Shown here in pieces: positions 1 to 64,000 of a DNA stretch of 64,000 nt. The translations under genes were made by a program, and so were the position numbers. A model generated the notes under the pieces. It was not told the origin of the DNA. It saw nothing but the letters and a program-made list of their open reading frames with translations, and ran no database searches. Source of the DNA: an uncultured Psychromonas sp. (lineage in GTDB: Bacteria > Pseudomonadota > Gammaproteobacteria > Enterobacterales > Psychromonadaceae); the NCBI GenBank assembly GCA_963682165.1, contig OY821666.1, positions 580,771 through 644,770 of the forward strand. Direction: 5' to 3'. How positions within the stretch are numbered: the stretch's first letter is position 1; each line of letters starts with the position of its first letter.

Positions 1-2
1 CA

Positions 3-1400
3 ATGCTTCCGCCTATCCTTATTGCTTACCTTTATGGTGATGGTGGTGGGAATGATTTTCTGTCGGCATTTTTGGTAAGCCTACTGATTGGGTTTATGCT
101 TTGGCTGCCTAATCGCAATTCTAAAGTTGAATTAAAAGTGCGAGAAGGCTTTGTTATTGTTGTGCTTTTTTGGGTGACACTTGGCAGTGTGGGTGCTATT
201 CCGTTTTTAATGAGCTCAAATATAAACATGTCGCTGGCGTCTTCCTTTTTTGAATCATTTTCTGGATTAACGACAACCGGTGCAACCGTTATTGAAAATC
301 TAAATAACGTGCCAAAAGCTATTTTATTTTATCGACAAATGTTACAATGGTTTGGTGGAATGGGGATTATTGTTTTAGCCGTAGCGGTATTGCCTATGTT
401 AGGTATTGGTGGTATGCAGCTGTATCGCGCTGAAACACCAGGTCCTGTAAAAGATGCTAAAATGACGCCGAGAATTGCAGAAACAGCTAAGGCTCTTTGG
501 TATGTTTACTTATCGTTGACCATTGCATGTCTGTTGTCTTTTTGGCTTGGAGGAATGACTTTATTTGATGCTGTTTGTCATAGTTTCTCAACTGTTTCAA
601 TCGGTGGTTTTTCTACTTATAATGATAGCATAGGCCACTTTCATAGCCAGGCAATTGATTTTATTACTGTTGTTTTCTTACTAATATCAGGTATTAACTA
701 CACCTTGCATTTTTCCTCATTTTCGGCTAAAAAATTTAGCTTTAAGATCTATCAATCCGATCCTGAAGTGCGTGCTTTTCTGGGCATTCAATTTGTGTTA
801 ACTGTAATTTGCTTTGTAATGCTACTACATCACGATATGTACAACTCAGTAGAAGAATCTTTTTCTCACGCTTTATTTCAATCGGTCTCAATTTCAACAA
901 CTGCGGGGTTTACAACGACGTCTTTTTCACATTGGCCTTTATTTCTGCCTGTATTATTGATCAGTTCAAGTTTCATTGGCGGTTGTTCGGGCTCTACAGG
1001 TGGTGGTATAAAAGTTATTCGCATATTACTTTTAAGTTTGCAGGGAACTCGAGAGTTAAAGCGTTTAGTTCATCCCAATGGAATTTTTAAAATTAAATTA
1101 GGTAATAAAGCCATGCCAGATCGGATTGTAGAAGCTGTTTGGGGATTTTTTTCAACTTATGTGCTGGTATTTTGCGTGTGCGTGCTTGCATTATTGATGA
1201 CAGGTATGAATGAATTAAGTTCTTTTTCAGCAACCATTTCCATGCTTAATAATTTAGGTCCAGGTTTAGGGGCTGTCGCTGTACACTTCAATGAAGTAGG
1301 AGATGCGTCAAAATGGGTAATGATCATTACCATGCTGTTTGGGCGATTAGAAATATTTACATTGCTTGTTTTATTTACCCCTATTTTTTGGAAAAATTAA
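3..1400 (+). CDS. trkH: Trk system potassium uptake protein TrkH (5'-truncated by window edge)
   Basis: Multi-TM protein with FFESFSGLTTTGAT, QWFGGMGIIVLAVA and GGCSGSTGGGIK pore motifs; directly upstream of hemG as in typical gammaproteobacterial synteny. Confidence 0.95.
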   Translation: MLPPILIAYLYGDGGGNDFLSAFLVSLLIGFMLWLPNRNSKVELKVREGFVIVVLFWVTLGSVGAIPFLMSSNINMSLASSFFESFSGLTTTGATVIENLNNVPKAILFYRQMLQWFGGMGIIVLAVAVLPMLGIGGMQLYRAETPGPVKDAKMTPRIAETAKALWYVYLSLTIACLLSFWLGGMTLFDAVCHSFSTVSIGGFSTYNDSIGHFHSQAIDFITVVFLLISGINYTLHFSSFSAKKFSFKIYQSDPEVRAFLGIQFVLTVICFVMLLHHDMYNSVEESFSHALFQSVSISTTAGFTTTSFSHWPLFLPVLLISSSFIGGCSGSTGGGIKVIRILLLSLQGTRELKRLVHPNGIFKIKLGNKAMPDRIVEAVWGFFSTYVLVFCVCVLALLMTGMNELSSFSATISMLNNLGPGLGAVAVHFNEVGDASKWVMIITMLFGRLEIFTLLVLFTPIFWKN

Positions 1401-1922
1401 ATGTCATTAAAAACCCTTATTTTATATTCCACAGTGGAAGGTCAAACAGTCAAAATTATTAATTACATCAAGCGCTCAATGGAAGGCGACGTGGCGCTAT
1501 ATAATATTGACTTAAATCCCAGTATTGATTTTACCCAATTTGATAAAGTATTAATTGGCGGATCAATTCGCTATGGTAATTTTCGGACAAATTTAATTGA
1601 TTTTATTAATGCAAACAAAAAGCAACTTGATAGTTTACCAAATGCTTTTTTCCTGGTGTGCTTAACAGCACGGCAACTCGAAAAATCGGAGCCTAGCAAT
1701 AATGCATATATGCTTAAATTTGACAAATTATCGCAATGGCAACCACGATTAAAAGGCGTTTTTGCGGGGGCGCTTTTATATTCACGGTATAATTGGTGGC
1801 AAACGTTAATTATTCAGTTTATTATGAAAATAACAGGTGGAAGCAGCGATAAAAGCCAAGACATAGAGCTAACAAATTGGTCGAGAGTTGACACTTTTAC
1901 AAGTAAATTTCTCGCCTTATAG
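1401..1922 (+). CDS. hemG: Menaquinone-dependent protoporphyrinogen IX dehydrogenase (flavodoxin fold)
   Basis: N-terminal ILYSTVEGQT flavodoxin motif, IGGSIRYG, FAGALLYSRY and IMKITGG; follows trkH. Confidence 0.92.
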   Translation: MSLKTLILYSTVEGQTVKIINYIKRSMEGDVALYNIDLNPSIDFTQFDKVLIGGSIRYGNFRTNLIDFINANKKQLDSLPNAFFLVCLTARQLEKSEPSNNAYMLKFDKLSQWQPRLKGVFAGALLYSRYNWWQTLIIQFIMKITGGSSDKSQDIELTNWSRVDTFTSKFLAL

Positions 1923-1927
1923 GGAGG

Positions 1928-3364
1928 ATGGAAAATATGATTTTTAAATCTAGAATGCTGATTTCTATCTTATTGCTAATTTGCATTGGTTTTGTGGTTG
2001 CAGCGATTTCAAGCTTTGAAATTGCAAAAGAGAGCAGACTAAAAACGCTTACCGAACAAGAGCTTCCGTTAATACTTGATAACGCACACTCAAATATCGA
2101 AAAAACGTTATTAAAGCCACAAGTAATTGCTTCTATGATGGCCAATGATTCCTTTTTACGTAATTGGATTGCAAATGGGGCTAAAAATATTAAACAAATT
2201 AATGTCTACCTGAGTCATATAAAAAAAGAATATAGTTTATTTACAGTCTTTGTTGTTTTAGACAGCAATCATAAATATTTTAATGAGCATGGCATATTAA
2301 CCTCAATGAGCGACACATGGGAAACTAATAACTGGTATCTTAATCTTAAAAATAGCGCCAATGAGTCTGAAGCTAACTTAGCATATAATTCTGACAAACG
2401 TAAAACGATATTTTACATTAATAATAAAATAAAAAATGCACAAAATAAATTACTTGGGATCGTAGGGGTTGGCTTAGATATAAATAAAGTAGAAAGTATA
2501 CTAAAAAATTATTCTAACGAATATGGTAAAGATGCGTATTTGTTAAACGAAAAGGGTGAATTGCTTTTACCAGAGAAAGGAAGCAGTTACTTGGCTCATG
2601 AACAAGGAAATACGGCATTAAAACGTTTGGCTTTACAATTACGAGGAGGCAATAAAGAGCTTTTTACTTATTACACTGATGGCATAGAATATCTCGTTGC
2701 GATGCGTTATATCAAAAGTTTAAATCTAATTTTATGCATCGATATGCCCGTTAAAAAAGCCATTCGCCACATACGTGATTCGCTTATCATTACGGGCATT
2801 GTAGGCTGTGTTTTATTGTGTTGTATTCTGTATTTAATTTTAAAAATAATAAATATATATCAGTCAAAGTTAGAGGCTGCTGCATGGTATGATCAACTCA
2901 CTGGTCTTCTTAATCGCCGATTTTTTATTGAAAAGTACAGCAAAGAAGATGAGCGACATCTGCGTAGCCAGCGAGATATGATGCTATTGATGGCTGATAT
3001 TGATTATTTTAAGGAGGTAAATGATCGTTTAGGCCATGTTTGTGGCGATGCGGTGTTGGTGCGCTGTGCGCAAATACTGCATGACACAATGCGCTTAACT
3101 GATGTGGTTTCACGGTGGGGTGGCGAAGAATTTATGTTATTATTGCCTGAAACGTCGTTAAAAGAATCCCTCAAGGTTGCACAACGACTAAAAAACCTTA
3201 TCGAAAATGATGCATATTTAATTTCACTCACCAAAAGAAATATAACAATTAGTATTGGCTTACATATTTTTTGCCCAGGAGAAAGCATGGATTGGCATTT
3301 TGAAATGGTTGATAAAAATTTGTATAAAGCCAAAAAAGCTGGTCGAAATTGTATTATCTATTAA
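1928..3364 (+). CDS. Sensor-domain (Cache-like) diguanylate cyclase
   Basis: Two TM segments flank a periplasmic domain; DQLTGLLNRR, DIDYFKEVND and RWGGEEF motifs. Confidence 0.9.
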   Translation: MENMIFKSRMLISILLLICIGFVVAAISSFEIAKESRLKTLTEQELPLILDNAHSNIEKTLLKPQVIASMMANDSFLRNWIANGAKNIKQINVYLSHIKKEYSLFTVFVVLDSNHKYFNEHGILTSMSDTWETNNWYLNLKNSANESEANLAYNSDKRKTIFYINNKIKNAQNKLLGIVGVGLDINKVESILKNYSNEYGKDAYLLNEKGELLLPEKGSSYLAHEQGNTALKRLALQLRGGNKELFTYYTDGIEYLVAMRYIKSLNLILCIDMPVKKAIRHIRDSLIITGIVGCVLLCCILYLILKIINIYQSKLEAAAWYDQLTGLLNRRFFIEKYSKEDERHLRSQRDMMLLMADIDYFKEVNDRLGHVCGDAVLVRCAQILHDTMRLTDVVSRWGGEEFMLLLPETSLKESLKVAQRLKNLIENDAYLISLTKRNITISIGLHIFCPGESMDWHFEMVDKNLYKAKKAGRNCIIY

Positions 3365-3591
3365 CCAGAGTATTTTCAACTAAAAGCATTGCTATAAAAG
3401 GGCGGCCAGTAGTAGTTTCGCCACTTATTTTGTTAATGAAAGCCGCACATAATTTTAGCCGCTCTCAAAGAGTTTGATGGCTCACTGATGATTTATAGCC
3501 ATGATCATTGCAAATGCAACGGCGCATGGGTATAAAATGGTAGCTACTGAGTAGTAACAAAAAGTTAAAAACTTCAATTAATGAGGGAACA

Positions 3592-4746
3592 ATGAATAAA
3601 TTACTCATAAAGAATGCAAGTGTTGTGACTAATGATGCCGTTTTAGCAAGTACCAGCGTGCTTGCCTGCGATGGAAAAATTAAGCAGATTTCTGCACATA
3701 TTGAATGTACAGAAGCAACTGTGATTGATGCACAAGGCAAGGTGTTATTACCTGGTTTTATTGATGTGCATACACACGGTGGCGTCGGGGTTGATTTTAT
3801 GAATGGTGATGCGCTTGGTAATGTAAAAGTTGCTACGTTTTTTGCAAGTAAAGGAACCACCTCTTTTCTGGCGACAACGTTAACAAGCTCAAAAGAAAAT
3901 CTTATTAACGCACTAAAAGCTGTCGGTGAAGCACAAGATATAGATAATAAAGGTGCTGAAATTATTGGCGTACATATGGAAGGGCCGTTTTTCAATAGCG
4001 ATTATAAAGGTGCACAGAACCCAGATTTTATTAGTAACCCTTCGATTGACGATATCAAAGATTATATTGCAGTTAAACCTAATTTAATAAAAATGATGTC
4101 GCTTGCGCCTGAAAAAGAAGGGGCATTGGAGGCCATCGAGTACATGACAAATCATGGTATTATTTGTTCTGCTGGTCACTCTGGCGCAACATATTGCCAA
4201 GTTTGCGCGGCGGTTAAAAAAGGCCTAACACATGCCACACATACTTTTAACGGTATGTCACCATTGCATCATCGTGAACCTGGCATGGTGGGTGCTATCA
4301 TGTTAGAAGATAAAGTATATGCAGAAGCTATTTTTGATGCTATTCATTTAAATCCTAAAATTGTAGAGCTATTGATCAAGGTAAAAGGAGTTGATAGAGT
4401 TATTTTAATTACCGATTCAATGCAAGCGGTCGGGCTTGAAGATGGTTTTTATGATTTAGGGGGACTTGAAGTTGAGGTTAAAGATAGCGCTGCCAGGTTA
4501 CTTGATGGTACGTTAGCAGGAAGTTGTTTAACAATGGAAAAAGCACTGCAAAACAGCGTTAAATACCTTGAATTGCCACTATGGGATATTGCAAAATTAA
4601 TGAGTCGTAACGCAGCAACCGAATTAGGCATCAACAAAGGCGAAATTAAAGTAGGTTTCGATGCGGACATGGTATTAATAGACAACAAGTTTTCAATCAC
4701 AAATAGCATTGTTGCAGGTATTGAAGTTTATCACCATGTGGCGTAA
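3592..4746 (+). CDS. nagA: N-acetylglucosamine-6-phosphate deacetylase
   Basis: PGFIDVHTHG, HMEGPF, HTFNGM, DAIH, LITDSM and LAGS motifs. Confidence 0.93.
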   Translation: MNKLLIKNASVVTNDAVLASTSVLACDGKIKQISAHIECTEATVIDAQGKVLLPGFIDVHTHGGVGVDFMNGDALGNVKVATFFASKGTTSFLATTLTSSKENLINALKAVGEAQDIDNKGAEIIGVHMEGPFFNSDYKGAQNPDFISNPSIDDIKDYIAVKPNLIKMMSLAPEKEGALEAIEYMTNHGIICSAGHSGATYCQVCAAVKKGLTHATHTFNGMSPLHHREPGMVGAIMLEDKVYAEAIFDAIHLNPKIVELLIKVKGVDRVILITDSMQAVGLEDGFYDLGGLEVEVKDSAARLLDGTLAGSCLTMEKALQNSVKYLELPLWDIAKLMSRNAATELGINKGEIKVGFDADMVLIDNKFSITNSIVAGIEVYHHVA

Positions 4747-4867
4747 AAATGAAACGTAGCTAGATAAACTGTGCTGACTTCAGCTCAAAGATTATGGGTA
4801 TATACCCCATCTATTTCATGATTCGCGCATAACGCTACCCCTAAAAAAACACCTAAATAAGATAAAT

Positions 4868-7639
4868 TTAAGCCAGGTATTCTTTTGACTCTCGCTCAAT
4901 ATTACCTAGCTCATCGAGCAACTCTAGCAACTCTGGTTCAAGTTCTTTTGCCTCTATACCTTGTTTTAATTCTTTCTCTATCAGGGCTACTATTTTCTTT
5001 AATTTTGGCACTCCACTATAACAACACCCACCATGCAGCCGGTGAATGAGTGCTTGAAATTTGTCTTGAGGCATTTCATCTTTTAATATTAAGTTAATTG
5101 ATGCTCTTATTTCTGTAAATTCATTCAATAACATAGTTATCATGTCTTGTGTTAAATCTGCTTTTCCTGCGGATTGTTTTAGGGCAAGTTTCCAATCAAA
5201 AGAACACAATGCATTGCCTTGTGGAATATCAATTTGAGCTGGGCGCTCCAACTTGTTGCGCTGCTGAGCATCTTTTGTCCAGATATTAATGATGTTTTCA
5301 AGTGCGGTTTCATCTATTGGTTTTGCAAGACAGTCATTCATGCCTTTTTGTAAATATGCATATTTTTCATCTGGGAAAATATGCGCGGTTACGGCGATAA
5401 TTGGGGTGTTAGCATTCATTTTGTCATTTTTAATTTGCCTAGTAGCGTTGATACCATCTAAAATTGGCATTTGAATATCCATAAAAATAATATCAAAATG
5501 CTGTTTTTTTGCACACTCTACGGCCTCTTGCCCATTAACACATGTTGATATGTGCGTCACGCAATCTAAAAGCATCGCGGATATTAGCTTTAAATTTGCA
5601 GGGTTATCATCAACAGCCAGCACGCTAATGTTTTTTTGCTGGCTGTTAGGTGTTATTTTTAGCGGAATATTGGGCTGTATTTGTATATTTGACAGTAACG
5701 CATCGGCAATGTTGTTGTGGCTAAGTGGTTTCCTTAGACAGTGTGAAACTCCAGTTTTTTTGATTTTATCATAGTCAATAGGGTCACTTGAGTTTAGCAA
5801 TACGATAACGTTATTGGTAAATTGTTGAGCTAAACTAATATATTCGTGTAACGCCGTTAAATCATTACAGTGGCTATAACCGATAATAATGCTGTTATAA
5901 TTTTTATTTAAATATTCTTTAAGTTGCGGCTTTGTTTTGGCTAATGTTAAGTTCATTTCCCATTGCTCTAATAATTGAGCGCATGCGTTTATTGCAAATT
6001 GATCCGCATCAAAAAGTAACACAGATTTATTTTTTAACGTATCAGTTACACGCTGTTTAAGTAAGTTGTGGGTATTTTTTTCAATATTGATTGTAAATGA
6101 GAAAATTGAGCCTTGGTTTATTTTTGAACTAATACTGATCGTGCCACCCATTTCGGCAACCAGTTTTTGTATGATAACTAAGCCTAAGCCTGTGCCACCA
6201 TATTGACGAGTTATGCTGCTATCCGCTTGACCAAACGGTTTGAATAATTGCACCTGTTGCTCCTCTGAAATACCAATACCAGTGTCTGAAATCATAATTT
6301 TTAAAGTAGTCATGTTTTCTGATTGCTGAGGAGGTTTTGTGCATTGCACTTTAACTTCTATATTACCTTGCGGCGTGAATTTGATGGCATTACCAATGAG
6401 ATTTGTCATTATTTGTTGTAAGCGCATTGCATCACCAATGACATTTTGTGGCACTGCTGGATCAAACATCATACTCAATTCTAAGTTTTTTTCGTGCGCA
6501 CTAGGGGCAAGTAAAAGCATTGTTTCATCAATGCTATCTCTGAGATTAAAGGGAATGCTTTCAAGTTTTAATTTGCCTGCTTCGAGTTTTGAAAAATCCA
6601 AAATATCGTTAATAATGACTAATAAATTACCAGCTGACCGCTCGATAGTTTGCAAATAATCAACCTGACCTGGGCTCATTTGCGTTTTCAACAGTTGGCG
6701 AGTAAAACCGATCACCCCATTTAACGGAGTGCGTAATTCATGGCTCATATTTGCAAGAAATTCTGATTTTACCGTACTCGCTTGCTGTGCTTCTTTGCGG
6801 GTTATATCAATTTCAATATTCTGAATTTCCATTTGATCAAGTGTTTCTCGTAATTCACTTGTCGCAAGGTCAATACTATCTTGCATTTCTCCGTGATGCT
6901 TTGACATTGCAATCGCCATTTGATTAATGCCATTTTTTAATAGCTGAAGTTCACCGTGATATTCGCCATGAACACGAGAATTAAGTTTCCCGAGACTAAT
7001 TTTTTCAACAATTTTTGCCATTTGTGAAATAGGCTCGGTGATGCGTTGAGCTTGTTTTAGTGCCAAAAACAGGCTAGCTAAAATACCAAAGAAAACAATT
7101 AGCAGTGAAACACTGACATCGCGATATAATAATAGCTCCACCGGATGAGGGGATATCTCTAGCGTGACATAGCCAATAATTTTATGTGGGGAATCAAAAT
7201 TGAGTTTGTATTGTGAAAAATTATTTTCGCTGGTAATGGGACTATAAATAATAATCTCATCTTTAAACTTGCGTATTTGTGTTACATCCGAGATAGGTTT
7301 ATCACCACTTAATTTTAAGCGGTGGAAACCACTGTGATAATTACTGGTCACAAATAATTTATTATTCGCATCGAAAATGGCGATGCTTTTAATCATTTCA
7401 CTATTTTTTCGATGTGTTGAACTGATTAAACGCCTAAGTATCTCTCTTGTGTCATCATGCATCCCATATTCACTGGCAATTGCAAGTGGCTCTGAAATGT
7501 TAATTGCTTTGTTAATGAAGGAGGTATTAGCTTCTTGATAGCGGTTATATAAAAAATAGCTCGCAAGTAATCCTCCGATAAAAATAGTTGGTAATAAAGT
7601 GTAAGTAATAACTTGTGAGCGTAATCCATATTTTGCCAT
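4868..7639 (-). CDS. barA: Hybrid sensor histidine kinase BarA/GacS
   Basis: HAMP domain, FLANMSHELRTPLNG H-box, HATPase, receiver (DIQMP) and Hpt (HRLHGGCCYSGVP); divergent from rlmD. Confidence 0.93.
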   Translation of the reverse strand: MAKYGLRSQVITYTLLPTIFIGGLLASYFLYNRYQEANTSFINKAINISEPLAIASEYGMHDDTREILRRLISSTHRKNSEMIKSIAIFDANNKLFVTSNYHSGFHRLKLSGDKPISDVTQIRKFKDEIIIYSPITSENNFSQYKLNFDSPHKIIGYVTLEISPHPVELLLYRDVSVSLLIVFFGILASLFLALKQAQRITEPISQMAKIVEKISLGKLNSRVHGEYHGELQLLKNGINQMAIAMSKHHGEMQDSIDLATSELRETLDQMEIQNIEIDITRKEAQQASTVKSEFLANMSHELRTPLNGVIGFTRQLLKTQMSPGQVDYLQTIERSAGNLLVIINDILDFSKLEAGKLKLESIPFNLRDSIDETMLLLAPSAHEKNLELSMMFDPAVPQNVIGDAMRLQQIMTNLIGNAIKFTPQGNIEVKVQCTKPPQQSENMTTLKIMISDTGIGISEEQQVQLFKPFGQADSSITRQYGGTGLGLVIIQKLVAEMGGTISISSKINQGSIFSFTINIEKNTHNLLKQRVTDTLKNKSVLLFDADQFAINACAQLLEQWEMNLTLAKTKPQLKEYLNKNYNSIIIGYSHCNDLTALHEYISLAQQFTNNVIVLLNSSDPIDYDKIKKTGVSHCLRKPLSHNNIADALLSNIQIQPNIPLKITPNSQQKNISVLAVDDNPANLKLISAMLLDCVTHISTCVNGQEAVECAKKQHFDIIFMDIQMPILDGINATRQIKNDKMNANTPIIAVTAHIFPDEKYAYLQKGMNDCLAKPIDETALENIINIWTKDAQQRNKLERPAQIDIPQGNALCSFDWKLALKQSAGKADLTQDMITMLLNEFTEIRASINLILKDEMPQDKFQALIHRLHGGCCYSGVPKLKKIVALIEKELKQGIEAKELEPELLELLDELGNIERESKEYLA

Positions 7640-7776
7640 AATTTTATAATTTGCGGAATGTGCCTACCTTTGATTAATAAATGAAGGAATGTTTCCCTTG
7701 CTGATTTAACAGTTTAACGTAACATGGGCACAAATAGAAGTTATAACCTCATAGCTTCACCGCTTAGTGAATAGTT

Positions 7777-9114
7777 ATGGCTCAGTTCTTTAAAATAAAA
7801 CAAGTAAATTCATTAAAAAATAAAATTTTAAAAAACATTTTGATTGAAAAATCTGATCATCAAGGGCAAGGCATTGCTATTTTTGAAAATAAACCTTTAT
7901 TTATTAGAAGGGGATTGGAAGGTGAAAAACTAGATATTCAAATAACAGAAAGTAAACAGCGCTTTAGTAAAGGTATTATTAAACATATTTTAAAAGTCTC
8001 GCCATTTAGGATTAAGCCTCAATGTGTGCATTATGATGAATGTGGAGGCTGCGATTTTCAACATTGTGATAGCATGACGGAGCGAAATATAAAAGAAACA
8101 GGCCTACAGGATTTATGTAAGCGTTTCGCAAAACTTGATCAAGTAAATATCGTCAATGCACTATTTGATTCTGAATGGGGATACCGCAGGACTGCGCGGT
8201 TTGGATTGCAGTTTAACCGCAAAACAAACAGATTAGACATGGGCTTTCGCCAAAAAGGGTCGAATACATTAATTAATCAACAGGTATGTCCTGTACTAAT
8301 AGCTGAACTTGAAGTATTAATAAAGCCGCTAAAAAAATTATTAAATGGCTTGCCAAGTAAAGCTAAACTTGGCCATGTAAAACTGCTTTTTGCAGATGAG
8401 GGAGCGATTGTTTTATTGCGCCATTTACACAGGTTAACAGGTGAAGATATTGTATTAATTAATGAGTTTTCAGAACAAAACCGCTTAAACTTTTATGCTC
8501 AACCTAATAATGGGTCAATCTATCGCATCTTTGGTGCAAATAATCTTACTTATAAATTACCAGCGTGGCATTGCCAATTTAATTTTAAGCCGACTGATTT
8601 TTTACAAATTAATGAAAAAGTTAACCAAAAAATGGTCGAACAGGCAATTAATTGGTTAACCCTAGATGAAAATGATCATGTGTTGGATTTGTTTTGTGGT
8701 TTAGGTAATTTCACCTTGCCTATTGCGCGGATTGCAAAGCAAGTTGTCGGCATTGAAGGAGTACAAGCAATGGTTGATCGCGCAGCTGAAAATTCACAAC
8801 TAAATAACATTGAAAATGCTTCTTTTTATCAAGCTGATTTAAATACAAAAAAATTAATGACATCTGATTGGGCCAAGCAATCGTTTAATAAGATATTGCT
8901 CGACCCTAGTCGCGGTGGTGCTTTGGAATGTATGAATTTTATAATTAATCTCAAGCCGGCGCGTATTGTTTATGTGTCTTGCGATCCGGTCACGCTTGCC
9001 AGAGATAGCAAGCAGTTATTAGACGCAGGTTATCATTTAGACAAATTAGGCTTATTAGATATGTTTCCTCAAACAAGTCACACAGAATCTATGGCCTTGT
9101 TTATACCCATGTGA
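7777..9114 (+). CDS. rlmD: 23S rRNA m5U1939 methyltransferase; last codons overlap a MITE end
   Basis: TRAM domain, Fe-S motif CVHYDECGGC, LDLFCGLGNF, DPSRGG, YVSCDP and DMFPQTSHTES. Confidence 0.95.
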   Translation: MAQFFKIKQVNSLKNKILKNILIEKSDHQGQGIAIFENKPLFIRRGLEGEKLDIQITESKQRFSKGIIKHILKVSPFRIKPQCVHYDECGGCDFQHCDSMTERNIKETGLQDLCKRFAKLDQVNIVNALFDSEWGYRRTARFGLQFNRKTNRLDMGFRQKGSNTLINQQVCPVLIAELEVLIKPLKKLLNGLPSKAKLGHVKLLFADEGAIVLLRHLHRLTGEDIVLINEFSEQNRLNFYAQPNNGSIYRIFGANNLTYKLPAWHCQFNFKPTDFLQINEKVNQKMVEQAINWLTLDENDHVLDLFCGLGNFTLPIARIAKQVVGIEGVQAMVDRAAENSQLNNIENASFYQADLNTKKLMTSDWAKQSFNKILLDPSRGGALECMNFIINLKPARIVYVSCDPVTLARDSKQLLDAGYHLDKLGLLDMFPQTSHTESMALFIPM

Positions 9115-9377
9115 CGATCAAAATGCAACGTCGGCATGGACTCGATGATCGATGATAAGGCGCAACATGAGGTAATGGTTGTTATCGCATCGAATATAGA
9201 GCGCAAGGAGGCTTCCTTTCATATAAAAAACGAGTTCGCGGATCGAAGTGCGCTACTCCTTGGACCACTTTGCAGCGTTATAAAATCTCCCACGATAACA
9301 ACTATACTTCAATTTTAGGCCAGGTGTAGCGGCCAATTTGCTACTCTGATATTGCATTTCGGGGTAGCATGGGTATA
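9102..9377. mobile_element. TATACCCATG-ended MITE (about 275 bp), ERIC-like termini
   Basis: Terminal inverted repeats TATACCCATG...CATGGGTATA; internal sequence shared with copies at 40223, 43334, 49801, 54094 and 55692. Confidence 0.85.
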
Positions 9378-9532
9378 TACCCATGTTCAAATAATAGCGC
9401 ACTTTCTTTTAAAGGATTTTCCGATTAAACTGTTCGCTTAAATGAGCAACCTTTTTTAAGGGATGAATGTCTTTATTAAAGCAATGCTAAAACGCATAAT
9501 CGTTCGAAATTACATAATTTAAAGGTAAAAAA

Positions 9533-10360
9533 ATGAATATAGATCCCGTTATTAATGCCCTAAACACTATTGGTGAACGCTGGGAAGGGTTTAAACCAAA
9601 GGCTGCTTTTATTTTAGGCTCAGGGCTTGGTGTACTTGCTGATGAGCTGGACAATAAAATTGTTATTGCCTTTGCTGAGCTAGATGGTTTTCCTGTGAGT
9701 ACTGTTGAGGGCCATTCTGGTGAGCTTGTTTTAGGCACAATGAATGGTGTTGAAGTTGTCTGCATGAAAGGACGTGGGCATTATTATGAGCACGGTACGA
9801 TGAAAGTGATGACTTCAGCGGTGAGAACATTTAAAAAGCTAGGTTGTGAGTTTTTACTGGTCACGAATGCTGCGGGCTCACTTCGCCCAGAGCGTATTGA
9901 TGTAGGTTCATTGGTTGTATTTAACGATCATATTAACACTATGCCAGAGTCGCCGATGATTGGAAAAAATGATGAAGAATATGGTCCTCGATTCTTTAGT
10001 CTTGCGAATGCGTACGATAAAAAGCTTCGAGCTGAAGCATTCGATGTGGCGCGCCTGAATGATATTCACCTTAATGAAGGTGTATTTGTAGCATATACCG
10101 GGCCTAATTTTGAGACCGCAGCAGAAATTAGAATGATGCAGGTTATCGGTGGTGATGTTGTTGGCATGTCTGTTGTCCCTGAGGTGATTGCGGCCGCCCA
10201 TTGTAGTTTGCCTGTTTTGTCTATTTGTGCGATTACAAATATGGCTGAGGGCTTGGGAGATATTGAACTTTCTCATGCCCAAACACTAATGTGCGCTAAA
10301 TTAGCGGAAGATGATTTCATTGCTTTTATCAAAGCTTTTATGAATAATCATTTCGGATAA
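9533..10360 (+). CDS. xapA: Purine nucleoside phosphorylase (xanthosine phosphorylase type)
   Basis: ILGSGLG, VEGHSG, KGRGHYYE, TNAAGSL, GPNFETAAE and VGMSVVPEV; recognisably close to E. coli XapA. Confidence 0.85.
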   Translation: MNIDPVINALNTIGERWEGFKPKAAFILGSGLGVLADELDNKIVIAFAELDGFPVSTVEGHSGELVLGTMNGVEVVCMKGRGHYYEHGTMKVMTSAVRTFKKLGCEFLLVTNAAGSLRPERIDVGSLVVFNDHINTMPESPMIGKNDEEYGPRFFSLANAYDKKLRAEAFDVARLNDIHLNEGVFVAYTGPNFETAAEIRMMQVIGGDVVGMSVVPEVIAAAHCSLPVLSICAITNMAEGLGDIELSHAQTLMCAKLAEDDFIAFIKAFMNNHFG

Positions 10361-10433
10361 AGTATGGGAATAGAACTTGAGCATGTCCAAAGATAGTATA
10401 AAATAATTGTCTTGACTTTTTGGGTAGCTATTC

Positions 10434-10465
10434 TCTCATTCCGACTCTGGAGCATGGGAACGAGA
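10434..10465. repeat. Degenerate REP palindrome (RAYT-associated type)
   Basis: tctcattccgactctggagcatgggaacgaga resembles the REP copies at 12154, 15687, 26933 and 29666. Confidence 0.6.
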
Positions 10466-10588
10466 AAAATATTTTTGTTACCGCAATATACCATTTTGGA
10501 TGCACGCCGCTTAGGTTAGTCATTTTATTTTTTCTAAATACGATGCCGAATCAAGAATGTAAGCCTCTGATTCTCGCTTCAATACGAC

Positions 10589-10810
10589 CTAGTGGCAATA
10601 AGATTTACCTGCTGCTATGTGATACTTAATTGCCAGCAGTGCCAAATTGGGCAACTCATTCCATGATTTGAAAGGTATCTCTTTAGCAGGGGTAGTAAAC
10701 TCATATTCACCAAGCAGCTTACAAACATATTTTGTATCAGAATAAAGCGATTCATCTTTAGCAAAAATACCGATAGAATTAGCTTTACCATTTACTTCTG
10801 CGTATGACAA
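10589..10810 (-). pseudogene. Fragment of a degraded cassette gene, function unknown
   Basis: Short ORF downstream of core site GTTATAC (10889-10895); flanking frames are interrupted by stops. Confidence 0.4.
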
Positions 10811-10888
10811 TCCAACGATATCAGCGACTCAAGCAATACCGCATCCTGTTTTTTTTTGGATAATTACGATCATAAGTAGTTCAAAAAA

Positions 10889-10910
10889 GTATAACAGCAT
10901 TATTATGTGT
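10889..10910 (-). repeat. Collapsed attC (R'' fused directly to the L'-R' end of the long attC family)
   Basis: Minus strand ACACATAAT-AATGCT-GTTATAC. ACACATA is complementary to the RelA cassette core G(T/C)CATGTGT at 12001-12009; the right part matches the long-attC end CTAAT-AATACT-GTT. Confidence 0.6.
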
Positions 10911-10922
10911 TTTAACGACATT

Positions 10923-11951
10923 CTATTTCATTTTGATTAATTTTTTTTTGACAACGGAAATCTGCTTGGAAAATAATTGTGCATTGAGAAAATAGCTAGG
11001 GTATGCTTTTTTTAGGGCAGCTATTGACTCAGAGGTAACGAGTACAACTTGCAAGTTTTCACCTTGATCTACCCTCTGTTCCATAATTGAATAAAGAATG
11101 TTCGCTTGATCAATATCTTTTGGTGAATATGACTGTATATTTGCAACTTTTTTGTCGAGATTAAGTATAACGAGATGATAATGTCCTTTCTTTTTATCGT
11201 CCTTAATATGACGAGCGGCCACTCTAAACCCTGACAGCTTACTTAATACATCTAACTCCTTTTCTTTTTTTAGCAGCATCTCGAAAACTTCTTTAGCAGC
11301 GAACTTGTCATGTTCAGGAACTCTTGGCGTGCTTTCGAGTATTGCAAAAGCTGAGCTTGCTAAAGAAAAGAAGTTAAGCCATTCATTAGGGCCTTCGCTA
11401 GATTTTAGAGAGTGATCAAGGAATGTACCCATAGTTTCTACAGCTGTTGCCCAAGCATGCTGAATAATGGTTCTAATTTGAAGCTCAATTGAAAATCCAT
11501 CTTTACATTTGAATACCATATGAATACTTCTATACCCAGAGCCCTTTGGGTAATTTATATAGTCTTTTCTGCCATTAATAATTTTGAATAGTTTTGTTCC
11601 CTTTTTGTAGTAACTTTCAATCTCTCGTACTTTTTTCATATCTTTAACAACAGCACGAATACCTCCAATGTCTTGCATCCTAGCGAGCTGCATTCCAGGG
11701 TTTCGCTTTAGCTTTGAAAGTATTGACGGGGTGCGTTTTAGTCTTTGAGACACTAATGCGTTTACATCGACCTTTTTTAGATTCCTTCTTAGAGATGTTT
11801 GGAAGCTATTTAGTGTGGCCACATGACAAACTCGCCAGTTATCCAATACTTTTTTAGCATCATCATGCTCTTCCTGAGAAGAAGAGAGCAATGCTGTACC
11901 AGCTCTGCTTACTGCACCTTTTGAATATTCGAATTCGATTTTCGACATCAC
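10923..11951 (-). CDS. RelA/SpoT nucleotidyltransferase-domain protein (small alarmone synthetase-like) cassette
   Basis: QRLKRTPSILSKL, MQDIGGIR, GYRSIH, IELQIRT and QHAWATAVE motifs; no HD, TGS or ACT domains; about 120 aa C-terminal extension. Confidence 0.85.
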   Translation of the reverse strand: MMSKIEFEYSKGAVSRAGTALLSSSQEEHDDAKKVLDNWRVCHVATLNSFQTSLRRNLKKVDVNALVSQRLKRTPSILSKLKRNPGMQLARMQDIGGIRAVVKDMKKVREIESYYKKGTKLFKIINGRKDYINYPKGSGYRSIHMVFKCKDGFSIELQIRTIIQHAWATAVETMGTFLDHSLKSSEGPNEWLNFFSLASSAFAILESTPRVPEHDKFAAKEVFEMLLKKEKELDVLSKLSGFRVAARHIKDDKKKGHYHLVILNLDKKVANIQSYSPKDIDQANILYSIMEQRVDQGENLQVVLVTSESIAALKKAYPSYFLNAQLFSKQISVVKKKLIKMK

Positions 11952-12001
11952 TGCTCTTATTCCCCTACAACCTTTAGGTCGGAGATATTTAGTGGGCTGT
12001 A

Positions 12002-12153
12002 CACATGACAGTATTATTAGTATAAAACGTTGCTTCTAATTGCAAACTACTCTTTTCCTTTTATATGTCAATGGCATTAAAAACAAACTGTTAGCTAAAT
12101 TTATGAATTGTGAAGAATATCAAATCAGGAAAGTATCTGACTAATTACGCATT
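12002..12153 (-). repeat. Partial long-attC family unit, truncated by a REP
   Basis: gacagtattattagta head plus ctaattgcaaactactc...aaatcaggaaagtatc body, homologous to the copies at 14046, 15332, 26574 and 30838. Confidence 0.7.
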
Positions 12154-12188
12154 TCTCATTCTCACGCTCTCGCGTGGGAATGCATACC
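12154..12188. repeat. REP palindrome
   Basis: tctcattctcacgctctcgcgtgggaatgcatacc; CCCACGC-N-GCGTGGG-type hairpin. Confidence 0.8.
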
Positions 12189-12227
12189 TAACTTCACCAT
12201 TGCGTACATATCTTGTTTGTTATATTT

Positions 12228-12941
12228 TTATTCTCGGAGCTTATTTTTTTGATATTTGTATACAGGCAATATTGCATCAAATAATAAATCAATTTTTTCA
12301 GTGATTTGGGTAATGTAACCTTCTAAGTCGGCCTTAGTGATAACAAGAAAATCATCTATCAATGCATCTAAATCACCAGCTGGCATAAACTCTTTTCCGT
12401 TAGCTTCTTTTGAAATGTAATCTGTACTTATACGCAACTGCAACAATCCTAATTGCTCTTCGGTATAGCGGTCGTGATGAATAACAGTATTTCTAATTAA
12501 ACGATATTCATTGCACACCTTGTTAATTGCTTTGAGTTTATTTACTAAACCAAATCTTTTAACCTGCTCGTTAGTCACTAATGAATTATGATTTATAGCT
12601 TCATTACTTATGCCCAAATCCAATATTCGATTAGTCAATATTAAAACCCGATCGTATATTGATTGGACTCGAATTATACTGTTTACTATTAGCATCTAAA
12701 TATTAAAGCTTAATAACACACAATCATCACTAATGTTCTTGAGTAATTCGCCATTTAACATATTTAAAGATAGTTCGACCTTTGTTATTGAAGCGCCTAC
12801 AACACTCAAAAACTTTGCACATAAAATGATGTAATTGTCTAAATATGTTTTATATTCAACGCAAATATTATTGCCATCTGCTTTAGCAGTAAATATGGGG
12901 CTTTCTTTATCGAGTATTATTTTCTTTTCAATTTTATGCAT
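12228..12941 (-). pseudogene. Cthe_2314-like HEPN domain protein split by one in-frame TAG
   Basis: ORFs 12696-12941 and 12228-12695 are in frame and separated only by TAG (12696-12698); IRVQSIYDRVLILTN and RNTVIHH (Rx4H) motifs. Confidence 0.65.
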
Positions 12942-12955
12942 AAATCCTCAGAAAA

Positions 12956-13027
12956 ATATAACGTCAAGCTCACAGGTAAATTACGAGTTCAGCTAGTAAT
13001 TTATCCTAGTGTAGCTTCTTGTTAACT
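12956..13027 (-). repeat. attC site (72 bp)
   Basis: Minus strand AGTTAAC-AAGAA-GCTACAC...GTGAGC-TTGAC-GTTATAT, with the extra base in L''. Confidence 0.9.
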
Positions 13028-13092
13028 CTTTTCGATTTATGTTCTTAAATTCCACGCACCTGTCTAACTATAAATTCTTGCTCATGATAGTT

Positions 13093-13725
13093 TTATACGC
13101 TTTTGCAAACAATCGCAAGCCAAGGTTGCTGATCTCTCGGCACACCATCGGGGCGGTAATAATGAGACAGTATACTAAAATGGGCTGCTAGTAAGCTGGT
13201 TCTCGCTTCATCGAATTCGATAAAATTTCCATACCGACCACCAGACCACCCTTCGTTGTTACCGCGTGGATTGGAAGAAAATAGAATGCCACCTGGCCTT
13301 AGGCTTGTGTGCAACTCGGTCAGAATGCGGGGAAGCTCCTGGCTGGGTACGTGGAACAAGGAGGCATTGGCAAAGACGGCATCAAACGCAGCGGTCGGCA
13401 AATCGAGTGTCAGAAATTCTTGGCAGAGTATTTCGCACCCGCTGTACTGTCTTGCCATCTCACAAAATTTTTGGCTACCATCAAGACCCACTGGCCGATG
13501 GCCTAACGATTTAAAATAGCCTACATCCCGGCCAGGGCCACAACCGAAATCCAATATATCCAGAGAATTACCTTGCGTGCACTGAGATAAGAGAGCACGG
13601 TAATTTTGAGAAACATCATGATCTTTTGTTCCGCGCCAAAAAGACTGTGCATTATCCTCGTAGTGGTTCAATGTTGTCTTTTCGACATTCTCAAGCTGTT
13701 CTGGAGATAATTGATTATTCGTCAC
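13093..13725 (-). CDS. Class I SAM-dependent methyltransferase (cassette)
   Basis: ILDFGCGPGRD, VGLDGS and FANASLFH motifs; more GC-rich than the host core genes. Confidence 0.85.
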   Translation of the reverse strand: MTNNQLSPEQLENVEKTTLNHYEDNAQSFWRGTKDHDVSQNYRALLSQCTQGNSLDILDFGCGPGRDVGYFKSLGHRPVGLDGSQKFCEMARQYSGCEILCQEFLTLDLPTAAFDAVFANASLFHVPSQELPRILTELHTSLRPGGILFSSNPRGNNEGWSGGRYGNFIEFDEARTSLLAAHFSILSHYYRPDGVPRDQQPWLAIVCKSV

Positions 13726-13728
13726 TGC

Positions 13729-13899
13729 TCAGTCTTTTTTCTCAATGGTGATGTCTATTGATTTTGTCGCACCAGCAAACCATTTTTGAACATAAAGAGA
13801 TCCCACAATTGGCTGACTCCCTTTCTCTGGAATCTCTTTGTAGCGTACGCTGTTTTTGGTTTCTTTTTCGAATTCAAAGTGCACGATGACTGTTGACAT
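13729..13899 (-). CDS. 56-aa small protein (MSTVIVHFEFEKETKNSVRYKEIPEKGSQPIVGSLYVQKWFAGATKSIDITIEKKD), not in the ORF track
   Basis: Open frame translated by hand; GAAGGGG RBS upstream of ATG; stop 3 nt before the methyltransferase GTG. Confidence 0.7.
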   Translation of the reverse strand: MSTVIVHFEFEKETKNSVRYKEIPEKGSQPIVGSLYVQKWFAGATKSIDITIEKKD

Positions 13900-14045
13900 A
13901 ACTGCCCCTTCTTTAATCTGTTCAAGGTTGCGAATACCTACCAGTGATATCCTCTATTCTATGTAATATCCAGGGACAGACAATGGAGACAAGCCACTAT
14001 AATTCCCGCGAACAACTATTTTATTCGTATATTAGTCTCAATGAG

Positions 14046-14355
14046 AGTTAATAGTATAGTAGCAGGAAACTTTTCTTCTAATTTCTCAAAAAGTTTGCGC
14101 CTATCTCATTTTAAAATTTTGTTTTGGTTATAAATAACTACTAAAATCAATTTATTAGCCTACTTTATAAATTCAGGCTTAGATAAAATCAGGGGCGTTT
14201 CCTATCTAATTACGCATAAAGTTTCCAGTATAATTGCAAACTACTCTTTTTCTTTTATATGTCAATTGCATAAAAAACAAACTATTAGCTAAGTTTGTGG
14301 AATGTGAAGAAGATTAAATCAGCAAAGTATCCGGATAATTACGCATTAGTTAGGA
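14046..14355 (-). repeat. Long tandem attC-family repeat, copy B
   Basis: Homologous to 26574-26915; core (A)TTAACT is complementary to the R'' AGTTAAC at 13021. Confidence 0.75.
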
Positions 14356-14460
14356 AGGATGCACTACTTTTTGCCCACAAGAGATGCAATAATGGCGAGC
14401 GAGCGAGCGGACTTACTTTGACGCTTTGCGCAACCACAACACTTTGGTGTTCTTTACGCT

Positions 14461-14519
14461 CCATAACGTTGCAGATCAGCCGCGCAGTTTACAAGGTCGG
14501 CTGCATTTGATTGTTATGC
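14461..14519 (-). repeat. attC site (59 bp)
   Basis: Minus strand GCATAAC-AATCA-AATGCAGCCG...CGGCTGATCT-GCAAC-GTTATGG. Confidence 0.88.
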
Positions 14520-14585
14520 GGAAGGCAGTTTTACTCCTGCTCTTAAGACTGGATTGAGTAACGGCACACACTGCGCAATGGTGTA

Positions 14586-15299
14586 CTATTTCGGCGGATC
14601 GACATGATTCAGACGTGATCGGTCGAATTCTTGGATCTCGCTCTTGAGGGTGGGATCCATGGCCAGGAGGGTCCGGATTGAGTTCGGACCAGCTTTCTCC
14701 TTTCCTTGCATGAATTGGTCATAGGCTTGGAACGTCGACGTTCGTGCCTTGTTAGGATTCGAGCACACCAGCTTCACTCCATTCGGATGCTGCTTGGGCG
14801 AGTATCCGAAGTGGAGGAGACCCAGGATCTCCCTTGCCGTCACGATGTGGAATCCTCTGTCGTAGTCCCAGAGGTTCTGCAATGAGAGCATGGACACAAG
14901 ATCGAAGTCTGCGCAGCGGTGCACGCCTCCTAGTACCCAGCAGTCGTTGATCACGGGCGCCCATTTGTCGAGCACCTGGATGTTTCCCTTGGTGTGCGGA
15001 TCCCAAAGGGTCTGTTGGTCCTCTAGGCTGATCTTCGAGCGCTTGAGATGTTCAGCGACCCACAAGTCCCCTGTGCGTCCGATGAGCATCGGGCCCATAG
15101 CGTCAAGCGACTTGGAGTACGCAAGCCAACAGTATTCCATCAAGTCGTTTAGGTGGTTCTTTCTTCGTCCATGCTTAAACTGCTGGGCAAGGTGTTGATT
15201 GACGTCTTGTTGATCCTTCTCCCATTTGAATGCGTTGACTCCCTTCAATACTCCGAGCTGCTTGAGCGATTCGCGCATGGTAACCATTGAGTATTTCAT
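14586..15299 (-). CDS. Hypothetical 237-aa cassette protein, GC-rich (start at MKYSMV)
   Basis: AAGGAG RBS before ATG at 15299; bounded by core site GTTATGA and attC 14461-14519. Confidence 0.8.
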   Translation of the reverse strand: MKYSMVTMRESLKQLGVLKGVNAFKWEKDQQDVNQHLAQQFKHGRRKNHLNDLMEYCWLAYSKSLDAMGPMLIGRTGDLWVAEHLKRSKISLEDQQTLWDPHTKGNIQVLDKWAPVINDCWVLGGVHRCADFDLVSMLSLQNLWDYDRGFHIVTAREILGLLHFGYSPKQHPNGVKLVCSNPNKARTSTFQAYDQFMQGKEKAGPNSIRTLLAMDPTLKSEIQEFDRSRLNHVDPPK

Positions 15300-15331
15300 A
15301 ATATTCTCCTTTTGGGGGATGGCTCTGAGCA

Positions 15332-15668
15332 TCATAACAATATATAGTAGGAAATTTTGCTTTTAATTTTTTAAAAAGTTTCTGCCTATCTCATTTTAAA
15401 ATTTTATTTTGGTTATAAATTACTACTAAAATCAACTTATTAGCATACTTTATAAATTCAGGATTAGATAAAATAAGGGAAGTTTCCTATATAATTGCCA
15501 GTTAGTAAGAAACTTTCTTTCTAATTCCGCATAAAGTTTACCTCTAATTGCAAGGTACTCTTTTTCTTTTATATGTCAATTGCATAAAAAACAAACTATT
15601 AGCTAAATTTACGGAATGTGAAGAAGATCAAATTAGGAAAGTATCCAGCTAATTACGCATTATGTAGA
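15332..15668 (-). repeat. Long tandem attC-family repeat, copy C
   Basis: TAAC-AATAT-ATAGTAGGAAA...GGAAGTTTCCTATATAATTGCCAGTTAG followed by a second diverged unit. Confidence 0.75.
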
Positions 15669-15686
15669 AAGGATGCACTACTTTTT

Positions 15687-16320
15687 TCTCGTTACCACGC
15701 GGAAGCGTGGGAATGCATACCTAACTTCATCACTGCGTACATACCTATAGCAACCCATTTTCACCAGCATAATTTCTAGCACTGGAATATTGCCATGGCT
15801 CTGCGTTATCGATAGAACCACGTTTTGCAGGGTTATTGTGGATATACTCAACCGTAAGGGCATAATTTCATTATTTTTAATTAACACAGGGGGACACCTT
15901 CTTGGCAAAACTGATACGATCTATCATGTTTATGCGCTTTTTTATAAAAAGCTAACTGCTGTAAAATTTGTTTAATATTATTTTTGTGTAAATACTCAAG
16001 AAGTAACCTTGCTGTGTATTAATTATAGCGAGCAATATGTCTATCTAATGCTCTGCTTTGAACTACTAAATGACAGTGGTTTTCTAAAATGACAGTGGTT
16101 TTCTAAAATGACATAGACATCCACTGTTAAACCCTCTTTATATAAATGGCGTAGCGAGTCCAGCAAAATAGCAACAGTATCTGGATGGGTAAATACAGGT
16201 ATCGAGTGCAGTATGGTTAGTGTGATGAAATGGGGATGCTTTGGGTTGGTTATTTTGTATCGACTTCTACCCATTGTTTATCTTCCGTATGCATTCCCAC
16301 GGGGGAGCGTGGTAACGAGA
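15687..16320 (-). pseudogene. REP-flanked RAYT (Y1 HUH REP-associated tyrosine transposase) remnant
   Basis: HFITLT...YVILENHCH motif; inverted REPs at 15687-15721 and 16287-16320; a 19-bp tandem duplication near 16068-16110 breaks the frame. Confidence 0.8.
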
Positions 16321-16329
16321 AAAATATTA

Positions 16330-16450
16330 GGGGCTTTGCTCACTTCGCGATGGTTGGATCAAGCTTCATTATCCTGAGTGAAACGCCCTGTGCGGATCCG
16401 CATGCAGGGTATTGTGGGGGTTGATGGTTAAAGATCCTCGGCTACCAGAT
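16330..16450 (+). mobile_element. Class C group II intron 3' remnant (IEP C-terminus plus domains V-VI)
   Basis: Reads GLCSLRDGWIKLHYPE*, then gaaACGCCCTGTGCGGATCCGCATGCAGGG (DV with CGC triad), and ends ...CTACCAGAT. Confidence 0.8.
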
Positions 16451-16465
16451 TAAGTGAAAAGGTGT

Positions 16466-16711
16466 TCATGCTTTAGGTTTGAAAAACAGAATAATGCCGC
16501 TAATAACAATAAACAGTAAAGCTAGACTAAGTATTAACCCTATATATGGAACTATAATTTCCCATGTATGTATAGAAACAAGAAGTTTTTTAATTTCCTT
16601 GCTGTAGATACCCGCTTTGCGAAAAAATAATAAACAACCTGTAACTGCTAGTAAAAGAAGAAATGGCGATAGTGTTATCGCAACTATTCGATGAATTTTT
16701 CTTAGTTTCAT
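16466..16711 (-). CDS. Small PepSY-TM-like membrane protein (MKLRKIHRIVAI...)
   Basis: LRKIHR...TG and IHTW motifs with TM helices; the ATG at 16711 is preferred over the track start. Confidence 0.65.
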   Translation of the reverse strand: MKLRKIHRIVAITLSPFLLLLAVTGCLLFFRKAGIYSKEIKKLLVSIHTWEIIVPYIGLILSLALLFIVISGIILFFKPKA

Positions 16712-16811
16712 AATTCCACTCTTTTCATTTATCGCATTGCTAAGCGGAAAAGAGCCGTTGGATATAATCGCGAAGCGATGGCCAACTGTTGTTTTCCGTT
16801 TAAGCACCTTG

Positions 16812-16867
16812 TTTCAACACCCGAATAAGGTGCAGGCGAACGCGACACCTATTCTTGTTTATTAGCT
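16812..16867 (-). repeat. attC-like hairpin of the IS91-end family (diverged solo copy)
   Basis: Minus strand AGCTAAT-AAACA-AGAATAGGTG...CACCTTATTC-GGGT-GTTGAAA. Confidence 0.75.
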
Positions 16868-16877
16868 GTTTTAAATT

Positions 16878-17141
16878 TTAATAATGATAATGGCAAGATA
16901 TGATCGTTAAATGCGCATCAGTAACTGCATAAACTAATCTATTAGTTTCATCAATTCTACGAGACCAGAAACCAGATAAGTTTTCTTTTAATGATTCTGG
17001 TTTACCAATGCCCTCAAATGGAGATCGTTTAGTATCACTAATTAGCTTATTAATCCTCTTAATTGTTTTTCGATCTTGTCCCTGCCAATAAACATAATCA
17101 CCCCAAGCTTCATCTGTCCACGCAAGTAGCCTAGTCATCAA
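16878..17141 (-). CDS. yoeB: Txe/YoeB family toxin
   Basis: AWGDYVYWQ, PFEGIGKPESLK, WSRRIDETNRLVY and CHYHY. Confidence 0.93.
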   Translation of the reverse strand: MMTRLLAWTDEAWGDYVYWQGQDRKTIKRINKLISDTKRSPFEGIGKPESLKENLSGFWSRRIDETNRLVYAVTDAHLTIISCHYHY

Positions 17142-17385
17142 GGATTTCTCTTTCTGTAGCTCTGCCTAGATGGTACTGATCGATTGATTTTGATAAATGT
17201 GTGGCATTAGCTGGTGACTTAAGTAAATGCACAGTTTCCATTAAACTATTGTAATGATCCATAGACATTACAACCGCATCTTCAGCATCTCTACGTGTTA
17301 TGACTGTATAGTCGATATCATTAACTACATTATCTAAAACTGATTTAAGTCCGTTACGTGCTTCTGTGAACGATACAATACGCAT
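17131..17385 (-). CDS. yefM: Phd/YefM family antitoxin
   Basis: MRIVSFTEARNGLKSVLD, VITRR, YNSLMETVHLLKSPANA. Confidence 0.93.
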   Translation of the reverse strand: MRIVSFTEARNGLKSVLDNVVNDIDYTVITRRDAEDAVVMSMDHYNSLMETVHLLKSPANATHLSKSIDQYHLGRATEREILDD

Positions 17386-17400
17386 AAATTACCTCATTAG

Positions 17401-17448
17401 TTGTACAACAAATAAGACAAGTATAGCTACAAACGCATACATGTGCAA
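17401..17448 (-). promoter_or_regulatory. sigma70 promoter and TGTACA operator of yefM-yoeB
   Basis: TTGCAC-17 nt-TATACT on the minus strand; TTGTACAA palindrome at 17401-17408 matches the YefM-type operator core. Confidence 0.65.
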
Positions 17449-17475
17449 CATTAGGTACAAGTGAAGTTGCGTGAC

Positions 17476-17530
17476 AGCTAACGCCTCAATCACCAGCTTT
17501 AGCAAGTCCGAGTGCATTGACTTGCTGAAC
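17476..17530 (-). repeat. attC site abutting the left end of IS91-like copy 1
   Basis: Minus strand GTTCAGC-AAGTC-AATGCAC...GGTGATT-GAGGC-GTTAGCT. Confidence 0.8.
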
Positions 17531-17611
17531 GAAGCCGCTGCGCGAAAGAAAAACTGCGTTAATACTTTCTTTTATGCACCATTCTCGGTGCGCATAAAAG
17601 CAGTATACGCC

Positions 17612-18661
17612 ATGAACACTTCAAATCAACTGCGCTATGACTTTTTATATCAGCAACATTTAACCAACATTACTTTGCAGGGAATGCGCCCTGCTACCAT
17701 TGATGCTTACTCTCGTGCGCTAAGGCTGGTTGCAGGCTATTTTGCTCGTGCACCCGATGCTTTAGATAAAGCTGATTTGACATTGAACTTTGCAAGCCTA
17801 GTCAAAACACACTCTTGACGAATGTTTACATTAGATCGCAATGGCTTGCAATTCTTTTATCGTCATACCCTAGAAAAAGAGTGGGAATGGTTGAATATTG
17901 CTAAACCACCTCAACTAAAACGTATCCCTGATATTATACCATTCGCATTAATATTATGATCAAAATATGGCGAAGTGGAAAATCAGGTAATTCAAGGCGG
18001 AAGTTGTAGCTAATGGTTGTTCCCTTGGCAAAACTTCCAACACAGAAGTAGCTGATTTTACCAAACTAGATGATCACATATTTGATGCGATTGGTATTAT
18101 TACCTGTGAGCAAATTGGCGCGCTTATCTCTCATACAAAGTCGTTGCGCTACAAGGTCTTCTTTCTTGTTTTATATAGTATGGGCTTACGATTAAGTGAA
18201 GCGCTTGAATTAACTATCAATGAGATAGATAGTGTTACAATGACGGTGCATATTCGTTATGGTAAAGGGGGAAAGATAGGTTGTTACCTTTGCCTCACCG
18301 AACTTTAATCGCACTTCGCTACTATTGGAAAACGCATAAACATCCACACTTATTATTTCCCGGAAAAGGGAAAAACAAACAAGCACCAATGGACAAAGGC
18401 GGCATACAAAAAGCACTGAAAAAAGTCATTGCTGAGTTGGGGGTAAATAAAAATATCAGTCCTCATTCACTGCGACATTGCTTTGCAACACATTTATTAG
18501 AGCAAGGTATTGATTTGCGTTCTCTGCAAGTTTTACTTGGCCACCACAGCCTTAATACGACCGCGCGATATACTGAGCTCACCCCACTTAAGCAAAAAGA
18601 TAATGTCATTGCCCTTGAACAGTTAGCCAATAATATCCCAATAAAATGGGAGGCATTATGA
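17612..18661 (+). pseudogene. Tyrosine recombinase (XerD/IntI-like N-terminus) inactivated by a stop, a MITE and a frameshift
   Basis: Reconstructed GLRLSE, GKGGK(D)[14 protein letters not shown] and TTARY; TGA near 17817; 160-bp insert; -1 frameshift at GGAAAGAT. Confidence 0.88.
17937..18096. mobile_element. 160-bp MITE inside the recombinase gene
   Basis: Inverted ends TACCATTCGCATTAATAT / ATATTTGATGCGATTGGTA; TTA duplicated on both sides. Confidence 0.85.
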
Positions 18662-19725
18662 ATCAATTCATCACTTTACTTAAAGCGCATCAAACTGAGT
18701 TTGAGAAATACTATGGCGCTCGGCTAAATCAAGATATTCGCCGAGCAATGAGTGATATGTTGCACTGTAAAAATGATCGCACTCGTTACACACAATGGCA
18801 TTGTAGCCATTGCCAGCATGACCAACAGCAATTGGCATCCTGCGGAAACCGCAATTGTTCACAGTGCTTGCATCAAACCACCTCAAACTGGCTCGCTCGT
18901 CAAACGGATAAATTATTACCAGTCCATTATTTTATGGTGACATTGACTCTGCCATTTCAACTTAGTTCCCTTGCGATGCAACATCCTAAAGCACTTTATA
19001 AAATAATGTTTCAAGTCAGTGCAGAGCTGTTGAAAGGGTTCGCAGCTCGTCAGCAAAAAGGCGAGTTAGGTTTCACCACCGTGCTACACACTCATAATAG
19101 AAAACGGGATTTACACCATCACTTGCATATTATTATTCCAAGTGGACGTTATGATCCTATCAAAAAGCAGTTTTTTAAAGGTGATAAAGCTTACCTATTT
19201 AATGCGCTTTCATTAGCAAAAGTATGGCGAGCAAAAATGATTGATGCCATTAATAAGAATAAAATACTTGCTATCCCCACTGGATTGCCAAAGCAATGGG
19301 TCGTTGACTGTCGAAAAGTAGGTTTTGGATTGTCTTCATTTCAATATTTGTCGCGATACTTGTATCGAGGCGTATTACTGGGTAAAGACATTATCAATAT
19401 CCACAACGGATTAGTGACATTTCAATATAAAAAAGGTGGTTCAAATATAATCAAAATCCGCACTTTACCCGTACTAAAATTTTTATGGTTGATTTTACAA
19501 CACGTACTGCCGAAAGGCTTACAACGCGTTCGAGATTATGGATTTCTAAGAGGGAATGCAAAAAAATTGCGCTTACAAATTCAATTGATCTTAGGCTTGT
19601 TCGTCAAGTCGCCATCTGTTGAAAATGAAGCAAAAGGTAGCGCCGTTCATATTTGCCCATGCTGTCAACACAGTATGAAATTAGTCGGGTTTCACCGACT
19701 GAAGCTTGCTGAGATTGGCTTGTGA
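18658..19725 (+). CDS. IS91-family Y2 HUH transposase with Zn finger
   Basis: CSHC...[23 protein letters not shown]...HHHLH and YLSRY; ATGA overlap with the recombinase stop. Confidence 0.92.
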
Positions 19726-19907
19726 ATAGTTAGTTTTTGACCGAGATCGAAACCATTAAGGGGATGCCGATAAAGAAATAAAAATACAATAAGCCTTTGA
19801 TATGATTGAGTAATGATCGTATGCAGATAAAACTCGCCTCAAGAAAACACCTAAACTTCCCTCTGATTTCACTATTTACTATATAAGAGGCGATCCTTGA
19901 CGGGCTT

Positions 19908-19962
19908 GTTCAACAACCAGATAAGGTGTCGGCTACGCGACACCTATCCTTGTTTATTATGT
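19908..19962 (-). repeat. attC-like terminal hairpin at the right end of IS91-like copy 1
   Basis: Minus strand ACATAAT-AAACA-AGGATAGGTGTCG...CGACACCTTATCT-GGTT-GTTGAAC. Confidence 0.8.
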
Positions 19963-20017
19963 TGTTTCAGGCATGATATTATGTCTGCTGAGCTTGACTT
20001 TAGGTGTATAGCTACTT

Positions 20018-21871
20018 TTAGTTGTTTGTTTGAAATGAGTCGTAAGTGTCTATAAATTCTCGATGATACTCTTTGGATTGTTCTAGTAATTCTCTATATG
20101 TCTTCACAAAAACTTCACCTGATTGAATGTATGTCTTTTCTTTACTTCTAAAAAGAGGATTTGAAGATTTTTCACCACCAACAACGTAGCAGACTACCCT
20201 TGAAAAGCCGGTTTCAGATGCATACTTTTCAGTCAAGAAAACACCATACACATATGCTTGCTCAAGCGCGTTTGCATCAACCTTATATGTACTTCTTTTA
20301 ATTTCTATAACATATAAAATTTCACCTAGAGCATTGCTACATAAAAAATCAATTCTTCTATCCTTTCCATCCAATTTATCATCGGGGTAAGTTTCCTTGA
20401 GCAGCTTTGAATATGTTACTTCATCTCGAAACTCTAGAATTCTTGGATCAAGAAGCCAAGAAAACTTTTTTAGAAAATTATGTAAAGTAGGTACTTCTTT
20501 AGTATCAGTATTTATATAGTCTTCAAATTTTTTAATTACTTCAACCCGTGAATATGCGAGATCTCTAAATTGCTTTGACTCAATAGATTTCCAGTCATCC
20601 ATTAATTTTAGTAATTGTGGAATCTGTTCAGGCGAAGATATATCGGCAATCTGGGAGGCATAATCTTTAAAAGTTTTATTTTCAAACTTATCTATTACAT
20701 TACCAATAATTTCAGTTGACTCTTGAATATCTATATTTGGATTTTCTAAAATTGGTTCTATTATTTTATTGCTTAGTTCCTTTTCGTAAATTGGGAGCTT
20801 TTCTTGCCATTCAGTAATATCTAGCTTCTGCTCTTCTTTAATAGTCGCTTTCTTTAAATTTCTTCTTTTTGAGCGCCACTCTGAACCAACCTTTTTTATT
20901 ATTTTCTGTAAATACTCTTGTAACTCTTTTGTTTTATCATGCTCCCAATTCAAAGAATGACGATCAGTTGAAATTACATCAATCTCAAATTCATCAATAA
21001 AATCTACTTCGAGATAACCAGTTACATAACTGTGAAATTGATCAGTATCTCTCAAACCATAAAAGTTAGCCGTATTAACTATTTTCCCTCTAGAAGTAAG
21101 GTAAACACCACGCATTTCTGTATCTTTTACTGGGGTTTTAAGTGTGATAACTAAACCTTTTATACTTTCCCAAAACTCATAATCTGAATCATATTTTTCA
21201 TTAGGGAAATCCCAAGTAAACTGGGTATTTAGTTCTGAATATTTAAGTTCATTGGTGACTGAAGTGCTATTGGAATTATTTAATGATAGAGAAACTTTCA
21301 TTTCTCCAAAAATAAGGAATTGTTTGGATAGACTTAATGCTATATTCTCAAGAGAAAAAGATGACTTTCTTCTCATTTTCTTTAGTTTTAACACGGTTCC
21401 TTTAGGTTCTTGTGTACTTAGGTTATGCTCTATTATTTCTGGATTATATGAAGTATCTTTACTCTCTTTAATTTCTATCAAGTCCATTTTAAAGTGATTT
21501 TTTAAACCGTTCTTTATGGAAATAACTTCAATTACATCACATATTCCAAAAACGGATAATTTCCCCAGCCCTTTTTTTCCTATTACCTTTCTTCCTTTAT
21601 CAGTTGTTGTTTTAGTGGCATCCTTTCGCCTGTTTCTACCAATAACTAAGTATTTCTGGTTAAGCTCATCGAATGTCATTCCATCGCCATCATCCGTATA
21701 AATAATTTCTTTTTCAGAGTCCATATCTACAAAATCAATGGATACTATCTCTGCATCAGCATCCCATGAATTCGATACTAATTCGGATAAAACACTAGGC
21801 AATTTTGAATAGAGTGATATTCCTAAGTGTTCAATTGTATTGGGGTCAAATTTTAAAACTAACTCTGCCAT
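20018..21871 (-). CDS. GHKL (MutL/MORC-like) ATPase with a C-terminal PD-(D/E)xK-like nuclease domain
   Basis: ELVSNSWDADA, DDGDGM and GKKGLGKLS GHKL boxes; RIDF...VIEIKR near the C-terminus; overlaps the methyltransferase stop. Confidence 0.8.
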   Translation of the reverse strand: MAELVLKFDPNTIEHLGISLYSKLPSVLSELVSNSWDADAEIVSIDFVDMDSEKEIIYTDDGDGMTFDELNQKYLVIGRNRRKDATKTTTDKGRKVIGKKGLGKLSVFGICDVIEVISIKNGLKNHFKMDLIEIKESKDTSYNPEIIEHNLSTQEPKGTVLKLKKMRRKSSFSLENIALSLSKQFLIFGEMKVSLSLNNSNSTSVTNELKYSELNTQFTWDFPNEKYDSDYEFWESIKGLVITLKTPVKDTEMRGVYLTSRGKIVNTANFYGLRDTDQFHSYVTGYLEVDFIDEFEIDVISTDRHSLNWEHDKTKELQEYLQKIIKKVGSEWRSKRRNLKKATIKEEQKLDITEWQEKLPIYEKELSNKIIEPILENPNIDIQESTEIIGNVIDKFENKTFKDYASQIADISSPEQIPQLLKLMDDWKSIESKQFRDLAYSRVEVIKKFEDYINTDTKEVPTLHNFLKKFSWLLDPRILEFRDEVTYSKLLKETYPDDKLDGKDRRIDFLCSNALGEILYVIEIKRSTYKVDANALEQAYVYGVFLTEKYASETGFSRVVCYVVGGEKSSNPLFRSKEKTYIQSGEVFVKTYRELLEQSKEYHREFIDTYDSFQTNN

Positions 21872-23094
21872 AATAATCCTTTAATTGATTCGGCTATTTC
21901 TAGAGACATTAGAGGTGGAACTGCATTTCCAATTTGTTTAAATGCAGATGTTCTCCCACCTTCAAAAAAGTAATCATCAGGAAAAGATTGAATTCTAGCT
22001 GCTTCCCTTACAGAGAGGGAGCGTACTTGTTTATCATCAGGATAAATATAGTAATGCCCATCTTTTGCAATATGTGCAACCATCGTATGAGAAAGACCTT
22101 TAATATCTACAACTTTAAACCTATCTAAAAATGACTTCTCATTTTTATGAGTTTTTAATCTCTTAGGTAAATCGGGATATTTTAAACGTTCATTGTCATG
22201 AAGCCATTTGTTGATAGCTATCTTATATATTTCCAAATCTCTTGCGTTGTGAGGTCTTGCAATATGTTGAGATACGTAATCCACGCCATTTCTTAGATTA
22301 AATTTATTTAAGTAATCGGTAGTATCTGTCTGGTAAGTTGTAATGTTATTTTGCTCACCTGGAAACAGGGGCTTTAAATCAGAAAAAATGTCTTTCATTG
22401 TGTAACTATGAGTTATTTGCTTAAAATTAGGATATGAAAATTTTATACCTTTTTTCCACCCAATTAAAATTATTCTTCTTCGTTTTTGTAAAACACCAAA
22501 ATCTTCAGATTTTTGTATTGAATAATCTAAAAAATAGCCAATTCTTTTAAAATATGCCTGCATATTTTTAAAGTAACTTCCATCGTTTGCAGAAATCAAA
22601 CCTAACACATTTTCAAAAACGAAAACTTTTGGTGTATATCTTTTCAAAAATTTCGCATACTCTTTATAGAGAACATTTCTAGGGTCGTTCTCCATATTGT
22701 TTTTATCTCTAGACCGACCAACCAAAGAGTATGCCTGACAAGGGGGACCTCCAATTATCAAATCAACATCATTGGCATACCTATCAATTTGATCGAAAAT
22801 ACCTTTATTATTTTCTTCACCTATCGAAATATTGATGATCGAATCAGAAAAATATTCCCCATAATTTTTTACAAAGTTTAATCTATCTATATTTCCTAGA
22901 ATATAGTCATGGTATGCTTTTAAGTTACCTTTCTTTTTTAATGAATGATAAATGAGTCTTGTTTCAAGCGTTTTACATGCATTAAGGTCGACCTCTACAT
23001 GAGCCAAAGGAGTATACCCAGCATTCATAAATCCCTCAGACAGTCCACCCGCCCCTGAGAATAAATCTAAATATTTTAATTTCTTATTAGCCAC
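21859..23094 (-). CDS. DNA (cytosine-5) methyltransferase
   Basis: DLFSGAGG, GGPPCQAYS, ENV, QKRRR, REAARIQSFPD and QIGNAVPP. Confidence 0.95.
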   Translation of the reverse strand: MANKKLKYLDLFSGAGGLSEGFMNAGYTPLAHVEVDLNACKTLETRLIYHSLKKKGNLKAYHDYILGNIDRLNFVKNYGEYFSDSIINISIGEENNKGIFDQIDRYANDVDLIIGGPPCQAYSLVGRSRDKNNMENDPRNVLYKEYAKFLKRYTPKVFVFENVLGLISANDGSYFKNMQAYFKRIGYFLDYSIQKSEDFGVLQKRRRIILIGWKKGIKFSYPNFKQITHSYTMKDIFSDLKPLFPGEQNNITTYQTDTTDYLNKFNLRNGVDYVSQHIARPHNARDLEIYKIAINKWLHDNERLKYPDLPKRLKTHKNEKSFLDRFKVVDIKGLSHTMVAHIAKDGHYYIYPDDKQVRSLSVREAARIQSFPDDYFFEGGRTSAFKQIGNAVPPLMSLEIAESIKGLLWQS

Positions 23095-23173
23095 AATCCC
23101 CCCTGTTTCCGAACGCTCTATACCCGTATGCTATTTTAGCATTTTTCAGTAAATAGTACGACGAGTGTTTTAC

Positions 23174-23231
23174 ACATAACGCTGCATTCACCATGCGAGC
23201 GCAGCGAGTCCGGTGCAATGCTTTGTTGAAC
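23174..23231 (-). repeat. attC site abutting the left end of IS91-like copy 2
   Basis: Minus strand GTTCAAC-AAAGC-ATTGCAC...GTGAAT-GCAGC-GTTATGT. Confidence 0.88.
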
Positions 23232-23316
23232 GAAGCCGCTGCGCGAAAGAAAAACAAACTGCGTTAATACTTTCTTTTATGCACCATTCTCGGTGCGCAT
23301 AAAAGGAGTATACGCC

Positions 23317-24366
23317 ATGAACACTTCAGATCAACTTCGCTATGACTTTTTATATCAGCAACATTTAACCAATCTCACTCTGCAGGGAATGCGCCCTGCA
23401 ACCATTGATGGTTACTCACGGGCAGTGAGGCGGATTGCAGGCTATTTTGAGCGCTCTCCCGATGCACTAGATAAAGCTGATTTGAAATCATACTTTTCAA
23501 GCTTAATCAAAACACACTCTTGGAGTACGGTAAAACTTGATCGTAACGGCTTGCAATTCTTTTATCGTCATACCCTAGAAAAAGAGTGGGAATGGTTGAA
23601 TATAGTTAAACCCCCTCAACTAAAACGTATCCCTGATATTATACCATTCGCATTAATATTATGATCAAAATCTGGCGAAGTGGAAAATCAGGTAATTCAA
23701 GGCGGAAGTTGTAGCTAATGGTTGTTCCCTTGGCAAAACTTACAACACAGAAGTAGCTGATTTTACCAAGCTAGATGAGCACATATTTGATGCGATTGGT
23801 ATTATTACCTGTGAGCAAATTGGCGCGCTTATTTCCCATACAAAGTCGTTGCGCTACAAGATCTTCTTTCTTGTTTTATATAGTATGGGCTTACGATTAA
23901 GTGAAGCGCTTGAATTAACTATCAATGAGATAGATAGTGTTACAATGACGGTGCATATTCGTGATGGTAAAGGGGGAAAGATAGGTTATTACCCTTGCCT
24001 CACCGAACTTTAATCGCACTTCGCTATTATTGGAAAACGCATAAACATCGACACTTATTATTTCCCGGAAAAGGCAAAAATAAACAAGCACCAATGGACA
24101 AAGGAGGTATACAAAAAGCACTGAAAAAAGTCATTGCTGATTTGGGAATAAATAAAAATATCAGCCCTCATTCACTGCGCCATTGCTTTGCAACACATTT
24201 ATTAGAGCAAGGTATTGATTTGCGTTCTCTGCAAGTTTTACTTGGCCACCACAGCCTTAATACCACCTCGCTATATACTGAGCTCACTCCACTTAAGCAA
24301 AAAGATAACGTCATTGCCCTTGAACAGTTAGCCAATAATATCCCAATAAAATGGGAGGCATTATGA
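23317..24366 (+). pseudogene. Tyrosine recombinase with the same MITE (23642-23801) and the same -1 frameshift as copy 1
   Basis: ORFs 23293-23664 and 23995-24366 plus the intervening frame reconstruct a full recombinase. Confidence 0.88.
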
Positions 24367-25430
24367 ATCAATTCATCACTTTACTTAAAGCGCATCAAAC
24401 TGAGTTTGAGAAATACTATGGCGCTCGGCTAAATCAAGATATTCGCCGAGCAATGAGTGATATGTTGCACTGTAAAAATGATCGCACTCGTTACACACAA
24501 TGGCATTGTAGCCATTGCCAGCATGACCAACAGCAATTGGCATCCTGCGGAAACCGCAATTGTTCACAGTGCTTGCATCAAACCACCTCAAACTGGCTCG
24601 CTCGTCAAACGGATAAATTATTACCAGTCCATTATTTTATGCTGACATTGACTCTGCCATTTCAACTTAGATCCCTTGCGATGCAACATCCTAAAGCGCT
24701 TTATAAAATAATGTTTCAAGTCAGTGCTGAGCTGTTGAAAGGGTTCGCAGCTCGTCAGCAAAAAGGCGAGTTAGGTTTCACCACCGTGCTACACACTCAC
24801 AATAGAAAACGAGATTTACACCCTCACTTACATATTATTGTTCCAAGTGGACGTTATGATCCTATCAAAAAGCAGTTTTTTAAAGGAGATAAAGCTTACC
24901 TATTTAATGCGCTTTCATTAGCAAAAGTATGGCGAGCAAAAATGATTGATGCCATTAATAAAAGTAAAATACTTACTATCCCCACTGGGTTGCCAAAGAA
25001 ATGGGTTGTTGACTGTCGAAAAGTAGGTTTTGGCTTGTCTTCATTTCAATATTTGTCGCGATACTTGTATCGAGGCGTATTACTGGGTAAAGATATTATC
25101 AATATCCACAACGGATTAGTGACATTTCAATATAAAAAAGGAGGCTCAAATATAATCGAAACTCGAACTTTACCCGTACTCAAATTTTTATGGTTGATTT
25201 TACAACACGTACTGCCGAAAGGCTTACAACGCGTTCGAGATTATGGATTTCTAAGTGGGAATGCAAAAAAATTGCGCTTACAAATTCAATTAATATTAGG
25301 CTTGTTCGTCAAGCCGCCATCTGTTGAAAATGAAGCAAAAGGTCACGCCGTTCATATTTTCCCATGCTGTCAACACAGTATGAAATTAGTCGGATTTCAT
25401 CGACTGAAGCTTTCTGAGACTGGCTTGTGA
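24363..25430 (+). CDS. IS91-family Y2 HUH transposase
   Basis: About 15 aa differences from the copy 1 protein (counted from the ORF track); LHTH...HPHLH and YLSRY. Confidence 0.92.
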
Positions 25431-25612
25431 ATTGTTAGTTTTTGACCTAGATCGAAACCATTAAGGGGATGCCGATAAAGAAATAAAAATACAATAAGCC
25501 TTTGATATAATTGAGTAATGATCGTATGCAGATAAACCTCGCCTCAAGAAAACACCTAAACTTCCCTCTGATTTCACTATTTACTATATAAGAAGCGATC
25601 CTTGACGGGCTT

Positions 25613-25667
25613 GTTCAACAACCAGATAAGGTGTCGGCTACGCGACACCTATCCTTGTTTATTATAT
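25613..25667 (-). repeat. attC-like terminal hairpin at the right end of IS91-like copy 2
   Basis: Identical to 19908-19957, then TATAT instead of TATGT. Confidence 0.8.
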
Positions 25668-25672
25668 TTTTG

Positions 25673-26206
25673 TTATTGACCAAACAATTGCTCAACTGTT
25701 TTCATAGGGAGAAACATACGGATACGCCCATTATGTTCACACAATACCTCGAAACCATATTTAGCATAAAAGCTTTGCGCGGAATCAGTTAAACAATCAA
25801 CCACAACCGCATAAGCTCTCATATGATGATTTACTTCCCATAAGTAATTTAACGCCTTAATTAAGCTTATTTTTCCTAACCCGCTCCCATGAAATTCTTT
25901 ATGTACTGCTAACTGAGCCAACAAAAATACAGGGATAGGGTAACGTGGTAATTTTTTAGCCATGTTAACTGGTAATGTTTCTCGAGATATTGAGCTTGGA
26001 GCAACACTATAAAATGAACAAATTGGGAATTTCTTATTTAACAATGGCATTTTTGAAGGCAAAACCATGGTTCTACTGATGCCTGCTTGCATATGTTTTG
26101 CTGCTTGAATTTTTATAAACACATTCAATTCATGTTCACCACAATCAAATGAATTACGATCGTGAACTGATTTTTTTAGCTCTTCAAATTCATTTGCCCA
26201 ACTCAT
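25673..26206 (-). CDS. GNAT acetyltransferase toxin (AtaT/TacT type)
   Basis: HDRNSFDCGEHELN, PIPVFLLAQLAVH, GSGLG and FYAKYGF. Confidence 0.9.
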   Translation of the reverse strand: MSWANEFEELKKSVHDRNSFDCGEHELNVFIKIQAAKHMQAGISRTMVLPSKMPLLNKKFPICSFYSVAPSSISRETLPVNMAKKLPRYPIPVFLLAQLAVHKEFHGSGLGKISLIKALNYLWEVNHHMRAYAVVVDCLTDSAQSFYAKYGFEVLCEHNGRIRMFLPMKTVEQLFGQ

Positions 26207-26472
26207 TTAAAACCGCCCTCTTTTGTAAATGCAGCAGCTTCAAATAGAGCTTTACTTGGACTTTCAGCTTTATCACAAGCGTCAATAAATTTATCAAAAA
26301 CATTGGCTTCGACTGTAATAATTTCGTGTTCCGCAATTACATGTGAAGCGTCTTCATCCATTAAACGAACAACGTATTCAGTGAGGCTTTTTAAGCCTAA
26401 AAGAGCAGAAGCTTTTTCTGCTTTAGCTTTGATTTCTTCATCAAGCCTAATATCTAAACGTGCAGTAGCCAT
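26203..26472 (-). CDS. DUF1778 (RHH) antitoxin
   Basis: ARLDIRL...KAEKASALLG...LTEYV; overlaps the GNAT start. Confidence 0.9.
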   Translation of the reverse strand: MATARLDIRLDEEIKAKAEKASALLGLKSLTEYVVRLMDEDASHVIAEHEIITVEANVFDKFIDACDKAESPSKALFEAAAFTKEGGFK

Positions 26473-26487
26473 AACAACCTCCAGTTG

Positions 26488-26542
26488 TACGGAGTCATTC
26501 CGTAATAAAACAAAGTATAAACCTTAAATAAAATTATAACAA
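26488..26542 (-). promoter_or_regulatory. Promoter and palindromic operator of the DUF1778-GNAT TA
   Basis: TTGTTA-17 nt-TATACT; TACGGA-N5-TCCGTA palindrome at 26488-26504. Confidence 0.6.
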
Positions 26543-26573
26543 CATGTACAGCAACTTTACGGATTAAGAAAAA

Positions 26574-26915
26574 ATATAACAGTATTATTAGTAGGAAACT
26601 TTCCTTCTAATTCCTAGAAAAGTTTCCGCCTATCTTCATTTTAGTATTTTAATTTTTTCTATCAATTGCTATCAAAAACAATATGTTAGCGGCATTTATA
26701 GGTTTTGACTGAGATAAAATCAGGAAAGTTTCCTATATAATTGCCAGTTAGTAGCAAACCTTCCGGCTAATTCCGCATAAAGTTTCTGTCTAATTGCAAG
26801 CTACTCTTTTTCTTTTATATGTCAATTGTATATAAAACAAACTATTAGCTAAGTTTATGGAATGTGAAGAAGATCAAATCAGCAAAGTATCCAGCTAATT
26901 ACGCATTAGTTAGAA
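26574..26915 (-). repeat. Long tandem attC-family repeat, copy D (about 180-bp attC plus a diverged 169-bp second unit)
   Basis: Arms ATTATATAGGAAACTTTCC / GGAAAGTTTCCTACTAAT with R'' ACTAAC and R' GTTATAT; the second unit aligns with the first. Confidence 0.8.
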
Positions 26916-26932
26916 AGGATGCACTACTTTTT

Positions 26933-27546
26933 TCTCATTCCCACGCTCCCGCGTGGGAATGCATACCTAACTTCATCACTGCGCACATATCTCTAGCAAG
27001 CCATTTTCACCATCATAATTTCTAGCACTGAAATATCGCCATTGCTCTGCTTTATCGAGATAACCACGTTTTGCATGGTTATTGTGGATATACTCAACCG
27101 TAAGGGCATGATTTCATTATTTTCAATTAACACAGGGGCGCACCTTCTTGGCAAAACTGATAAGATTTATCGTGTTTATGCGCTTTTTTATAAAAAGCCA
27201 ACTGCTGTAAAATTTGTTCAATATTATTTTTGGGTAAATACTCAATAAGTAACCTTGCTGTGTATGAATTATAGCGAGCAATATCTCTACCTAATGCTTT
27301 GTTTTGAACAACTAAATGACAGTGGTTTTTTAAAATGACATAGGCATACACTGTTAAACCCTCTTTAGATAAATGGCGTAGCGAGTCAAGCAAAATAGCA
27401 ACAGTATCTGGATGGGTAAATACAGGTATTGAGTGCAGTATGGTTAGTGTGATGAAATGGGGATCCTCTGGGTTGGTTATTTTGTATCGACTTCTACTCA
27501 TTGTTTAGCTTGCGTATGCATCCCCACACGGGAGAGTGGGAACGAG
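26933..27546 (-). pseudogene. REP-flanked RAYT remnant, copy 2
   Basis: ORF 27127-27501 with HFITLT and YAYVILKNHCH; REPs at 26933-26967 and 27514-27546. Confidence 0.82.
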
Positions 27547-27554
27547 CAAAATCT

Positions 27555-27677
27555 GAGAGACTTTGCTCACTTCGCGATGGTTGGATCAAGCTGCATTATC
27601 CTGAGTGAAACGCCCTGTGCGGATCCGCATGCAGGATCTTGTGGGGGCTGATGGTTAAATACCCTCGGCTACAAGAT
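27555..27677 (+). mobile_element. Class C group II intron 3' remnant inserted in the HigBA cassette attC
   Basis: DV/DVI ending CTACAAGAT, followed by TAGAGCG, the remainder of the R'' complementary to core GTTAGAG at 29156-29162. Confidence 0.82.
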
Positions 27678-27684
27678 TAGAGCG

Positions 27685-28770
27685 TTATACTGTCCACTTA
27701 TACCTAATTCTATGATGGTGGTTTGTATGTGGTAACTTTTTATCATGCTGTAATCTACCAGTTACAATACCTGGAAAGATTCCAATTTTTTTTGAAAAGT
27801 CTTTGATTGATGAACTAGAAAAATCACAACCTTTGACAAATTTATTGTATGCATCAAAAGGTATTAGAGACTTTTGAGAAAAAATATCTGCTTCTTGCTC
27901 TTGTTTCTGATATTGCAGATCAAGTTTACCGTTCTCTAAGAAAGTAACTCTTTTATCATGAAGTAAAATATGACCTATTTCATGAAATAAACTAAACCAG
28001 AATATATCTGACCACGCACCACGCAGTGACATCATAATTACAGCTTTATTCTTACCAATCCAAAAGGTTGCACCTGTTGTATATGATTTTGCAAACGTTG
28101 GCACTAGGGCTAGAACAACACCACAATCAGCTAAAGTACTTTTAATTTTCTCAATTAACTCGTTTGGCTCAATGACATTTGTAAGCTCTCTAAGTTTAGG
28201 AATACTTTGCTCAAGTTTTCCTTTATTAAATTGAGCTACTTCTCTTTTGCCCGCAATAACGTGGCCAGCTCTAAGCCATGTAGCTAACGATTCATGAGAG
28301 ACTGTGGTCTTTTCTTGTTGCCTAAACGCGGGAGCAAATTCTTTTACTGTTCGGATATTTTTTAAAGAGGAAACCCCAAAAAACTTTCTTAATTCAACAA
28401 CTTTTTTTAACTTATCTCTAGTTTTCTCAACCAAATTAAGTTTGCTTAATTGTAAATATGGAAACTTATCAATTAAGTTTTCTTCAAGTTTAATGTCTTC
28501 CTGCTGTTGCTGTTTAGCTAAAATCAAGCGGAATTCAGTTTCAAGGTTACTCCATAACTGTGCGGAAACACCTAAAACTTGCTCTAGTTGTAATGCTGTT
28601 TCAGGAGTTATTGCTTTGTCACCTTTAACTATCTCATTAATAGCCTGTGGGGGGCGTCCCATTCTTCTTGCTAGCTCTGCTTGACTAATTTCTAGATCTT
28701 CTAACACTTCTTCCAAGTATTCACCTGGGGGAATTGCCATATCAGAAATAAATGCTGTTTCAGTCATCAT
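27685..28770 (-). CDS. higA: HigA antitoxin fused to an ImmA/IrrE (DUF955) metallopeptidase domain
   Basis: PPGEYL, SQAELARRMG and INEIVKG HTH motifs; FSLFHEIGHILLH HExxH. Confidence 0.9.
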   Translation of the reverse strand: MMTETAFISDMAIPPGEYLEEVLEDLEISQAELARRMGRPPQAINEIVKGDKAITPETALQLEQVLGVSAQLWSNLETEFRLILAKQQQQEDIKLEENLIDKFPYLQLSKLNLVEKTRDKLKKVVELRKFFGVSSLKNIRTVKEFAPAFRQQEKTTVSHESLATWLRAGHVIAGKREVAQFNKGKLEQSIPKLRELTNVIEPNELIEKIKSTLADCGVVLALVPTFAKSYTTGATFWIGKNKAVIMMSLRGAWSDIFWFSLFHEIGHILLHDKRVTFLENGKLDLQYQKQEQEADIFSQKSLIPFDAYNKFVKGCDFSSSSIKDFSKKIGIFPGIVTGRLQHDKKLPHTNHHHRIRYKWTV

Positions 28771-29062
28771 AATGCTTACTCACTTCTTCAATTAAGGCTA
28801 TATCTAAACAGTCACCTGCAACTGTAAAGATCAACCTATAAAAACCTGTCAATTTGACTGCATACTGTCCTTTTCTATTACCTTTTAAATGGTGGCATCT
28901 GAGTCCTGGCAGTGACATAACCTCATCTAGGTTTTTAGCTGCCTTTATTAAATTAACTCTTTGAATATACTTTTTGGCAATTTGGCTCCCAAACTCTTTT
29001 TGAGCTTGCTTGCCTTGGCAATAGCATTTCTCAAGCTTTTTAGTCTTGAAATTTACAATCAA
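28760..29062 (-). CDS. higB: HigB/RelE-family toxin
   Basis: FKTKKLEK, LPGLRCHHLKGNRKGQYAVKL and YRLIF. Confidence 0.9.
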   Translation of the reverse strand: MIVNFKTKKLEKCYCQGKQAQKEFGSQIAKKYIQRVNLIKAAKNLDEVMSLPGLRCHHLKGNRKGQYAVKLTGFYRLIFTVAGDCLDIALIEEVSKHYDD

Positions 29063-29100
29063 ACTTATATCCTAAGTATAGTACTGACAAAACGATAACG

Positions 29101-29145
29101 TTCACCTTTTGGGTGAATGCTACAATAGGAAAGTTGAACTGTCAA
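29101..29145 (-). promoter_or_regulatory. higBA promoter and operator
   Basis: TTGACA-17 nt-TAGCAT; TTCACC-N5-GGTGAA palindrome at 29101-29117. Confidence 0.65.
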
Positions 29146-29195
29146 GCATTATACGCTCTAACGAGCCTGTAGAATTATTGGTTTTATTTATTTGT

Positions 29196-29490
29196 GCACG
29201 CCCAACATGGGTCTGAACTAATGAGGTGAAAGTACTCTGTAGGAAGGTCTCCATCCGTAGCGAGTATATGGTTATTAGGTGCTAATTACTCGCAATGGTA
29301 AGGGCTTACCCGCGAGGTTTGATCCTAAGGAAGCCAGCCGCAAAACTGCGAGCTGATGAATAAAAACATCATATGAGGCTGGAGGCGAGTTGGCACAAGA
29401 TGACGAAGCTATGCGATCTAACGGCCACCGTAAATGATGCAGTCGCTTCGCGAAAGTTCATGCCCTTATCTGGGGAGATCTGCTTAACAC
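29196..29490 (+). mobile_element. Class C group II intron 5' remnant (domain I region)
   Basis: TTGT|GCACGCCCAACATGGG start, resembling the GTGCGCCC..CATGGG 5' end and TTGT target of attC-targeting IIC introns; GC-rich structured non-coding stretch. Confidence 0.7.
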
Positions 29491-29504
29491 GTGATTGGTA
29501 AATA

Positions 29505-29699
29505 ACCAGTAAGGCATGGATCTAAATGGCGTAGCGAGTCCAGCAAAATAGCAACAGTATCTGGATGGGTAAATACAGGTATCGAGTGCAGTATGGTTAG
29601 TGTGATGAAATGTGGTGCTCTGGGTTGGTTATTTTGTATCGACTTTTTTCCATTGTTTAGCTTGCGTATGCATTCCCACGCAGGAGCGTGGGAACGAGA
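29505..29699 (-). pseudogene. Third RAYT 5' fragment with REP
   Basis: PHFITLTILHSIPVFTHPDTVAILLDSLRHL; REP at 29666-29699. Confidence 0.75.
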
Positions 29700-29700
29700 A

Positions 29701-30111
29701 AAGGGGGAATGCAAAAAAATTGCGGTTACAAATTCAATTAATCTTAGGCTTGTTCGTCAAGCAGCCATCTGTTGAAAATGAGGAAAAAGGTCGCGCCGTT
29801 CATATTTGCCCATGCTGTCAACATAGTATGAAATTAGTCGGGTTTCACCGACTGAAGCTTTCTGAGATTGGCTTGTGAATAGTTAGTTTTTGACCGAGAT
29901 CGAAACCATTAAGGGGATGCCGATAAATAAATAAAAATACAATAAGCCTGTGATATGATTGAGTAATGATCGTATGCAGATAAAACTCGCCTCAAGAAAA
30001 CATCTAAACTTCCCTCTGATTTCACTATTTACTATAATAAGAAGCGATCCTTGACGGGCTTGTTCAACAACCAGATAAGGTGTCGGCTACGCGACACCTA
30101 TCCTTGTTTAT
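29701..30111 (+). mobile_element. 3' fragment of the IS91-like element, including its right-end hairpin (30062-30116)
   Basis: [19 protein letters not shown]...CPCCQH tail and 3' non-coding region shared with copies 1 and 2. Confidence 0.85.
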
Positions 30112-30118
30112 TAAGCCT

Positions 30119-30823
30119 CTATACCTTTCCATACCTGTATGACTTACCCTTTTTAAGGACATACTCTTCTAGAACTTTGTTTGAAAGTATTTCTTGCTTG
30201 TTTTTACAAAAGACACGAGCATGTTCTACTAGTTCTATAAATTTTTCTATTTGCTTAATACTCCAAGAATCTGGCTGCAACAATTCAGTACACATTCTTG
30301 GGAGATTTCCACGATTCTTCTTGGGGTCTAGAAGAATGATGATCTTTGAGTACTCTATTTTTTTCGCACCACTATGTGCTGCAAAATTATTTCTATACGA
30401 CATAGCTTCTTCGTGCGTTTCATGAAACTCTTCGCCTAAATTTACTTTTTCAAGCTTTACACGTCGACCTTCGCAGCTAGTGAAGCACTTTCCATATATA
30501 GTTAACGCAGCGACGAAAAGCCCCTTTATAGTATTGAATATTTCTCGATTTTCAAGGTTAACGATATTTTTAGTCGCATTAACATGGAGCTCATCTTGGC
30601 TTGCAAGTGTAATCACTGAATTTAGCCAGATTTTACAATTACGTAAGTCCTTTTCAATAAGTGTATATGCCGCGAATGCGTTCGCCTTTGGTGTATCAAG
30701 GACCACTCTATGAGCCCTGTTTCTCCTGTAGAAATACCTATTATAGAATTTGGACTCTTTAGGCAAAACAACCGTTTCAAACGTCCAGTTCGGATCATCC
30801 TCAAATAGCTTTTTTCTTGGCAT
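30119..30823 (-). CDS. Putative HEPN-domain cassette protein
   Basis: RNNFAAH (Rx4H-type) motif in a helical protein; bounded by complementary GTTAAGC/GCTTAAT sites. Confidence 0.65.
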   Translation of the reverse strand: MPRKKLFEDDPNWTFETVVLPKESKFYNRYFYRRNRAHRVVLDTPKANAFAAYTLIEKDLRNCKIWLNSVITLASQDELHVNATKNIVNLENREIFNTIKGLFVAALTIYGKCFTSCEGRRVKLEKVNLGEEFHETHEEAMSYRNNFAAHSGAKKIEYSKIIILLDPKKNRGNLPRMCTELLQPDSWSIKQIEKFIELVEHARVFCKNKQEILSNKVLEEYVLKKGKSYRYGKV

Positions 30824-30837
30824 GAAATTCCTTGTAG

Positions 30838-31179
30838 GCTTAACAGTATTATTAGTAGGAAACTTTCCTTCTAATTCCTAGAAAAGTTTCCGCCTATCTT
30901 CATTTCAGTATTTTAATTTTTCTATAAATTGCTATCAAAAACAATATGTTAGCGATATTTATAGGTTTTGACTGAGATAAAATAAGGGAAGCTTCCTATG
31001 TAATTGCCAGTTTAGTAGCAAACCTTCCTGCTAATTCCGCAGAAAGTTTTAGTCTAATTGCAAGCTACTCTTTTTCTTTTATATGTCAATTGTATATAAA
31101 ACAAACTATTAGCTAAGTTTATGGAATGTGAAGAAGATCAAATCAGCAAAGTATCCGCCTGATTACGCATTAGTTAGGA
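30838..31179 (-). repeat. Long tandem attC-family repeat, copy E (array-proximal)
   Basis: Near-identical to copy D. Confidence 0.8.
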
Positions 31180-31490
31180 AGGAGGCACTACTTTTTACCC
31201 ACAAGAGATGCAATAATGGAGAAATATAAACAACTCACTTGTGAACAAAGATAGCCATTTACTCGTATCAGAAAACAGCTACGATGCAAACAAAAATAAT
31301 ATCATGACTGGAAGTAAATCAATCCTGCATTTCTAGATAACTAAAACGCAATGCTGAGTATAGAACTTTAGCATGTCAAAACATTGAGTATAAAATAGGG
31401 TGCGGATTGGCCTGTTTTGGAGGATAACAACTTGGGTCAACAAGATACTAACAAAGCACTTATTTACACCTTAAAGTATAACTTGCAAGC

Positions 31491-32384
31491 ATGAATATTT
31501 TATTTGCAATGATCCCCGCTTTTTTGTGGGGAACAACGTATGCAGCTACTCAGTATGCCTTGCCTGAGTGGCCGCCATTGCTGCTAGGCGCGCTAAGGGC
31601 TCTTCCTGCTGGATTGCTTTTACTTCTACTTAAACCTTCGTTTCCTAAGCGTGAAGATTGGAAAAACCTATGCGTTCTTGGTAGTATTAATATCGCGGTG
31701 TTTTTTGCTTTTATTTTTATTATGGCATTAACCTTACCGTCAGCCATTTCTGGAGTTGGAATGCTTTCGGTTCCTACTTTTGCAATGTTATATCATTGGC
31801 TGGTAAATAAACAAAAACCATCATTAATACAATTGCTGTGCGGCTTGTTACTTATATCGCTAGCGTGGATTTTATTTGATCCAGGAGCAATGACCTTAAA
31901 CTTGTTCGGATTACTGGCAATGCTAGGAGCAATTATGTCTCTTGTTATTGGCAGTTGTCTAACCAAAAGTTTAGCCTCTAAAATTCATTGGTGGACGGTA
32001 TTAACTTGGCAGTTAATTATAGGAGGGAGCATTTTAGGCGTCTGTGCAGGCCTACATGCAATCGTTAATAAGCAGCTGTACATAGATGTTTTTAAAAATA
32101 TAAGCCTATTAAATATCAGTGGTGTGTTGTGGTTGATTATTTTTACGACTTCGATTGCTTATGGACTCTATGTTTGGTTACTGCAAAGAATGAGCGTTGT
32201 TGATTTTACCTTTGGCGGTATCGCCAATCCAATTGCAGGTATTTTATCTGGATATATTTTAATGAATGATGAGTTTTCTGCTGAGCAATACTTTTTAATG
32301 GGCCTGATGATCGTCACGAGTTTGCTTCCGCAATTGATTATTATCTTTAAAAATAAAATAGCAATGTGCAGGCTCGGCGAATAA
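31491..32384 (+). CDS. EamA/DMT family transporter
   Basis: LWGTTY, RALPAGLLL, two 5-TM repeats, NPIAGILSG. Confidence 0.88.
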   Translation: MNILFAMIPAFLWGTTYAATQYALPEWPPLLLGALRALPAGLLLLLLKPSFPKREDWKNLCVLGSINIAVFFAFIFIMALTLPSAISGVGMLSVPTFAMLYHWLVNKQKPSLIQLLCGLLLISLAWILFDPGAMTLNLFGLLAMLGAIMSLVIGSCLTKSLASKIHWWTVLTWQLIIGGSILGVCAGLHAIVNKQLYIDVFKNISLLNISGVLWLIIFTTSIAYGLYVWLLQRMSVVDFTFGGIANPIAGILSGYILMNDEFSAEQYFLMGLMIVTSLLPQLIIIFKNKIAMCRLGE

Positions 32385-32599
32385 TTACTACCCCCATAAT
32401 AAGTTTTAATTTCCCACGTTAGGCACTAAGCTTTGGCCTTAATACTTTTACTTCACCTCACGCTTAGTTTAGATCTTGGCTGGTAACTGCTATAATCAAC
32501 ATCTGAAAGTCAGAGTAAGCAATTTTTGACTTGAATTTACTCATTTTTCCTGGAAATATTTGAACGTTCATTTAGTGTGATTAGTATTTAGGAGTTTCA

Positions 32600-34834
32600 A
32601 TGGTTTCCATCAGAGGTTCACATTTTTCTCAACCAGATCAAACAGATCCTAACAAATGGATCGCAACACTTGGGCTAGAGGCTGAGGATCAAGAAAAGTT
32701 ATTACAAAATTATAATAAGGCATTATCTTTGTGCGTAGACGAACAGGACCGTCCATTTTTGCAGCTTGGTATAGAAATAGTTGAAATATTAGTCACATTA
32801 AACATGGACATGGATACGCTAAACGCTGCACTTATTTTCCCGTTACTGGCCAACAATCATATATTAACACAAGAGCAAGTTGAAAAAGACTGGGGGAAAC
32901 GCATAGCAAAGCTGGTTAAATATTCTACAGACATGGAAGGGATCCGCGCCCTTCAAGGACAAGGTACGTCGGAAATAGCAGCTTCGCAAGTGGCTAACTT
33001 ACGACATATGCTACTTGCCATGGTTGGGGATATACGCGCCGTGGTGATAAAACTCGCAGAACGAATTTGTTATATGCGCCAAATACGTCATAAAGATGAG
33101 ATCACTAAAATGACCGCTGCCAATGAAGTTGCATCTATTTACGCACCGCTTGCAAATAGATTAGGCATTGGCCAATTAAAATGGGAATTAGAAGATTTAG
33201 CTTTCTTTTATCAGCACCCAGATGATTATAAAAAAATAGTCAACTTACTGGCAGAAAAACGCAAAGATAGAGAAAGTTATATTGAGCAATTTATCAGTGA
33301 CGTTGATCAATTATTAAAAGATATGCAGATAGGCGGACACGCTTACGGACGACCTAAGCATGTTTATAGTATTTATCGAAAAATGCAAAAAAAAGAATTA
33401 CAATTTGATGAGCTATTTGATGTTAGAGCGGTAAGAGTTATTGTTGATGGCTTAGAAAATTGTTATGCGGTATTAGGCGCTATTCATAGCAAATTCAATC
33501 ATATATCGAGTGAGTTTGATGATTATATTGCGAAACCAAAAAGCAATGGTTACCAATCTATTCATTCAATTGTGTTAGGAAAAGGTAAAAAACCAATAGA
33601 AGTACAAATTCGTAGCCAACAGATGCATCATGATGCAGAATTAGGTGTTGCGGCACACTGGAAATATAAAGAAAGCAGTGCAGGTGGAAAGTCTGCCACC
33701 GGTTATGAAGAAAAAATAGCATGGTTGCGGAAAATTTTAGCTTGGCAAAAAGATATTTCAACCTCTAAAGGTGCGCTCGGTGAAATGCGCAGCAAAATGT
33801 TTGATGACAGAGTATATGTTTTCACACCCGATGGTGAAGTGATTGATCTGCCGGCCGGATCTACACCACTTGATTTTGCATATTATATTCATAGCCAAAT
33901 AGGGCATCGTTGTATCGGCGCTAAAGTTGCTAATAATATCGTTCCATTTACTTATCAGCTTAAAACTGGCGATCAGGTTGAAATTTTAACGCAAAAAGAG
34001 CCAAAGCCAAGCCGAGACTGGCTAAATGCTAATTTAGGTTATATCAATGCTCCTCGTGCAAGAAGCAAAGTAGCACTTTGGTTTAAAAAACAAGATCGTC
34101 AAAAAAATGTGATAGCAGGGCGTGATATATTAGAAGTTGAATTAGCGAAAGTGCATCTTAAGCTGACCGATGTCACGCCTGCGATTAAGCGCTTTAATGC
34201 TAGCTGTGTAGATGACATATTTGCAGGGATTGGTTGTGGTGATCTTCGCATTAACCAATTAATTCACTTTCTTGATGATCATTACCACTGGAAAACACCT
34301 GAACAATTAGATCTCGCCGCTTTAGAGGCTATTGATAAAAATACTAAAAATACTAAAAAGATAAAAAATATTAAAAAGAAAAGAAATGGTGATAATATTA
34401 TTATTGCTGGGGTTGATAATTTGTTGCATAGTATTGCGCATTGTTGTCAGCCAATTCCTGGTGAGCCAATCAAAGGATATATTACCCAAAGTCGTGGTAT
34501 TTCTATTCATCGGAGATCTTGTTTGCAATTGGCAGATTTAATAGAAGCACAGCCTGAACGTTTAATTTCAGCTAGTTGGTCCGATGTTCATAACGATATA
34601 TATTTTCTGATGTTGCGCCTAGAATCTATCGATCGCAGTGGCTTACTTAAAGATATAACAACGTTATTTGCAAATGAAAATTTAAGTTTGTTAGGCGTAC
34701 ATTCTTTTTCCAATGTGAAGGATCAATCTGTAACGATTGATTTAACTATTGAAGTGAATAACAGCGAAATTATTGTCCCTTTAATGACCAAGCTAAAACA
34801 AATTAAATATGTTCTGGATGTAAGAAGGCTGTAA
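32600..34834 (+). CDS. relA: GTP pyrophosphokinase RelA
   Basis: Degenerate HD domain, GRPKHVYSI, DVRAVR, NGYQSIH, EVQIR, TGS (TPLDFAY) and ACT domains. Confidence 0.96.
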   Translation: MVSIRGSHFSQPDQTDPNKWIATLGLEAEDQEKLLQNYNKALSLCVDEQDRPFLQLGIEIVEILVTLNMDMDTLNAALIFPLLANNHILTQEQVEKDWGKRIAKLVKYSTDMEGIRALQGQGTSEIAASQVANLRHMLLAMVGDIRAVVIKLAERICYMRQIRHKDEITKMTAANEVASIYAPLANRLGIGQLKWELEDLAFFYQHPDDYKKIVNLLAEKRKDRESYIEQFISDVDQLLKDMQIGGHAYGRPKHVYSIYRKMQKKELQFDELFDVRAVRVIVDGLENCYAVLGAIHSKFNHISSEFDDYIAKPKSNGYQSIHSIVLGKGKKPIEVQIRSQQMHHDAELGVAAHWKYKESSAGGKSATGYEEKIAWLRKILAWQKDISTSKGALGEMRSKMFDDRVYVFTPDGEVIDLPAGSTPLDFAYYIHSQIGHRCIGAKVANNIVPFTYQLKTGDQVEILTQKEPKPSRDWLNANLGYINAPRARSKVALWFKKQDRQKNVIAGRDILEVELAKVHLKLTDVTPAIKRFNASCVDDIFAGIGCGDLRINQLIHFLDDHYHWKTPEQLDLAALEAIDKNTKNTKKIKNIKKKRNGDNIIIAGVDNLLHSIAHCCQPIPGEPIKGYITQSRGISIHRRSCLQLADLIEAQPERLISASWSDVHNDIYFLMLRLESIDRSGLLKDITTLFANENLSLLGVHSFSNVKDQSVTIDLTIEVNNSEIIVPLMTKLKQIKYVLDVRRL

Positions 34835-34950
34835 CTGCTATTATTTTAGTTTTGTATGAGTCAGTTCGTTTTGCAATGAGTATCGGTAGGCCATGCTATT
34901 TTTATAGCCACGGCCTTGCGACTTTGCACTATGATATAAAAAGAAGTTAA

Positions 34951-35424
34951 TTATTCGTACTTTTTATAAAAACCGAGGAAGGGCAGTGGAAGCCTGCCAT
35001 GTAAATATTGATTGGCGAGGATCATACCAATGAGCATACATAATATGAATGCTAAAATGATGTTTGAGCCACTTAAAATACTTGCTATGGCAGGACCTGG
35101 ACAAATACCCGTTGTTGCCCAACCTATACCAAAAATAGATGCTCCTAAAATAAGATTCTTATCTATTGTTTTGCTTACTGTGGAATTAAACTTGTCACCG
35201 CTAATTGTTGTGGTACGCTTTTTAATTACTAGGTGATAAAAAGGAATGAATACGGATAATGCACCGCCCATTACAAATGCAAGGCTAGGATCCCAATCTC
35301 CGGTAATATTCAAAAAACCAATAGTTTTTACTGGATCAGCCATACCTGAAATAATCATCCCCATGCCAAATAGTATCCCTGAAATAAAACCTATTAAAAT
35401 GCGAAATTTTTTTGATCTAGACAA
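34951..35424 (-). CDS. YeeE/YedE family (DUF6691-type) membrane protein
   Basis: LFGMGMIISGM, WDPSLAFVMGGA and GICPGPA. Confidence 0.85.
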   Translation of the reverse strand: MSRSKKFRILIGFISGILFGMGMIISGMADPVKTIGFLNITGDWDPSLAFVMGGALSVFIPFYHLVIKKRTTTISGDKFNSTVSKTIDKNLILGASIFGIGWATTGICPGPAIASILSGSNIILAFILCMLIGMILANQYLHGRLPLPFLGFYKKYE

Positions 35425-35425
35425 A

Positions 35426-35848
35426 TTAAAGCTCTCCTAAAATTCGACGGATAAAAACGGTTAACATAGCAAACGCCATAAAAGTAATTGTTGCGAAAAT
35501 TGAACGTTTTGAAAAACGGCCAACACCTATAATACCGTGTCCACTGGTACAGCCATTACTAAGACGCGTGCCAAAACCAACTAGCAACCCCGCAATCGAT
35601 GTTGTTAAAACGTTCTCATTGCTAAAATCAGCGAGAGTAAAGCCAAAAGGGATAAGAATAAGTATGCTTATCACCGTGCCGATAATAAAAGTGGTTCGCC
35701 AGCTTGATTCGTGTTTTCCTGGGCTTAATAAACCACCAACAACGCCACTAACACCTGCTACTTTTCCACTAAATAACATTAATAACGAAGCAGAAAGACC
35801 TAATAAAATGCCACCTGCTAAAGACATCCAAGGGGTAAAGTTTTCCAT
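35426..35848 (-). CDS. YeeE/YedE family sulfur-transport membrane protein
   Basis: GKVAGVSG and GFGTRLSNGCTSGHG. Confidence 0.85.
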   Translation of the reverse strand: MENFTPWMSLAGGILLGLSASLLMLFSGKVAGVSGVVGGLLSPGKHESSWRTTFIIGTVISILILIPFGFTLADFSNENVLTTSIAGLLVGFGTRLSNGCTSGHGIIGVGRFSKRSIFATITFMAFAMLTVFIRRILGEL

Positions 35849-36188
35849 ATTATTTATACTTAATCTCAGTTTATTTGTATAGTCATAACTCTATAATAGA
35901 GTGTCATCTCTTTTTAGAGTCCTGCTGAAAAGATGAAAATTGGTGCTGCAAAGTAGCAAATAAATTCTCGTATCGGCTACCTAATAAAACACTCCAGGCG
36001 AGTATTTTATTGCTTTACTCATTTATTGTCAGGTAATACGGCAAGGTTTGTAAGGATCAAGAGCAAGTAATTAAGACAACTTCATTTTACTTTCGGTCAA
36101 AAGGCATAAAGCCATTACTCTCGCGTATGAGCACTTTTCACAGTAACGGATCTTTTTTTCAACTATTTTAATCAGACGTGCTAATACT

Positions 36189-36305
36189 TATACCCATGTT
36201 ACTTCGAAATGCAATATCAGCAAGGCAAACTGCGCTTGGACACGAAGCACAATTTGCCTTGCTGATATAGCATTTCACTCTCGCTTAAAAGGCATAAAAC
36301 TATTA
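36189..36305. mobile_element. Truncated TATACCCATG MITE
   Basis: tatacccatgttacttcgaaatgcaatatcagcaaggc end shared with the 54094 copy. Confidence 0.65.
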
Positions 36306-36621
36306 TTTTACCTTGTCAGTAATCATTTTTTAAAAGTGCGCCAACTTGGTTTTCTTTACTGTGTATTATTTCTAAACTACAGCGGATTATAACCTCTCAT
36401 AATAGCTTTAAGAGTTAAGTAGGTCACGTTTTACAGTGACTGCTCTTTCTTTTGCAACTATTTTACTTATGCGCCTACTTATATTTAAGTTACCTTCATA
36501 TGTTTAGTCAGACTGATGCGCTTTAGAAATGCAATAGCAGCAATTAATAAAAACAAGCAACACCTTATTAGTCAACAACACCAGATCATTACTTATTAAC
36601 TATCTAACGGCTCAAAGCCCT

Positions 36622-37728
36622 TTATTTTTTTAAGGCAGCGTAATTTTTACAACCAATTGCACTCTTCAATTTACAAGCTTTGTCGTAATACTCTAAGGCT
36701 TTAGCGTGACGCTTTTTAACACCTTTACCATATTCATACATAACCCCAAGATTAGAACAACTTTTGGCAACATTTAAACTACACGCCTTGCGCAAAAACT
36801 TTGCTGCTTTGAAAGCATCTTTTTTAACGCCTTTGCCATGTTCATACATAACCCCAAGATTATAACAACTATGGCCATAATTTAAACTACACGCCTTTTG
36901 GTAAAAATTTGCTGCTTTGAAATGATCTTGTTTAACGCCTTTGCCTTTGGCATAGATAACCCCAAGATTATGACAACCGTCGCCATTATTTAAATTACAT
37001 GCCTTCTCAAAAAACTTTACTACTTTGGAAGGATCTTGTTTAACACCTTGGCCATGTTGATACATAAGGCCAATATTATAACAACCAACAGCTGAATTTA
37101 AATCACAAGACTTCTGCAAAATCGTTAATGCTTTAGAATAATCTTGTTTAACACCTTCGCCTTTGAGATACTTATGCCCAAGATTAGAACAACCGTCGCC
37201 ATGGTTCAAAGTGCAGGCATTCTGAAAAAATTTTACTGCTTTGGAATCATCTTTTTTAACACCTTTGCCATGCTCATACATAACCCCAAGATTAGAACAG
37301 CCGTCGCCATCACTTAAACCACATGACTTTTTGTAAAACTTTGCTGCTTCGGAAGGATCTTTTTTAACACCTTCGCCAGCGGCATACATAATCCCAAGAT
37401 GATAACAACCTACGCCATTATTTAAAGTACACGATTTTTGGTAAAACTTTACTGCTTTGGAAGGATCTTGTTTAACACCATGGCCATGGTCATACGCAAG
37501 CCCAAGATTGTTACAAGCATAGCCTGAATTAAAATCACACGCCTTTTGGTACAACTTTGCTGCTATGGAATCATCTTCTTTAACACCTTTGCCTGAGCCG
37601 TATTTATAGCCAAGTTCGCTACATTCTTTTGCTGTCTTACACTTACTTGCCACTGCGTCTGCATTAGCTGTGGTTGTTAGCAAACTTAATAGTAGCAACA
37701 ATGGCATACTTATTATTAAATTTTTCAT
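36622..37728 (-). CDS. Secreted Sel1-repeat protein 1
   Basis: Signal peptide MKNLIISMPLLLLLSLLTTTANA; about 9 Sel1 repeats of 36 aa (GC.NLG.MY..G.GVK.D..KA). Confidence 0.9.
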   Translation of the reverse strand: MKNLIISMPLLLLLSLLTTTANADAVASKCKTAKECSELGYKYGSGKGVKEDDSIAAKLYQKACDFNSGYACNNLGLAYDHGHGVKQDPSKAVKFYQKSCTLNNGVGCYHLGIMYAAGEGVKKDPSEAAKFYKKSCGLSDGDGCSNLGVMYEHGKGVKKDDSKAVKFFQNACTLNHGDGCSNLGHKYLKGEGVKQDYSKALTILQKSCDLNSAVGCYNIGLMYQHGQGVKQDPSKVVKFFEKACNLNNGDGCHNLGVIYAKGKGVKQDHFKAANFYQKACSLNYGHSCYNLGVMYEHGKGVKKDAFKAAKFLRKACSLNVAKSCSNLGVMYEYGKGVKKRHAKALEYYDKACKLKSAIGCKNYAALKK

Positions 37729-37891
37729 TTTATTCCTTAGATATTTTATTAAAAAAGTCAAATTACTAGGGGCCTTATGCCCATGTTTTGTGAAAATGCA
37801 AAATCAGCAAGTAGTAGAAACAAGCAACACTCTATTAGGCAACAACAGCAGAGCATTAATTACTAACTATCAGCTAGCTCCTCAAAGCCCC

Positions 37892-38890
37892 TTAGCTTTT
37901 TAAGGCTTTGTAATCTTTACAACCAATAGCACTCTTCAAATCACAAGCTTTGCGGTAATACTTTAATGCTTTAGCATTATTTCTTTTAGCACCATTGCCA
38001 TATTCATACATAACCCCAAGATAAGCACAACCGTTGCCATTATTTAAACGACACGCCTTGGAGTAAAGCTTTACGGCTTTGAAATCATTTTCTTTAACGC
38101 CTTTGCCATTTTGATACATATATCCAAGACTAAAACAACCGCTGCTATAATTTAAAACACATGCCTTGTAGTAAAGCTTTGCGGCTTTGTTAGCATTTTG
38201 TTTAACGCCTTTGCCCGCAGCATACATAATGCCAAGATGATAACAACCTGTGGGATTTTTTAAAGTGCACGCTTTCTTGTAATACTTTGCTGCTTTGGAA
38301 TAATTTTGTTTAACGCCTTTGCCTTTGGCATACGCAAAACCAAGATTATCACAACCTTGATTAGACTTTAAACGACACGCCTTGCGAAAAAACTTTACTG
38401 CTTTGGAATCATTTTGTTTAATACCTTTGCCCGTTTCATACATGACACCAAAATTATAACAACCTTTGGCATAATTTAAAGTACACGATTTTTCCAAAAA
38501 CATTATTGCTTTGAAATCATGTTGCATAGCACCTTTGCCGCTTTGATACATAGACCCAATACTAAAACAACCTTTGCCATAATTTAAAATACACGACTTC
38601 TTCAAAAACGTTACTGCTTTATAATAATTTTGTTTAACTCCTTTGCCATCGGCATACATGCGTCCAAGATTATAACAACCCGCACCATTATCTAAACCAC
38701 ACGCCTTTTGAAAAAAATTTACTGCTTTGAAAAAATTTTGTTTAGTGCTTTTATTTTTGTAGTATTTATGTCCAAGTGCGGTACATTCAGAGCCTGTCTT
38801 ACACATACTTGCCACTGGGGCTGCATTAGCAGTGGTTGCTCGCAAAGCTAATAGTAGCAACAATGGCATACTTATTATTATTTTTTTCAT
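37892..38890 (-). CDS. Secreted Sel1-repeat protein 2
   Basis: Paralogous signal peptide; about 8 Sel1 repeats. Confidence 0.9.
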   Translation of the reverse strand: MKKIIISMPLLLLLALRATTANAAPVASMCKTGSECTALGHKYYKNKSTKQNFFKAVNFFQKACGLDNGAGCYNLGRMYADGKGVKQNYYKAVTFLKKSCILNYGKGCFSIGSMYQSGKGAMQHDFKAIMFLEKSCTLNYAKGCYNFGVMYETGKGIKQNDSKAVKFFRKACRLKSNQGCDNLGFAYAKGKGVKQNYSKAAKYYKKACTLKNPTGCYHLGIMYAAGKGVKQNANKAAKLYYKACVLNYSSGCFSLGYMYQNGKGVKENDFKAVKLYSKACRLNNGNGCAYLGVMYEYGNGAKRNNAKALKYYRKACDLKSAIGCKDYKALKS

Positions 38891-39038
38891 TTTACTCCTT
38901 AGATATGCCCTTAAATCCTTAATTACTCTGGGCTTTATAGCCATACGTCTTAAAAATGCAAAATCAGCAATTAATAGAAACAAGTAACACCCTATTAGGC
39001 AGCAACACCAGAGCATTAATTACTAATTATCTAACGCA

Positions 39039-39806
39039 TCAAAGCCCTTTATTTTTTAAGGCAGCGTAATTTTTACAACCAAGTGCATTCTTCAACTTAC
39101 AAGCTTTGCGGTAATACTCTAAGGCTTTTACATTACTCTTTTTAACATCTTTGCCACTTTCATACATAGCACCAATATCAGTGCAACCTCTGGCATTATT
39201 TAAATCACACGCTTTTTGGTAAAACTCGAAGGCTTTAGCACTACTTTTTTTAACAGCTGTGCCATGTTTATAGAGATTAGCAATGCTATTGCAACCTGAT
39301 GCATAATTCAAATCACATGACTTATGGATAAGCTTTATTGCTTTGGCCTCATTTTTTTTAATGACTATATACCCAAGATAATAACAACCTTCGCCCGAAT
39401 TTAAACCACACGCCTTCTTCAAATACTTTTTTGCTTTGAAATCATTTTTTTTAACACCTTTTCCATATTGATACATAATCCCAAGATAGGTACAACCTGC
39501 GGCTGAACCAAAACCACATGCCTTTTGGTAAAGCTTTACTGCTTTGGATTGATTTTGTTTAACGCCTTTGCCTTGGCCATACATAAGCCCAAGACTAGTA
39601 CAACCGTCATCTGACTTTGAATCACATGCCTTCTGAAAAAACTGTGCGGCTTTGGAATTATCTTGTTTAACGCCGTTGCCATTGAGGTAATTATGTCCAA
39701 GTGTGGCACACGCCTGGGCTGTAAAACACCAAGAGGCTGCATTAGCAGTGGTTGCTAACAAACTTAATAGTAGCAACAATGGCATACTTATTATTAAATT
39801 TTTCAT
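39039..39806 (-). CDS. Secreted Sel1-repeat protein 3
   Basis: Paralogous signal peptide; about 6 Sel1 repeats. Confidence 0.9.
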   Translation of the reverse strand: MKNLIISMPLLLLLSLLATTANAASWCFTAQACATLGHNYLNGNGVKQDNSKAAQFFQKACDSKSDDGCTSLGLMYGQGKGVKQNQSKAVKLYQKACGFGSAAGCTYLGIMYQYGKGVKKNDFKAKKYLKKACGLNSGEGCYYLGYIVIKKNEAKAIKLIHKSCDLNYASGCNSIANLYKHGTAVKKSSAKAFEFYQKACDLNNARGCTDIGAMYESGKDVKKSNVKALEYYRKACKLKNALGCKNYAALKNKGL

Positions 39807-40222
39807 TTTATTCCTTAGATATTTGTTTAAAAAACTAATTATTATGACTTAAGTGTTATTGTTAAATTTTGCTTGCGCAGTTATTTTAATAGGCTCACAG
39901 TAGTCTTATTTACCTTGGTTTTGTGGGAGTTTTTCCCACGCTGTTACTTTGTAGGTAAGATTTGCCGCTTTTGAGCTTGCTTACAGTGATGGTTTTTTGC
40001 TTCGTGTTTTTATAATATCTGTGCTCTTTCATCGGCTACCTTAGAAAATATCTTTTGCGCGGATTTTCTTGCTTTACTGTAAATTATTTCTAAATGCATT
40101 TGCAGTATAACCTCTCATAATAGCTTTAGGAGTTAAGTAGGTCACGTTTCACAGCTAGCGCTCTCTCTGTTTAAATTATTTTAGCCATGCGCCTAATTAT
40201 ACTCAAGTTACCTTCAGATGTT

Positions 40223-40500
40223 TATACCCATGCGACGATCAAAATGCACCGTCAGCCGCTCACTCTATAATCAGAGTAAGGCGCAGTCTGAGGTAATGGG
40301 GACGTACGCATCGAATGTTGCAACGCAAGGCTGCTTGCTTTCATATAAAAACCGAGCCAGGCACCAAAGGCCGTGGCTCCTTGCTTAAGTTTGCATTGTT
40401 ATAAAATATCAATCGATAATAACTATACTTCAATTTTGTGCCTCGCATATCGGCACAATTTGCCTTGCTGATTTTGCATTTCGAAGTAACATGGGTTTAT
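40223..40500. mobile_element. TATACCCATG MITE
   Basis: Terminal inverted repeats and shared interior. Confidence 0.8.
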
Positions 40501-40684
40501 ACCCGAGCCACCCAGAAATGCAATATTAGATTGGCAACTTTTACGGAGCAATGAAGTTATAAAATTTTCGCTTTGAATTGACTAGTTTCCCTTGGCGCCA
40601 TTTACTAACCTAAAAAATAATGCAATTGTTTTTAAATAATGCTATTTTACTGTAGGAGTAAAAACAATATAAGGAATATATATA

Positions 40685-40897
40685 ATGACAGTTAATAATG
40701 GCGTAAGGATGTTAGCAGGCGTAATGGTACTAATTTCTGTGTTGTTAACGCATTTTGTGCACCCAGCATTCGTGTGGTTAACAGTATTTATTGGCGTGAA
40801 CTTATTGCAAAGTGCTTTTACGGGGATTTGTCCTGCTGCGTTTTTCTTAAAAAAACTGGGCTTTAAATCAGAAAGCGACTGTAAAACAGAGAAATAA
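40685..40897 (+). CDS. DUF2892 (YgaP-like) small membrane protein
   Basis: VRMLAG...NLLQSAFTGICP motif. Confidence 0.85.
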   Translation: MTVNNGVRMLAGVMVLISVLLTHFVHPAFVWLTVFIGVNLLQSAFTGICPAAFFLKKLGFKSESDCKTEK

Positions 40898-41064
40898 AAA
40901 GTCATTTATAGCAGTTCCCGTTCAAGGGAACAAATTAAGCAAGCGATGAGGCAAACAGCACAGTTACCTTTTAGGAGATTAACTGAGTTTATCTTACCGC
41001 TTGAATAATATTGGGTATAATCCAGCGTTAAATAGCTTAACTTGTTTTCAATTAACTCGTAAAA

Positions 41065-41622
41065 TTAATTGTTACGCTCTATATTATCAAGATCATCATC
41101 TATATTATCAAGATTATCATCTATATTATCCATTTCATCACCAATTTCTAATGGCTCAGGTGATATGATGATGCCAGTACTGTCTGCATAAAGAATATCT
41201 TCAGGTAAGAAAGTAACTCCAGCAAAATTAACAGGTACGTTGGTTTTACCAATATCTGTATCTTCAGCGCCGACGGGAATTGCGGTAATGGCTTGAATGC
41301 CGATATCTAATTCTTCTAGAATATCAACTTCACGTACACAACCGTTTACAACGATACCCTCCCAGCAATTTTCAACAGCCAGCTCGGCAATATGCGCATT
41401 AATCAGGGCACACTTTAGCGAGCCCCCACCATCGATTAACAATACCTTTCCAGCACCATTTGTTTCGAGCATTTTATAAATTAATCCAAGAGATTCGAAA
41501 CACTTTATTGTGACAACTTCACCTGCAAAAGAATCTCTGCTACCGAAATTTGTTAGTAACGGCTCAATAACATCGATGGTATCTGCATAAATGTCGCAAA
41601 GCTGAGAAGTATTATATTGCAT
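41065..41622 (-). CDS. rraA: Ribonuclease E activity regulator RraA
   Basis: [28 protein letters not shown] and [12 protein letters not shown]. Confidence 0.92.
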
Positions 41623-41719
41623 GGTAGGTTCACCTGTTTTTATTGAAACTGTTAAATATTATACGCTGGATAAAATGAAATGCAAAGCGTGAAAGATAAA
41701 TTTAATAAACATAAAACTG

Positions 41720-42178
41720 CTAATCTAGTTCGTTAAAAAACGATCGATCAAATGATTTCTCACAATAATGACATTTTAGCTTTAACGTTATATTTTTTTG
41801 TACGTAAAAAGTCGTATTAACCGGCTCGTGACGGCTTATGCAATTACTATTTGGGCATGAAAGCATGCCAATAAAAGAAGGCGGTAAGTTTACCTTGAAT
41901 TTGTGGACAACTTTAAAATTTTTTATTTGATTGATGGTTGCATTAGGAGTAAAAAGCGCCAGTTGATTTGCTTGTGTATCAGTGATGAACAAATTTTCAA
42001 TTTTAATTAAGTCTTTGCTTTGCCCATTATGTGTTGGCAAGTTTAAACCGATGGTGATTTTTTCATTTTTATTACTAAATTGAAAAAACTTTAATATCTT
42101 AATGCCTTGTTGCACCGTAATATGATCGATGACAGAGCCTTGTTTAATGGCTTCAACCTGTAGTTTTCTCTGTATCAT
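41720..42178 (-). CDS. pyrI: Aspartate carbamoyltransferase regulatory chain
   Basis: [29 protein letters not shown] and CHYCEK. Confidence 0.95.
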
Positions 42179-43116
42179 TGTGCATCACCTTTTGGAAATT
42201 CATTGGTTAATAATAAAGCTAGAAGTGCTTGTCGTGCGTAAATAGCATCTTTTGCTTGTTGGAAATAATAAGCATACGGCGTAGTGTCGATATCATTCTC
42301 AATTTCATCAATACGTGGCAAGGGGTGTAAAATACGCAAATTATCACGGACATTTTCCAACATTGATTTTTTCAACACAAATGTTGATTTTATGTGCAGA
42401 TATTTCGTTTCATCAAAGCGTTCTTTTTGTACCCTAGTCATGTAAATAATATCGAGTGAATCGATAACCTCTTCGATGCTTTTGTGCATTGAATAACTAA
42501 TGTTTTGCTTATCTAGGTCTTCTAAAATGTAATCAGGCATTGCAAGAGAATCTGGCGAAATAAAAAATAACTTGCAGCTAAAAAGGGCAGTTGCTTGTAC
42601 TAATGAATGTACTGTTCGACCATATTTAAGGTCGCCAACGAAAGCAATATTAAGGTTTTCTAATGTTTTTTGTGTTTCAAATATTGCAAATAAATCAAGG
42701 ACTGTTTGCGTTGGATGCTGATTTGCACCGTCGCCTGCATTAATAACAGGAATATCAACAAATTCAGCTGCAAGACGCGCAGCCCCCTCTTTAGGATGAC
42801 GTATAAAAAAAGCATCTGCATAAGAGCCGATAACTTTTACCGAGTCTGCAAGTGTTTCTCCTTTTTGAGAAAGTGAAATATTGCTGGCATTATCAAAACC
42901 AATCACATTACCGCCAAGGCGCAGCACAGCAGCTTCAAATGATAACCTGGTGCGCGTTGATGCTTCAAAAAAACAGCTAGCGATCACCTTGTTTTTTAAA
43001 AGTGCAGGTTGTGGTGTTTCTTTTAAAGATTTTGCAACATTCAAGATGAGCTTTAACTCATCGCGAGATAGATCAGAGATAGAAATAATATTTTTTTTAA
43101 ATAAGGGATTATTCAT
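42175..43116 (-). CDS. pyrB: Aspartate carbamoyltransferase catalytic chain
   Basis: [30 protein letters not shown] and HPLPR. Confidence 0.97.
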
Positions 43117-43150
43117 TACCTGCGACTCTTTTTGGTAAGTGATAAATGAT

Positions 43151-43588
43151 TATACCCATGTGATGATCAAGGTGCAAAATAAGATCTACAAATGTGCAGC
43201 AGATTCGCGACCTTAAACTGGCTTCTCGATAATTAATGTCGCCTAATCACCGAGATAGGCGATATGCCAGGCCAGGATCTGCGGTCTTTTGCGACCGCCT
43301 GATAATTCATCTTCCTGTTTCATGGGTATGTAATATACCCATGAAATCCAGAAATGCAATATCAGCAAGGCATAAAATTGAAGTATAGTTATTATCAGTC
43401 GATATTTTATAACAATGCAAATTGGTGCAAGGATCCTTGCCAGTTGGTGCGCTAACTCGGTTTTTATATGATCGGTAGCAGCCTTGCGTTGCAACATTCA
43501 ATGCGATAATAACCATTACCTCATGTTGCGCCTTACTCTTATTATCGAGTCCGCAGCCGACGTTGCATTTTGAGGTAACATGGGTATA
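43151..43588. mobile_element. Two adjacent TATACCCATG MITEs (43151-43329 with a different interior; 43334-43588)
   Basis: Two pairs of terminal inverted repeats upstream of pyrB. Confidence 0.8.
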
Positions 43589-43929
43589 GACCCGCATTTT
43601 TTATTAGCCAAACCTTGTTTAACCCAGAAATAAACCGAGTGAGCAGAGCATTTGATTCATTAACTAGTTTATAAAGCATTAAAAGCAACTACTGGTGAAG
43701 GTGAAAAGCAAGAGATACATGGATTTTTAAAAGCCAATTATTAACTTTTAAATAACTTTTAAATCCTTTATGTGCTTTCATCCATGTCCGCTATGGAGCA
43801 TACTTTATGGCTAGTTTGCCAAAAAATGCCAGATTTACATCATCAGGAATATACTCATCAACACTACCTTGTTCAACAATAAAGCCAGTTGCGCCTAGGC
43901 TAATCTGCAACTACGCGCGACTTAGGCTT

Positions 43930-44253
43930 TTATTTATTGTGGCTGGGTTTCTTTTTATCAGTTTTAACGGCCTTAACATTTGTTTCAGCAGAACACGTCC
44001 ATCCCCACCCAGTTAACTTTTTAGCAAACTCTTTAGCTTTACTTTCACAATAGCCAACCTTGTTTTTGGCATTCCACAAAATTTTATGGCCATCAGATTT
44101 GGTATATTTTACTTCACAAGGAACTTTGCTATCAGGATGGCTATAAATAACTTCTACAATACGTTGCGAAGTTCCATTTTTACAAACATATTTATCTTGT
44201 GCGTACGAAGAAAAAGCTAAAACAGATAAAATTAAAAACAAAATTGATTTCAT
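43930..44253 (-). CDS. Small secreted hypothetical protein
   Basis: Signal peptide; four cysteines (YVC, VPCEV.Y, GYCE, GWTC). Confidence 0.75.
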   Translation of the reverse strand: MKSILFLILSVLAFSSYAQDKYVCKNGTSQRIVEVIYSHPDSKVPCEVKYTKSDGHKILWNAKNKVGYCESKAKEFAKKLTGWGWTCSAETNVKAVKTDKKKPSHNK

Positions 44254-44636
44254 AACAACTCCAAAAAATAATAAGGTTTATGTCTCACACAGCGCCTGTA
44301 ATGGAAACGTAGCGTTGGTTAACATACAACGGGTAAACTATACTCTTTTATTGGACATTACAAGGCAAAATACAACAAAATATCAGCATACTTTAACAAT
44401 TTAACAATAAGGAAAAACAACCAAAATTAAAGATGTCATTTAGAATATACCGCATAATCTGTTAATTCATAAGATTTATTTTGCTAACAAAAAATTATTT
44501 GAAAATAAAGTTACATTTAATATGCGTCTGTCACATAATTTAGGAGCGCAATGACAGCTGAATATTAGAGCTATTTTATTGCTCAATACGGCAGACGGCA
44601 GTTTTTTTGGAGTGTCCTTCTGAGTATGTCAAGGTA

Positions 44637-45869
44637 CTACGCATCCGCGTAATTATCTTTATACAGATTAACTACCCGAATGCGCTCTTTTAGCAATTCA
44701 TTTTTTATTTCCTTACCTTTAAAGCCTTTATCAACAATAGCTTTAACATCAACATTGTCAGCGACTAAAAATGCTTGCCAGATATAGTCAGCGCTCGGAT
44801 ATGGCTTATTTTCTAATCCTGCTCTTCCTTTTGAATCGGCAATACCACATTCTAGCACCTGTAAAAAACGTTGAGGTTTTCGCCAAGCATCACATTTATC
44901 CATTAGCTTTAATAACGTTGGAGCCCTAAGCGATAAACCGCGATGAATTAAGGTGTGATGTTCACAAACAAGCAAGGCAAGTTCTCGGCAATTATTTGGT
45001 ATTTTTAAACGCTCACATAATGCATTAATTACAGGCAATCCTAGCAGCTCATGCTTTTTATGACTTGGCCATTTTTCAGGTGGCGTTAATGCTTTCCCTA
45101 AGTCATGCACCGAGCAAGCAAAGCGAAATGCAATCTCGGTAGATAATTTCACTGATTGTTCGATTACCATTAAGGTATGAATACCAGTATCAATTTCAGG
45201 GTGCCATTTTTTAGGGGCTGGAATACCAAAAAGTCGATCAATTTCAGGAAATAAAACTTTTAAAGCGCCGCAATCACGCAATACTTGAAAATAAATTTGG
45301 GGGCTTGGTGTTTGTAATGCTTTTGCTGTTTCTTGCCAAACTCGTTCACAGGTTAAGTCTGACAACTCGCCTGAAAGTGTTAAAGACTTCATTAATGCAA
45401 GTGTTTCTGTGGCAATGCTAAAACCTAATTTGTAAAATCGAGCAGCAAAACGTGCAACCCGTAAAACACGTAATGGATCTTCACTAAAAGCTGGAGAAAT
45501 ATGACGCAATGTTTTTTCTTTTATATCTTGCAGACCGTTATGTAGATCAATTAATTTTCCATCTTTGCACTGAGCAATCGCATTAATTGTAATGTCGCGC
45601 CGTATTAAATCATCTTCTAATGAAACATCCGCCCCTGTATAGCATTCAAAACCTGTGTATCCAACACCTTGTTTTCGTTCTTTGCGCGCCAGCGCATATT
45701 CATCGCCCGTTTTAGGATGCAAAAAAACAGGAAAGTCTTTTCCTACCAGCTTGTAATTTAATGAGATAAGTTCATCTGGGCTACTGCCAACGATAATATA
45801 ATCTTTATCTTTGACTTCAAGTTTTAATAATTTATCGCGGACAGCGCCTCCGACCAAAAACACCTGCAT
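44637..45869 (-). CDS. cca: Multifunctional CCA tRNA nucleotidyltransferase
   Basis: LVGGAVRD, DKDY, EDDLIRRDITINA, EDPLRVLR and HD domain (VHDLGK). Confidence 0.96.
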   Translation of the reverse strand: MQVFLVGGAVRDKLLKLEVKDKDYIIVGSSPDELISLNYKLVGKDFPVFLHPKTGDEYALARKERKQGVGYTGFECYTGADVSLEDDLIRRDITINAIAQCKDGKLIDLHNGLQDIKEKTLRHISPAFSEDPLRVLRVARFAARFYKLGFSIATETLALMKSLTLSGELSDLTCERVWQETAKALQTPSPQIYFQVLRDCGALKVLFPEIDRLFGIPAPKKWHPEIDTGIHTLMVIEQSVKLSTEIAFRFACSVHDLGKALTPPEKWPSHKKHELLGLPVINALCERLKIPNNCRELALLVCEHHTLIHRGLSLRAPTLLKLMDKCDAWRKPQRFLQVLECGIADSKGRAGLENKPYPSADYIWQAFLVADNVDVKAIVDKGFKGKEIKNELLKERIRVVNLYKDNYADA

Positions 45870-46137
45870 TACCCCCCCCTATGAATCCCCATGAAATCCA
45901 TGATACTTGCTTTATATATTAAGCGTATTATATACTTATGTAACTTTAAAGTGCAAAAAGCAAGGTAAATTTGGTTTGTTTTTTAAAAAATAAATCCGTT
46001 TGATAGTTCGGGTCTTTTTTATGAAATGAGACTTCTGCTATGTTAAAGTATTAGATAAGTACTCGTTTTTAAAGTATCTTGAATAAATAATTGGTTTCGT
46101 AAAAAATTAATCCCACAATCTATTTTGGATCATAACA

Positions 46138-47037
46138 ATGTATCAAGCGTTCTTTTCATTACAAAAATCACCTTTTCGCCTTGCACCAGATCCTTCTTTT
46201 TTATTTTTAAGTAATCAACATAAAGAGGGCATTGCGCATTTAGCTTATGGATTACAAGAAAATGGCGGCTTTGTTGTGTTAACAGGCAAATCTGGCACTG
46301 GAAAAACAATGATTTGCCATCATTTAGTGAAACATATAAAAAATAAGGTTGATCTCGCATTTATTACTGATCCTGCGCAAAACGATAATGAACTACTAGC
46401 CTCAATATGCACAGCATTTAACATTTATTTTGATGTAAATAAAAAAACCAACAAAAGCCTTTTTAACGTACTTTCGTCATGGATGTTAGAAAATCATCAT
46501 AACGGGCGAAAAGCGGTAGTTTTGATTGATGAAGCACAAAGGCTTTCATTTCAATCTCTTGAGCAATTAAGATTGTTAACGAATATTGAAACGAATAACC
46601 AAAAACCATTGCAGGTTATTTTAATTGGCAGGAATGAATTACAAAAAACATTGCAACAAAAAGCATTACGACAATTAACGCAGCGTATTACAGTGCATTA
46701 TCAACTACAGCCTTTTACTGCGCAAGAATCCTGTTTTTATATTCAGCATCGCTTAGATATAGCAGGCTCAAAATCGTCTATTTTTAAGCAATCAGCAATG
46801 AATAAAATAGCTAAAATTAGCCACGGTATTCCGAGTATTATTAATTTATTATGCGATAAATCATTATTATCGGCATTTAATCTACATAAAGCCAGTGTGG
46901 ATTTAACTGACATTAACAATGTTAAACTCGAAGTTTATGATCTTTACAAAGAGTCTTTTAGCGTAAAGAAATACGCTCTTACGTTTACTTATACGATACT
47001 CATTGCGCTGCTGATATTTCTTTATTCTATACATTGA
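46138..47037 (+). CDS. ExeA-like AAA+ ATPase, short paralog (no periplasmic part)
   Basis: GKSGTGKT, LIDEAQ, LRLLTN, QVILIG and GIPSIINLLCD; ends after one TM. Confidence 0.85.
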   Translation: MYQAFFSLQKSPFRLAPDPSFLFLSNQHKEGIAHLAYGLQENGGFVVLTGKSGTGKTMICHHLVKHIKNKVDLAFITDPAQNDNELLASICTAFNIYFDVNKKTNKSLFNVLSSWMLENHHNGRKAVVLIDEAQRLSFQSLEQLRLLTNIETNNQKPLQVILIGRNELQKTLQQKALRQLTQRITVHYQLQPFTAQESCFYIQHRLDIAGSKSSIFKQSAMNKIAKISHGIPSIINLLCDKSLLSAFNLHKASVDLTDINNVKLEVYDLYKESFSVKKYALTFTYTILIALLIFLYSIH

Positions 47038-47355
47038 TAAGCCTGAATATGTGCGGATACCAGTGACCAATAAAAGCAAAATGTTAGTGACTTATACTGA
47101 TCACTTTAAATAAGTGATTAATAATAATGCTAATGGCATTGTTTTACCTAGGTTATTTATTACATTAAATTTATTATCAAACGTTACACAAAAAAACGAG
47201 TAAATTATACCCGGAAATTGCTATAACTAATTGTTATTTTATTAATATTCCGATACAGTAGTGACTCATTTTAAGCTGTAATATTGATAAGTTATGTACT
47301 GTAATTGTTATTTTGGAATCAACAATACTTCTGCAAGGTTAAAATAATTTAAATT

Positions 47356-48969
47356 ATGTATAAACAATTTTTCTCTTTTGATGCCTCGCCTTTCTCTATT
47401 TCACCAGATCCGAATTTTCTTTTTTTAAGCTCTCGGCATAAAGAAGCCCTTATGAATTTACAACATGGCTTAAAAAATCGTGATGGAATTTTACTCCTAA
47501 CAGGGGAAGTGGGAACAGGGAAAACGATGATATCACGCTGTTTATTGCAAGCTCTCCCACCAACAACTGCCATAGCAAATGTTCAAAATTCTACTTTATC
47601 TGATACAGAGCTACTCGAAACATTGTGTGATCAATTTGCAATTAGCTATCAAAAGGATGAAATTTCATCGCTATTTAAAACATTGAAAAACTGGCTTATT
47701 CAAAATTATATTGAAAAAAAGGACGCGATTGTTGTTATTGATGAAGCACAACATATAAGCTTGCCAGCACTTGAAATAATAATTGAATTAACAGAAATAG
47801 AAATTAACAAGCAAAAAGTATTACAGGTTATTTTGATTGGGCAAACAGAGTTACAAGATAAATTAAAAGAAAAAGAGTTCCTTTTTTTAGCGCAAAAAAT
47901 TACCGTAAGGAATCACCTGTTACCATTGACTTGTTTAGAAACATCCAATTATATTCAGCATCGGCTTAACCTAGTTGGTAGTGCAAGTAGAATATTTACT
48001 GAAAATGCACTGAATTTAATTTACAAAATGAGCACTGGCATACCGAGGTTAATTAACATTTTATGCAACAGGTGCTTATTGACGGCTTACACTAACAATA
48101 GCCAATCTGTGACCTCTACTATGGTACAAAAAGCCGCTAAAGAATTACAATTCACCTCACCATATAAAGAAAAATCGCATGCAATAAGTAATCTACGATT
48201 ATTATTACTCATAGTATTACTCGGGTTATGCCTATTTAAAGCTGGATCTTATTTTGGTTATAACGTTTCTTTTTTAACTAAAGTTGTAACTAGGTTAATT
48301 GGACAAACCCCACAAGATAAAATAGTTAAAAGCGAAGTTAAAACTCATATCACTGGGTTTGCTAACTATAAAAACCTTGATTTATCTGCAGTATCATTCA
48401 ATGATGCATTAACAGATCTGTATGGTGTTTGGGGATATCAAATTAATAATAAAGACAAAGACAACCCATGCATGCAAGGTAAATCGATACACCTGAGTTG
48501 TTATACAAAATTATTTACTTTCGATAAATTAATGCATTTCAACTATCCAAGTGTTGTAAAATTAACAATTAAAAGTAGACCTGTGTACGTTGTGCTTTAT
48601 AAAATTAATGATAGCAAGCTACAATTATTGATCAAGGATCAATTAATAACCGTTTCAACTTCTTGGTTTAATGGTCACTGGAATGGAGATGCGACACTTT
48701 TATGGCAAGCCCCATTTTTATTAAAAGACGACTTAAAATTTGGACAACAAAACCAAAATATCGCTTGGCTGGCCAAAAATTTATCGAGCGCCAAGGATGA
48801 TAAAAAAATATATAAGCAAAATTTTGATTTAACATTATTAAAACAGGTAAAAAACTTTCAGCGCAGTCATGGTTTAAGTGCCAATGGTGTTGTCGGAACT
48901 GAAACATTAATGATGCTAATGCCTTTATTAAATCCTAATATCCCTCGTTTGATGAAAAAGGATCATTAA
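47356..48969 (+). CDS. exeA: T2SS-associated ExeA/GspA (AAA ATPase + peptidoglycan-binding domain)
   Basis: GEVGTGKT, IDEAQ and GIPRLIN; C-terminal FQRSHGLSANGVVG PG-binding motif. Confidence 0.9.
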   Translation: MYKQFFSFDASPFSISPDPNFLFLSSRHKEALMNLQHGLKNRDGILLLTGEVGTGKTMISRCLLQALPPTTAIANVQNSTLSDTELLETLCDQFAISYQKDEISSLFKTLKNWLIQNYIEKKDAIVVIDEAQHISLPALEIIIELTEIEINKQKVLQVILIGQTELQDKLKEKEFLFLAQKITVRNHLLPLTCLETSNYIQHRLNLVGSASRIFTENALNLIYKMSTGIPRLINILCNRCLLTAYTNNSQSVTSTMVQKAAKELQFTSPYKEKSHAISNLRLLLLIVLLGLCLFKAGSYFGYNVSFLTKVVTRLIGQTPQDKIVKSEVKTHITGFANYKNLDLSAVSFNDALTDLYGVWGYQINNKDKDNPCMQGKSIHLSCYTKLFTFDKLMHFNYPSVVKLTIKSRPVYVVLYKINDSKLQLLIKDQLITVSTSWFNGHWNGDATLLWQAPFLLKDDLKFGQQNQNIAWLAKNLSSAKDDKKIYKQNFDLTLLKQVKNFQRSHGLSANGVVGTETLMMLMPLLNPNIPRLMKKDH

Positions 48970-49790
48970 TGTCTACTATTTTACGCGCTTTACAAAAAAA
49001 CAAATTAGTCAACAATGCAGCTATGCTGCAGGAAGAGCCAAAGGAAAATATAGCATGGAAATTTTCTATTTTAAGTGGGTTAATCGTTATTATTATTTTA
49101 CTAAGTATAATACTATATACGCGTCTAACTCGCATGCCAGTGTCAAAAAATACCAGCAGACCTTTAAATCAGAACCCGATCACTAAAGTTGTTTTTTTGA
49201 CGCGAAAAATACCAAAGAAAGATACTGAACAAAAAATTATTTATATCGCTGCAAGCCATAAAAAAGTTAAAGGGGATGAAGTAACAATTGCATCTCCTGC
49301 GGTGACTGAGCCGTACGCGGGAAGCAAAAGTCTGTCCACTAAGTCAGAAACAAGTGAAATAAAACACCAAGAAACCGCCTCAGCACAAATGAATAAGCGT
49401 TTTGCATTAGCTGCTTCTTCAACAGATCATAAAAATGTAAGTACAGATATAAAAAATAAGCGGTCACAAAATACTAATGGCAATCATATACAAGATGCAC
49501 CAGATATAGAAGATATGCCTAGTAGTTTTCAACAAAGAGTCCCAACAATACACTATGAATCACATGTTTATTCGTCAGATAAAAAATATTCTAGTATTGA
49601 AATTAATGGCGAAAAATTAAAAGAAGGAGACATTGATAGCTCTGGAAAATTAAAAGTTGTTGATATTGAGGAGCAGAAAACTATTTTTCGCTTAGGGAGG
49701 AAAATTTTTAGCCTGAAATCGCTTGTAGATTGGAATAATCATACTAGAATGGCTAATAATAAAAAATATCATACTAGAATACATCATTAA
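48969..49790 (+). CDS. exeB: ExeB/GspB
   Basis: MSTILRALQK start, single TM, C-terminal YESHVYSSD...IEING.KLKEGD. Confidence 0.85.
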   Translation: MSTILRALQKNKLVNNAAMLQEEPKENIAWKFSILSGLIVIIILLSIILYTRLTRMPVSKNTSRPLNQNPITKVVFLTRKIPKKDTEQKIIYIAASHKKVKGDEVTIASPAVTEPYAGSKSLSTKSETSEIKHQETASAQMNKRFALAASSTDHKNVSTDIKNKRSQNTNGNHIQDAPDIEDMPSSFQQRVPTIHYESHVYSSDKKYSSIEINGEKLKEGDIDSSGKLKVVDIEEQKTIFRLGRKIFSLKSLVDWNNHTRMANNKKYHTRIHH

Positions 49791-49800
49791 AGATCACGTA

Positions 49801-50317
49801 TATACCCATGCTTTGTGAAAATGCAACGTCAGGTACGAGCTCGATGATCAAAGTAAGGCGCAACCGATGTAATGTGAACGTGCGCATAGAATGTTGAGCG
49901 CAAGGCTGCTACCGATCATATAAAAACTGGGTTCGGCTACGAAAGGCGCGGACAGAAGGGCAAGGATCCTTGCACCAATTTGCATCGTTATAAAATCTAC
50001 CACGATAATAACTAGACTTCAATTTTAGGCATCAAATATCGGTACAATTTGCCTTGCTGAAAATGCAATGTCAGGTATGAACTCGATGATCAATGATAAG
50101 GCGCAACATGAGGTAATGGTTATTATCGCATTGAATGTTGAACGCAAGGCTGCTACCGATCATATAAAAACCTAGTCCGGCCCAGAAGGGCGCTACTCCT
50201 TGTACCAATTTGCATCGTTATAAAATCTACCACGATAATAACTAGACTTCAATTTTAGGCATCAAATAAGCGGTCAATTTGTGGATTTGATATTGCATTT
50301 CTAAATAACATGGCTAT
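49801..50317. mobile_element. Head-to-tail MITE dimer
   Basis: Two consecutive interiors between one left and one degenerate right terminal repeat. Confidence 0.78.
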
Positions 50318-50334
50318 CACAGCTTATTTTTTGC

Positions 50335-50943
50335 TTACCAGTTGTTTTTTTTCTTTTTCCTACGAGGTAGCATTGGAATAAGTAAGCCTACAATTAGGCC
50401 AAAGAAAAGTAGGCCACCACCATTGAGCATCCACTCCATCTTGATACGCTGCTTTCTTGTTTTCTGGAGTAAGTCATTCTCTAAGTTTTTCGATTTGAGT
50501 GTTAAAACACTCTTTTCAAGTGTCGAGTTTTCCACTTGAAGTGTTTTAATTAGTGTTTTTTGGCTCGCAAGTTGATTTAAATTATCGCTTTGATTTGCCT
50601 TGTTGTTCTCTGTAAGAGCACTTAATTTTTTCTGTGTTGCGCTCAGTTGCGATTCAAGATTTGGAATGAGTGCTTGTGCAGGCAAAGTTGTTTGTAGATT
50701 ACTACCTAACACCCAGCCATTTTTATTACCTTGATATTTAATTTTCATAAATTTTGAGGCTTGGTCATATTGTAACATGTTAACCTTTTCACCCACTTTT
50801 ATTCTGCCAACAATACGAAACTCACTACCAGGGCCTGAATGAGTGTAAATATAAATGTTATCACTGACATAAAGAATTTTTGAATAGCTATTGAAACTTA
50901 ATATAAACGCAAAAGAAACGGCTATAAATTTAAATTTTTTCAA
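50335..50943 (-). CDS. TIGR04211-type SH3 domain protein (YgiM/HtrG)
   Basis: YVSDNIYIYTHSGPG, GWV, coiled coil, WMLNGGG...GLLIP. Confidence 0.85.
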   Translation of the reverse strand: MKKFKFIAVSFAFILSFNSYSKILYVSDNIYIYTHSGPGSEFRIVGRIKVGEKVNMLQYDQASKFMKIKYQGNKNGWVLGSNLQTTLPAQALIPNLESQLSATQKKLSALTENNKANQSDNLNQLASQKTLIKTLQVENSTLEKSVLTLKSKNLENDLLQKTRKQRIKMEWMLNGGGLLFFGLIVGLLIPMLPRRKKKKNNW

Positions 50944-50977
50944 GGAAGAGCTCCATACTTGAATGCATTATTTTAGT

Positions 50978-51003
50978 AAAAAAAGAGCATAAGCTCTTTT
51001 TTT
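50978..51003. terminator. Bidirectional intrinsic terminator
   Basis: AAAAAAGAGC-ATAA-GCTCTTTTTT. Confidence 0.7.
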
Positions 51004-51033
51004 ATTTTTTTTAATATTAATGGGGTATCTTTA

Positions 51034-52296
51034 TCAAAAGACTGCTTTGAGTATGTAGAAAAATATAATAGATAAACCTGCACCAACTGGCAAAGTGACA
51101 ACCCAAGAAATAACAATGCTTCTTACTACATTTAAGTTGAGCGCTGCAATGCCATGTGCCATACCAACGCCGAGAACAGCGCCAACAAGGGTTTGTGTGG
51201 TTGAAATAGGAAGACCTGTACCTGATGCAATGACGACAGTCATTGCTGCTGAAAGTTCTGCGGCAAAGCCACGACTCGGTGTTAAATGCGTTATGCCTGT
51301 GCCGATTGTCGCCATTACACGATGGCCAAAAATAGCAAGGCCTAATATGATACCAACACCACCTAAAGGTAAAATCCACCATATAAGTTGAGAGCTACCT
51401 GAGATTATGCCGTTGTTTTGAACAATATTCACAACAGCCGCTAAAGGACCAATAGCATTTGCCACGTCATTGGAGCCATGTGCAAATGCCATTGCACATG
51501 CGGTGACTATCATTAATGCTGCAAATATTTTTTCAACATTTGCATAGTGCATGCTTTGATCCGCTTCAGGATCTATTTTTATGGTGCTGATATAAATTCT
51601 ACCAATTATAGCGACGACTAGACCAATAGCTGCTGCAATCTCCAAAGATTCTATAAATGAAAAGTGCAAGCCAACATGTTTTAAACCTTTTGTAATGGTA
51701 ACTAATGAAAGTACGAAGCCAGCTAAAAACATGTAGAACGGCACATATTTTTTAGCATTTTTAATCGGATCACTGGTGTTAAATATTAATTTTTGCGAGC
51801 TCATAAATATTTTATAAGAGATCCATCCCGCGATTAATGGCGTGACAACCCAACTACCAACAATCCCCATAACTTCCCCCCACTCAACGCTATCAACACT
51901 GACACCTACGGCAGAAAAACCAATAATGGCACCGACAATGGAATGCGTTGTTGAAACTGGCCATCCATAATAAGAGGCTATCAAGAGCCATGTTCCAGCA
52001 GCAAGTAACGCAGAAATCATACCGTAAACAAGCAGTTCTGGGGTATGTATAAAGTAAGCTGAATTAATAATACCTTTTCGAATTGTTGAGGTTACTTCTC
52101 CACCAGCAAGGTAGGCTCCTGCAAATTCAAAAATCATTGCAATAATAATTGCTTGCTTAATCGTTAACGCTTTAGATCCAACCGATGTTCCCATTGCATT
52201 TGCAACATCATTTGCTCCAATCCCCCAAGCCATAAAAAAACCTACGATTGCAGCAAAAAAAATCAGCAGGTTGCCATAATGAGCAATAATTTCCAT
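51034..52296 (-). CDS. PiT family inorganic phosphate transporter
   Basis: GANDVANAMGTSVGS and HGSNDVANAIGP signature motifs. Confidence 0.93.
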   Translation of the reverse strand: MEIIAHYGNLLIFFAAIVGFFMAWGIGANDVANAMGTSVGSKALTIKQAIIIAMIFEFAGAYLAGGEVTSTIRKGIINSAYFIHTPELLVYGMISALLAAGTWLLIASYYGWPVSTTHSIVGAIIGFSAVGVSVDSVEWGEVMGIVGSWVVTPLIAGWISYKIFMSSQKLIFNTSDPIKNAKKYVPFYMFLAGFVLSLVTITKGLKHVGLHFSFIESLEIAAAIGLVVAIIGRIYISTIKIDPEADQSMHYANVEKIFAALMIVTACAMAFAHGSNDVANAIGPLAAVVNIVQNNGIISGSSQLIWWILPLGGVGIILGLAIFGHRVMATIGTGITHLTPSRGFAAELSAAMTVVIASGTGLPISTTQTLVGAVLGVGMAHGIAALNLNVVRSIVISWVVTLPVGAGLSIIFFYILKAVF

Positions 52297-52321
52297 AAAA
52301 ATATCCTAGTTAAATGTTACG

Positions 52322-53005
52322 TTACGAGCGGATCAGCATCAGCTCTAAGTGAGTGCCAAGTATTTCAGCATGGTCAGCAAGAGAGCCAACCCATTCAAGA
52401 ATTTGGTATAAAAATATAACATCGATAGGGTTTAAACTACTTTCTAGCGCTAATAATTGACGCCGTAATTTTATTTGTAAGCTATCAGTGTCATCTTCAA
52501 TGTCTTCTAGTTCCATAATCATTTCGGTAATAATATCTACCTCTTTACCTCTAAAGCCAAGCTCTAGTAGTTCTTCAAGACCATGAACTACTTTTTGTGA
52601 TTGTCTAACAGCGTTAATGCACTGCTCTGTATAAAGTAAAAATTTATCAGAGAATTGCAGTGGAATTTGCAGTTGACGCCCATACATACGACCAGAAATA
52701 TCTTTTACAGTATTGGCAATTTTATCTTGCCGATTAACAAGCTGCAGAAGCTCACCACGATCCATTGGCATAAATAAACCTTTAGGAAGTACTAAACGTA
52801 TTTCACGTTTTAGGCTATCGGCATCTCTTTCAAGACTCGAAATTTGTTTCCTTATTTTATCCGCTTCAACCCAATGACCCTGAGAACATTTCTGAAAAAA
52901 TGGAATAAGTAACTCACTACATTTGGTCACTGTATCCATATGGTTCTTAATTGGTTCAATCGGTGATTTTGCAAATAAATTTTTAAACATTGATTGGGGA
53001 GGCAT
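52322..53005 (-). CDS. TIGR00153/DUF47 phosphate transport regulator
   Basis: LERDADSLKREIR, LFMPMDRG and IEDDTD; adjacent to pit. Confidence 0.9.
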   Translation of the reverse strand: MPPQSMFKNLFAKSPIEPIKNHMDTVTKCSELLIPFFQKCSQGHWVEADKIRKQISSLERDADSLKREIRLVLPKGLFMPMDRGELLQLVNRQDKIANTVKDISGRMYGRQLQIPLQFSDKFLLYTEQCINAVRQSQKVVHGLEELLELGFRGKEVDIITEMIMELEDIEDDTDSLQIKLRRQLLALESSLNPIDVIFLYQILEWVGSLADHAEILGTHLELMLIRS

Positions 53006-53399
53006 AGTGTTCCTTATTATTAGCTTGTTTTTATGATGTTTTATCCATAATTAAATAACTTTATATCTGTAAAGTTATTTTTAACTTAGAGCAGTATAAT
53101 ACATTTAAACAAATGAACAATTGTTTTTTATGCCTACTGTCATAAAATTCCATGGCGATCCTCTAACTTTATGAAAAATAGTGAGTTATACCTATCAGAT
53201 CACAATATAATTTATCAGAAGGTCGCTTTTACAGTACGGTGTGCAATAGGCAAGTCTAGCATTGGTATAAACTGGCGGCCCATTTATCTATCATCCTTTG
53301 CTTGATGGTATATACTGAGTTTTTTATTTATAACAAACACCATTGAAACAGCGTTTACAATTTTTTTCAATGATGCATTTTTAGATGATTTATTGATAA

Positions 53400-54050
53400 T
53401 TATTCTTCCTCTTTTGCCCAAAGCTCTGAGATTTCATTAACGGGACGAATAGATGACAGGTATACATCAGTATCGCCATTTTCAAAAATAAAAATATCGA
53501 CAGAACGATGCTCTTGCGCACCAGTTAGGGAATAAAATTCAAACTCTCGGCCATGCTCATCGTCTGCAAATTGAGGCGGCTTACTATTACGATAGTCTGC
53601 CGTATGTAAATAGCCTGTGGTCATAAAATTCTGCTGAATATATTCATCGGCAACCATATCTGCGTAAGGGTGAGATTTAGTTAGCGGTGTTAAACGAGCA
53701 GAGCCAGACTCGCTAAAAACATCTGCAAAGGCATCTAGATCAAATAATTGCTCAACTTCATTTCGTGCTAACAAAAGACTTAACTGAACTTGTTTATTTA
53801 CTTTTTTTGGAAAACGCAGGTAAACTAAGTGCTCAGAGGAGCCTTGGCCGATGATACTTGCATATTGATCATATTTAAACTCAATGGTGTTTATTTCTGA
53901 AACTTGAAATTGTTGTTTACGCATCACTTTTGGTAACGAAAAACTATCACCGAAGGTAAAAATATCATTTACTTGAAGCTCACTTGGTTGCGTCAGTTTG
54001 CGCGTTGGCACTGGCTTTTTATTGCTAAAAAGTGATTTTAAAAAACTCAT
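53400..54050 (-). CDS. YjfK-like (DUF2491-type) protein
   Basis: Position after the yjfI-yjfJ homologues; the family call rests mainly on synteny. Confidence 0.5.
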   Translation of the reverse strand: MSFLKSLFSNKKPVPTRKLTQPSELQVNDIFTFGDSFSLPKVMRKQQFQVSEINTIEFKYDQYASIIGQGSSEHLVYLRFPKKVNKQVQLSLLLARNEVEQLFDLDAFADVFSESGSARLTPLTKSHPYADMVADEYIQQNFMTTGYLHTADYRNSKPPQFADDEHGREFEFYSLTGAQEHRSVDIFIFENGDTDVYLSSIRPVNEISELWAKEEE

Positions 54051-54093
54051 TATCTACTTCCCTTAGCTAGGGCTGAAAATTAATATTGCCATA

Positions 54094-54368
54094 TATACCC
54101 ATGTTACTTCGAAATGCAAAATCAGCAAGGCAAATTGTGTCGATATGCGAGGCATAAAATTGAAGTATAGTTATTCTCTATAGAAATTTTATAACAATGC
54201 AAATTGGAGCAAGGAGCCTTGCCCGTTGGGGCGCTAACTCGGTTTTTATATGATCGGTAGCAGCCTTCCGCTCAACATTCGATGCGTACGTCCCCATTAC
54301 CTCATGCTGCTCCTTACTCTGATTATCGAGTGAGCGGCTGACGTTGCATTTTTTCGTTGCATGGGTAT
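54094..54368. mobile_element. TATACCCATG MITE
   Basis: Terminal inverted repeats and shared interior. Confidence 0.82.
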
Positions 54369-54472
54369 ACACCCGCAAATAAATTTATGGGTATATGGGT
54401 TTATGTCCCGCAGGGCATGATACTTTACAGCCTGAAGGGCATAAACCAATTAATGCTTTAACTCAATTGAGA

Positions 54473-55156
54473 TCACTTTGATTTTAAGCGATCTAATATC
54501 GATTGTGCGCTTGATTGTTTGGTGCCGATCCCAGCTTTTTGCAATTTACTTTGTAACGAATCATCACTACCTTCTGCATCTAATTGCTCAGCGGCCTTAA
54601 GCTTATCATCAAACATTGCCTGTTTTTGTTTGATGCGCTCTAAAGAATCTTTTGCATTTAACAGATTTGAATTGCTTTGCGTAAAATTATCAGTGATTGC
54701 TGAGGTTGCTTTTTGCACGCTCTCAGTTGTTTTTACCATACTCAGTTGACGTTTATAATTAGAGAGCTGGCGATCACCGTTTTTAATTAACTCTTTTAAG
54801 CGATCTGCACTGTTTAAAAAACTTTCGTTTGATTGTTGCTGATCTGCTGCATCTTTTTCAAGCACGCTAATTTTTTCAGCAATTTCCAGTGCTAAAGGCT
54901 CATTCTTTTGGCCGAGTGCTTGTACAGCGTAACCTTCATGCTCTTTTATACTAGCCTGTAGCTGAGAAAGCTCACGCGCGGCTTGCATTTGCTTTGCCAT
55001 GACTTCCGTTAAATTACGTTTAGCGATAGTAATATGCTTTTCTGAATCTCGGATTTCTTGTTCAAAAATACGTGTTGAATTTGCATCAACGATAGATTCG
55101 CCAACTTCACGCGTTCCTCCACGTATTGCGGTAATAATTTTATTAAAAATACTCAT
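54473..55156 (-). CDS. PspA/IM30 family protein (YjfJ-like)
   Basis: MSIFNKIITAIRGG, IFEQEIRD, long coiled coil. Confidence 0.9.
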   Translation of the reverse strand: MSIFNKIITAIRGGTREVGESIVDANSTRIFEQEIRDSEKHITIAKRNLTEVMAKQMQAARELSQLQASIKEHEGYAVQALGQKNEPLALEIAEKISVLEKDAADQQQSNESFLNSADRLKELIKNGDRQLSNYKRQLSMVKTTESVQKATSAITDNFTQSNSNLLNAKDSLERIKQKQAMFDDKLKAAEQLDAEGSDDSLQSKLQKAGIGTKQSSAQSILDRLKSK

Positions 55157-55178
55157 TCTAATTCCTTTAAATAACCTG

Positions 55179-55595
55179 TTAATTTAAATAAAAGTGCATT
55201 TCGTTAATAACTTCTACGCTATTATCGCTCAATGCCACAATTTCGTGTTCAATATCTGCAATGCTTGAATTGATAGATAATGCGCCAAAAATAACATATT
55301 TATTGTCCACTTTTGCAAAAGATGAAAGTAGCATGGGGATATTCATTTGTAACATGGTTTCAAGCATTTGGACTTTTTGATCTTCTTTGACCTCATCTTC
55401 TCCCCATAAATAAGCAATACAAAGAATTTGCTCATCGCTTATTGAAAGGAAGACTGGTATTTCTTCTCTACCAATGATATCAACTTGCAGAACCTCAATC
55501 TCACCACTGAGAGGAGTGCAATTAAAGTTACAACCATCGCCTGTTTTGTGGTCTGCTAGCTCATTTAAGTGTGTTGCTATTTTATGAATGTTCAT
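55179..55595 (-). CDS. YjfI/DUF2170 family protein
   Basis: QILCIAYLW, MLQMN...LSSF and YVIFGALS. Confidence 0.85.
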   Translation of the reverse strand: MNIHKIATHLNELADHKTGDGCNFNCTPLSGEIEVLQVDIIGREEIPVFLSISDEQILCIAYLWGEDEVKEDQKVQMLETMLQMNIPMLLSSFAKVDNKYVIFGALSINSSIADIEHEIVALSDNSVEVINEMHFYLN

Positions 55596-55691
55596 AGGAT
55601 TCCTTGAAAATACATTATAATGTCAAACATGCGGTTGAATTTAGCCTTCTTAGGATGACATGTCAAGATCAAGTGATGATCGTTTTTATTT

Positions 55692-55962
55692 TATACCCAT
55701 GCTTTGTGAAAACGCAACTGTGGCTGCGATGTTAATAATCAGAGTAATGCGCAACATATGTAATGGCGACCACGCATAAAACGGCAAGCTAGGGCTGGCT
55801 TGCTTTGATATAAAAACCTAGTTCGCACCTCAACTGCGCGGCTCCTTGTTTAATTTGCACCCTCTAAAATATCGAGTGATAATAACGATGCTTCAATTTT
55901 ATGCATCAAATTCGTGGCTAATTTACCTTACTGATATTGCATTTCGATAGAGCATGGGTATA
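55692..55962. mobile_element. TATACCCATG MITE
   Basis: Terminal inverted repeats and shared interior. Confidence 0.82.
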
Positions 55963-55996
55963 ACATTAAAAACAACTGTTTTTACTGGATGGTATT

Positions 55997-58849
55997 ATGT
56001 CTTTAATTAAAGAATGTGCTCTGCTATATTTTGAACAATTAAATCAAAAAGAAGATCTTTCTTTTTTATCTGAAAATGAAAAAAAATCATTATTACGCGT
56101 ATTAGGGCTTAGTGATTTTATTGCTGCTGCATTAATAAAACAGCCAAATTTACTAAAAATAATATTATCTGAAGGGTTACTCACTAAAGATCACCGCACC
56201 ATGGGTATTCAAAAGGAGTTAACAACACAGTTAAAAACGGTAACAGATGAAACATCATTACAGCAAGTTTTACGCCTGTTTCGTTATAAGCACATGGTGG
56301 TTATTGCTTGGAGAGACTTACTTGGTGATGCAACATTAGCAGAAATTTTTACTCATCTTTCATTTCTCGCAGAGAAACTCATCGAACAAGCACAAAATTG
56401 GTTATATCAAAAGCAATGCAGCGAGCAAGGCACACCTGTAAATGCGCAAGGGGTAGTCCAACCGTTCTACATTTTTGCAATGGGAAAATTAGGTGGCAGA
56501 GAACTGAATTTTTCTTCTGATATTGATTTGATTTTTACTTTTCCAGAAAAAGGTGAAACCATTGGAAAAAAGCGCACTATTGATAATCAGCGATTTTTCA
56601 CAAAACTAGGACAACGCCTGATCAGCGCGTTACACCAAATTACTATCGATGGATTTGTATACCGTGTTGATATGCGATTACGCCCTTTTGGTGATTCAGG
56701 TCCTCTCGTTAGCAATTTTTCAGCATTAGAAGATTATTATCAAAGTCATGGCCGTGAATGGGAACGTTACGCCATGGTTAAAGCGCGTGTACTTGGCGAT
56801 GATGGACCCTATAAAACTGAATTAATACAAATGTTAAGACCTTTTGTATATCGCCGTTATATTGATTTTAGTGTCATAGATTCACTAAGAAAAATGAAAG
56901 CACTGATAAATGCAGAAGAACGTCGAAAAGGTTTAATAAATAACATTAAGCTAGGTCAAGGTGGCATTAGAGAGATTGAATTCATAGCGCAATCATTTCA
57001 ACTGATCAGAGGTGGTAAAGATATAAAATTACAAGTGAGAAGCTTACTAAAAGCATTAAAAGCATTAATAGTTATCGATGCATTGCCACGGAAACGCTCT
57101 AAATTTTTATCTGATACTTATTGTTTTTTACGCAAAGTTGAAAATGTGCTCCAAGAAATAGGTGACAAGCAAACTCAAACACTACCAGAAAATGATCTTG
57201 ACCAGCAACGACTAATTGAAGTGATGAAATTTAAAACGTGGGCATTATTTTATAAGCATCTAAATAAAAAAATGCAAAGCGTGCATAATGAATTTAATTG
57301 GGTTGTAGGCGAATACGACCCTTCGCAAACGCAAGCAAATAATCAAACCCAAGAAGCTTTTAAAGATTTGTGGCTCATAGATTTATCTGAAAATGAAATA
57401 TCAGCATTACTGGAAAAAAATGAGATAAAAAAAGACATTGCACAACAGTGTTCTGGGCAAATACTATTAATGATAAAGACATTAAAAAATCAGCCTATGG
57501 GTGAAAGAGGCGCAGAAACACTTGACAAATTAGCACCAAAAATCATCTATAAATCCTTGTACTATGACGATCCTGCCACCTTACTTTTGCGCATTGGGCA
57601 TGTATTAAAAAAGATAATTACGCGCACACCTTACCTTGAGTTGTTAAACGAAAATGATGAAGCATTAAATAATCTATTAAAGCTCTGTAACGCCAGCGAG
57701 CATGTCAGTGATCAATTAGCGTTACACCCTATTTTGCTAGATGAGCTGTTAGATCCAAAACAACTCTACAATCCCATTGCCACTGATGCGTGTAAAAGAG
57801 AATTGCAGCAATTTATATTACGGGTGCCAAAAGACGATATGGAGCAGCAAATGGAAGTGCTGCGGCAATTTAAACAAATGCAAATTTTACGCATAACGGC
57901 CTCCGATATTGTAGGTTCAATTGATATAACCAAAGTAAGCGATTACTTAACAGAACTCAGTGAAGCCATTATGGACTATGTTGTACAAATTTCATGGTCA
58001 CAAATGGTTGAAAAATTTGGCCTACCAAGCAATGTTATCGGCACAGACCGAAAAGGTTTTGTGGTCATTGCTTATGGAAAGATGGGCGGATTCGAGCTTG
58101 GTTATGGATCTGATTTAGATGTCATTTTTTTACATGATAACAACATCAACGGCAACACATCTGGGACTAAATCAATCCACAATGAGTCTTTTTATATTCG
58201 TCTCGTACAACGTATTATTCACCTATTTACAGCACGAACAAATTCAGGCATTCTTTATGAAATTGATATGCGCTTGCGCCCCTCTGGCAACTCTGGCAGG
58301 ATAACAATTAGCATTGATGGGTTTTGTAAATATTTAACCAAAAATGCGTGGACATGGGAGCATCAAGCATTAGTGCGCGCGCGTGCTGTTTATTTTGATG
58401 AACTCACATTAGCTGATTTTAAAGATGTTCGCGAAAAGATATTAATGACAGTAAGGGATAATAGACAATTAAAAAAAGATATACGCGAAATGCGAATAAA
58501 AATGCGTACCCACCTCAATAACACCAAACATAATGAATTTGACCTAAAACACTCACGGGGAGGCCTGGTTGATATAGAATTTATTGCCCAGTATCTTGTA
58601 TTAGCCAACGCGGATAAAGTCGGTCATTCCCTCTGCCAGTGGTCAGATAATTTACGTATCTTTCAAAGCTGTAAAAATGCACAACTTATTTCAAAAAAAG
58701 AAGAAAAAACGCTTGTGAATGCTTATTGTATGCTCCGAGATACAACGCATCGTTTAACGTTAAATAAAAAGTCTTGTATTGTTAAAAAACCAGTCGTGCC
58801 CATTGATCCTCTGCCTGTAATAGCAATTTGGAATAAGTTCTTAAAGTGA
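55997..58849 (+). CDS. glnE: Bifunctional glutamine synthetase adenylyltransferase/deadenylase
   Basis: Two NT domains (MGKLGGRELNFSSDIDL; YGKMGGFELGYGSDLD), DMRLRP twice, WEHQAL. Confidence 0.96.
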   Translation: MSLIKECALLYFEQLNQKEDLSFLSENEKKSLLRVLGLSDFIAAALIKQPNLLKIILSEGLLTKDHRTMGIQKELTTQLKTVTDETSLQQVLRLFRYKHMVVIAWRDLLGDATLAEIFTHLSFLAEKLIEQAQNWLYQKQCSEQGTPVNAQGVVQPFYIFAMGKLGGRELNFSSDIDLIFTFPEKGETIGKKRTIDNQRFFTKLGQRLISALHQITIDGFVYRVDMRLRPFGDSGPLVSNFSALEDYYQSHGREWERYAMVKARVLGDDGPYKTELIQMLRPFVYRRYIDFSVIDSLRKMKALINAEERRKGLINNIKLGQGGIREIEFIAQSFQLIRGGKDIKLQVRSLLKALKALIVIDALPRKRSKFLSDTYCFLRKVENVLQEIGDKQTQTLPENDLDQQRLIEVMKFKTWALFYKHLNKKMQSVHNEFNWVVGEYDPSQTQANNQTQEAFKDLWLIDLSENEISALLEKNEIKKDIAQQCSGQILLMIKTLKNQPMGERGAETLDKLAPKIIYKSLYYDDPATLLLRIGHVLKKIITRTPYLELLNENDEALNNLLKLCNASEHVSDQLALHPILLDELLDPKQLYNPIATDACKRELQQFILRVPKDDMEQQMEVLRQFKQMQILRITASDIVGSIDITKVSDYLTELSEAIMDYVVQISWSQMVEKFGLPSNVIGTDRKGFVVIAYGKMGGFELGYGSDLDVIFLHDNNINGNTSGTKSIHNESFYIRLVQRIIHLFTARTNSGILYEIDMRLRPSGNSGRITISIDGFCKYLTKNAWTWEHQALVRARAVYFDELTLADFKDVREKILMTVRDNRQLKKDIREMRIKMRTHLNNTKHNEFDLKHSRGGLVDIEFIAQYLVLANADKVGHSLCQWSDNLRIFQSCKNAQLISKKEEKTLVNAYCMLRDTTHRLTLNKKSCIVKKPVVPIDPLPVIAIWNKFLK

Positions 58850-58872
58850 ACTGACGACGATTTTCGCGGTAG

Positions 58873-59099
58873 TATACCCAGTTATTTCAATATGAAACGT
58901 CAGAGAAGTATCTTCAGGTCAGTTGAGTATAACTTTTCACGAAGAAGAAGTTATACTGCATCTTTTAAAATTATCGATTAGCAATGATTTTAACCTTGGC
59001 TTATCTGCAGAAACGCTCTTAATTGTGGCAGTGGTATTAAACGGCAAAGCCAAATTTGTAGGAGCATGGCCAAAGTTTATAGAATGTAGCACGGGTATA
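58873..59099. mobile_element. Second TATACCC...GGGTATA MITE subfamily
   Basis: Same 7-bp termini with an unrelated interior. Confidence 0.6.
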
Positions 59100-59100
59100 T

Positions 59101-59945
59101 TGATTTTTTTAGTAAAAAATTATCGCAAATAAGTAAATTGAGTTTCTTCAAGTGGTGCATTTGGCTTGCCCCATGGGCAATAAAATCACCAAAAATACTG
59201 GCATCTGTATTGATAACAGCTTTGCTATAACGAAAAGCGTTTAATATCCTTGATAACATGCCTGCATTTATCGCAATTGATTCTATAAATAAGGTTTTCC
59301 TTTGCTGTTATAAGTAAAGTCGTCAGTGCCATTCATGCTCTTTAATAGCAAAGAATTACCGCCAATGATACTGGTTTTAATCGTGTTAAATTTTACGTTA
59401 TTGTTGATGGTATCCATAGAATATGTCGGTGTTGACTTTGCACTAAGTACATCTAACATATTGCTAAGAGGTGTTTTATTAAACGATTATTTATGGTTAA
59501 TATCGCCATTATACCCAAGACCAACACCATGTGTTGATGGCCATTGCCAATATTGATTAAAAAAACACGCAAGGTACTGACATCACTATAGGCAATGATG
59601 AGCTTTGCTTTGGCTTTAGAGTGGTCTAATTCTTTTTTCAATACATCGAGCAATTCACATCCACAGCCACATCAAGTAGTACCCAGATAGCTTTGGGATC
59701 TGATTCTACTGCTTGTTTGATAAATTGAACCATTTTTTCAATGCTATTGGCCTCCTGTATAGGACTTGTCGGTTGTATCATATCATCGGGAATATGTAGT
59801 TTAAGTTTGCTATTTTGCGCAAAATAATCTTTAACGGCTTGGATTTCAACCTCTGGATGACTCGGTGGTGAGGGGGCACTATAACATCAATCGTATCGCC
59901 ATTTTTTAAAAAATACCAGTTTGTATTACTTATTTTATCTCCTTT
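59101..59945 (-). pseudogene. LD-carboxypeptidase (peptidase S66, LdcA/MccF-like) pseudogene
   Basis: Fragments across several frames: LKNGDTIDVIVP, KAIW, KLIIAYSDVSTL (GYSD nucleophile motif), IIGGN, GKTLFIE, IFGDF; multiple frameshifts; MITEs at both ends. Confidence 0.7.
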
Positions 59946-59972
59946 AGTCTTGTCTTGTCTTGTTTTGTTTTG

Positions 59973-60151
59973 TATACCCATGTTTTGTGAAAATGCAAAT
60001 TGCTACAATGGGCCGCGCTCTTCTGGTCGTTAGCTCGAATACCTGCTTGGCGTGCAACTTTCGATGCGCTGATCCCCATTGCATCATGTTGCGCTTTGCT
60101 TTGATCTTTGAGCTAATGGTTTCACCACGCATTTTGAATGATAACTGGTAT
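59973..60151. mobile_element. Degenerate TATACCCATG MITE
   Basis: tatacccatgttttgtgaaaatgcaa start; degenerate right end. Confidence 0.6.
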
Positions 60152-60194
60152 GCAAATAAAAAGGAGTGACTCACCAGGGGGGGGGTTACAAAAC

Positions 60195-60383
60195 AATGCT
60201 TCAATGCTTCAATGCTTCGATGTTTCGATGTTTCGATGTTTCGATGTTTCGATGTTTCGATGTTTCGATGCTTCGATGTTTCGATGTTTCGATGTTTCGA
60301 TGTTTCGATGTTTCGATGTTTCGATGTTTCGATGCTTCGATGTTTCGATGTTTCGATGTTTCGATGCTTCAATGCTTCAATGC
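60195..60383. repeat. 8-bp tandem repeat RATGYTTC, about 23.5 units (VNTR)
   Basis: Direct reading; produces the spurious 8-aa periodic ORFs in the track. Confidence 0.95.
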
Positions 60384-60411
60384 ACCATCACAGTGAAGCA
60401 GCATGGGTATC

Positions 60412-60879
60412 TTAGCTGTGCTTTTTATCTTTTCGTTGACTTAAAAGGATCAGCGTCATATACCAAACCACTAGAATATTTATCAACAACACACAAATAC
60501 CTAAGATGTTGGTATGAAAAAGCACTTCATATATTTCAAATGGCAAATAGATTGCGCCACTTAGCAATGCAAACCATTCTGTCCAAACAAGTTCATTCCA
60601 CAAGCCATAGGCCTCAACGAACCTAATTAATGAGTAAACAATGGTACCAATGACAAGTAAATTTATTTTATTATTTGAAAATGTACTCGCCGCATGAATA
60701 AAAATACTGGGATAGTGACTTGCAGGATTTAAATGTGTATATCTGACAATTAACTCAGCAACATGTTGTAGATTTTCTCCTGCCAGGGCATGGAGCCCAA
60801 AGCCAACTAAAACCGAAAGCATCCCCTTAAAAGCCTCTAAGGTAGCAACTGCTTTCAGCCCATTTTTCGTTGTTGTCAT
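60412..60879 (-). CDS. DUF2127 family membrane protein
   Basis: GLKAVATLEAFKG, YSLIRFVEAYGLW, WTEWFALLSGAIYLPFEIYE. Confidence 0.88.
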   Translation of the reverse strand: MTTTKNGLKAVATLEAFKGMLSVLVGFGLHALAGENLQHVAELIVRYTHLNPASHYPSIFIHAASTFSNNKINLLVIGTIVYSLIRFVEAYGLWNELVWTEWFALLSGAIYLPFEIYEVLFHTNILGICVLLINILVVWYMTLILLSQRKDKKHS

Positions 60880-61259
60880 CTCGACCTCTTTTTAGTCTAA
60901 CGTCGCAAATAACACTCCATGTTGTTCTGCCTTATTAAATGCTTTTTAACCAGTTATGTTAATTACACAGCCAGTACTGTGGAGAACGTTAAATTTATTT
61001 TAACGATCATAAGTCACTTTTATACATTAGTTACTGCAAAATGTAAAGTCCGCAAAACAATTTTGTACGGATGCGAGGCTGCAAATATCCTTGATAATTA
61101 ACCGCTAGTTATCAAGGAGAAGACTTTAAGGTTTAGTTATTTTTCATATAACTGGTGCATAACAACGCTTGGAGCCACGCATTGAGGATTTATATTTTAT
61201 ATTTACATAGCATGGATAAAAGGGCTGACTCATTAATAAGTTCAGTCCTGTACATCTTT

Positions 61260-62837
61260 TTATACGAGCAGAGCATTCTCAGGCTCAGTATGCACTCGTT
61301 TACTGAACAAGCGTTTCGGCGGAGCCATCGAAAAACTCTGTGGCTTTGAAGACCAAACAACACCATCCCTTGGGCCAATACCAGATTTAGATTGAGTTGA
61401 CTCGTTATTAAGTTGGAAAGCAAAACTCCATGAGCCACATGCTCCTTGGTTGCAATTAATACCGATACCCACCAATTGATACTCTTTAGATCCTGTTGGC
61501 GCCGGCAGGGTAACCGTTATGTTCTTTGCAGAAACATTGCTGATAAACGCAGGACCTGTGTAAGAATTCTCTTTAATAGAAATACATACAGTTCGCGGTT
61601 TATTGTCTGCGTAATTCAATTGAGCTACTACATAACTAGTGCCGGAAGACGTGTATGCAACGAGTAGCAATTGATTATCGCAATTGGTCACGTTAATCGT
61701 CGCTAATGTTGGTAACCCTTTACCGGTACCGCCCTTTGTATCTACATCTTCTAACCATTGAGTCAATTCATCTTTTATTTTTGTTGAGCCTTGCAGATCT
61801 TTAAGGCTATTTTGCAGACGTGCTAACGAGAGGCCATAATCTGGCCGATAGGAGATTTCCCGAAACGACATGAGCTCTTCCACGACATAGTTGGCAAGCT
61901 CAGAACTGTTCGATGAGCCAGCACAAAATTTTTCGGCTGCATTTACAAACTCTTGCTGAGGATTATAATTTTCTTTTTCACTGTAAATCTTTGGTAAAGT
62001 CGACAAGGGTATTTGTGATAAGTAAGGTTGAATCATTGGGTTCGCAAAATGCCCGTTAATATGATCCGCTAATTGGTAAGATCTGCCAGTAAAGGGAAAT
62101 ACATTAGCCGCGGATTGGATCATCCATGAGGGATCATTAACTGGATAGTTATCCCAAATAGTAATTGGCCTTTTAAACTTAGCATTAATATCCTTAATTT
62201 CTTCAATGCTAAATCCGTTAGGAATGACTTCACTACCAGTCCAAAAGATACCAATTCGAGGATCTATTGTGCCAAAATCTTCCAAGTAATTTTTTGGCAT
62301 TGGCCCTAAGAGGTTGGTGATAATTGGCGATAAAGAATAATAGCTAGGTACAACATAAAATTGAGTTTTAGAATTAATGTTAAGCTGTAACGTTTGTATA
62401 TATTCTGTAACATTTTTTTGTATACCAGCAAGCTTGGTGCCTGTACGTGCAACCACATCACCAGAAATATCATCAAAACCAACGGTTAAAACATCTAAAT
62501 TAAGTTGTTTAAATTGTTCACCGGCAATCCTTTGTTTGAGTGCTTGTTGTATTGTGCTGTCATATTTATCAACATTGTAAGGGCTAAATGCCATGCCAAA
62601 GTCAACATTAGCCGCTTTAAATGCCGCCCTTACTCTTAATAAGCTTTGAAATTTGTCTATTGGCCAATCTTCTTGCCAATTTTTTCGCAGATAATTATCT
62701 TTTTTCGGACCGTAAATAAATGTATTTAAGTTGTTGTTTTTACAAAAACTCGCATATTCAATCAAGGTGTATTCAGACCACTTGGTACCGTAATAACCCA
62801 TAATTATTCCACATAATGGAGTGGTAGACTTTAGCAT
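61260..62837 (-). CDS. GH84 beta-N-acetylglucosaminidase (O-GlcNAcase-like) with an unknown C-terminal domain
   Basis: GIIMGYYG, FIYGPKKDNYLR, FDD catalytic pair, FWTG, IWDNYPVND and NPM. Confidence 0.82.
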   Translation of the reverse strand: MLKSTTPLCGIIMGYYGTKWSEYTLIEYASFCKNNNLNTFIYGPKKDNYLRKNWQEDWPIDKFQSLLRVRAAFKAANVDFGMAFSPYNVDKYDSTIQQALKQRIAGEQFKQLNLDVLTVGFDDISGDVVARTGTKLAGIQKNVTEYIQTLQLNINSKTQFYVVPSYYSLSPIITNLLGPMPKNYLEDFGTIDPRIGIFWTGSEVIPNGFSIEEIKDINAKFKRPITIWDNYPVNDPSWMIQSAANVFPFTGRSYQLADHINGHFANPMIQPYLSQIPLSTLPKIYSEKENYNPQQEFVNAAEKFCAGSSNSSELANYVVEELMSFREISYRPDYGLSLARLQNSLKDLQGSTKIKDELTQWLEDVDTKGGTGKGLPTLATINVTNCDNQLLLVAYTSSGTSYVVAQLNYADNKPRTVCISIKENSYTGPAFISNVSAKNITVTLPAPTGSKEYQLVGIGINCNQGACGSWSFAFQLNNESTQSKSGIGPRDGVVWSSKPQSFSMAPPKRLFSKRVHTEPENALLV

Positions 62838-63421
62838 AATTATTCCTCTAGTTTAATTAATTGATAGCTATTACAATATTTCAATACGCTTACTTATTCG
62901 CTCAAATAATTGTAACACTTATTGTTTTTGTTCATCATAATAAGCCCCTCATTCTACAGTGATTCAGCTGTATAATTTTCGATGGTACTCGTGTTTTAAT
63001 GATTTAATAATGATTATAAAAACACAATTTCTGACAGTCCATGCATTAAGTCGCAGGATCTGCTTTTCAAGCTGACAGCTACTCGCAATTTCCCTTCATT
63101 AGTATCAATCGAACATAGTGATTGTACTATAGGTTTTAGCAAAGGTAACTATGTCATGTATATTATGTGAGCCAAGATGAGTAAAATAATTTGTTAATTT
63201 TTTTGTTGCCATGATTTGCATGGTAATATCCTCATGTTACCTTAGCTGATTAAATGTTGCTAGCTCTGGCTAGAATTACGTAGATAATTATTTTTGTTCT
63301 GTTTGAAGTTTTTTTTAACAAAGTGGCTAGAAAAGCAGATAATATTATAATGAGTAAATTGATTTATAAGCCCAAGTTACCTTGTGAACGTTGCACTTTG
63401 ACATGACATTAGTATAGAAAG

Positions 63422-63469
63422 TGGCAGGGGTGGAGAGATTCGAACTCCCAATATTCGGATTTGAAATCC
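63422..63469 (-). pseudogene. 3' half of a tRNA-Trp gene (probable att remnant)
   Basis: Minus strand GGATTTCAAATCCGAATATTGGGAGTTCGAATCTCTCCACCCCTGCCA matches the T-arm and acceptor of gammaproteobacterial tRNA-Trp; no D-arm or 5' acceptor strand. Confidence 0.75.
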
Positions 63470-63640
63470 TTTGTAATCTTAATAGATCTACTTACATTAA
63501 CTTAATACTACTGCCATTAACTTAGGCTTGATGTTTACTCCAATAGCATTAAATTGTATCCAATTAGCCACTAAATATAGCCTCTTTTGATAATCACTGT
63601 AAGCTTGATACTGTTATTTAGGCCATCTATCGATGTGATT

Positions 63641-63700
63641 GCATAAAAAGCATAAAAAGCATAAAAAGCATAAAAAGCATAAAAAGCATAAAAAGCATAA
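63641..63700. repeat. 9-bp tandem repeat GCATAAAAA x6.7
   Basis: Direct reading. Confidence 0.95.
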
Positions 63701-63879
63701 TAATAAAGAAAAATGAAATTTTCTTCACAAGCCTAATTTTAGTTAAAAGTTGCCTAGTGACGAGTAATTAGGTACAATTCTTAGGTATAATTCGTTGTAC
63801 ACTACGTTGTACAGATCTAACTGACAAGCTTGCTAGCGACTCCAAACTTAAATAAACCCATATTAATTGAAGGACATTT

Positions 63880-64000
63880 ATGAGAAAATTATTTTTATCC
63901 GCGCTAATACCGATAGTTTTACTTATAAATGGTTGTGAGAGTTCTAAAAATGGTTGTGATAGTTCTAAAAATGAGAACTATATTCCATTAATGAGCAGTA
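63880..64000 (+). CDS. Putative lipoprotein, N-terminus only (MRKLFLSALIPIVLLINGCESSKNGCDSSKN...)
   Basis: AAGGA RBS; lipobox-like LINGC; 21-bp tandem duplication; runs off the window. Confidence 0.55.
   Translation, partial: MRKLFLSALIPIVLLINGCESSKNGCDSSKNENYIPLMSS

Follow-up and report, generated by a model that had tools for sequence, protein, structure and literature searches.

The window (the whole 64-kb stretch of DNA analyzed here) contains a cassette region, at ~10.4-31.4 kb with housekeeping genes on either side, in which a segment with a recombinase gene, a transposase gene and a terminal hairpin recurs next to attC sites. No intI gene was found within the window. What kind of mobile unit is this, and does its hairpin serve the element or the cassette array? 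We consider it probable that the element is an autonomous, attC-preferring insertion sequence (IS) of the IS91 family that moves as a unit.

Repeat search and pairwise alignment bore out an earlier note on this DNA, in which two full copies and a right-end fragment were said to share a common hairpin. The earlier coordinates agree to within 1-2 nt with our bounds, for which the junction is written as G|TT:

17525..19956, + strand: IS copy 1, 2432 bp, bounds from 77 related loci and an empty allele in run X5; left end (C)TGAACGAAGCCGCTGCGCG, right hairpin ...CCTTGTTTA
23226..25661, + strand: IS copy 2, 2436 bp
29703..30110, + strand: IS copy 3, a 3' fragment with the last ~60 tnp codons, the 3' untranslated region and the hairpin

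On its left side, copy 3 runs into an unrelated repeat, and the two meet at GGGAATGCA, a microhomology. The final 77 nt are 99-100% identical across all three copies, and the 40-nt hairpin core has three exact occurrences, with 0 expected. The transposase genes of the window copies differ (dS 0.09), so these copies are not recent duplicates. Each full copy carries the same pair of genes:

17613..18661, + strand: Xer-like tyrosine recombinase pseudogene of copy 1, with an in-frame stop, a ~163-bp insert at ~17932-18094 and one more frameshift
23318..24366, + strand: recombinase pseudogene of copy 2, with frameshifts as in copy 1 and the 163-bp insert at 23637-23799
18646..19725, + strand: Y2 HUH transposase gene of copy 1, 359 aa, intact
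24351..25430, + strand: Y2 transposase gene of copy 2, 359 aa, intact

The copy 1 transposase has the HUH motif LHTHN, tyrosines in YLSRYLY and an N-terminal Zn-binding domain. It matches Pfam PF04986 (Y2_Tnp, E = 6e-33) and PF14319 (Zn_Tnp_IS91, E = 1e-21) and scores 317 bits against NCBIfam NF033538 (IS91 transposase), which has a cut-off of 125. Across 17 sequences, LHTHN and Y-x3-Y are conserved and the HUH and tyrosine residues are invariant. The protein thus has the Y2_Tnp domain, HUH motif, two tyrosines and N-terminal Zn-binding domain of the IS91 family, and with the tyrosine recombinase gene upstream, the Pfam and NCBIfam matches support the earlier identification of an IS91-type Y2 element with a recombinase gene.

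The recombinase gene is dead in both window copies, which share two frameshifts and the 163-bp insert; most of the ~16-20 copies of the source organism are free of these defects. Intact orthologs of 293-303 aa are present in L002 and other loci, and the gene is full length in 53 of the 77 loci, a conservation from which it follows that it must do something. Both genes are under purifying selection (dN/dS, 0.08-0.21 for tnp and 0.05-0.13 for int). The closest matches of the recombinase are XerA-, XerC- and XerD-like. We rejected an integron integrase as its identity: against the TIGR02249 model it scores 166.9 bits in two stretches, below the cut-off of 265, it matches the IntI4 structure (2a3v) in two stretches with ~24 residues missing, and it is devoid of the IntI-specific insert.

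The right end of the element is a module, whose predicted DNA fold has a z score of -3.0:

19902..19956, + strand: right-end module of copy 1, composed of GGGCTTGTTCAAC, the hairpin GATAAGGTGTCG-GCTACG-CGACACCTATC, and then CTTGTTTA
25607-25661 and 30056-30110, + strand: the same module in the other copies

GGGCTTGTTCAAC is an inverted repeat of the left end, and the hairpin is imperfect. Subterminal imperfect palindromes lie at both ends, as in the IS91 family: GCCGC-NNN-GCGGC at the left, 9 nt from the terminus, and the hairpin at the right, 8-9 nt from the terminus. TTGAAC at the left end is complementary to the subterminal GTTCAA. Both ends are conserved in the 77 loci, which were fetched from at least 13 genera, despite transposases that are only 47-70% identical. 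In the hairpin stem, six of seven pairs show compensatory changes, the stem is 94% paired, and 0 of 500 shuffles were as good. With these changes the hairpin is conserved over at least 13 genera, and it always comes after the 3' untranslated region of the element, which supports the view that it is part of the element and no attC of a neighbor. Its AAC/GTT outer pairs are invariant and followed by an internal loop and one bulged A on the 5' arm; conservation extends to the GCTNCG loop and the flanking GGGCTTGTYCAAC. The hairpin terminus reads GTTTA in the window and GTTTG in nearly all relatives. In one metagenome contig, we found an exact head-to-tail junction, ...CTTATTTG|TTGAAC..., and the predicted fold of the joined ends has an energy between -17 and -19 kcal/mol (z score, -3.3 to -4.5).

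The sequences that adjoin the copies in the window tie them to attC sites:

19957..19962, + strand: TTATGT, R'' remainder of a methylase/ATPase cassette, complements ACATAA at 23174-23179
25662..25667, + strand: TTATAT, R'' remainder of a TacA/GNAT cassette, complements ATATAA at 26574-26579
30111..30116, + strand: TTAAGC, R'' remainder of a cassette with an ORF at 30119-30823, complements GCTTAA at 30838-30843
17482..17524, + strand: attC body left of copy 1, from the AGCTAA|C boundary to ...GACTTG
23180..23225, + strand: attC body left of copy 2, from ACATAA|C to ...GCTTTG

The bases 3' of the hairpin vary per copy, and each hexamer is the exact reverse complement of the closing 6 nt of the same cassette (ACATAA|C at 23174, ATATAA|C at 26574 and GCTTAA|C at 30838). 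The claim that these bases are the R'' complement of the neighboring cassette's core is therefore exact for 3/3 copies. The two attC bodies that the left end was said to adjoin are different, and both are matched by an attC-family covariance model on the + strand, with 23.6 bits for the copy 1 flank (17476-17530) and 20.3 bits for the copy 2 flank (23174-23231).

The unique flanks of the related loci, 64 on the left and 62 on the right, gave a consensus, ...A-N4-YTTG | TTARRY. On the left, A is found at -9 in 61/64 flanks, T at -3 in 59/64, T at -2 in 62/64 and G at -1 in 63/64; on the right, TT (62/62) is followed by A (60/62). The left tetranucleotide is NTTG in 59-63 of 64 flanks and CTTG in 43 of 64. 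Across the 77 loci, the right hairpin is conserved, as the earlier note had proposed to check in relatives, and likeness of the left flanks between genomes ends at the attC boundary. Uninterrupted members of this ~92-nt attC family, taken from the same arrays, terminate in ...CTTG|TTARRY, and CTTGTTA is invariant in the local attC family. A check for empty alleles found one directly: in public run X5, the neighboring cassette has an uninterrupted attC, ...GCATTG|TTATGT, with homology beginning at 19957, and intact sister attCs agree with it. Neither the empty allele nor the sister sites reveal a target-site duplication beyond the ambiguous 5-nt core. The insertion spot is the inverse-core (R'') end of the attC, inside the 5-nt core TTGTT, and, as in the IS91 family, a CTTG/GTTC-type tetranucleotide adjoins the element and the target is not duplicated.

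An attC-fold test, with 240 TTGTT sites as controls and their 1st percentile as a stringent threshold, placed at least 32 of 63 left flanks beyond that threshold. At least half of the insertions thus lie in attCs by the fold test, and ~80% do so by eye. About 10 of 63 insertions lie outside attCs, 9 of which retain A at -9 (read by eye). Of the earlier claim that the element targets attC R'', the spot stands, fixed by the flanks, the sister attCs and the empty allele, while exclusivity does not: attC targeting is a strong preference, not an exclusive one.

The element is found in many marine Gammaproteobacteria, almost always at the one fixed attC spot. In the source genome, read depth (~1760-2230, against 108.8 for unique sequence) indicates ~16-20 copies, and an identical IS end is joined to four other flanks in mollusc metagenomes. 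Internally deleted derivatives of 402, 522 and ~1580 bp retain both ends, and one genome has two copies with one shared deletion at different sites. The non-attC sites, the deletion derivatives, the ~16-20 copies and purifying selection together argue for a transposable IS rather than a passive cassette.

Our explanation starts from the observed anatomy, ends, target consensus, empty sites, orientation bias, multiplicity and selection on both genes. The unit runs from the left TTGAAC and small palindrome through the Xer-like recombinase gene and the overlapping Y2 HUH transposase gene to the 3' untranslated region, the subterminal inverted repeat of the left end, the structured hairpin and ...TTTG. 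Its length is ~2.3 kb in general and 2.43 kb here because of the 163-bp insert. It would move most likely by an IS91-type single-stranded rolling-circle or circle route, for which the head-to-tail junction in one metagenome contig and the multi-copy amplification are indirect evidence. It inserts without target duplication within the core TTGTT of A-N4-YTTG|TTA. In the ~92-nt attC family that is common to chromosomal cassette arrays of marine Gammaproteobacteria, this sequence forms the foot, made up of spacer and inverse core (R''), and does not vary. The element is found between the gene of a cassette and the attC body, in most cases antisense to the cassette genes. The hairpin would act as the element's own cis-acting end and, when joined to the left end, could form a single long stem-loop built like an attC. 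The right junction re-creates "hairpin + TTG|TTA", which can be hit again to yield tandem copies. Cutting and joining by the Y2 enzyme, the choice of transferred strand and the role of the recombinase are inferred, and the Y2 enzyme may act on the bottom strand, as assigned in the earlier note.

On the tnp-sense strand, the left end is preceded by CTTG, and on the opposite strand both junctions read YAA|C. Either the geometry is inverted relative to IS91, or YAA|C on the opposite strand describes the cut better. The crossover coincides exactly with that of integron integrases, G|TT (AA|C), and therefore a tyrosine recombinase could equally make the junctions. This leads to a two-enzyme pathway, which we regard as unlikely, in which the Y2 transposase only copies out a single-stranded circle, the joined ends fold like an attC, and the element's own Xer-like recombinase or host IntI integrates this folded site into a folded attC by single-strand exchange at TTGTT (AA|C on the other strand). 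Donor junction and target have a 5-nt core in common, which is a classical signature of site-specific recombination, the crossover falls where integron recombination takes place (AA|C / G|TT), the joined ends form a two-box stem-loop, and A at -9 and TTA, on both sides of the cut, resemble recombinase arm contacts. The recombinase is nearest to Xer/IntI-type enzymes, and int is under purifying selection in a fixed position overlapping tnp (53/77 loci). However, a derivative missing ~570 bp of int with tnp kept is present at two sites in one Moritella genome, although complementation in trans is possible; int is dead in both window copies; the recombinase lacks the IntI-specific insert, the IntI model and IntI4 structure being matched in two pieces; and the IS91 family offers no known precedent. 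If true, such a pathway would combine rolling-circle transposition with single-strand recombination of the integron type, in effect in a transposon that brings its own cassette-insertion machinery.

We think it improbable that the hairpin is a working replacement attC and that the element plus the left attC body forms an IntI-excisable cassette, with the array kept functional. The hairpin does have general attC architecture (AAC...GTT outer pairs, an internal loop, a bulged stem and a short loop), its 5' arm reads YAAC-RCC-N4-TAAG by eye, as in the local attC family, and in a circle formed by excision, GTTCAAC would pair with GTTGAAC. Yet against covariance model R1, built from 18 intact attCs, it scores 4.6 bits (+ strand) and 4.2 bits (- strand), at noise level on either strand, compared to 16.8-46 bits for five real attCs of the window. 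It has its bulge on the 5' arm, whereas attC bulges of the host arrays are on the 3' arm, and the window variant has A for G of the would-be GTT, which reads ATT. The proposal that the hairpin gives the interrupted cassette a new attC-like site finds no support in these scores or in the position of the bulge. The right hairpin as an ordinary attC without an element, an outcome raised in the earlier note, was not seen: in ~0.7 Mb of related arrays (77 loci), no cassette carries it without the element. One solo hairpin precedes a cassette:

16812..16861, + strand: solo decayed right-end hairpin module without an IS body, GAATAAGG/CCTATTC variant
16727..16811, + strand: long (~92-nt family) attC body directly left of the solo hairpin, 44.2 bits, ends in ...CACCTTG

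This module, the only one of its kind, sits between the attC body and TTAGCT, the start of a toxin-antitoxin (TA) cassette that closes with AGCTAA|C at 17476. It is decayed, the old attC body is still adjacent, and it looks like a deletion product between CTTGTTGAAC and CTTGTTCAAC repeats. Excision of the element as a cassette through the left TGAAC and an internal box had also been suggested; no exchange at the GTYCAA|C point was seen. The attC body left of copy 1 differs from the attC of the same cassette in the empty allele, so the flanks have been reshuffled and the label "array-preserving" is unsupported. Many copies in the same orientation would favor deletions over preservation of an array.

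Could sequence alone explain the target? It is very doubtful that TTGTTA, with A at -9, suffices, that the attC link is incidental and folding irrelevant, and that the hairpin is mainly a transcription terminator. The non-attC sites carry the same motif, the invariant CTTGTTA of the attC family would supply it, and the hairpin is GC-rich with a T-rich run following. Against this, A-N4-YTTGTTA occurs at 0.22 per kb on both strands, roughly a thousand times per 4-5 Mb genome, in which attCs number no more than a few hundred; nevertheless, half or more of the insertions (~80% by eye) are in attCs, and the GCTNCG loop and flanking GGGCTTGTYCAAC are conserved far beyond the needs of a terminator. 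With so sparse a motif and most insertions in attCs, this enrichment, from which the structural part of the target preference is deduced, suggests that folded or single-stranded attC is preferred over the motif alone.

An ordinary integron cassette of two genes with the hairpin as attC, moved only by host IntI and inverted via rare wrong-strand recombination, is highly improbable: its first six bases, TTGAAC, complement the GTTCAA before the hairpin as in any cassette and the junction is G|TT, but the hairpin scores 4.6 bits against 17-46 for real attCs, the ends are conserved in sequence as well as structure, tnp is under purifying selection and insertion is consistently at the attC end not cut by IntI, and 16-20 copies per genome, non-autonomous deletion derivatives, ~10 insertions outside attCs and a window without intI led us to reject an IntI-only, low-copy gene cassette.

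An attC-preferring IS91-family IS is best viewed beside the systems that it resembles. IS91 itself has subterminal palindromes at both ends, targets 5'-CTTG/GTTC and has a functional single-stranded circle (PMC13181058). The element shares with IS91, IS801 and IS1294 a Y2_Tnp transposase with a Zn-binding domain, the absence of a terminal duplication, subterminal palindromes, a tetranucleotide-type target and the existence of joined-end junctions; the end of its upstream ORF overlaps the tnp start, as does orf121 in IS91. Protein identity to classical plasmid-borne members is only 21-25%, and the upstream ORF, unlike that of IS91, codes for a tyrosine recombinase of 300 aa. The element's target, A-N4-YTTG|TTA, is longer and overwhelmingly in attC sites; TTA 3' of the cut and A at -9 are not a known feature of IS91 targets. 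The IS91 tetranucleotide adjoins oriIS, downstream of tnpA and on the other strand, with terIS upstream, whereas the CTTG of the element is upstream of its genes. Its ends, in contrast to those of IS91, are inverted repeats that pair when joined.

An IS91-family subgroup in ISfinder has an upstream phage-integrase-like ORF and includes ISShvi3, ISSod25, ISSde12, ISAzo26 and others. The gene pair and size of ISShvi3-type elements are as in ours, and the Shewanella relatives in our locus set, at 47-51% identity, share its ends. A survey of Shewanella described an ISShvi3-like element adjoining an attC, read it as a new cassette and stated that no IS interrupted attC sites; the same survey mentions the IS1111-attC group as attC-associated insertion sequences (PMC9229058). 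In the searchable literature, we found no published description of attC targeting, a target consensus or a structured end for the ISShvi3-type subgroup, and an attC target preference seems not to have been described previously for the IS91 family. IS1111-attC elements (IS110 family; ISPa21, ISKpn4, ISPst6) also target attC in an orientation-specific manner, with an unrelated DEDD-type transposase, at a different attC position and without a recombinase gene.

Integron cassettes share with the element the complementary TTGAAC ... GTTCAA boxes, an imperfect palindrome with AAC/GTT outer pairs and a G|TT junction; they differ from it in the 4.6-bit hairpin score, its multiple copies, deletion derivatives and non-attC sites, and its use of the attC end not cleaved by IntI. 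Integration of CTX-phage and IMEX through XerCD, and integron attC x attI recombination, offer a possible analogy, in that a folded single-stranded site would be used by an Xer/IntI-type enzyme. A parallel in position had been drawn to group IIC-attC introns, and both position and orientation agree: the spot follows ...CTTG / TTGT at the inverse-core end, between cassette gene and attC body, and the orientation is opposite to the cassette genes. These introns are retroelements (ribozyme plus reverse transcriptase) that rely on RNA-DNA target pairing, while the element is a DNA transposon. It was rejected as such an intron, since it encodes a recombinase and a transposase and the Rfam group II intron match in the window, at 29306-29464, lies outside it. 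Introns and element are found side by side in the same arrays, including that of the window.

Copies of the insertion sequence (IS), in which an Xer-like recombinase gene (int) and a Y2 transposase gene (tnp) precede a terminal hairpin, were located in the window by repeat search, direct reading and pairwise alignment. With the junction written as G|TT, their coordinates are as follows:

17525-19956, + strand: copy 1, full, ~2.43 kb
23226-25661, + strand: copy 2, full, ~2.43 kb
29703-30110, + strand: copy 3, a 408-bp right-end fragment

All three share a right-end module made up of GGGCTTGTTCAAC, AACCA and an imperfect hairpin, GATAAGGTGTCG-GCTACG-CGACACCTATC, followed by CTTGTTTA; the 40-nt core of this end occurs exactly three times, against zero occurrences expected by chance. 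Copies 1 and 2 are ~95% identical, with a dS of 0.09 between their tnp genes, and so do not represent a recent duplication. Copy 3 is joined on its left to an unrelated repeat via a 9-nt microhomology, GGGAATGCA. The surrounding cassette array is flanked by PNP and EamA/RelA genes. An integron with its own integrase was ruled out for the window, since a Pfam search of 20 ORFs found no intI.

Each full copy encodes an intact 359-aa transposase carrying the Pfam domains Y2_Tnp and Zn_Tnp_IS91 and scoring 317 bits against the NCBIfam IS91-family transposase model (cut-off, 125). The tyrosine-recombinase gene int lies upstream and overlaps the tnp start, bearing out the identification of an IS91-like Y2 element with a recombinase partner. 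In copies 1 and 2, int is disrupted identically by two frameshifts and a 163-bp insert bordered by a 6-nt repeat:

about 17932-18094: insert in int of copy 1
23637-23799: insert in int of copy 2

Reads from the source organism lack the insert in ~35-40% of IS copies (joint 23636->23800, depth 850 versus about 1160-1510), and most copies have an extra A that mends the frameshift in the int of the window; thus, intact int genes exist in the source genome. Intact orthologues elsewhere are Xer-like proteins of 293-303 aa. They matched the integron-integrase model and the IntI4 structure in two pieces only, below the cut-off, and therefore do not have the IntI-specific insert. The gene is full length in 53 of 77 loci, with dN/dS values of 0.05-0.13 (0.08-0.21 for tnp).

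The ends were compared across 3 metagenome loci and 77 genome loci from Psychromonas, Moritella, Colwellia, Pseudocolwellia, Pseudoalteromonas, Motilimonas, Agarivorans, Shewanella, Vibrio, Aliivibrio, Photobacterium, Psychrobium and Rheinheimera, the transposases of the genome loci being 47-70% identical to that of the window. The right end has throughout the conserved form CGGGCTTGTYCAAC-ACCC-hairpin-CTTRTTTG, after which come TTA and variable bases, and the left end the form TTGAACGAAGCCGC-NNN-GCGGCAGA, preceded by ...YTTG. Short contigs of 2.27-2.33 kb terminate exactly at these ends, as is typical of collapsed repeats. Without exception, the hairpins of these loci are located after the 3' untranslated region of an element. 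When 33 distinct right ends were aligned, compensatory changes affected 6 of the 7 inner-stem pairs and 94% of cells were paired, a covariation that no shuffled or slid control came near. These data make the hairpin a structured end of the element itself, maintained by selection; a constant right end of its own had been claimed from the window alone. Variant right ends also occur: in one locus, the hairpin is replaced by other DNA after GGGCTTGTCCAAT (L033, 7298), in another the stem is deleted (L024, 2419), and in a third the hairpin is partly duplicated in tandem (L021, 7277-7380).

The bases 3' of the right ends differ, being TTATGT for copy 1, TTATAT for copy 2 and TTAAGC for copy 3. Each is the reverse complement of the last six bases of its own cassette (ACATAA|C at 23174, ATATAA|C at 26574 and GCTTAA|C at 30838), and this complementarity is the signature of the cassette's own inverse core. 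To the left of copies 1 and 2 lie two different attC bodies on the + strand (23.6 and 20.3 bits with a covariance model of the local attC family), and the cassette genes of the window are on the - strand. The earlier note had described exactly this arrangement of flanks. The target consensus, derived from unique flanks (64 left, 62 right), is A(-9, 61/64)-N4-C/T(-4)-T-T-G | T-T-A-R-R-Y, where the crossover can be placed anywhere inside the shared core TTGTT. Of 63 left flanks, at least 32 had attC-fold scores beyond the 1st percentile of a control set (240 TTGTT sites), and visual inspection put the number of whole or half attCs at about 50. Roughly 10 of 63 sites are outside attCs, 9 of them retaining the A at -9 and the TTG|TTA core, so that the proposed attC targeting stands as a preference and its exclusivity does not. 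The motif alone cannot account for this bias, because at ~0.22 per kb the full target motif is far too frequent.

Similarity of left flanks between genomes ends at the attC boundary, ~92 nt from the junction. The left attC body, 80-93% identical between genera, was considered as a component of the mobile unit and dismissed, since intact, element-free members of its ~92-nt family, ending in ...CTTG|TTARRY, occur in the same arrays and on the same strand. An alignment of 18 such attCs (A3; 12 loci from Psychromonas, Motilimonas, Agarivorans, Colwellia, Pseudocolwellia and Shewanella genomes and one metagenome contig) has 76% mean identity and the invariant blocks AACGCC, AAAT and CTTGTTA, the last in 18/18 intact sites; such conservation is unusually high for attC sites of different genera.

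An empty allele was found in a public sequencing run (X5), in which the methylase/ATPase cassette of the window, at ~95% identity, carries an uninterrupted attC, ...CTCTTGAATTGCATTG|TTATGTTG..., across the insertion junction of copy 1, as the targeting proposal predicts; homology to the window begins exactly at 19957. Other runs place the right boundary of this cassette at a canonical AA|C, 23179|23180. For the TacA/GNAT cassette, the runs sharing it stop short of its left end and give no empty allele.

In ORFs to the right of the element, 80% of coding bases are on the opposite strand. One locus (L003, ~3400-3542, - strand) has a second, inverted copy at the R' end of an attC, abutting the other end of the DUF3024 cassette that the first copy adjoins; thus, both ends of an attC-bounded cassette can be targeted, and orientation is a bias, not a rule. 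Group IIC-attC introns occupy the same spot in the same orientation (CTTG|TGTACGCCC... in L035, L037 and L044), confirming the suspected sharing of the site. These introns are known to lie on the bottom strand, separating the gene from its attC and running against cassette transcription (PMC3001079). The window has one such remnant:

29170-29520, + strand: 5' part of a group II intron starting ...TTTATTTGT|GCACGCCCAACATGG (Rfam group-II-D1D4-3 at 29306-29464, 86.9 bits)

It is oriented like the IS copies and is truncated at 29520 by an unrelated repeat.

The element is mobile on several lines of evidence. In the sequencing runs of the source organism, its word depth is about 1760-2230 versus 108.8 for an adjacent unique cassette, a ratio that corresponds to roughly 16-20 copies. 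Mollusc metagenomes have an identical right end beside four other flanks. Some derivatives (402, 522 and about 1580 bp long) have internal deletions and retain both ends, and one Moritella genome has two copies with a common deletion (~570 bp of int missing) at different attCs. A metagenome contig (L081, 4735-4762, - strand) contains an exact head-to-tail junction, ...CCTATTCTTATTTG|TTGAACGAAGCC..., of tandem or circle type. In the source organism (runs X1/X2), a right-left junction with six extra bases, ...GTTTA-TTATTG-TTGAAC..., which corresponds to window positions 19959 -> 23223, has ~2x single-copy depth and is a near-tandem pair of elements somewhere in that genome. Joined ends fold together, as TTGAACGAAGCC pairs with GGCTTGTTCAA, into a predicted single long stem-loop (-17.4 and -18.9 kcal/mol; z = -3.3 and -4.5).

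The earlier note further proposed that the hairpin serves the interrupted cassette as a replacement attC. By eye, the hairpin has an attC-like outline, with YAAC-RCC-N4-TAAG in its 5' arm as in the local attC family. With the model of that family, it scored 4.6 (+) and 4.2 (-) bits, a noise level, against 17-46 bits for real sites, a gap that persists even for attCs with almost no central loop, and its bulge is on the opposite arm; no intI is present in the window. An ordinary array attC was rejected, given this score and the constant association with the element: in ~0.7 Mb of arrays, we found no cassette with the hairpin and without the element, and the only solo hairpin of the window is decayed, its old attC body still adjoining:

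16727-16811: long attC body, 44 bits
16812-16861: decayed solo hairpin, between this attC body and TTAGCT

TTAGCT is the start of a TA cassette closing with AGCTAA|C at 17476, and the likeliest origin of the solo hairpin is loss of the IS body between near-identical CTTGTTGAAC and CTTGTTCAAC. A rebuilt attC finds no support here and is improbable. The attC body to the left of copy 1 differs from the attC of the same cassette in the empty allele; flanks have therefore been exchanged, an outcome that recombination between numerous same-sense copies would be expected to produce.

IS91 has subterminal palindromes at both ends and a 5'-CTTG/GTTC target, and inserts as a single-stranded circle (PMC13181058). 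The best reading of our data is a related process, in which an IS91-type single-strand transposon would insert at the foot of folded attC sites, with which its extended target coincides. On the opposite strand, both junctions read YAA|C. Two loci (L002 and L003) have a common left flank and different right flanks, a signature of one-ended transposition. Four 5'-truncated copies from Motilimonas and Colwellia (L040, L070, L071 and L073, at ~5980-6000 in each) break within 120 nt of each other near the tnp start (reference positions 1021-1142), next to upstream DNA that is unrelated and not attC. The shared left flanks and right-end-retaining truncations point faintly to an origin at the hairpin end; set beside the IS91 literature, these hints to oriIS and terIS conflict. 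A rather improbable alternative is a two-enzyme model in which the conserved recombinase might perform the integration step; in its favor, the crossover lies exactly at G|TT (AA|C on the opposite strand), the point of integron integrase cleavage, and the core is common to donor and target.

Besides the IS, the window contains the following repeats and ORFs:

16087-16386, 27314-27613 and 29520-29702: repeat family, 93-98% identity, ending in a GC hairpin, TTCCCACGC..GCGTGGGAA, then CGAGAAAA
27127-27501, - strand: 124-aa ORF in that family, no Pfam match
11990-12226, 14048-14398, 15333-15760, 26577-26990 and 30841-31222: 240-400-nt repeat family, starting exactly at cassette boundaries
10923-11951, - strand: cassette-borne 342-aa RelA_SpoT-domain ORF, inside the array
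32600-34834, + strand: full-length housekeeping RelA/SpoT gene, just outside the array

The 124-aa ORF was dropped as a RAYT-type Y1 transposase for want of a Pfam match. The 240-400-nt repeats start as ...ATATAA|CAGTATTATTAG or ...GCTTAA|CAGTATTATTAG and hold 81-nt subrepeats and the same GC hairpin as the first family; the one at 12226 closes ...ACATATCTTGTTTG|TTATAT, resembling the right terminus of the IS. These repeats gave no match to the attC model and could be giant attCs or another attC-resident nonautonomous element. The 342-aa protein is small alarmone synthetase-like and possibly a toxin.

With 16-20 same-sense copies in a single genome, the element is a likely, integrase-independent cause of cassette deletion and reshuffling in chromosomal arrays. 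It also offers a natural system for the study of folded-DNA-target recognition by a single-strand transposase or an Xer-like recombinase. An IS91 subgroup with an integrase-like ORF is already catalogued (ISShvi3, ISSod25 and others), and its unexplained recombinase gene gains a testable role. A survey of Shewanella described one element of this subgroup beside an attC as a new cassette and stated that no IS interrupted attC sites (PMC9229058). Interrupted attCs and the element hairpin can be mistaken for new cassettes in integron annotation, and one published case seems to be such an error. In the literature searched, which did not cover ISfinder, attC targeting, the target consensus and the structured end are undescribed in the IS91 family. 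The transposases of classical plasmid IS91/IS1294 are 21-25% identical and too distant for comparison of the ends; on the tnp-sense strand, the canonical CTTG here adjoins the end that lies upstream of the genes, whereas in IS91 the reverse holds. To our knowledge, the only attC-homing mobile elements are IS1111-attC insertion sequences and group IIC-attC introns. The present element, which is widespread among marine Gammaproteobacteria (at least 13 genera) and sits exactly where those introns insert, would be the third kind and would differ from both in mechanism, being an HUH/Y2 single-strand transposon partnered by a tyrosine recombinase.

Follow-up and report, generated by a model that had tools for sequence, protein, structure and literature searches.

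INTRODUCTION

Insertion sequences of the IS91 family, which include IS91, IS801, and IS1294, are rolling-circle elements with a Y2/HUH transposase. Several members of the family carry an integrase gene as well, among them ISShvi3, ISSod25, ISSde12, and ISAzo26 (ISfinder/TnPedia). In IS91 itself, the gene upstream of tnpA is orf121, whose stop overlaps the tnpA start, and the CTTG/GTTC target adjoins the oriIS end of the element, on the tnpA-distal side (PMC13181058). In the literature on the integrase-carrying members, we found no mechanism, attC-like junction, role for Int, or autonomous and nonautonomous lineages. The sole relevant remark concerns ISShvi3, which was seen next to attC in a Shewanella integron and "yields a new gene cassette structure" (PMC9229058).

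The attC sites of cassette arrays are also targeted by IS1111-attC elements and group IIC-attC introns. These use other enzymes (a DEDD transposase and a reverse transcriptase, respectively) than the element described here and, unlike it, insert within attC without cassette mimicry.

Here, we analyze two element copies in a 64,000-nt stretch of contig OY821666.1 from an uncultured Psychromonas sp. (the window). A prediction made from these letters alone, referred to here as the original prediction, had proposed that the element was duplicated after its recombinase was lost, and that its mobility was therefore independent of that recombinase.

RESULTS

Two copies of an integrase-carrying IS91-family element

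The two copies, designated A and B, are direct repeats at 17501 to 19967 and 23203 to 25671, with 95.0% identity across 2,471 nt in a self-comparison. Using the conserved ends of 13 full genomic copies and of relatives, we set the limits of the element at 17525 to 19956 for copy A and 23226 to 25661 for copy B (coordinates here and below refer to the forward strand, except for the MITE M1, which is given without a strand). Each copy consists of an int pseudogene, tnpA, and a right-end hairpin. A third copy, at 29701 to 30110, is truncated at its 5' side and retains the last ~410 nt with the right end intact. The same array holds a group II intron remnant (Rfam RF02001, 29306 to 29464), and an Rfam scan of 16500 to 31500 returned this group II intron domain only, with no match on the element.

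The tnpA genes (18646 to 19725 in copy A and 24351 to 25430 in copy B) are both full length, at 359 codons. Between them there are exactly 15 amino acid and 36 nt differences, in line with the roughly 15 residues first noted. Both products match Pfam PF14319 (Zn_Tnp_IS91) and PF04986 (Y2_Tnp) and contain a YLSRY motif, and the score of an intact paralogue against NF033538 is 329.7 bits (cutoff, 125); the transposase is a clear member of the IS91 family. A tnpA dN/dS of ~0.2 points to purifying selection. At sites conserved in nine relatives, TnpA carries P158H and R107S in copy A, C337F (in the CPxC motif) and R302S in copy B, and PD266-267LG in both. With these changes at conserved sites, the transposases of A and B may be inactive.

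The layout is also reminiscent of the IS91 family. The stop of the upstream open reading frame overlaps the tnpA start, as with orf121; there is no target duplication; the two ends are unlike, with subterminal palindromes and without long terminal inverted repeats; at the gene-proximal end, GAAC is found beside a short palindrome; and CTTG lies beside one end. Unlike in IS91, the upstream gene encodes a 295-aa tyrosine recombinase rather than Orf121. The element and its relatives have the arrangement of the integrase subgroup, in which a gene for a tyrosine recombinase precedes tnpA and overlaps it. By description, it can be likened to ISShvi3, which has the same gene pair and marine gammaproteobacterial hosts.

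The int fragments (17612 to 18661 in copy A and 23317 to 24366 in copy B) match Pfam Phage_int_SAM_4 and Phage_integrase, and int of copy A was compared with an intact 295-aa paralogue whose end overlaps the tnpA start. Relatives were sought by a genome search and a DNA pattern scan, and int keeps its place beside tnpA in relatives as distant as 48% identity. Int scores 157.2 bits against the IntI model TIGR02249, below the cutoff of 265, and the XerA, XerC, and XerD models score it equally or higher; among solved structures, a XerC-like/XerA protein (4a8e) is the best match. It is 33% identical to the host's own IntI, from which it differs by the absence of ~40 residues between patches II and III. 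Judging from these sequence comparisons, Int is a simple Xer/IntI-type tyrosine recombinase without the IntI-specific insertion, as the original prediction had it.

Junctions at attC and a predicted attC-like circle junction

Copy A abuts a host attC at 17477 to 17524 (GCTAACGCC...CATTGACTTG), beginning behind its G at a G↓TT crossover (the arrow marks the junction), and a comparison of junctions places another host attC, at 23172 to 23225 (ACACATAACGC...GCAATGCTTTG), next to copy B. In most copies the left junction lies at the G↓TT of recognizable host attCs, with occupied sites reading ...CTTG↓TTGAAC...TTTA↓TTA... and empty attCs reading CTTG↓TTAGC. The element lacks flanking repeats of the kind left by target-site duplication.

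Like an integron cassette, the element follows directly on the G of an attC, opening with TTGAAC, and its relatives end in G before TTA. Over 100 public right ends close with ...TTTG and are followed by TTA; 86 or more public copies have G↓TTA as their right junction. Unlike a cassette, the element has A rather than G as its terminal base in every copy of this genome (A↓TTA), bears two genes for mobility, and numbers about 23 copies. It also appears to depart from IS91 as described, in that CTTG adjoins the int-proximal end, in 6 of the 13 copies of this genome and in 18 of 21 and 8 of 11 public ones, and not the tnpA-distal oriIS end, insertion is at attC crossover points, and the tnpA-distal flank is always TTA (followed by G, T, or A in 99 of 99 cases). 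A 2-nt shift of the boundary (GAAC...TTTGTT) was considered as a way of recovering the IS91 tetranucleotide rule. This gave a left end that fits a GTTC-type terIS site, yet no consensus in the flank at the other end, and the shift was rejected as the sole mechanism.

The left end consists of GAAC followed by a GCCGC..GCGGC palindrome, and the right end is an attC-like hairpin (19902 to 19956 in copy A, terminating in ...CCTTGTTTA; 25607 to 25661 in copy B) with the R'' sequence GTTCAAC and the stem GGTGTCG/CGACACC. Joined, as in a circle, the two ends resemble attC, with complementary R''/R' 7-mers (GTTCAAC and GTTGAAC) and L''/L' arms around an imperfect ~55-nt hairpin with a bulged base; the fold R''-L''-L'-R' is predicted in eight elements. 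Among 110 right ends, stem variants are coupled, as GA..TC in 45 and AG..CC in 38. In 7 of 7 complete public elements, the R'' variant GTCCAAC can pair on the bottom strand alone, through G.T. IntI is present in 9 of 11 related genomes with the element and in 14 of 29 without it, an association too weak, and too confounded by the relatedness of these genomes, to build on. The Y2 enzyme would supply a single-stranded circle, and a tyrosine recombinase would join its attC-like junction to attC.

Shared lesions in the recombinase gene

Both int genes carry the same 160-nt insert, M1 (17937 to 18096 in copy A and 23642 to 23801 in copy B), with terminal inverted repeats of ~26 nt (TACCATTCGC...GCGATTGGTA) and TTA on either side (17934 to 17936 and 18097 to 18099 in copy A). 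It falls in both exactly between PDI and ITC, where the intact paralogue reads ...KRIPDIITCEQ.... M1 is short, noncoding, and multicopy, with terminal inverted repeats and a TTA target duplication, as expected of a MITE, and its family has ~30 genomic members by nhmmer. The two inserts had been described as identical; size, position, and target duplication bear this out, but the sequences are 97.5% alike, with 4 of 163 positions differing.

The second lesion noted in both copies was recovered as described. In GKGGKDR, an A-run is cut from 4 to 3 (18272 to 18274 in copy A and 23977 to 23979 in copy B), producing the same -1 frameshift; A and B both read GGTAAAGGGGGAAAGATAGG, and 10 other genomic copies read GGGGGAAAAGA at the same place. 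Copy A has, as a third lesion, a private TGG>TGA stop at 17816 to 17818 (TGG in copy B and the intact copies). As read from these lesions, the recombinase is dead in both A and B.

Public runs were checked through Logan contigs, which merge repeats and discard minor variants. At the A-run, the contigs from the source organism carry the majority, unshifted variant alone, and they miss copy-specific substitutions too. The allele with M1 and the frameshift is present, ungapped, on a contig from a public run of another organism (X11, 23434 to 24065), which makes it unlikely that the frameshift is an assembly error.

Autonomous and dead copies across the genome

The genome contains 13 full and about 10 partial copies, each with unique flanks. 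Both genes are intact in four of them (genome 254k, 297k, 423k, and 2327k), which are 99.6 to 100% alike; a fifth intact int lies at 287k, and the host IntI is intact as well (446.8 bits, no stops). M1 occurs at 10 loci, against 3 for the frameshift. In five copies, tnpA is broken by a related MITE, M2, at five sites, and four of these five also carry M1. The targets of M1 (TGATA-TTA) and M2 (GAGAT-TTA) are alike. All four combinations of M1 and M2 are represented, and autonomous, int-dead, tnpA-dead, and doubly dead copies coexist in one genome beside an intact IntI.

No free-standing M1 is left in the genome, where other members of the MITE family are at most 85% identical. One further near-identical match, at 2432k, also covers adjoining int sequence (element positions 436 to 597) and therefore appears to be a piece of the element. 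Three copies in a related genome (G006) have one TAA in int in common, with tnpA open.

Mosaic structure of the copies

Among 103 biallelic informative sites, 48% of pairs were incompatible in the four-gamete test, and a PHI-like statistic was 0.40 versus 0.48 ± 0.014, with 0 of 2,000 permutations as low. The 5' part of int in copy B is 99.0% identical to the intact copies and 88.3% identical to copy A, and no donor for the divergent segment of A is left in this genome (best match, 92%). Approximately unbiased (AU) tests rejected A plus B as a clade both upstream (p-AU = 0.0006) and downstream (p-AU = 0.0015) of M1. The int differences between A and B have a pN/pS of 0.21 and thus arose while int was functional. 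The idea that A and B were duplicated after recombinase loss is not supported by these results. Among M1 carriers, int pN/pS is 0.22. Private int changes are relaxed (17 synonymous, 27 nonsynonymous).

M1 itself is a similarity island. A and B differ at 30 of 232 four-fold sites (12.9%) but at only 4 of 163 positions (2.5%) in M1 (p = 2.6e-6), with four-fold divergence of 27% and 13% on its two sides; across all carrier pairs, the values are 7.6% at four-fold sites and 1.9% in M1. Variants 17 to 33 nt to the left of M1 are restricted to carriers (5 of 7), and the carriers form one clade in tnpA across about 1 kb (SH-aLRT, 95.6). The haplotypes close to the frameshift differ between A and B, so that it could be recurrent.

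As far as these patterns allow, gene conversion among copies is pervasive, and A and B are mosaics, not sister copies. That M1 is ~4 times less diverged than the coding backbone fits two histories equally well. The lesion tract may have been copied into already diverged resident copies, or a dead lineage may have radiated and had its flanks overwritten later.

DISCUSSION

We consider it about 70% probable that A and B are nonautonomous, recombinase-dead members of the ~23-copy IS91-family element, with lesions shared by tract descent, mosaics made by conversion, and dead copies moved in trans and/or converted. The element, which pairs a Xer-like Int with a Y2/HUH TnpA, resides in the attC sites of host integron cassette arrays. 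M1 would have arisen once, and the 1-nt deletion probably once, both becoming common by descent of the carrying tract, and repeated exchange by gene conversion afterwards would have left A and B as mosaics rather than daughters of one duplication. For the mover of the dead copies, we infer one or both of two routes, namely, trans-mobilization by Int and TnpA of the four autonomous copies, possibly with host IntI, and the overwriting of resident copies through conversion from a tract with the lesions. Recombinase-independent transposition would be neither needed nor shown by either route. Dead copies beside autonomous masters, mosaics, and four-gamete failure are likewise seen with trans-mobilized nonautonomous transposons and in concerted evolution of insertion sequences. 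The ordinary reading of the shared lesions is trans-mobilized copies plus gene conversion, with nothing unusual about it.

It is possible, and we propose it tentatively, that the element is a hybrid of insertion sequence and cassette. The Y2/HUH enzyme would peel off a single-stranded circle whose joined ends mimic attC on the bottom strand, and the element's own Int or host IntI would recombine this circle into the G↓TT of a chromosomal attC. The int-dead, tnpA-dead, and doubly dead copies would then be natural derivatives moved in trans.

Alternatively, conversion alone might account for the data, with independently inserted functional copies each receiving the tract with MITE and frameshift and no dead copy ever having moved. 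The low divergence of M1 between more diverged flanks, the selected look of int differences between dead copies, the mosaics, and the four-gamete failures all agree with this. An organism B contig also bridges the left junction of copy A, indicating an old insertion. However, about nine separate conversions of a 163-nt heterology would be required, the tnpA clade of the carriers over ~1 kb fits a lineage better than scattered conversions, and later overwriting of the flanks is equally possible. We therefore find this explanation rather doubtful, although the preferred reading includes conversion as one of its routes.

The proposal that the element multiplied after its recombinase died, with Int dispensable and mobility driven by the Y2 transposase alone or by host IntI, has one part that stands. 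A dead lineage probably did multiply, as suggested by M1 copies at 10 different sites, their single tnpA clade, and the private haplotype flanking M1. Purifying selection on tnpA, the intact IntI, and the three G006 copies with open tnpA are in keeping with the rest of the proposal. Independence from the recombinase does not follow, however, with intact int at five other loci (four in fully intact elements) available in trans, an intact host IntI, and pervasive conversion, together with the contrast in divergence between M1 and four-fold sites and the four-gamete failures. The original prediction itself had named intact recombinase copies elsewhere and gene conversion as grounds for its refutation, and both are present in this genome. 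Several sites are likewise occupied by tnpA-dead or doubly dead copies, so the spread of a lesion says nothing about the need for the gene; by the same logic, the five M2 copies would make the element one that also "spread after its transposase died." The int pN/pS of about 0.2 and the int-tnpA synteny in relatives also count against the proposal, and the junctions obey the G↓TT rule of attC recombination by tyrosine recombinases and apparently not the IS91 CTTG/GTTC rule (PMC13181058). Dispensability of Int is thus unlikely.

Recurrent, independent lesions, through a MITE hot spot in int and repeated slippage of the A-run, are much less likely again. The similar targets of M1 and M2, the G5A4 run in which the frameshift occurred, and its different haplotypes in A and B would allow for them, but M1 occupies one site in one orientation in 10 loci, has no free-standing copy left in the genome, and has carrier-only variants 17 to 33 nt away. 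Least likely of all is an assembly artifact from collapsed or mispolished repeats, which a homopolymer indel and the unshifted source-organism contigs might suggest but which is opposed by the blindness of those contigs to minor variants and their missing of copy-specific substitutions, the ungapped allele on X11, the unique flanks of every copy, and the MITE being a 163-nt feature and no indel error.

As first stated, the finding would make the resident recombinase of an IS91-type element dispensable. The whole-genome view removes this conclusion, as shared lesions are ordinary in a recombining multicopy family with autonomous members. At the same time, the MITE-tagged autonomous, int-dead, tnpA-dead, and doubly dead copies make the role of the recombinase in this IS91 subgroup testable, and the system bears on the parasitism of cassette arrays and possibly on the origin of new attC sites.

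Shared lesions in two element copies

Comparison of the window with itself revealed two direct repeats, 17501-19967 and 23203-25671, with 95.0% identity across 2471 nt, and a third, 5'-truncated copy of the same element at about 29701-30113. Copies A and B, contained in the two repeats, each retain pieces of a tyrosine recombinase gene (int; Phage_int_SAM_4 and Phage_integrase), the 3' end of which is overlapped by a 359-codon IS91-family transposase gene (tnpA; Zn_Tnp_IS91 and Y2_Tnp). We take the element to belong to the integrase-carrying, ISShvi3-like subgroup of IS91 (see PMC9229058). Between the two copies, the minus strand at 20018-23094 carries genes with overlapping ends for a 617-aa GHKL ATPase (HATPase_c_3) and a 411-aa C5 cytosine methyltransferase, likely a two-gene cassette. 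Just upstream of the truncated third copy is a group II intron domain D1-D4-3 (Rfam, 86.9 bits; 29306-29464).

The shared lesions on which the original prediction was built are confirmed. A 160-nt MITE (M1), ending in inverted repeats of ~26 nt and flanked by a TTA duplication, lies at 17937-18096 in A and 23642-23801 in B. KRIPDIITCEQ runs uninterrupted in an intact paralogue at another genomic locus, which also has a further 13-residue stretch; M1 can therefore be placed exactly at PDI|ITC, the same codon in both copies. Both also lack one A from GGGGGAAAAGA, giving the same -1 frameshift. Contrary to the original description, the two M1 sequences are not identical but differ at 4/163 positions; in addition, a TGA stop at 17816-17818 is private to copy A. 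The transposases are full length and differ at exactly 15 residues, as described, but each is altered at positions that are invariant in nine relatives, including P158H, next to the HUH histidines, in A and C337F, within the C-terminal CPxC, in B, among other changes.

Intact recombinases elsewhere in the genome

The window is part of a single 4.17-Mb contig (positions 580,771-644,770), in which BLAST and end motifs identified 13 full-length and about 10 partial copies of the element, named here by genome position in kb. Both genes are open and free of MITEs in four of them (254k, 297k, 423k, and 2327k; mutual identity, 99.6-100%), and copy 287k supplies a fifth intact int. M1 occupies the same int position in 10 loci, and the 1-nt deletion is confined to three copies (236k, A, and B). 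A second MITE of the same family, M2 (160 nt, ~65% identical to M1, TTA duplication), breaks tnpA at element position ~1611, just before the HPHLH motif, in copies 236k, 243k, 287k, 439k, and 3989k; M1 is present as well in four of these five. M1 and M2 appear to have similar target sequences (GAT-N-TTA). The family has about 30 members genome-wide, and a genome-wide search for it found no free-standing M1 copy left.

Outside the window (contig positions 431762-432706), the genome also encodes a genuine integron integrase, IntI, which is free of stops and exceeds the family cut-off with a score of 446.8 bits; a fragment at 260770-261117 matches IntI positions 1-116. Element copies are concentrated in three cassette-rich zones, at 229-300, 418-442, and 597-611 kb. 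In copy 418k (418992-422974), tnpA is interrupted by 1667 nt and int by 51 nt of inserted sequence. At the right end of copy 3989k (3991700-3991760), a tandem insert of 2 x 20 nt (ATATGGACTCCCTATTTCT..) lies between CCTT and GTTTATTA, and in a public locus (L135) CCTT is likewise followed by ATATGGACTCCCTAT.

Intact Int (295 aa) reaches equal scores with the XerA, XerC, XerD, and IntI models, all under cut-off, and its best solved relative is an XerC-like/XerA protein. It is 33% identical to the IntI of this genome and lacks ~40 residues of the IntI-specific segment, which bears out the description of a recombinase without that insertion. Homologues with 65-85% identity are common in Psychromonas, Vibrio, Photobacterium, Colwellia, Moritella, and Pseudoalteromonas, often on ~2.3-kb contigs. 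In a related genome (G006), three copies of a related element (C1:96215-96913, C1:130950-131648, and C2:336932-337630; L026, L036, and L076) share one TAA stop in int and have an open tnpA, and a fourth has an intact int; this is a parallel case to the pattern seen here.

Variation among copies and age of the MITE

Several patterns in the aligned sequences mark the element copies as mosaics. All four gametes were present in 48% of site pairs (103 biallelic informative sites), and incompatibility between neighboring sites was lower than in permuted data (0.40 versus 0.48 +/- 0.014; 0/2000 permutations). M1 and M2 occur in all four combinations, as do the frameshift and M2. Over the 5' part of int, B matches the intact copies at 99.0% identity but A at only 88.3%; in the 3' part, A is nearest to 236k (99.0%), with 96.2% identity between A and B. 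AU tests rejected an A+B clade on the upstream (p = 0.0006) as well as the downstream (p = 0.0015) side of M1; on the upstream side, neither the M1 carriers (p = 0.005) nor the frameshift carriers (p = 4e-5) were accepted as monophyletic. The tnpA tree, however, unites the seven M1 carriers in a single clade (SH-aLRT, 95.6). At a distance of 17-33 nt left of M1 lie variants that are present in 5/7 carriers and 0 non-carriers and are lost stepwise in 283k, B, 243k, and 236k, which is the trace that conversion tracts halting at a heterologous insert would leave.

Dating the MITE and comparing selection on the two genes had been suggested as checks. Of 232 four-fold degenerate sites in int and tnpA, 30 (12.9%) distinguish A from B, versus 2.5% of M1 positions (binomial p = 2.6e-6); across all 21 pairs of carriers the values are 7.6% and 1.9%, and the contrast persists beside M1 (9/33 and 9/68 between A and B on either side). 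The pN/pS of int is 0.22 among dead copies, 0.19 between dead and live copies, and 0.21 between A and B (37 synonymous and 27 non-synonymous changes), and only private int changes look relaxed (17 synonymous versus 27 non-synonymous). The dN/dS of tnpA is about 0.2. Thus, most A-B divergence accumulated while the genes were functional and predates the point at which the shared MITE copies coalesce.

Two histories fit these data. In one, a tract bearing the lesions was copied into resident copies that had already diverged; in the other, the M1 lineage radiated and its flanks were overwritten afterwards from other copies. Both involve gene conversion, and neither shows movement independent of Int. 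The two circumstances that the original prediction had itself listed as adverse, intact recombinase copies elsewhere in the genome and homogenization of the lesions by gene conversion, are therefore both on the table, given five intact int genes, the host IntI, and a possible homogenization indicated by the four-gamete failures and AU tests.

Element ends and attC sites

Every copy opens with TTGAACGAAGCCGC and closes with ...GGGCTTGTTCAAC...GGTGTCG-loop-CGACACCTATCCTTGTTTA. As the left flank in most copies is a recognizable attC (YTAACGCC...hairpin...TTG) and empty attCs of this type have the sequence CTTG|TTAGC, the element starts at the integron crossover G|TT, without duplication. Among right ends of relatives and 110 distinct public ones, 86 have a TTTG terminus, followed invariably by TTA[G/T/A]. 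The last element base is A in all copies of this genome (including window positions 19956, 25661, and 30110); in public copies it is G, the G of the G|TT crossover, in 86/99, and A in two public lineages.

With the ends joined, R'' GTTCAAC and R' GTTGAAC flank an imperfect hairpin of about 55 nt, which is the anatomy of an integron cassette, and a circle junction would read ...CCTTGTTTA|TTGAAC.... Coupled stem variants dominate (GA..TC in 45, AG..CC in 38), with a handful of mixed forms. Where R'' is GTCCAAC, the left end is still TTGAAC in 7/7 complete public elements, a pairing with a mismatch on the top strand and a G.T pair on the bottom strand. An isolated sequence at window 16808-16871, which matches the terminal ~65 nt of the element (its hairpin region) at 83% identity, adjoins a yefM-type antitoxin cassette with no element body beside it. 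A contig from a different organism (public run X8) spans the left junction of copy A (window 16900-17640) with 9 mismatches and includes AAAC missing from copy A; insertion at that attC is thus older than the split of the two organisms.

The element resembles IS91 in its distinct ends with subterminal palindromes, in GAAC at the gene-proximal end, and in CTTG beside that end (18/21 public copies). In IS91, CTTG/GTTC adjoins the tnpA-distal oriIS (PMC13181058); our element appears to depart from this rule, with TTA[G/T/A] in place of CTTG/GTTC beside its tnpA-distal end. Copies 297k and 2327k (295912-299952 and 2327052-2331090) have 1.76 kb of upstream cassettes and the whole element in common at 99.8% identity; the shared stretch starts at an attC and stops exactly at the right end of the element, and the right flanks are unrelated. 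Either one-ended rolling-circle transposition or recombination of several cassettes at once would fit this pattern.

Mobility of the element

Judged by their sequence, the junctions appear to have the hallmarks of tyrosine recombinase activity on sites of the attC type. Genes int and tnpA are conserved together, and both are under purifying selection. A possible working model, to which we give a probability of roughly 0.3, is that TnpA would make a single-stranded circle, the folded junction of which Int, or IntI, would integrate into attC sites. Element ends are intact in dead copies, which would therefore remain substrates in trans.

The proposal that spread occurred because of, or despite, the death of the recombinase finds support only in part: int is dead in A and B, but autonomous copies and mosaicism leave the rest without support. 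Nor does Int-independent mobility follow, given intact int and IntI in trans and the mosaic copies. Taken together, non-autonomous copies and concerted evolution are an ordinary phenomenon.
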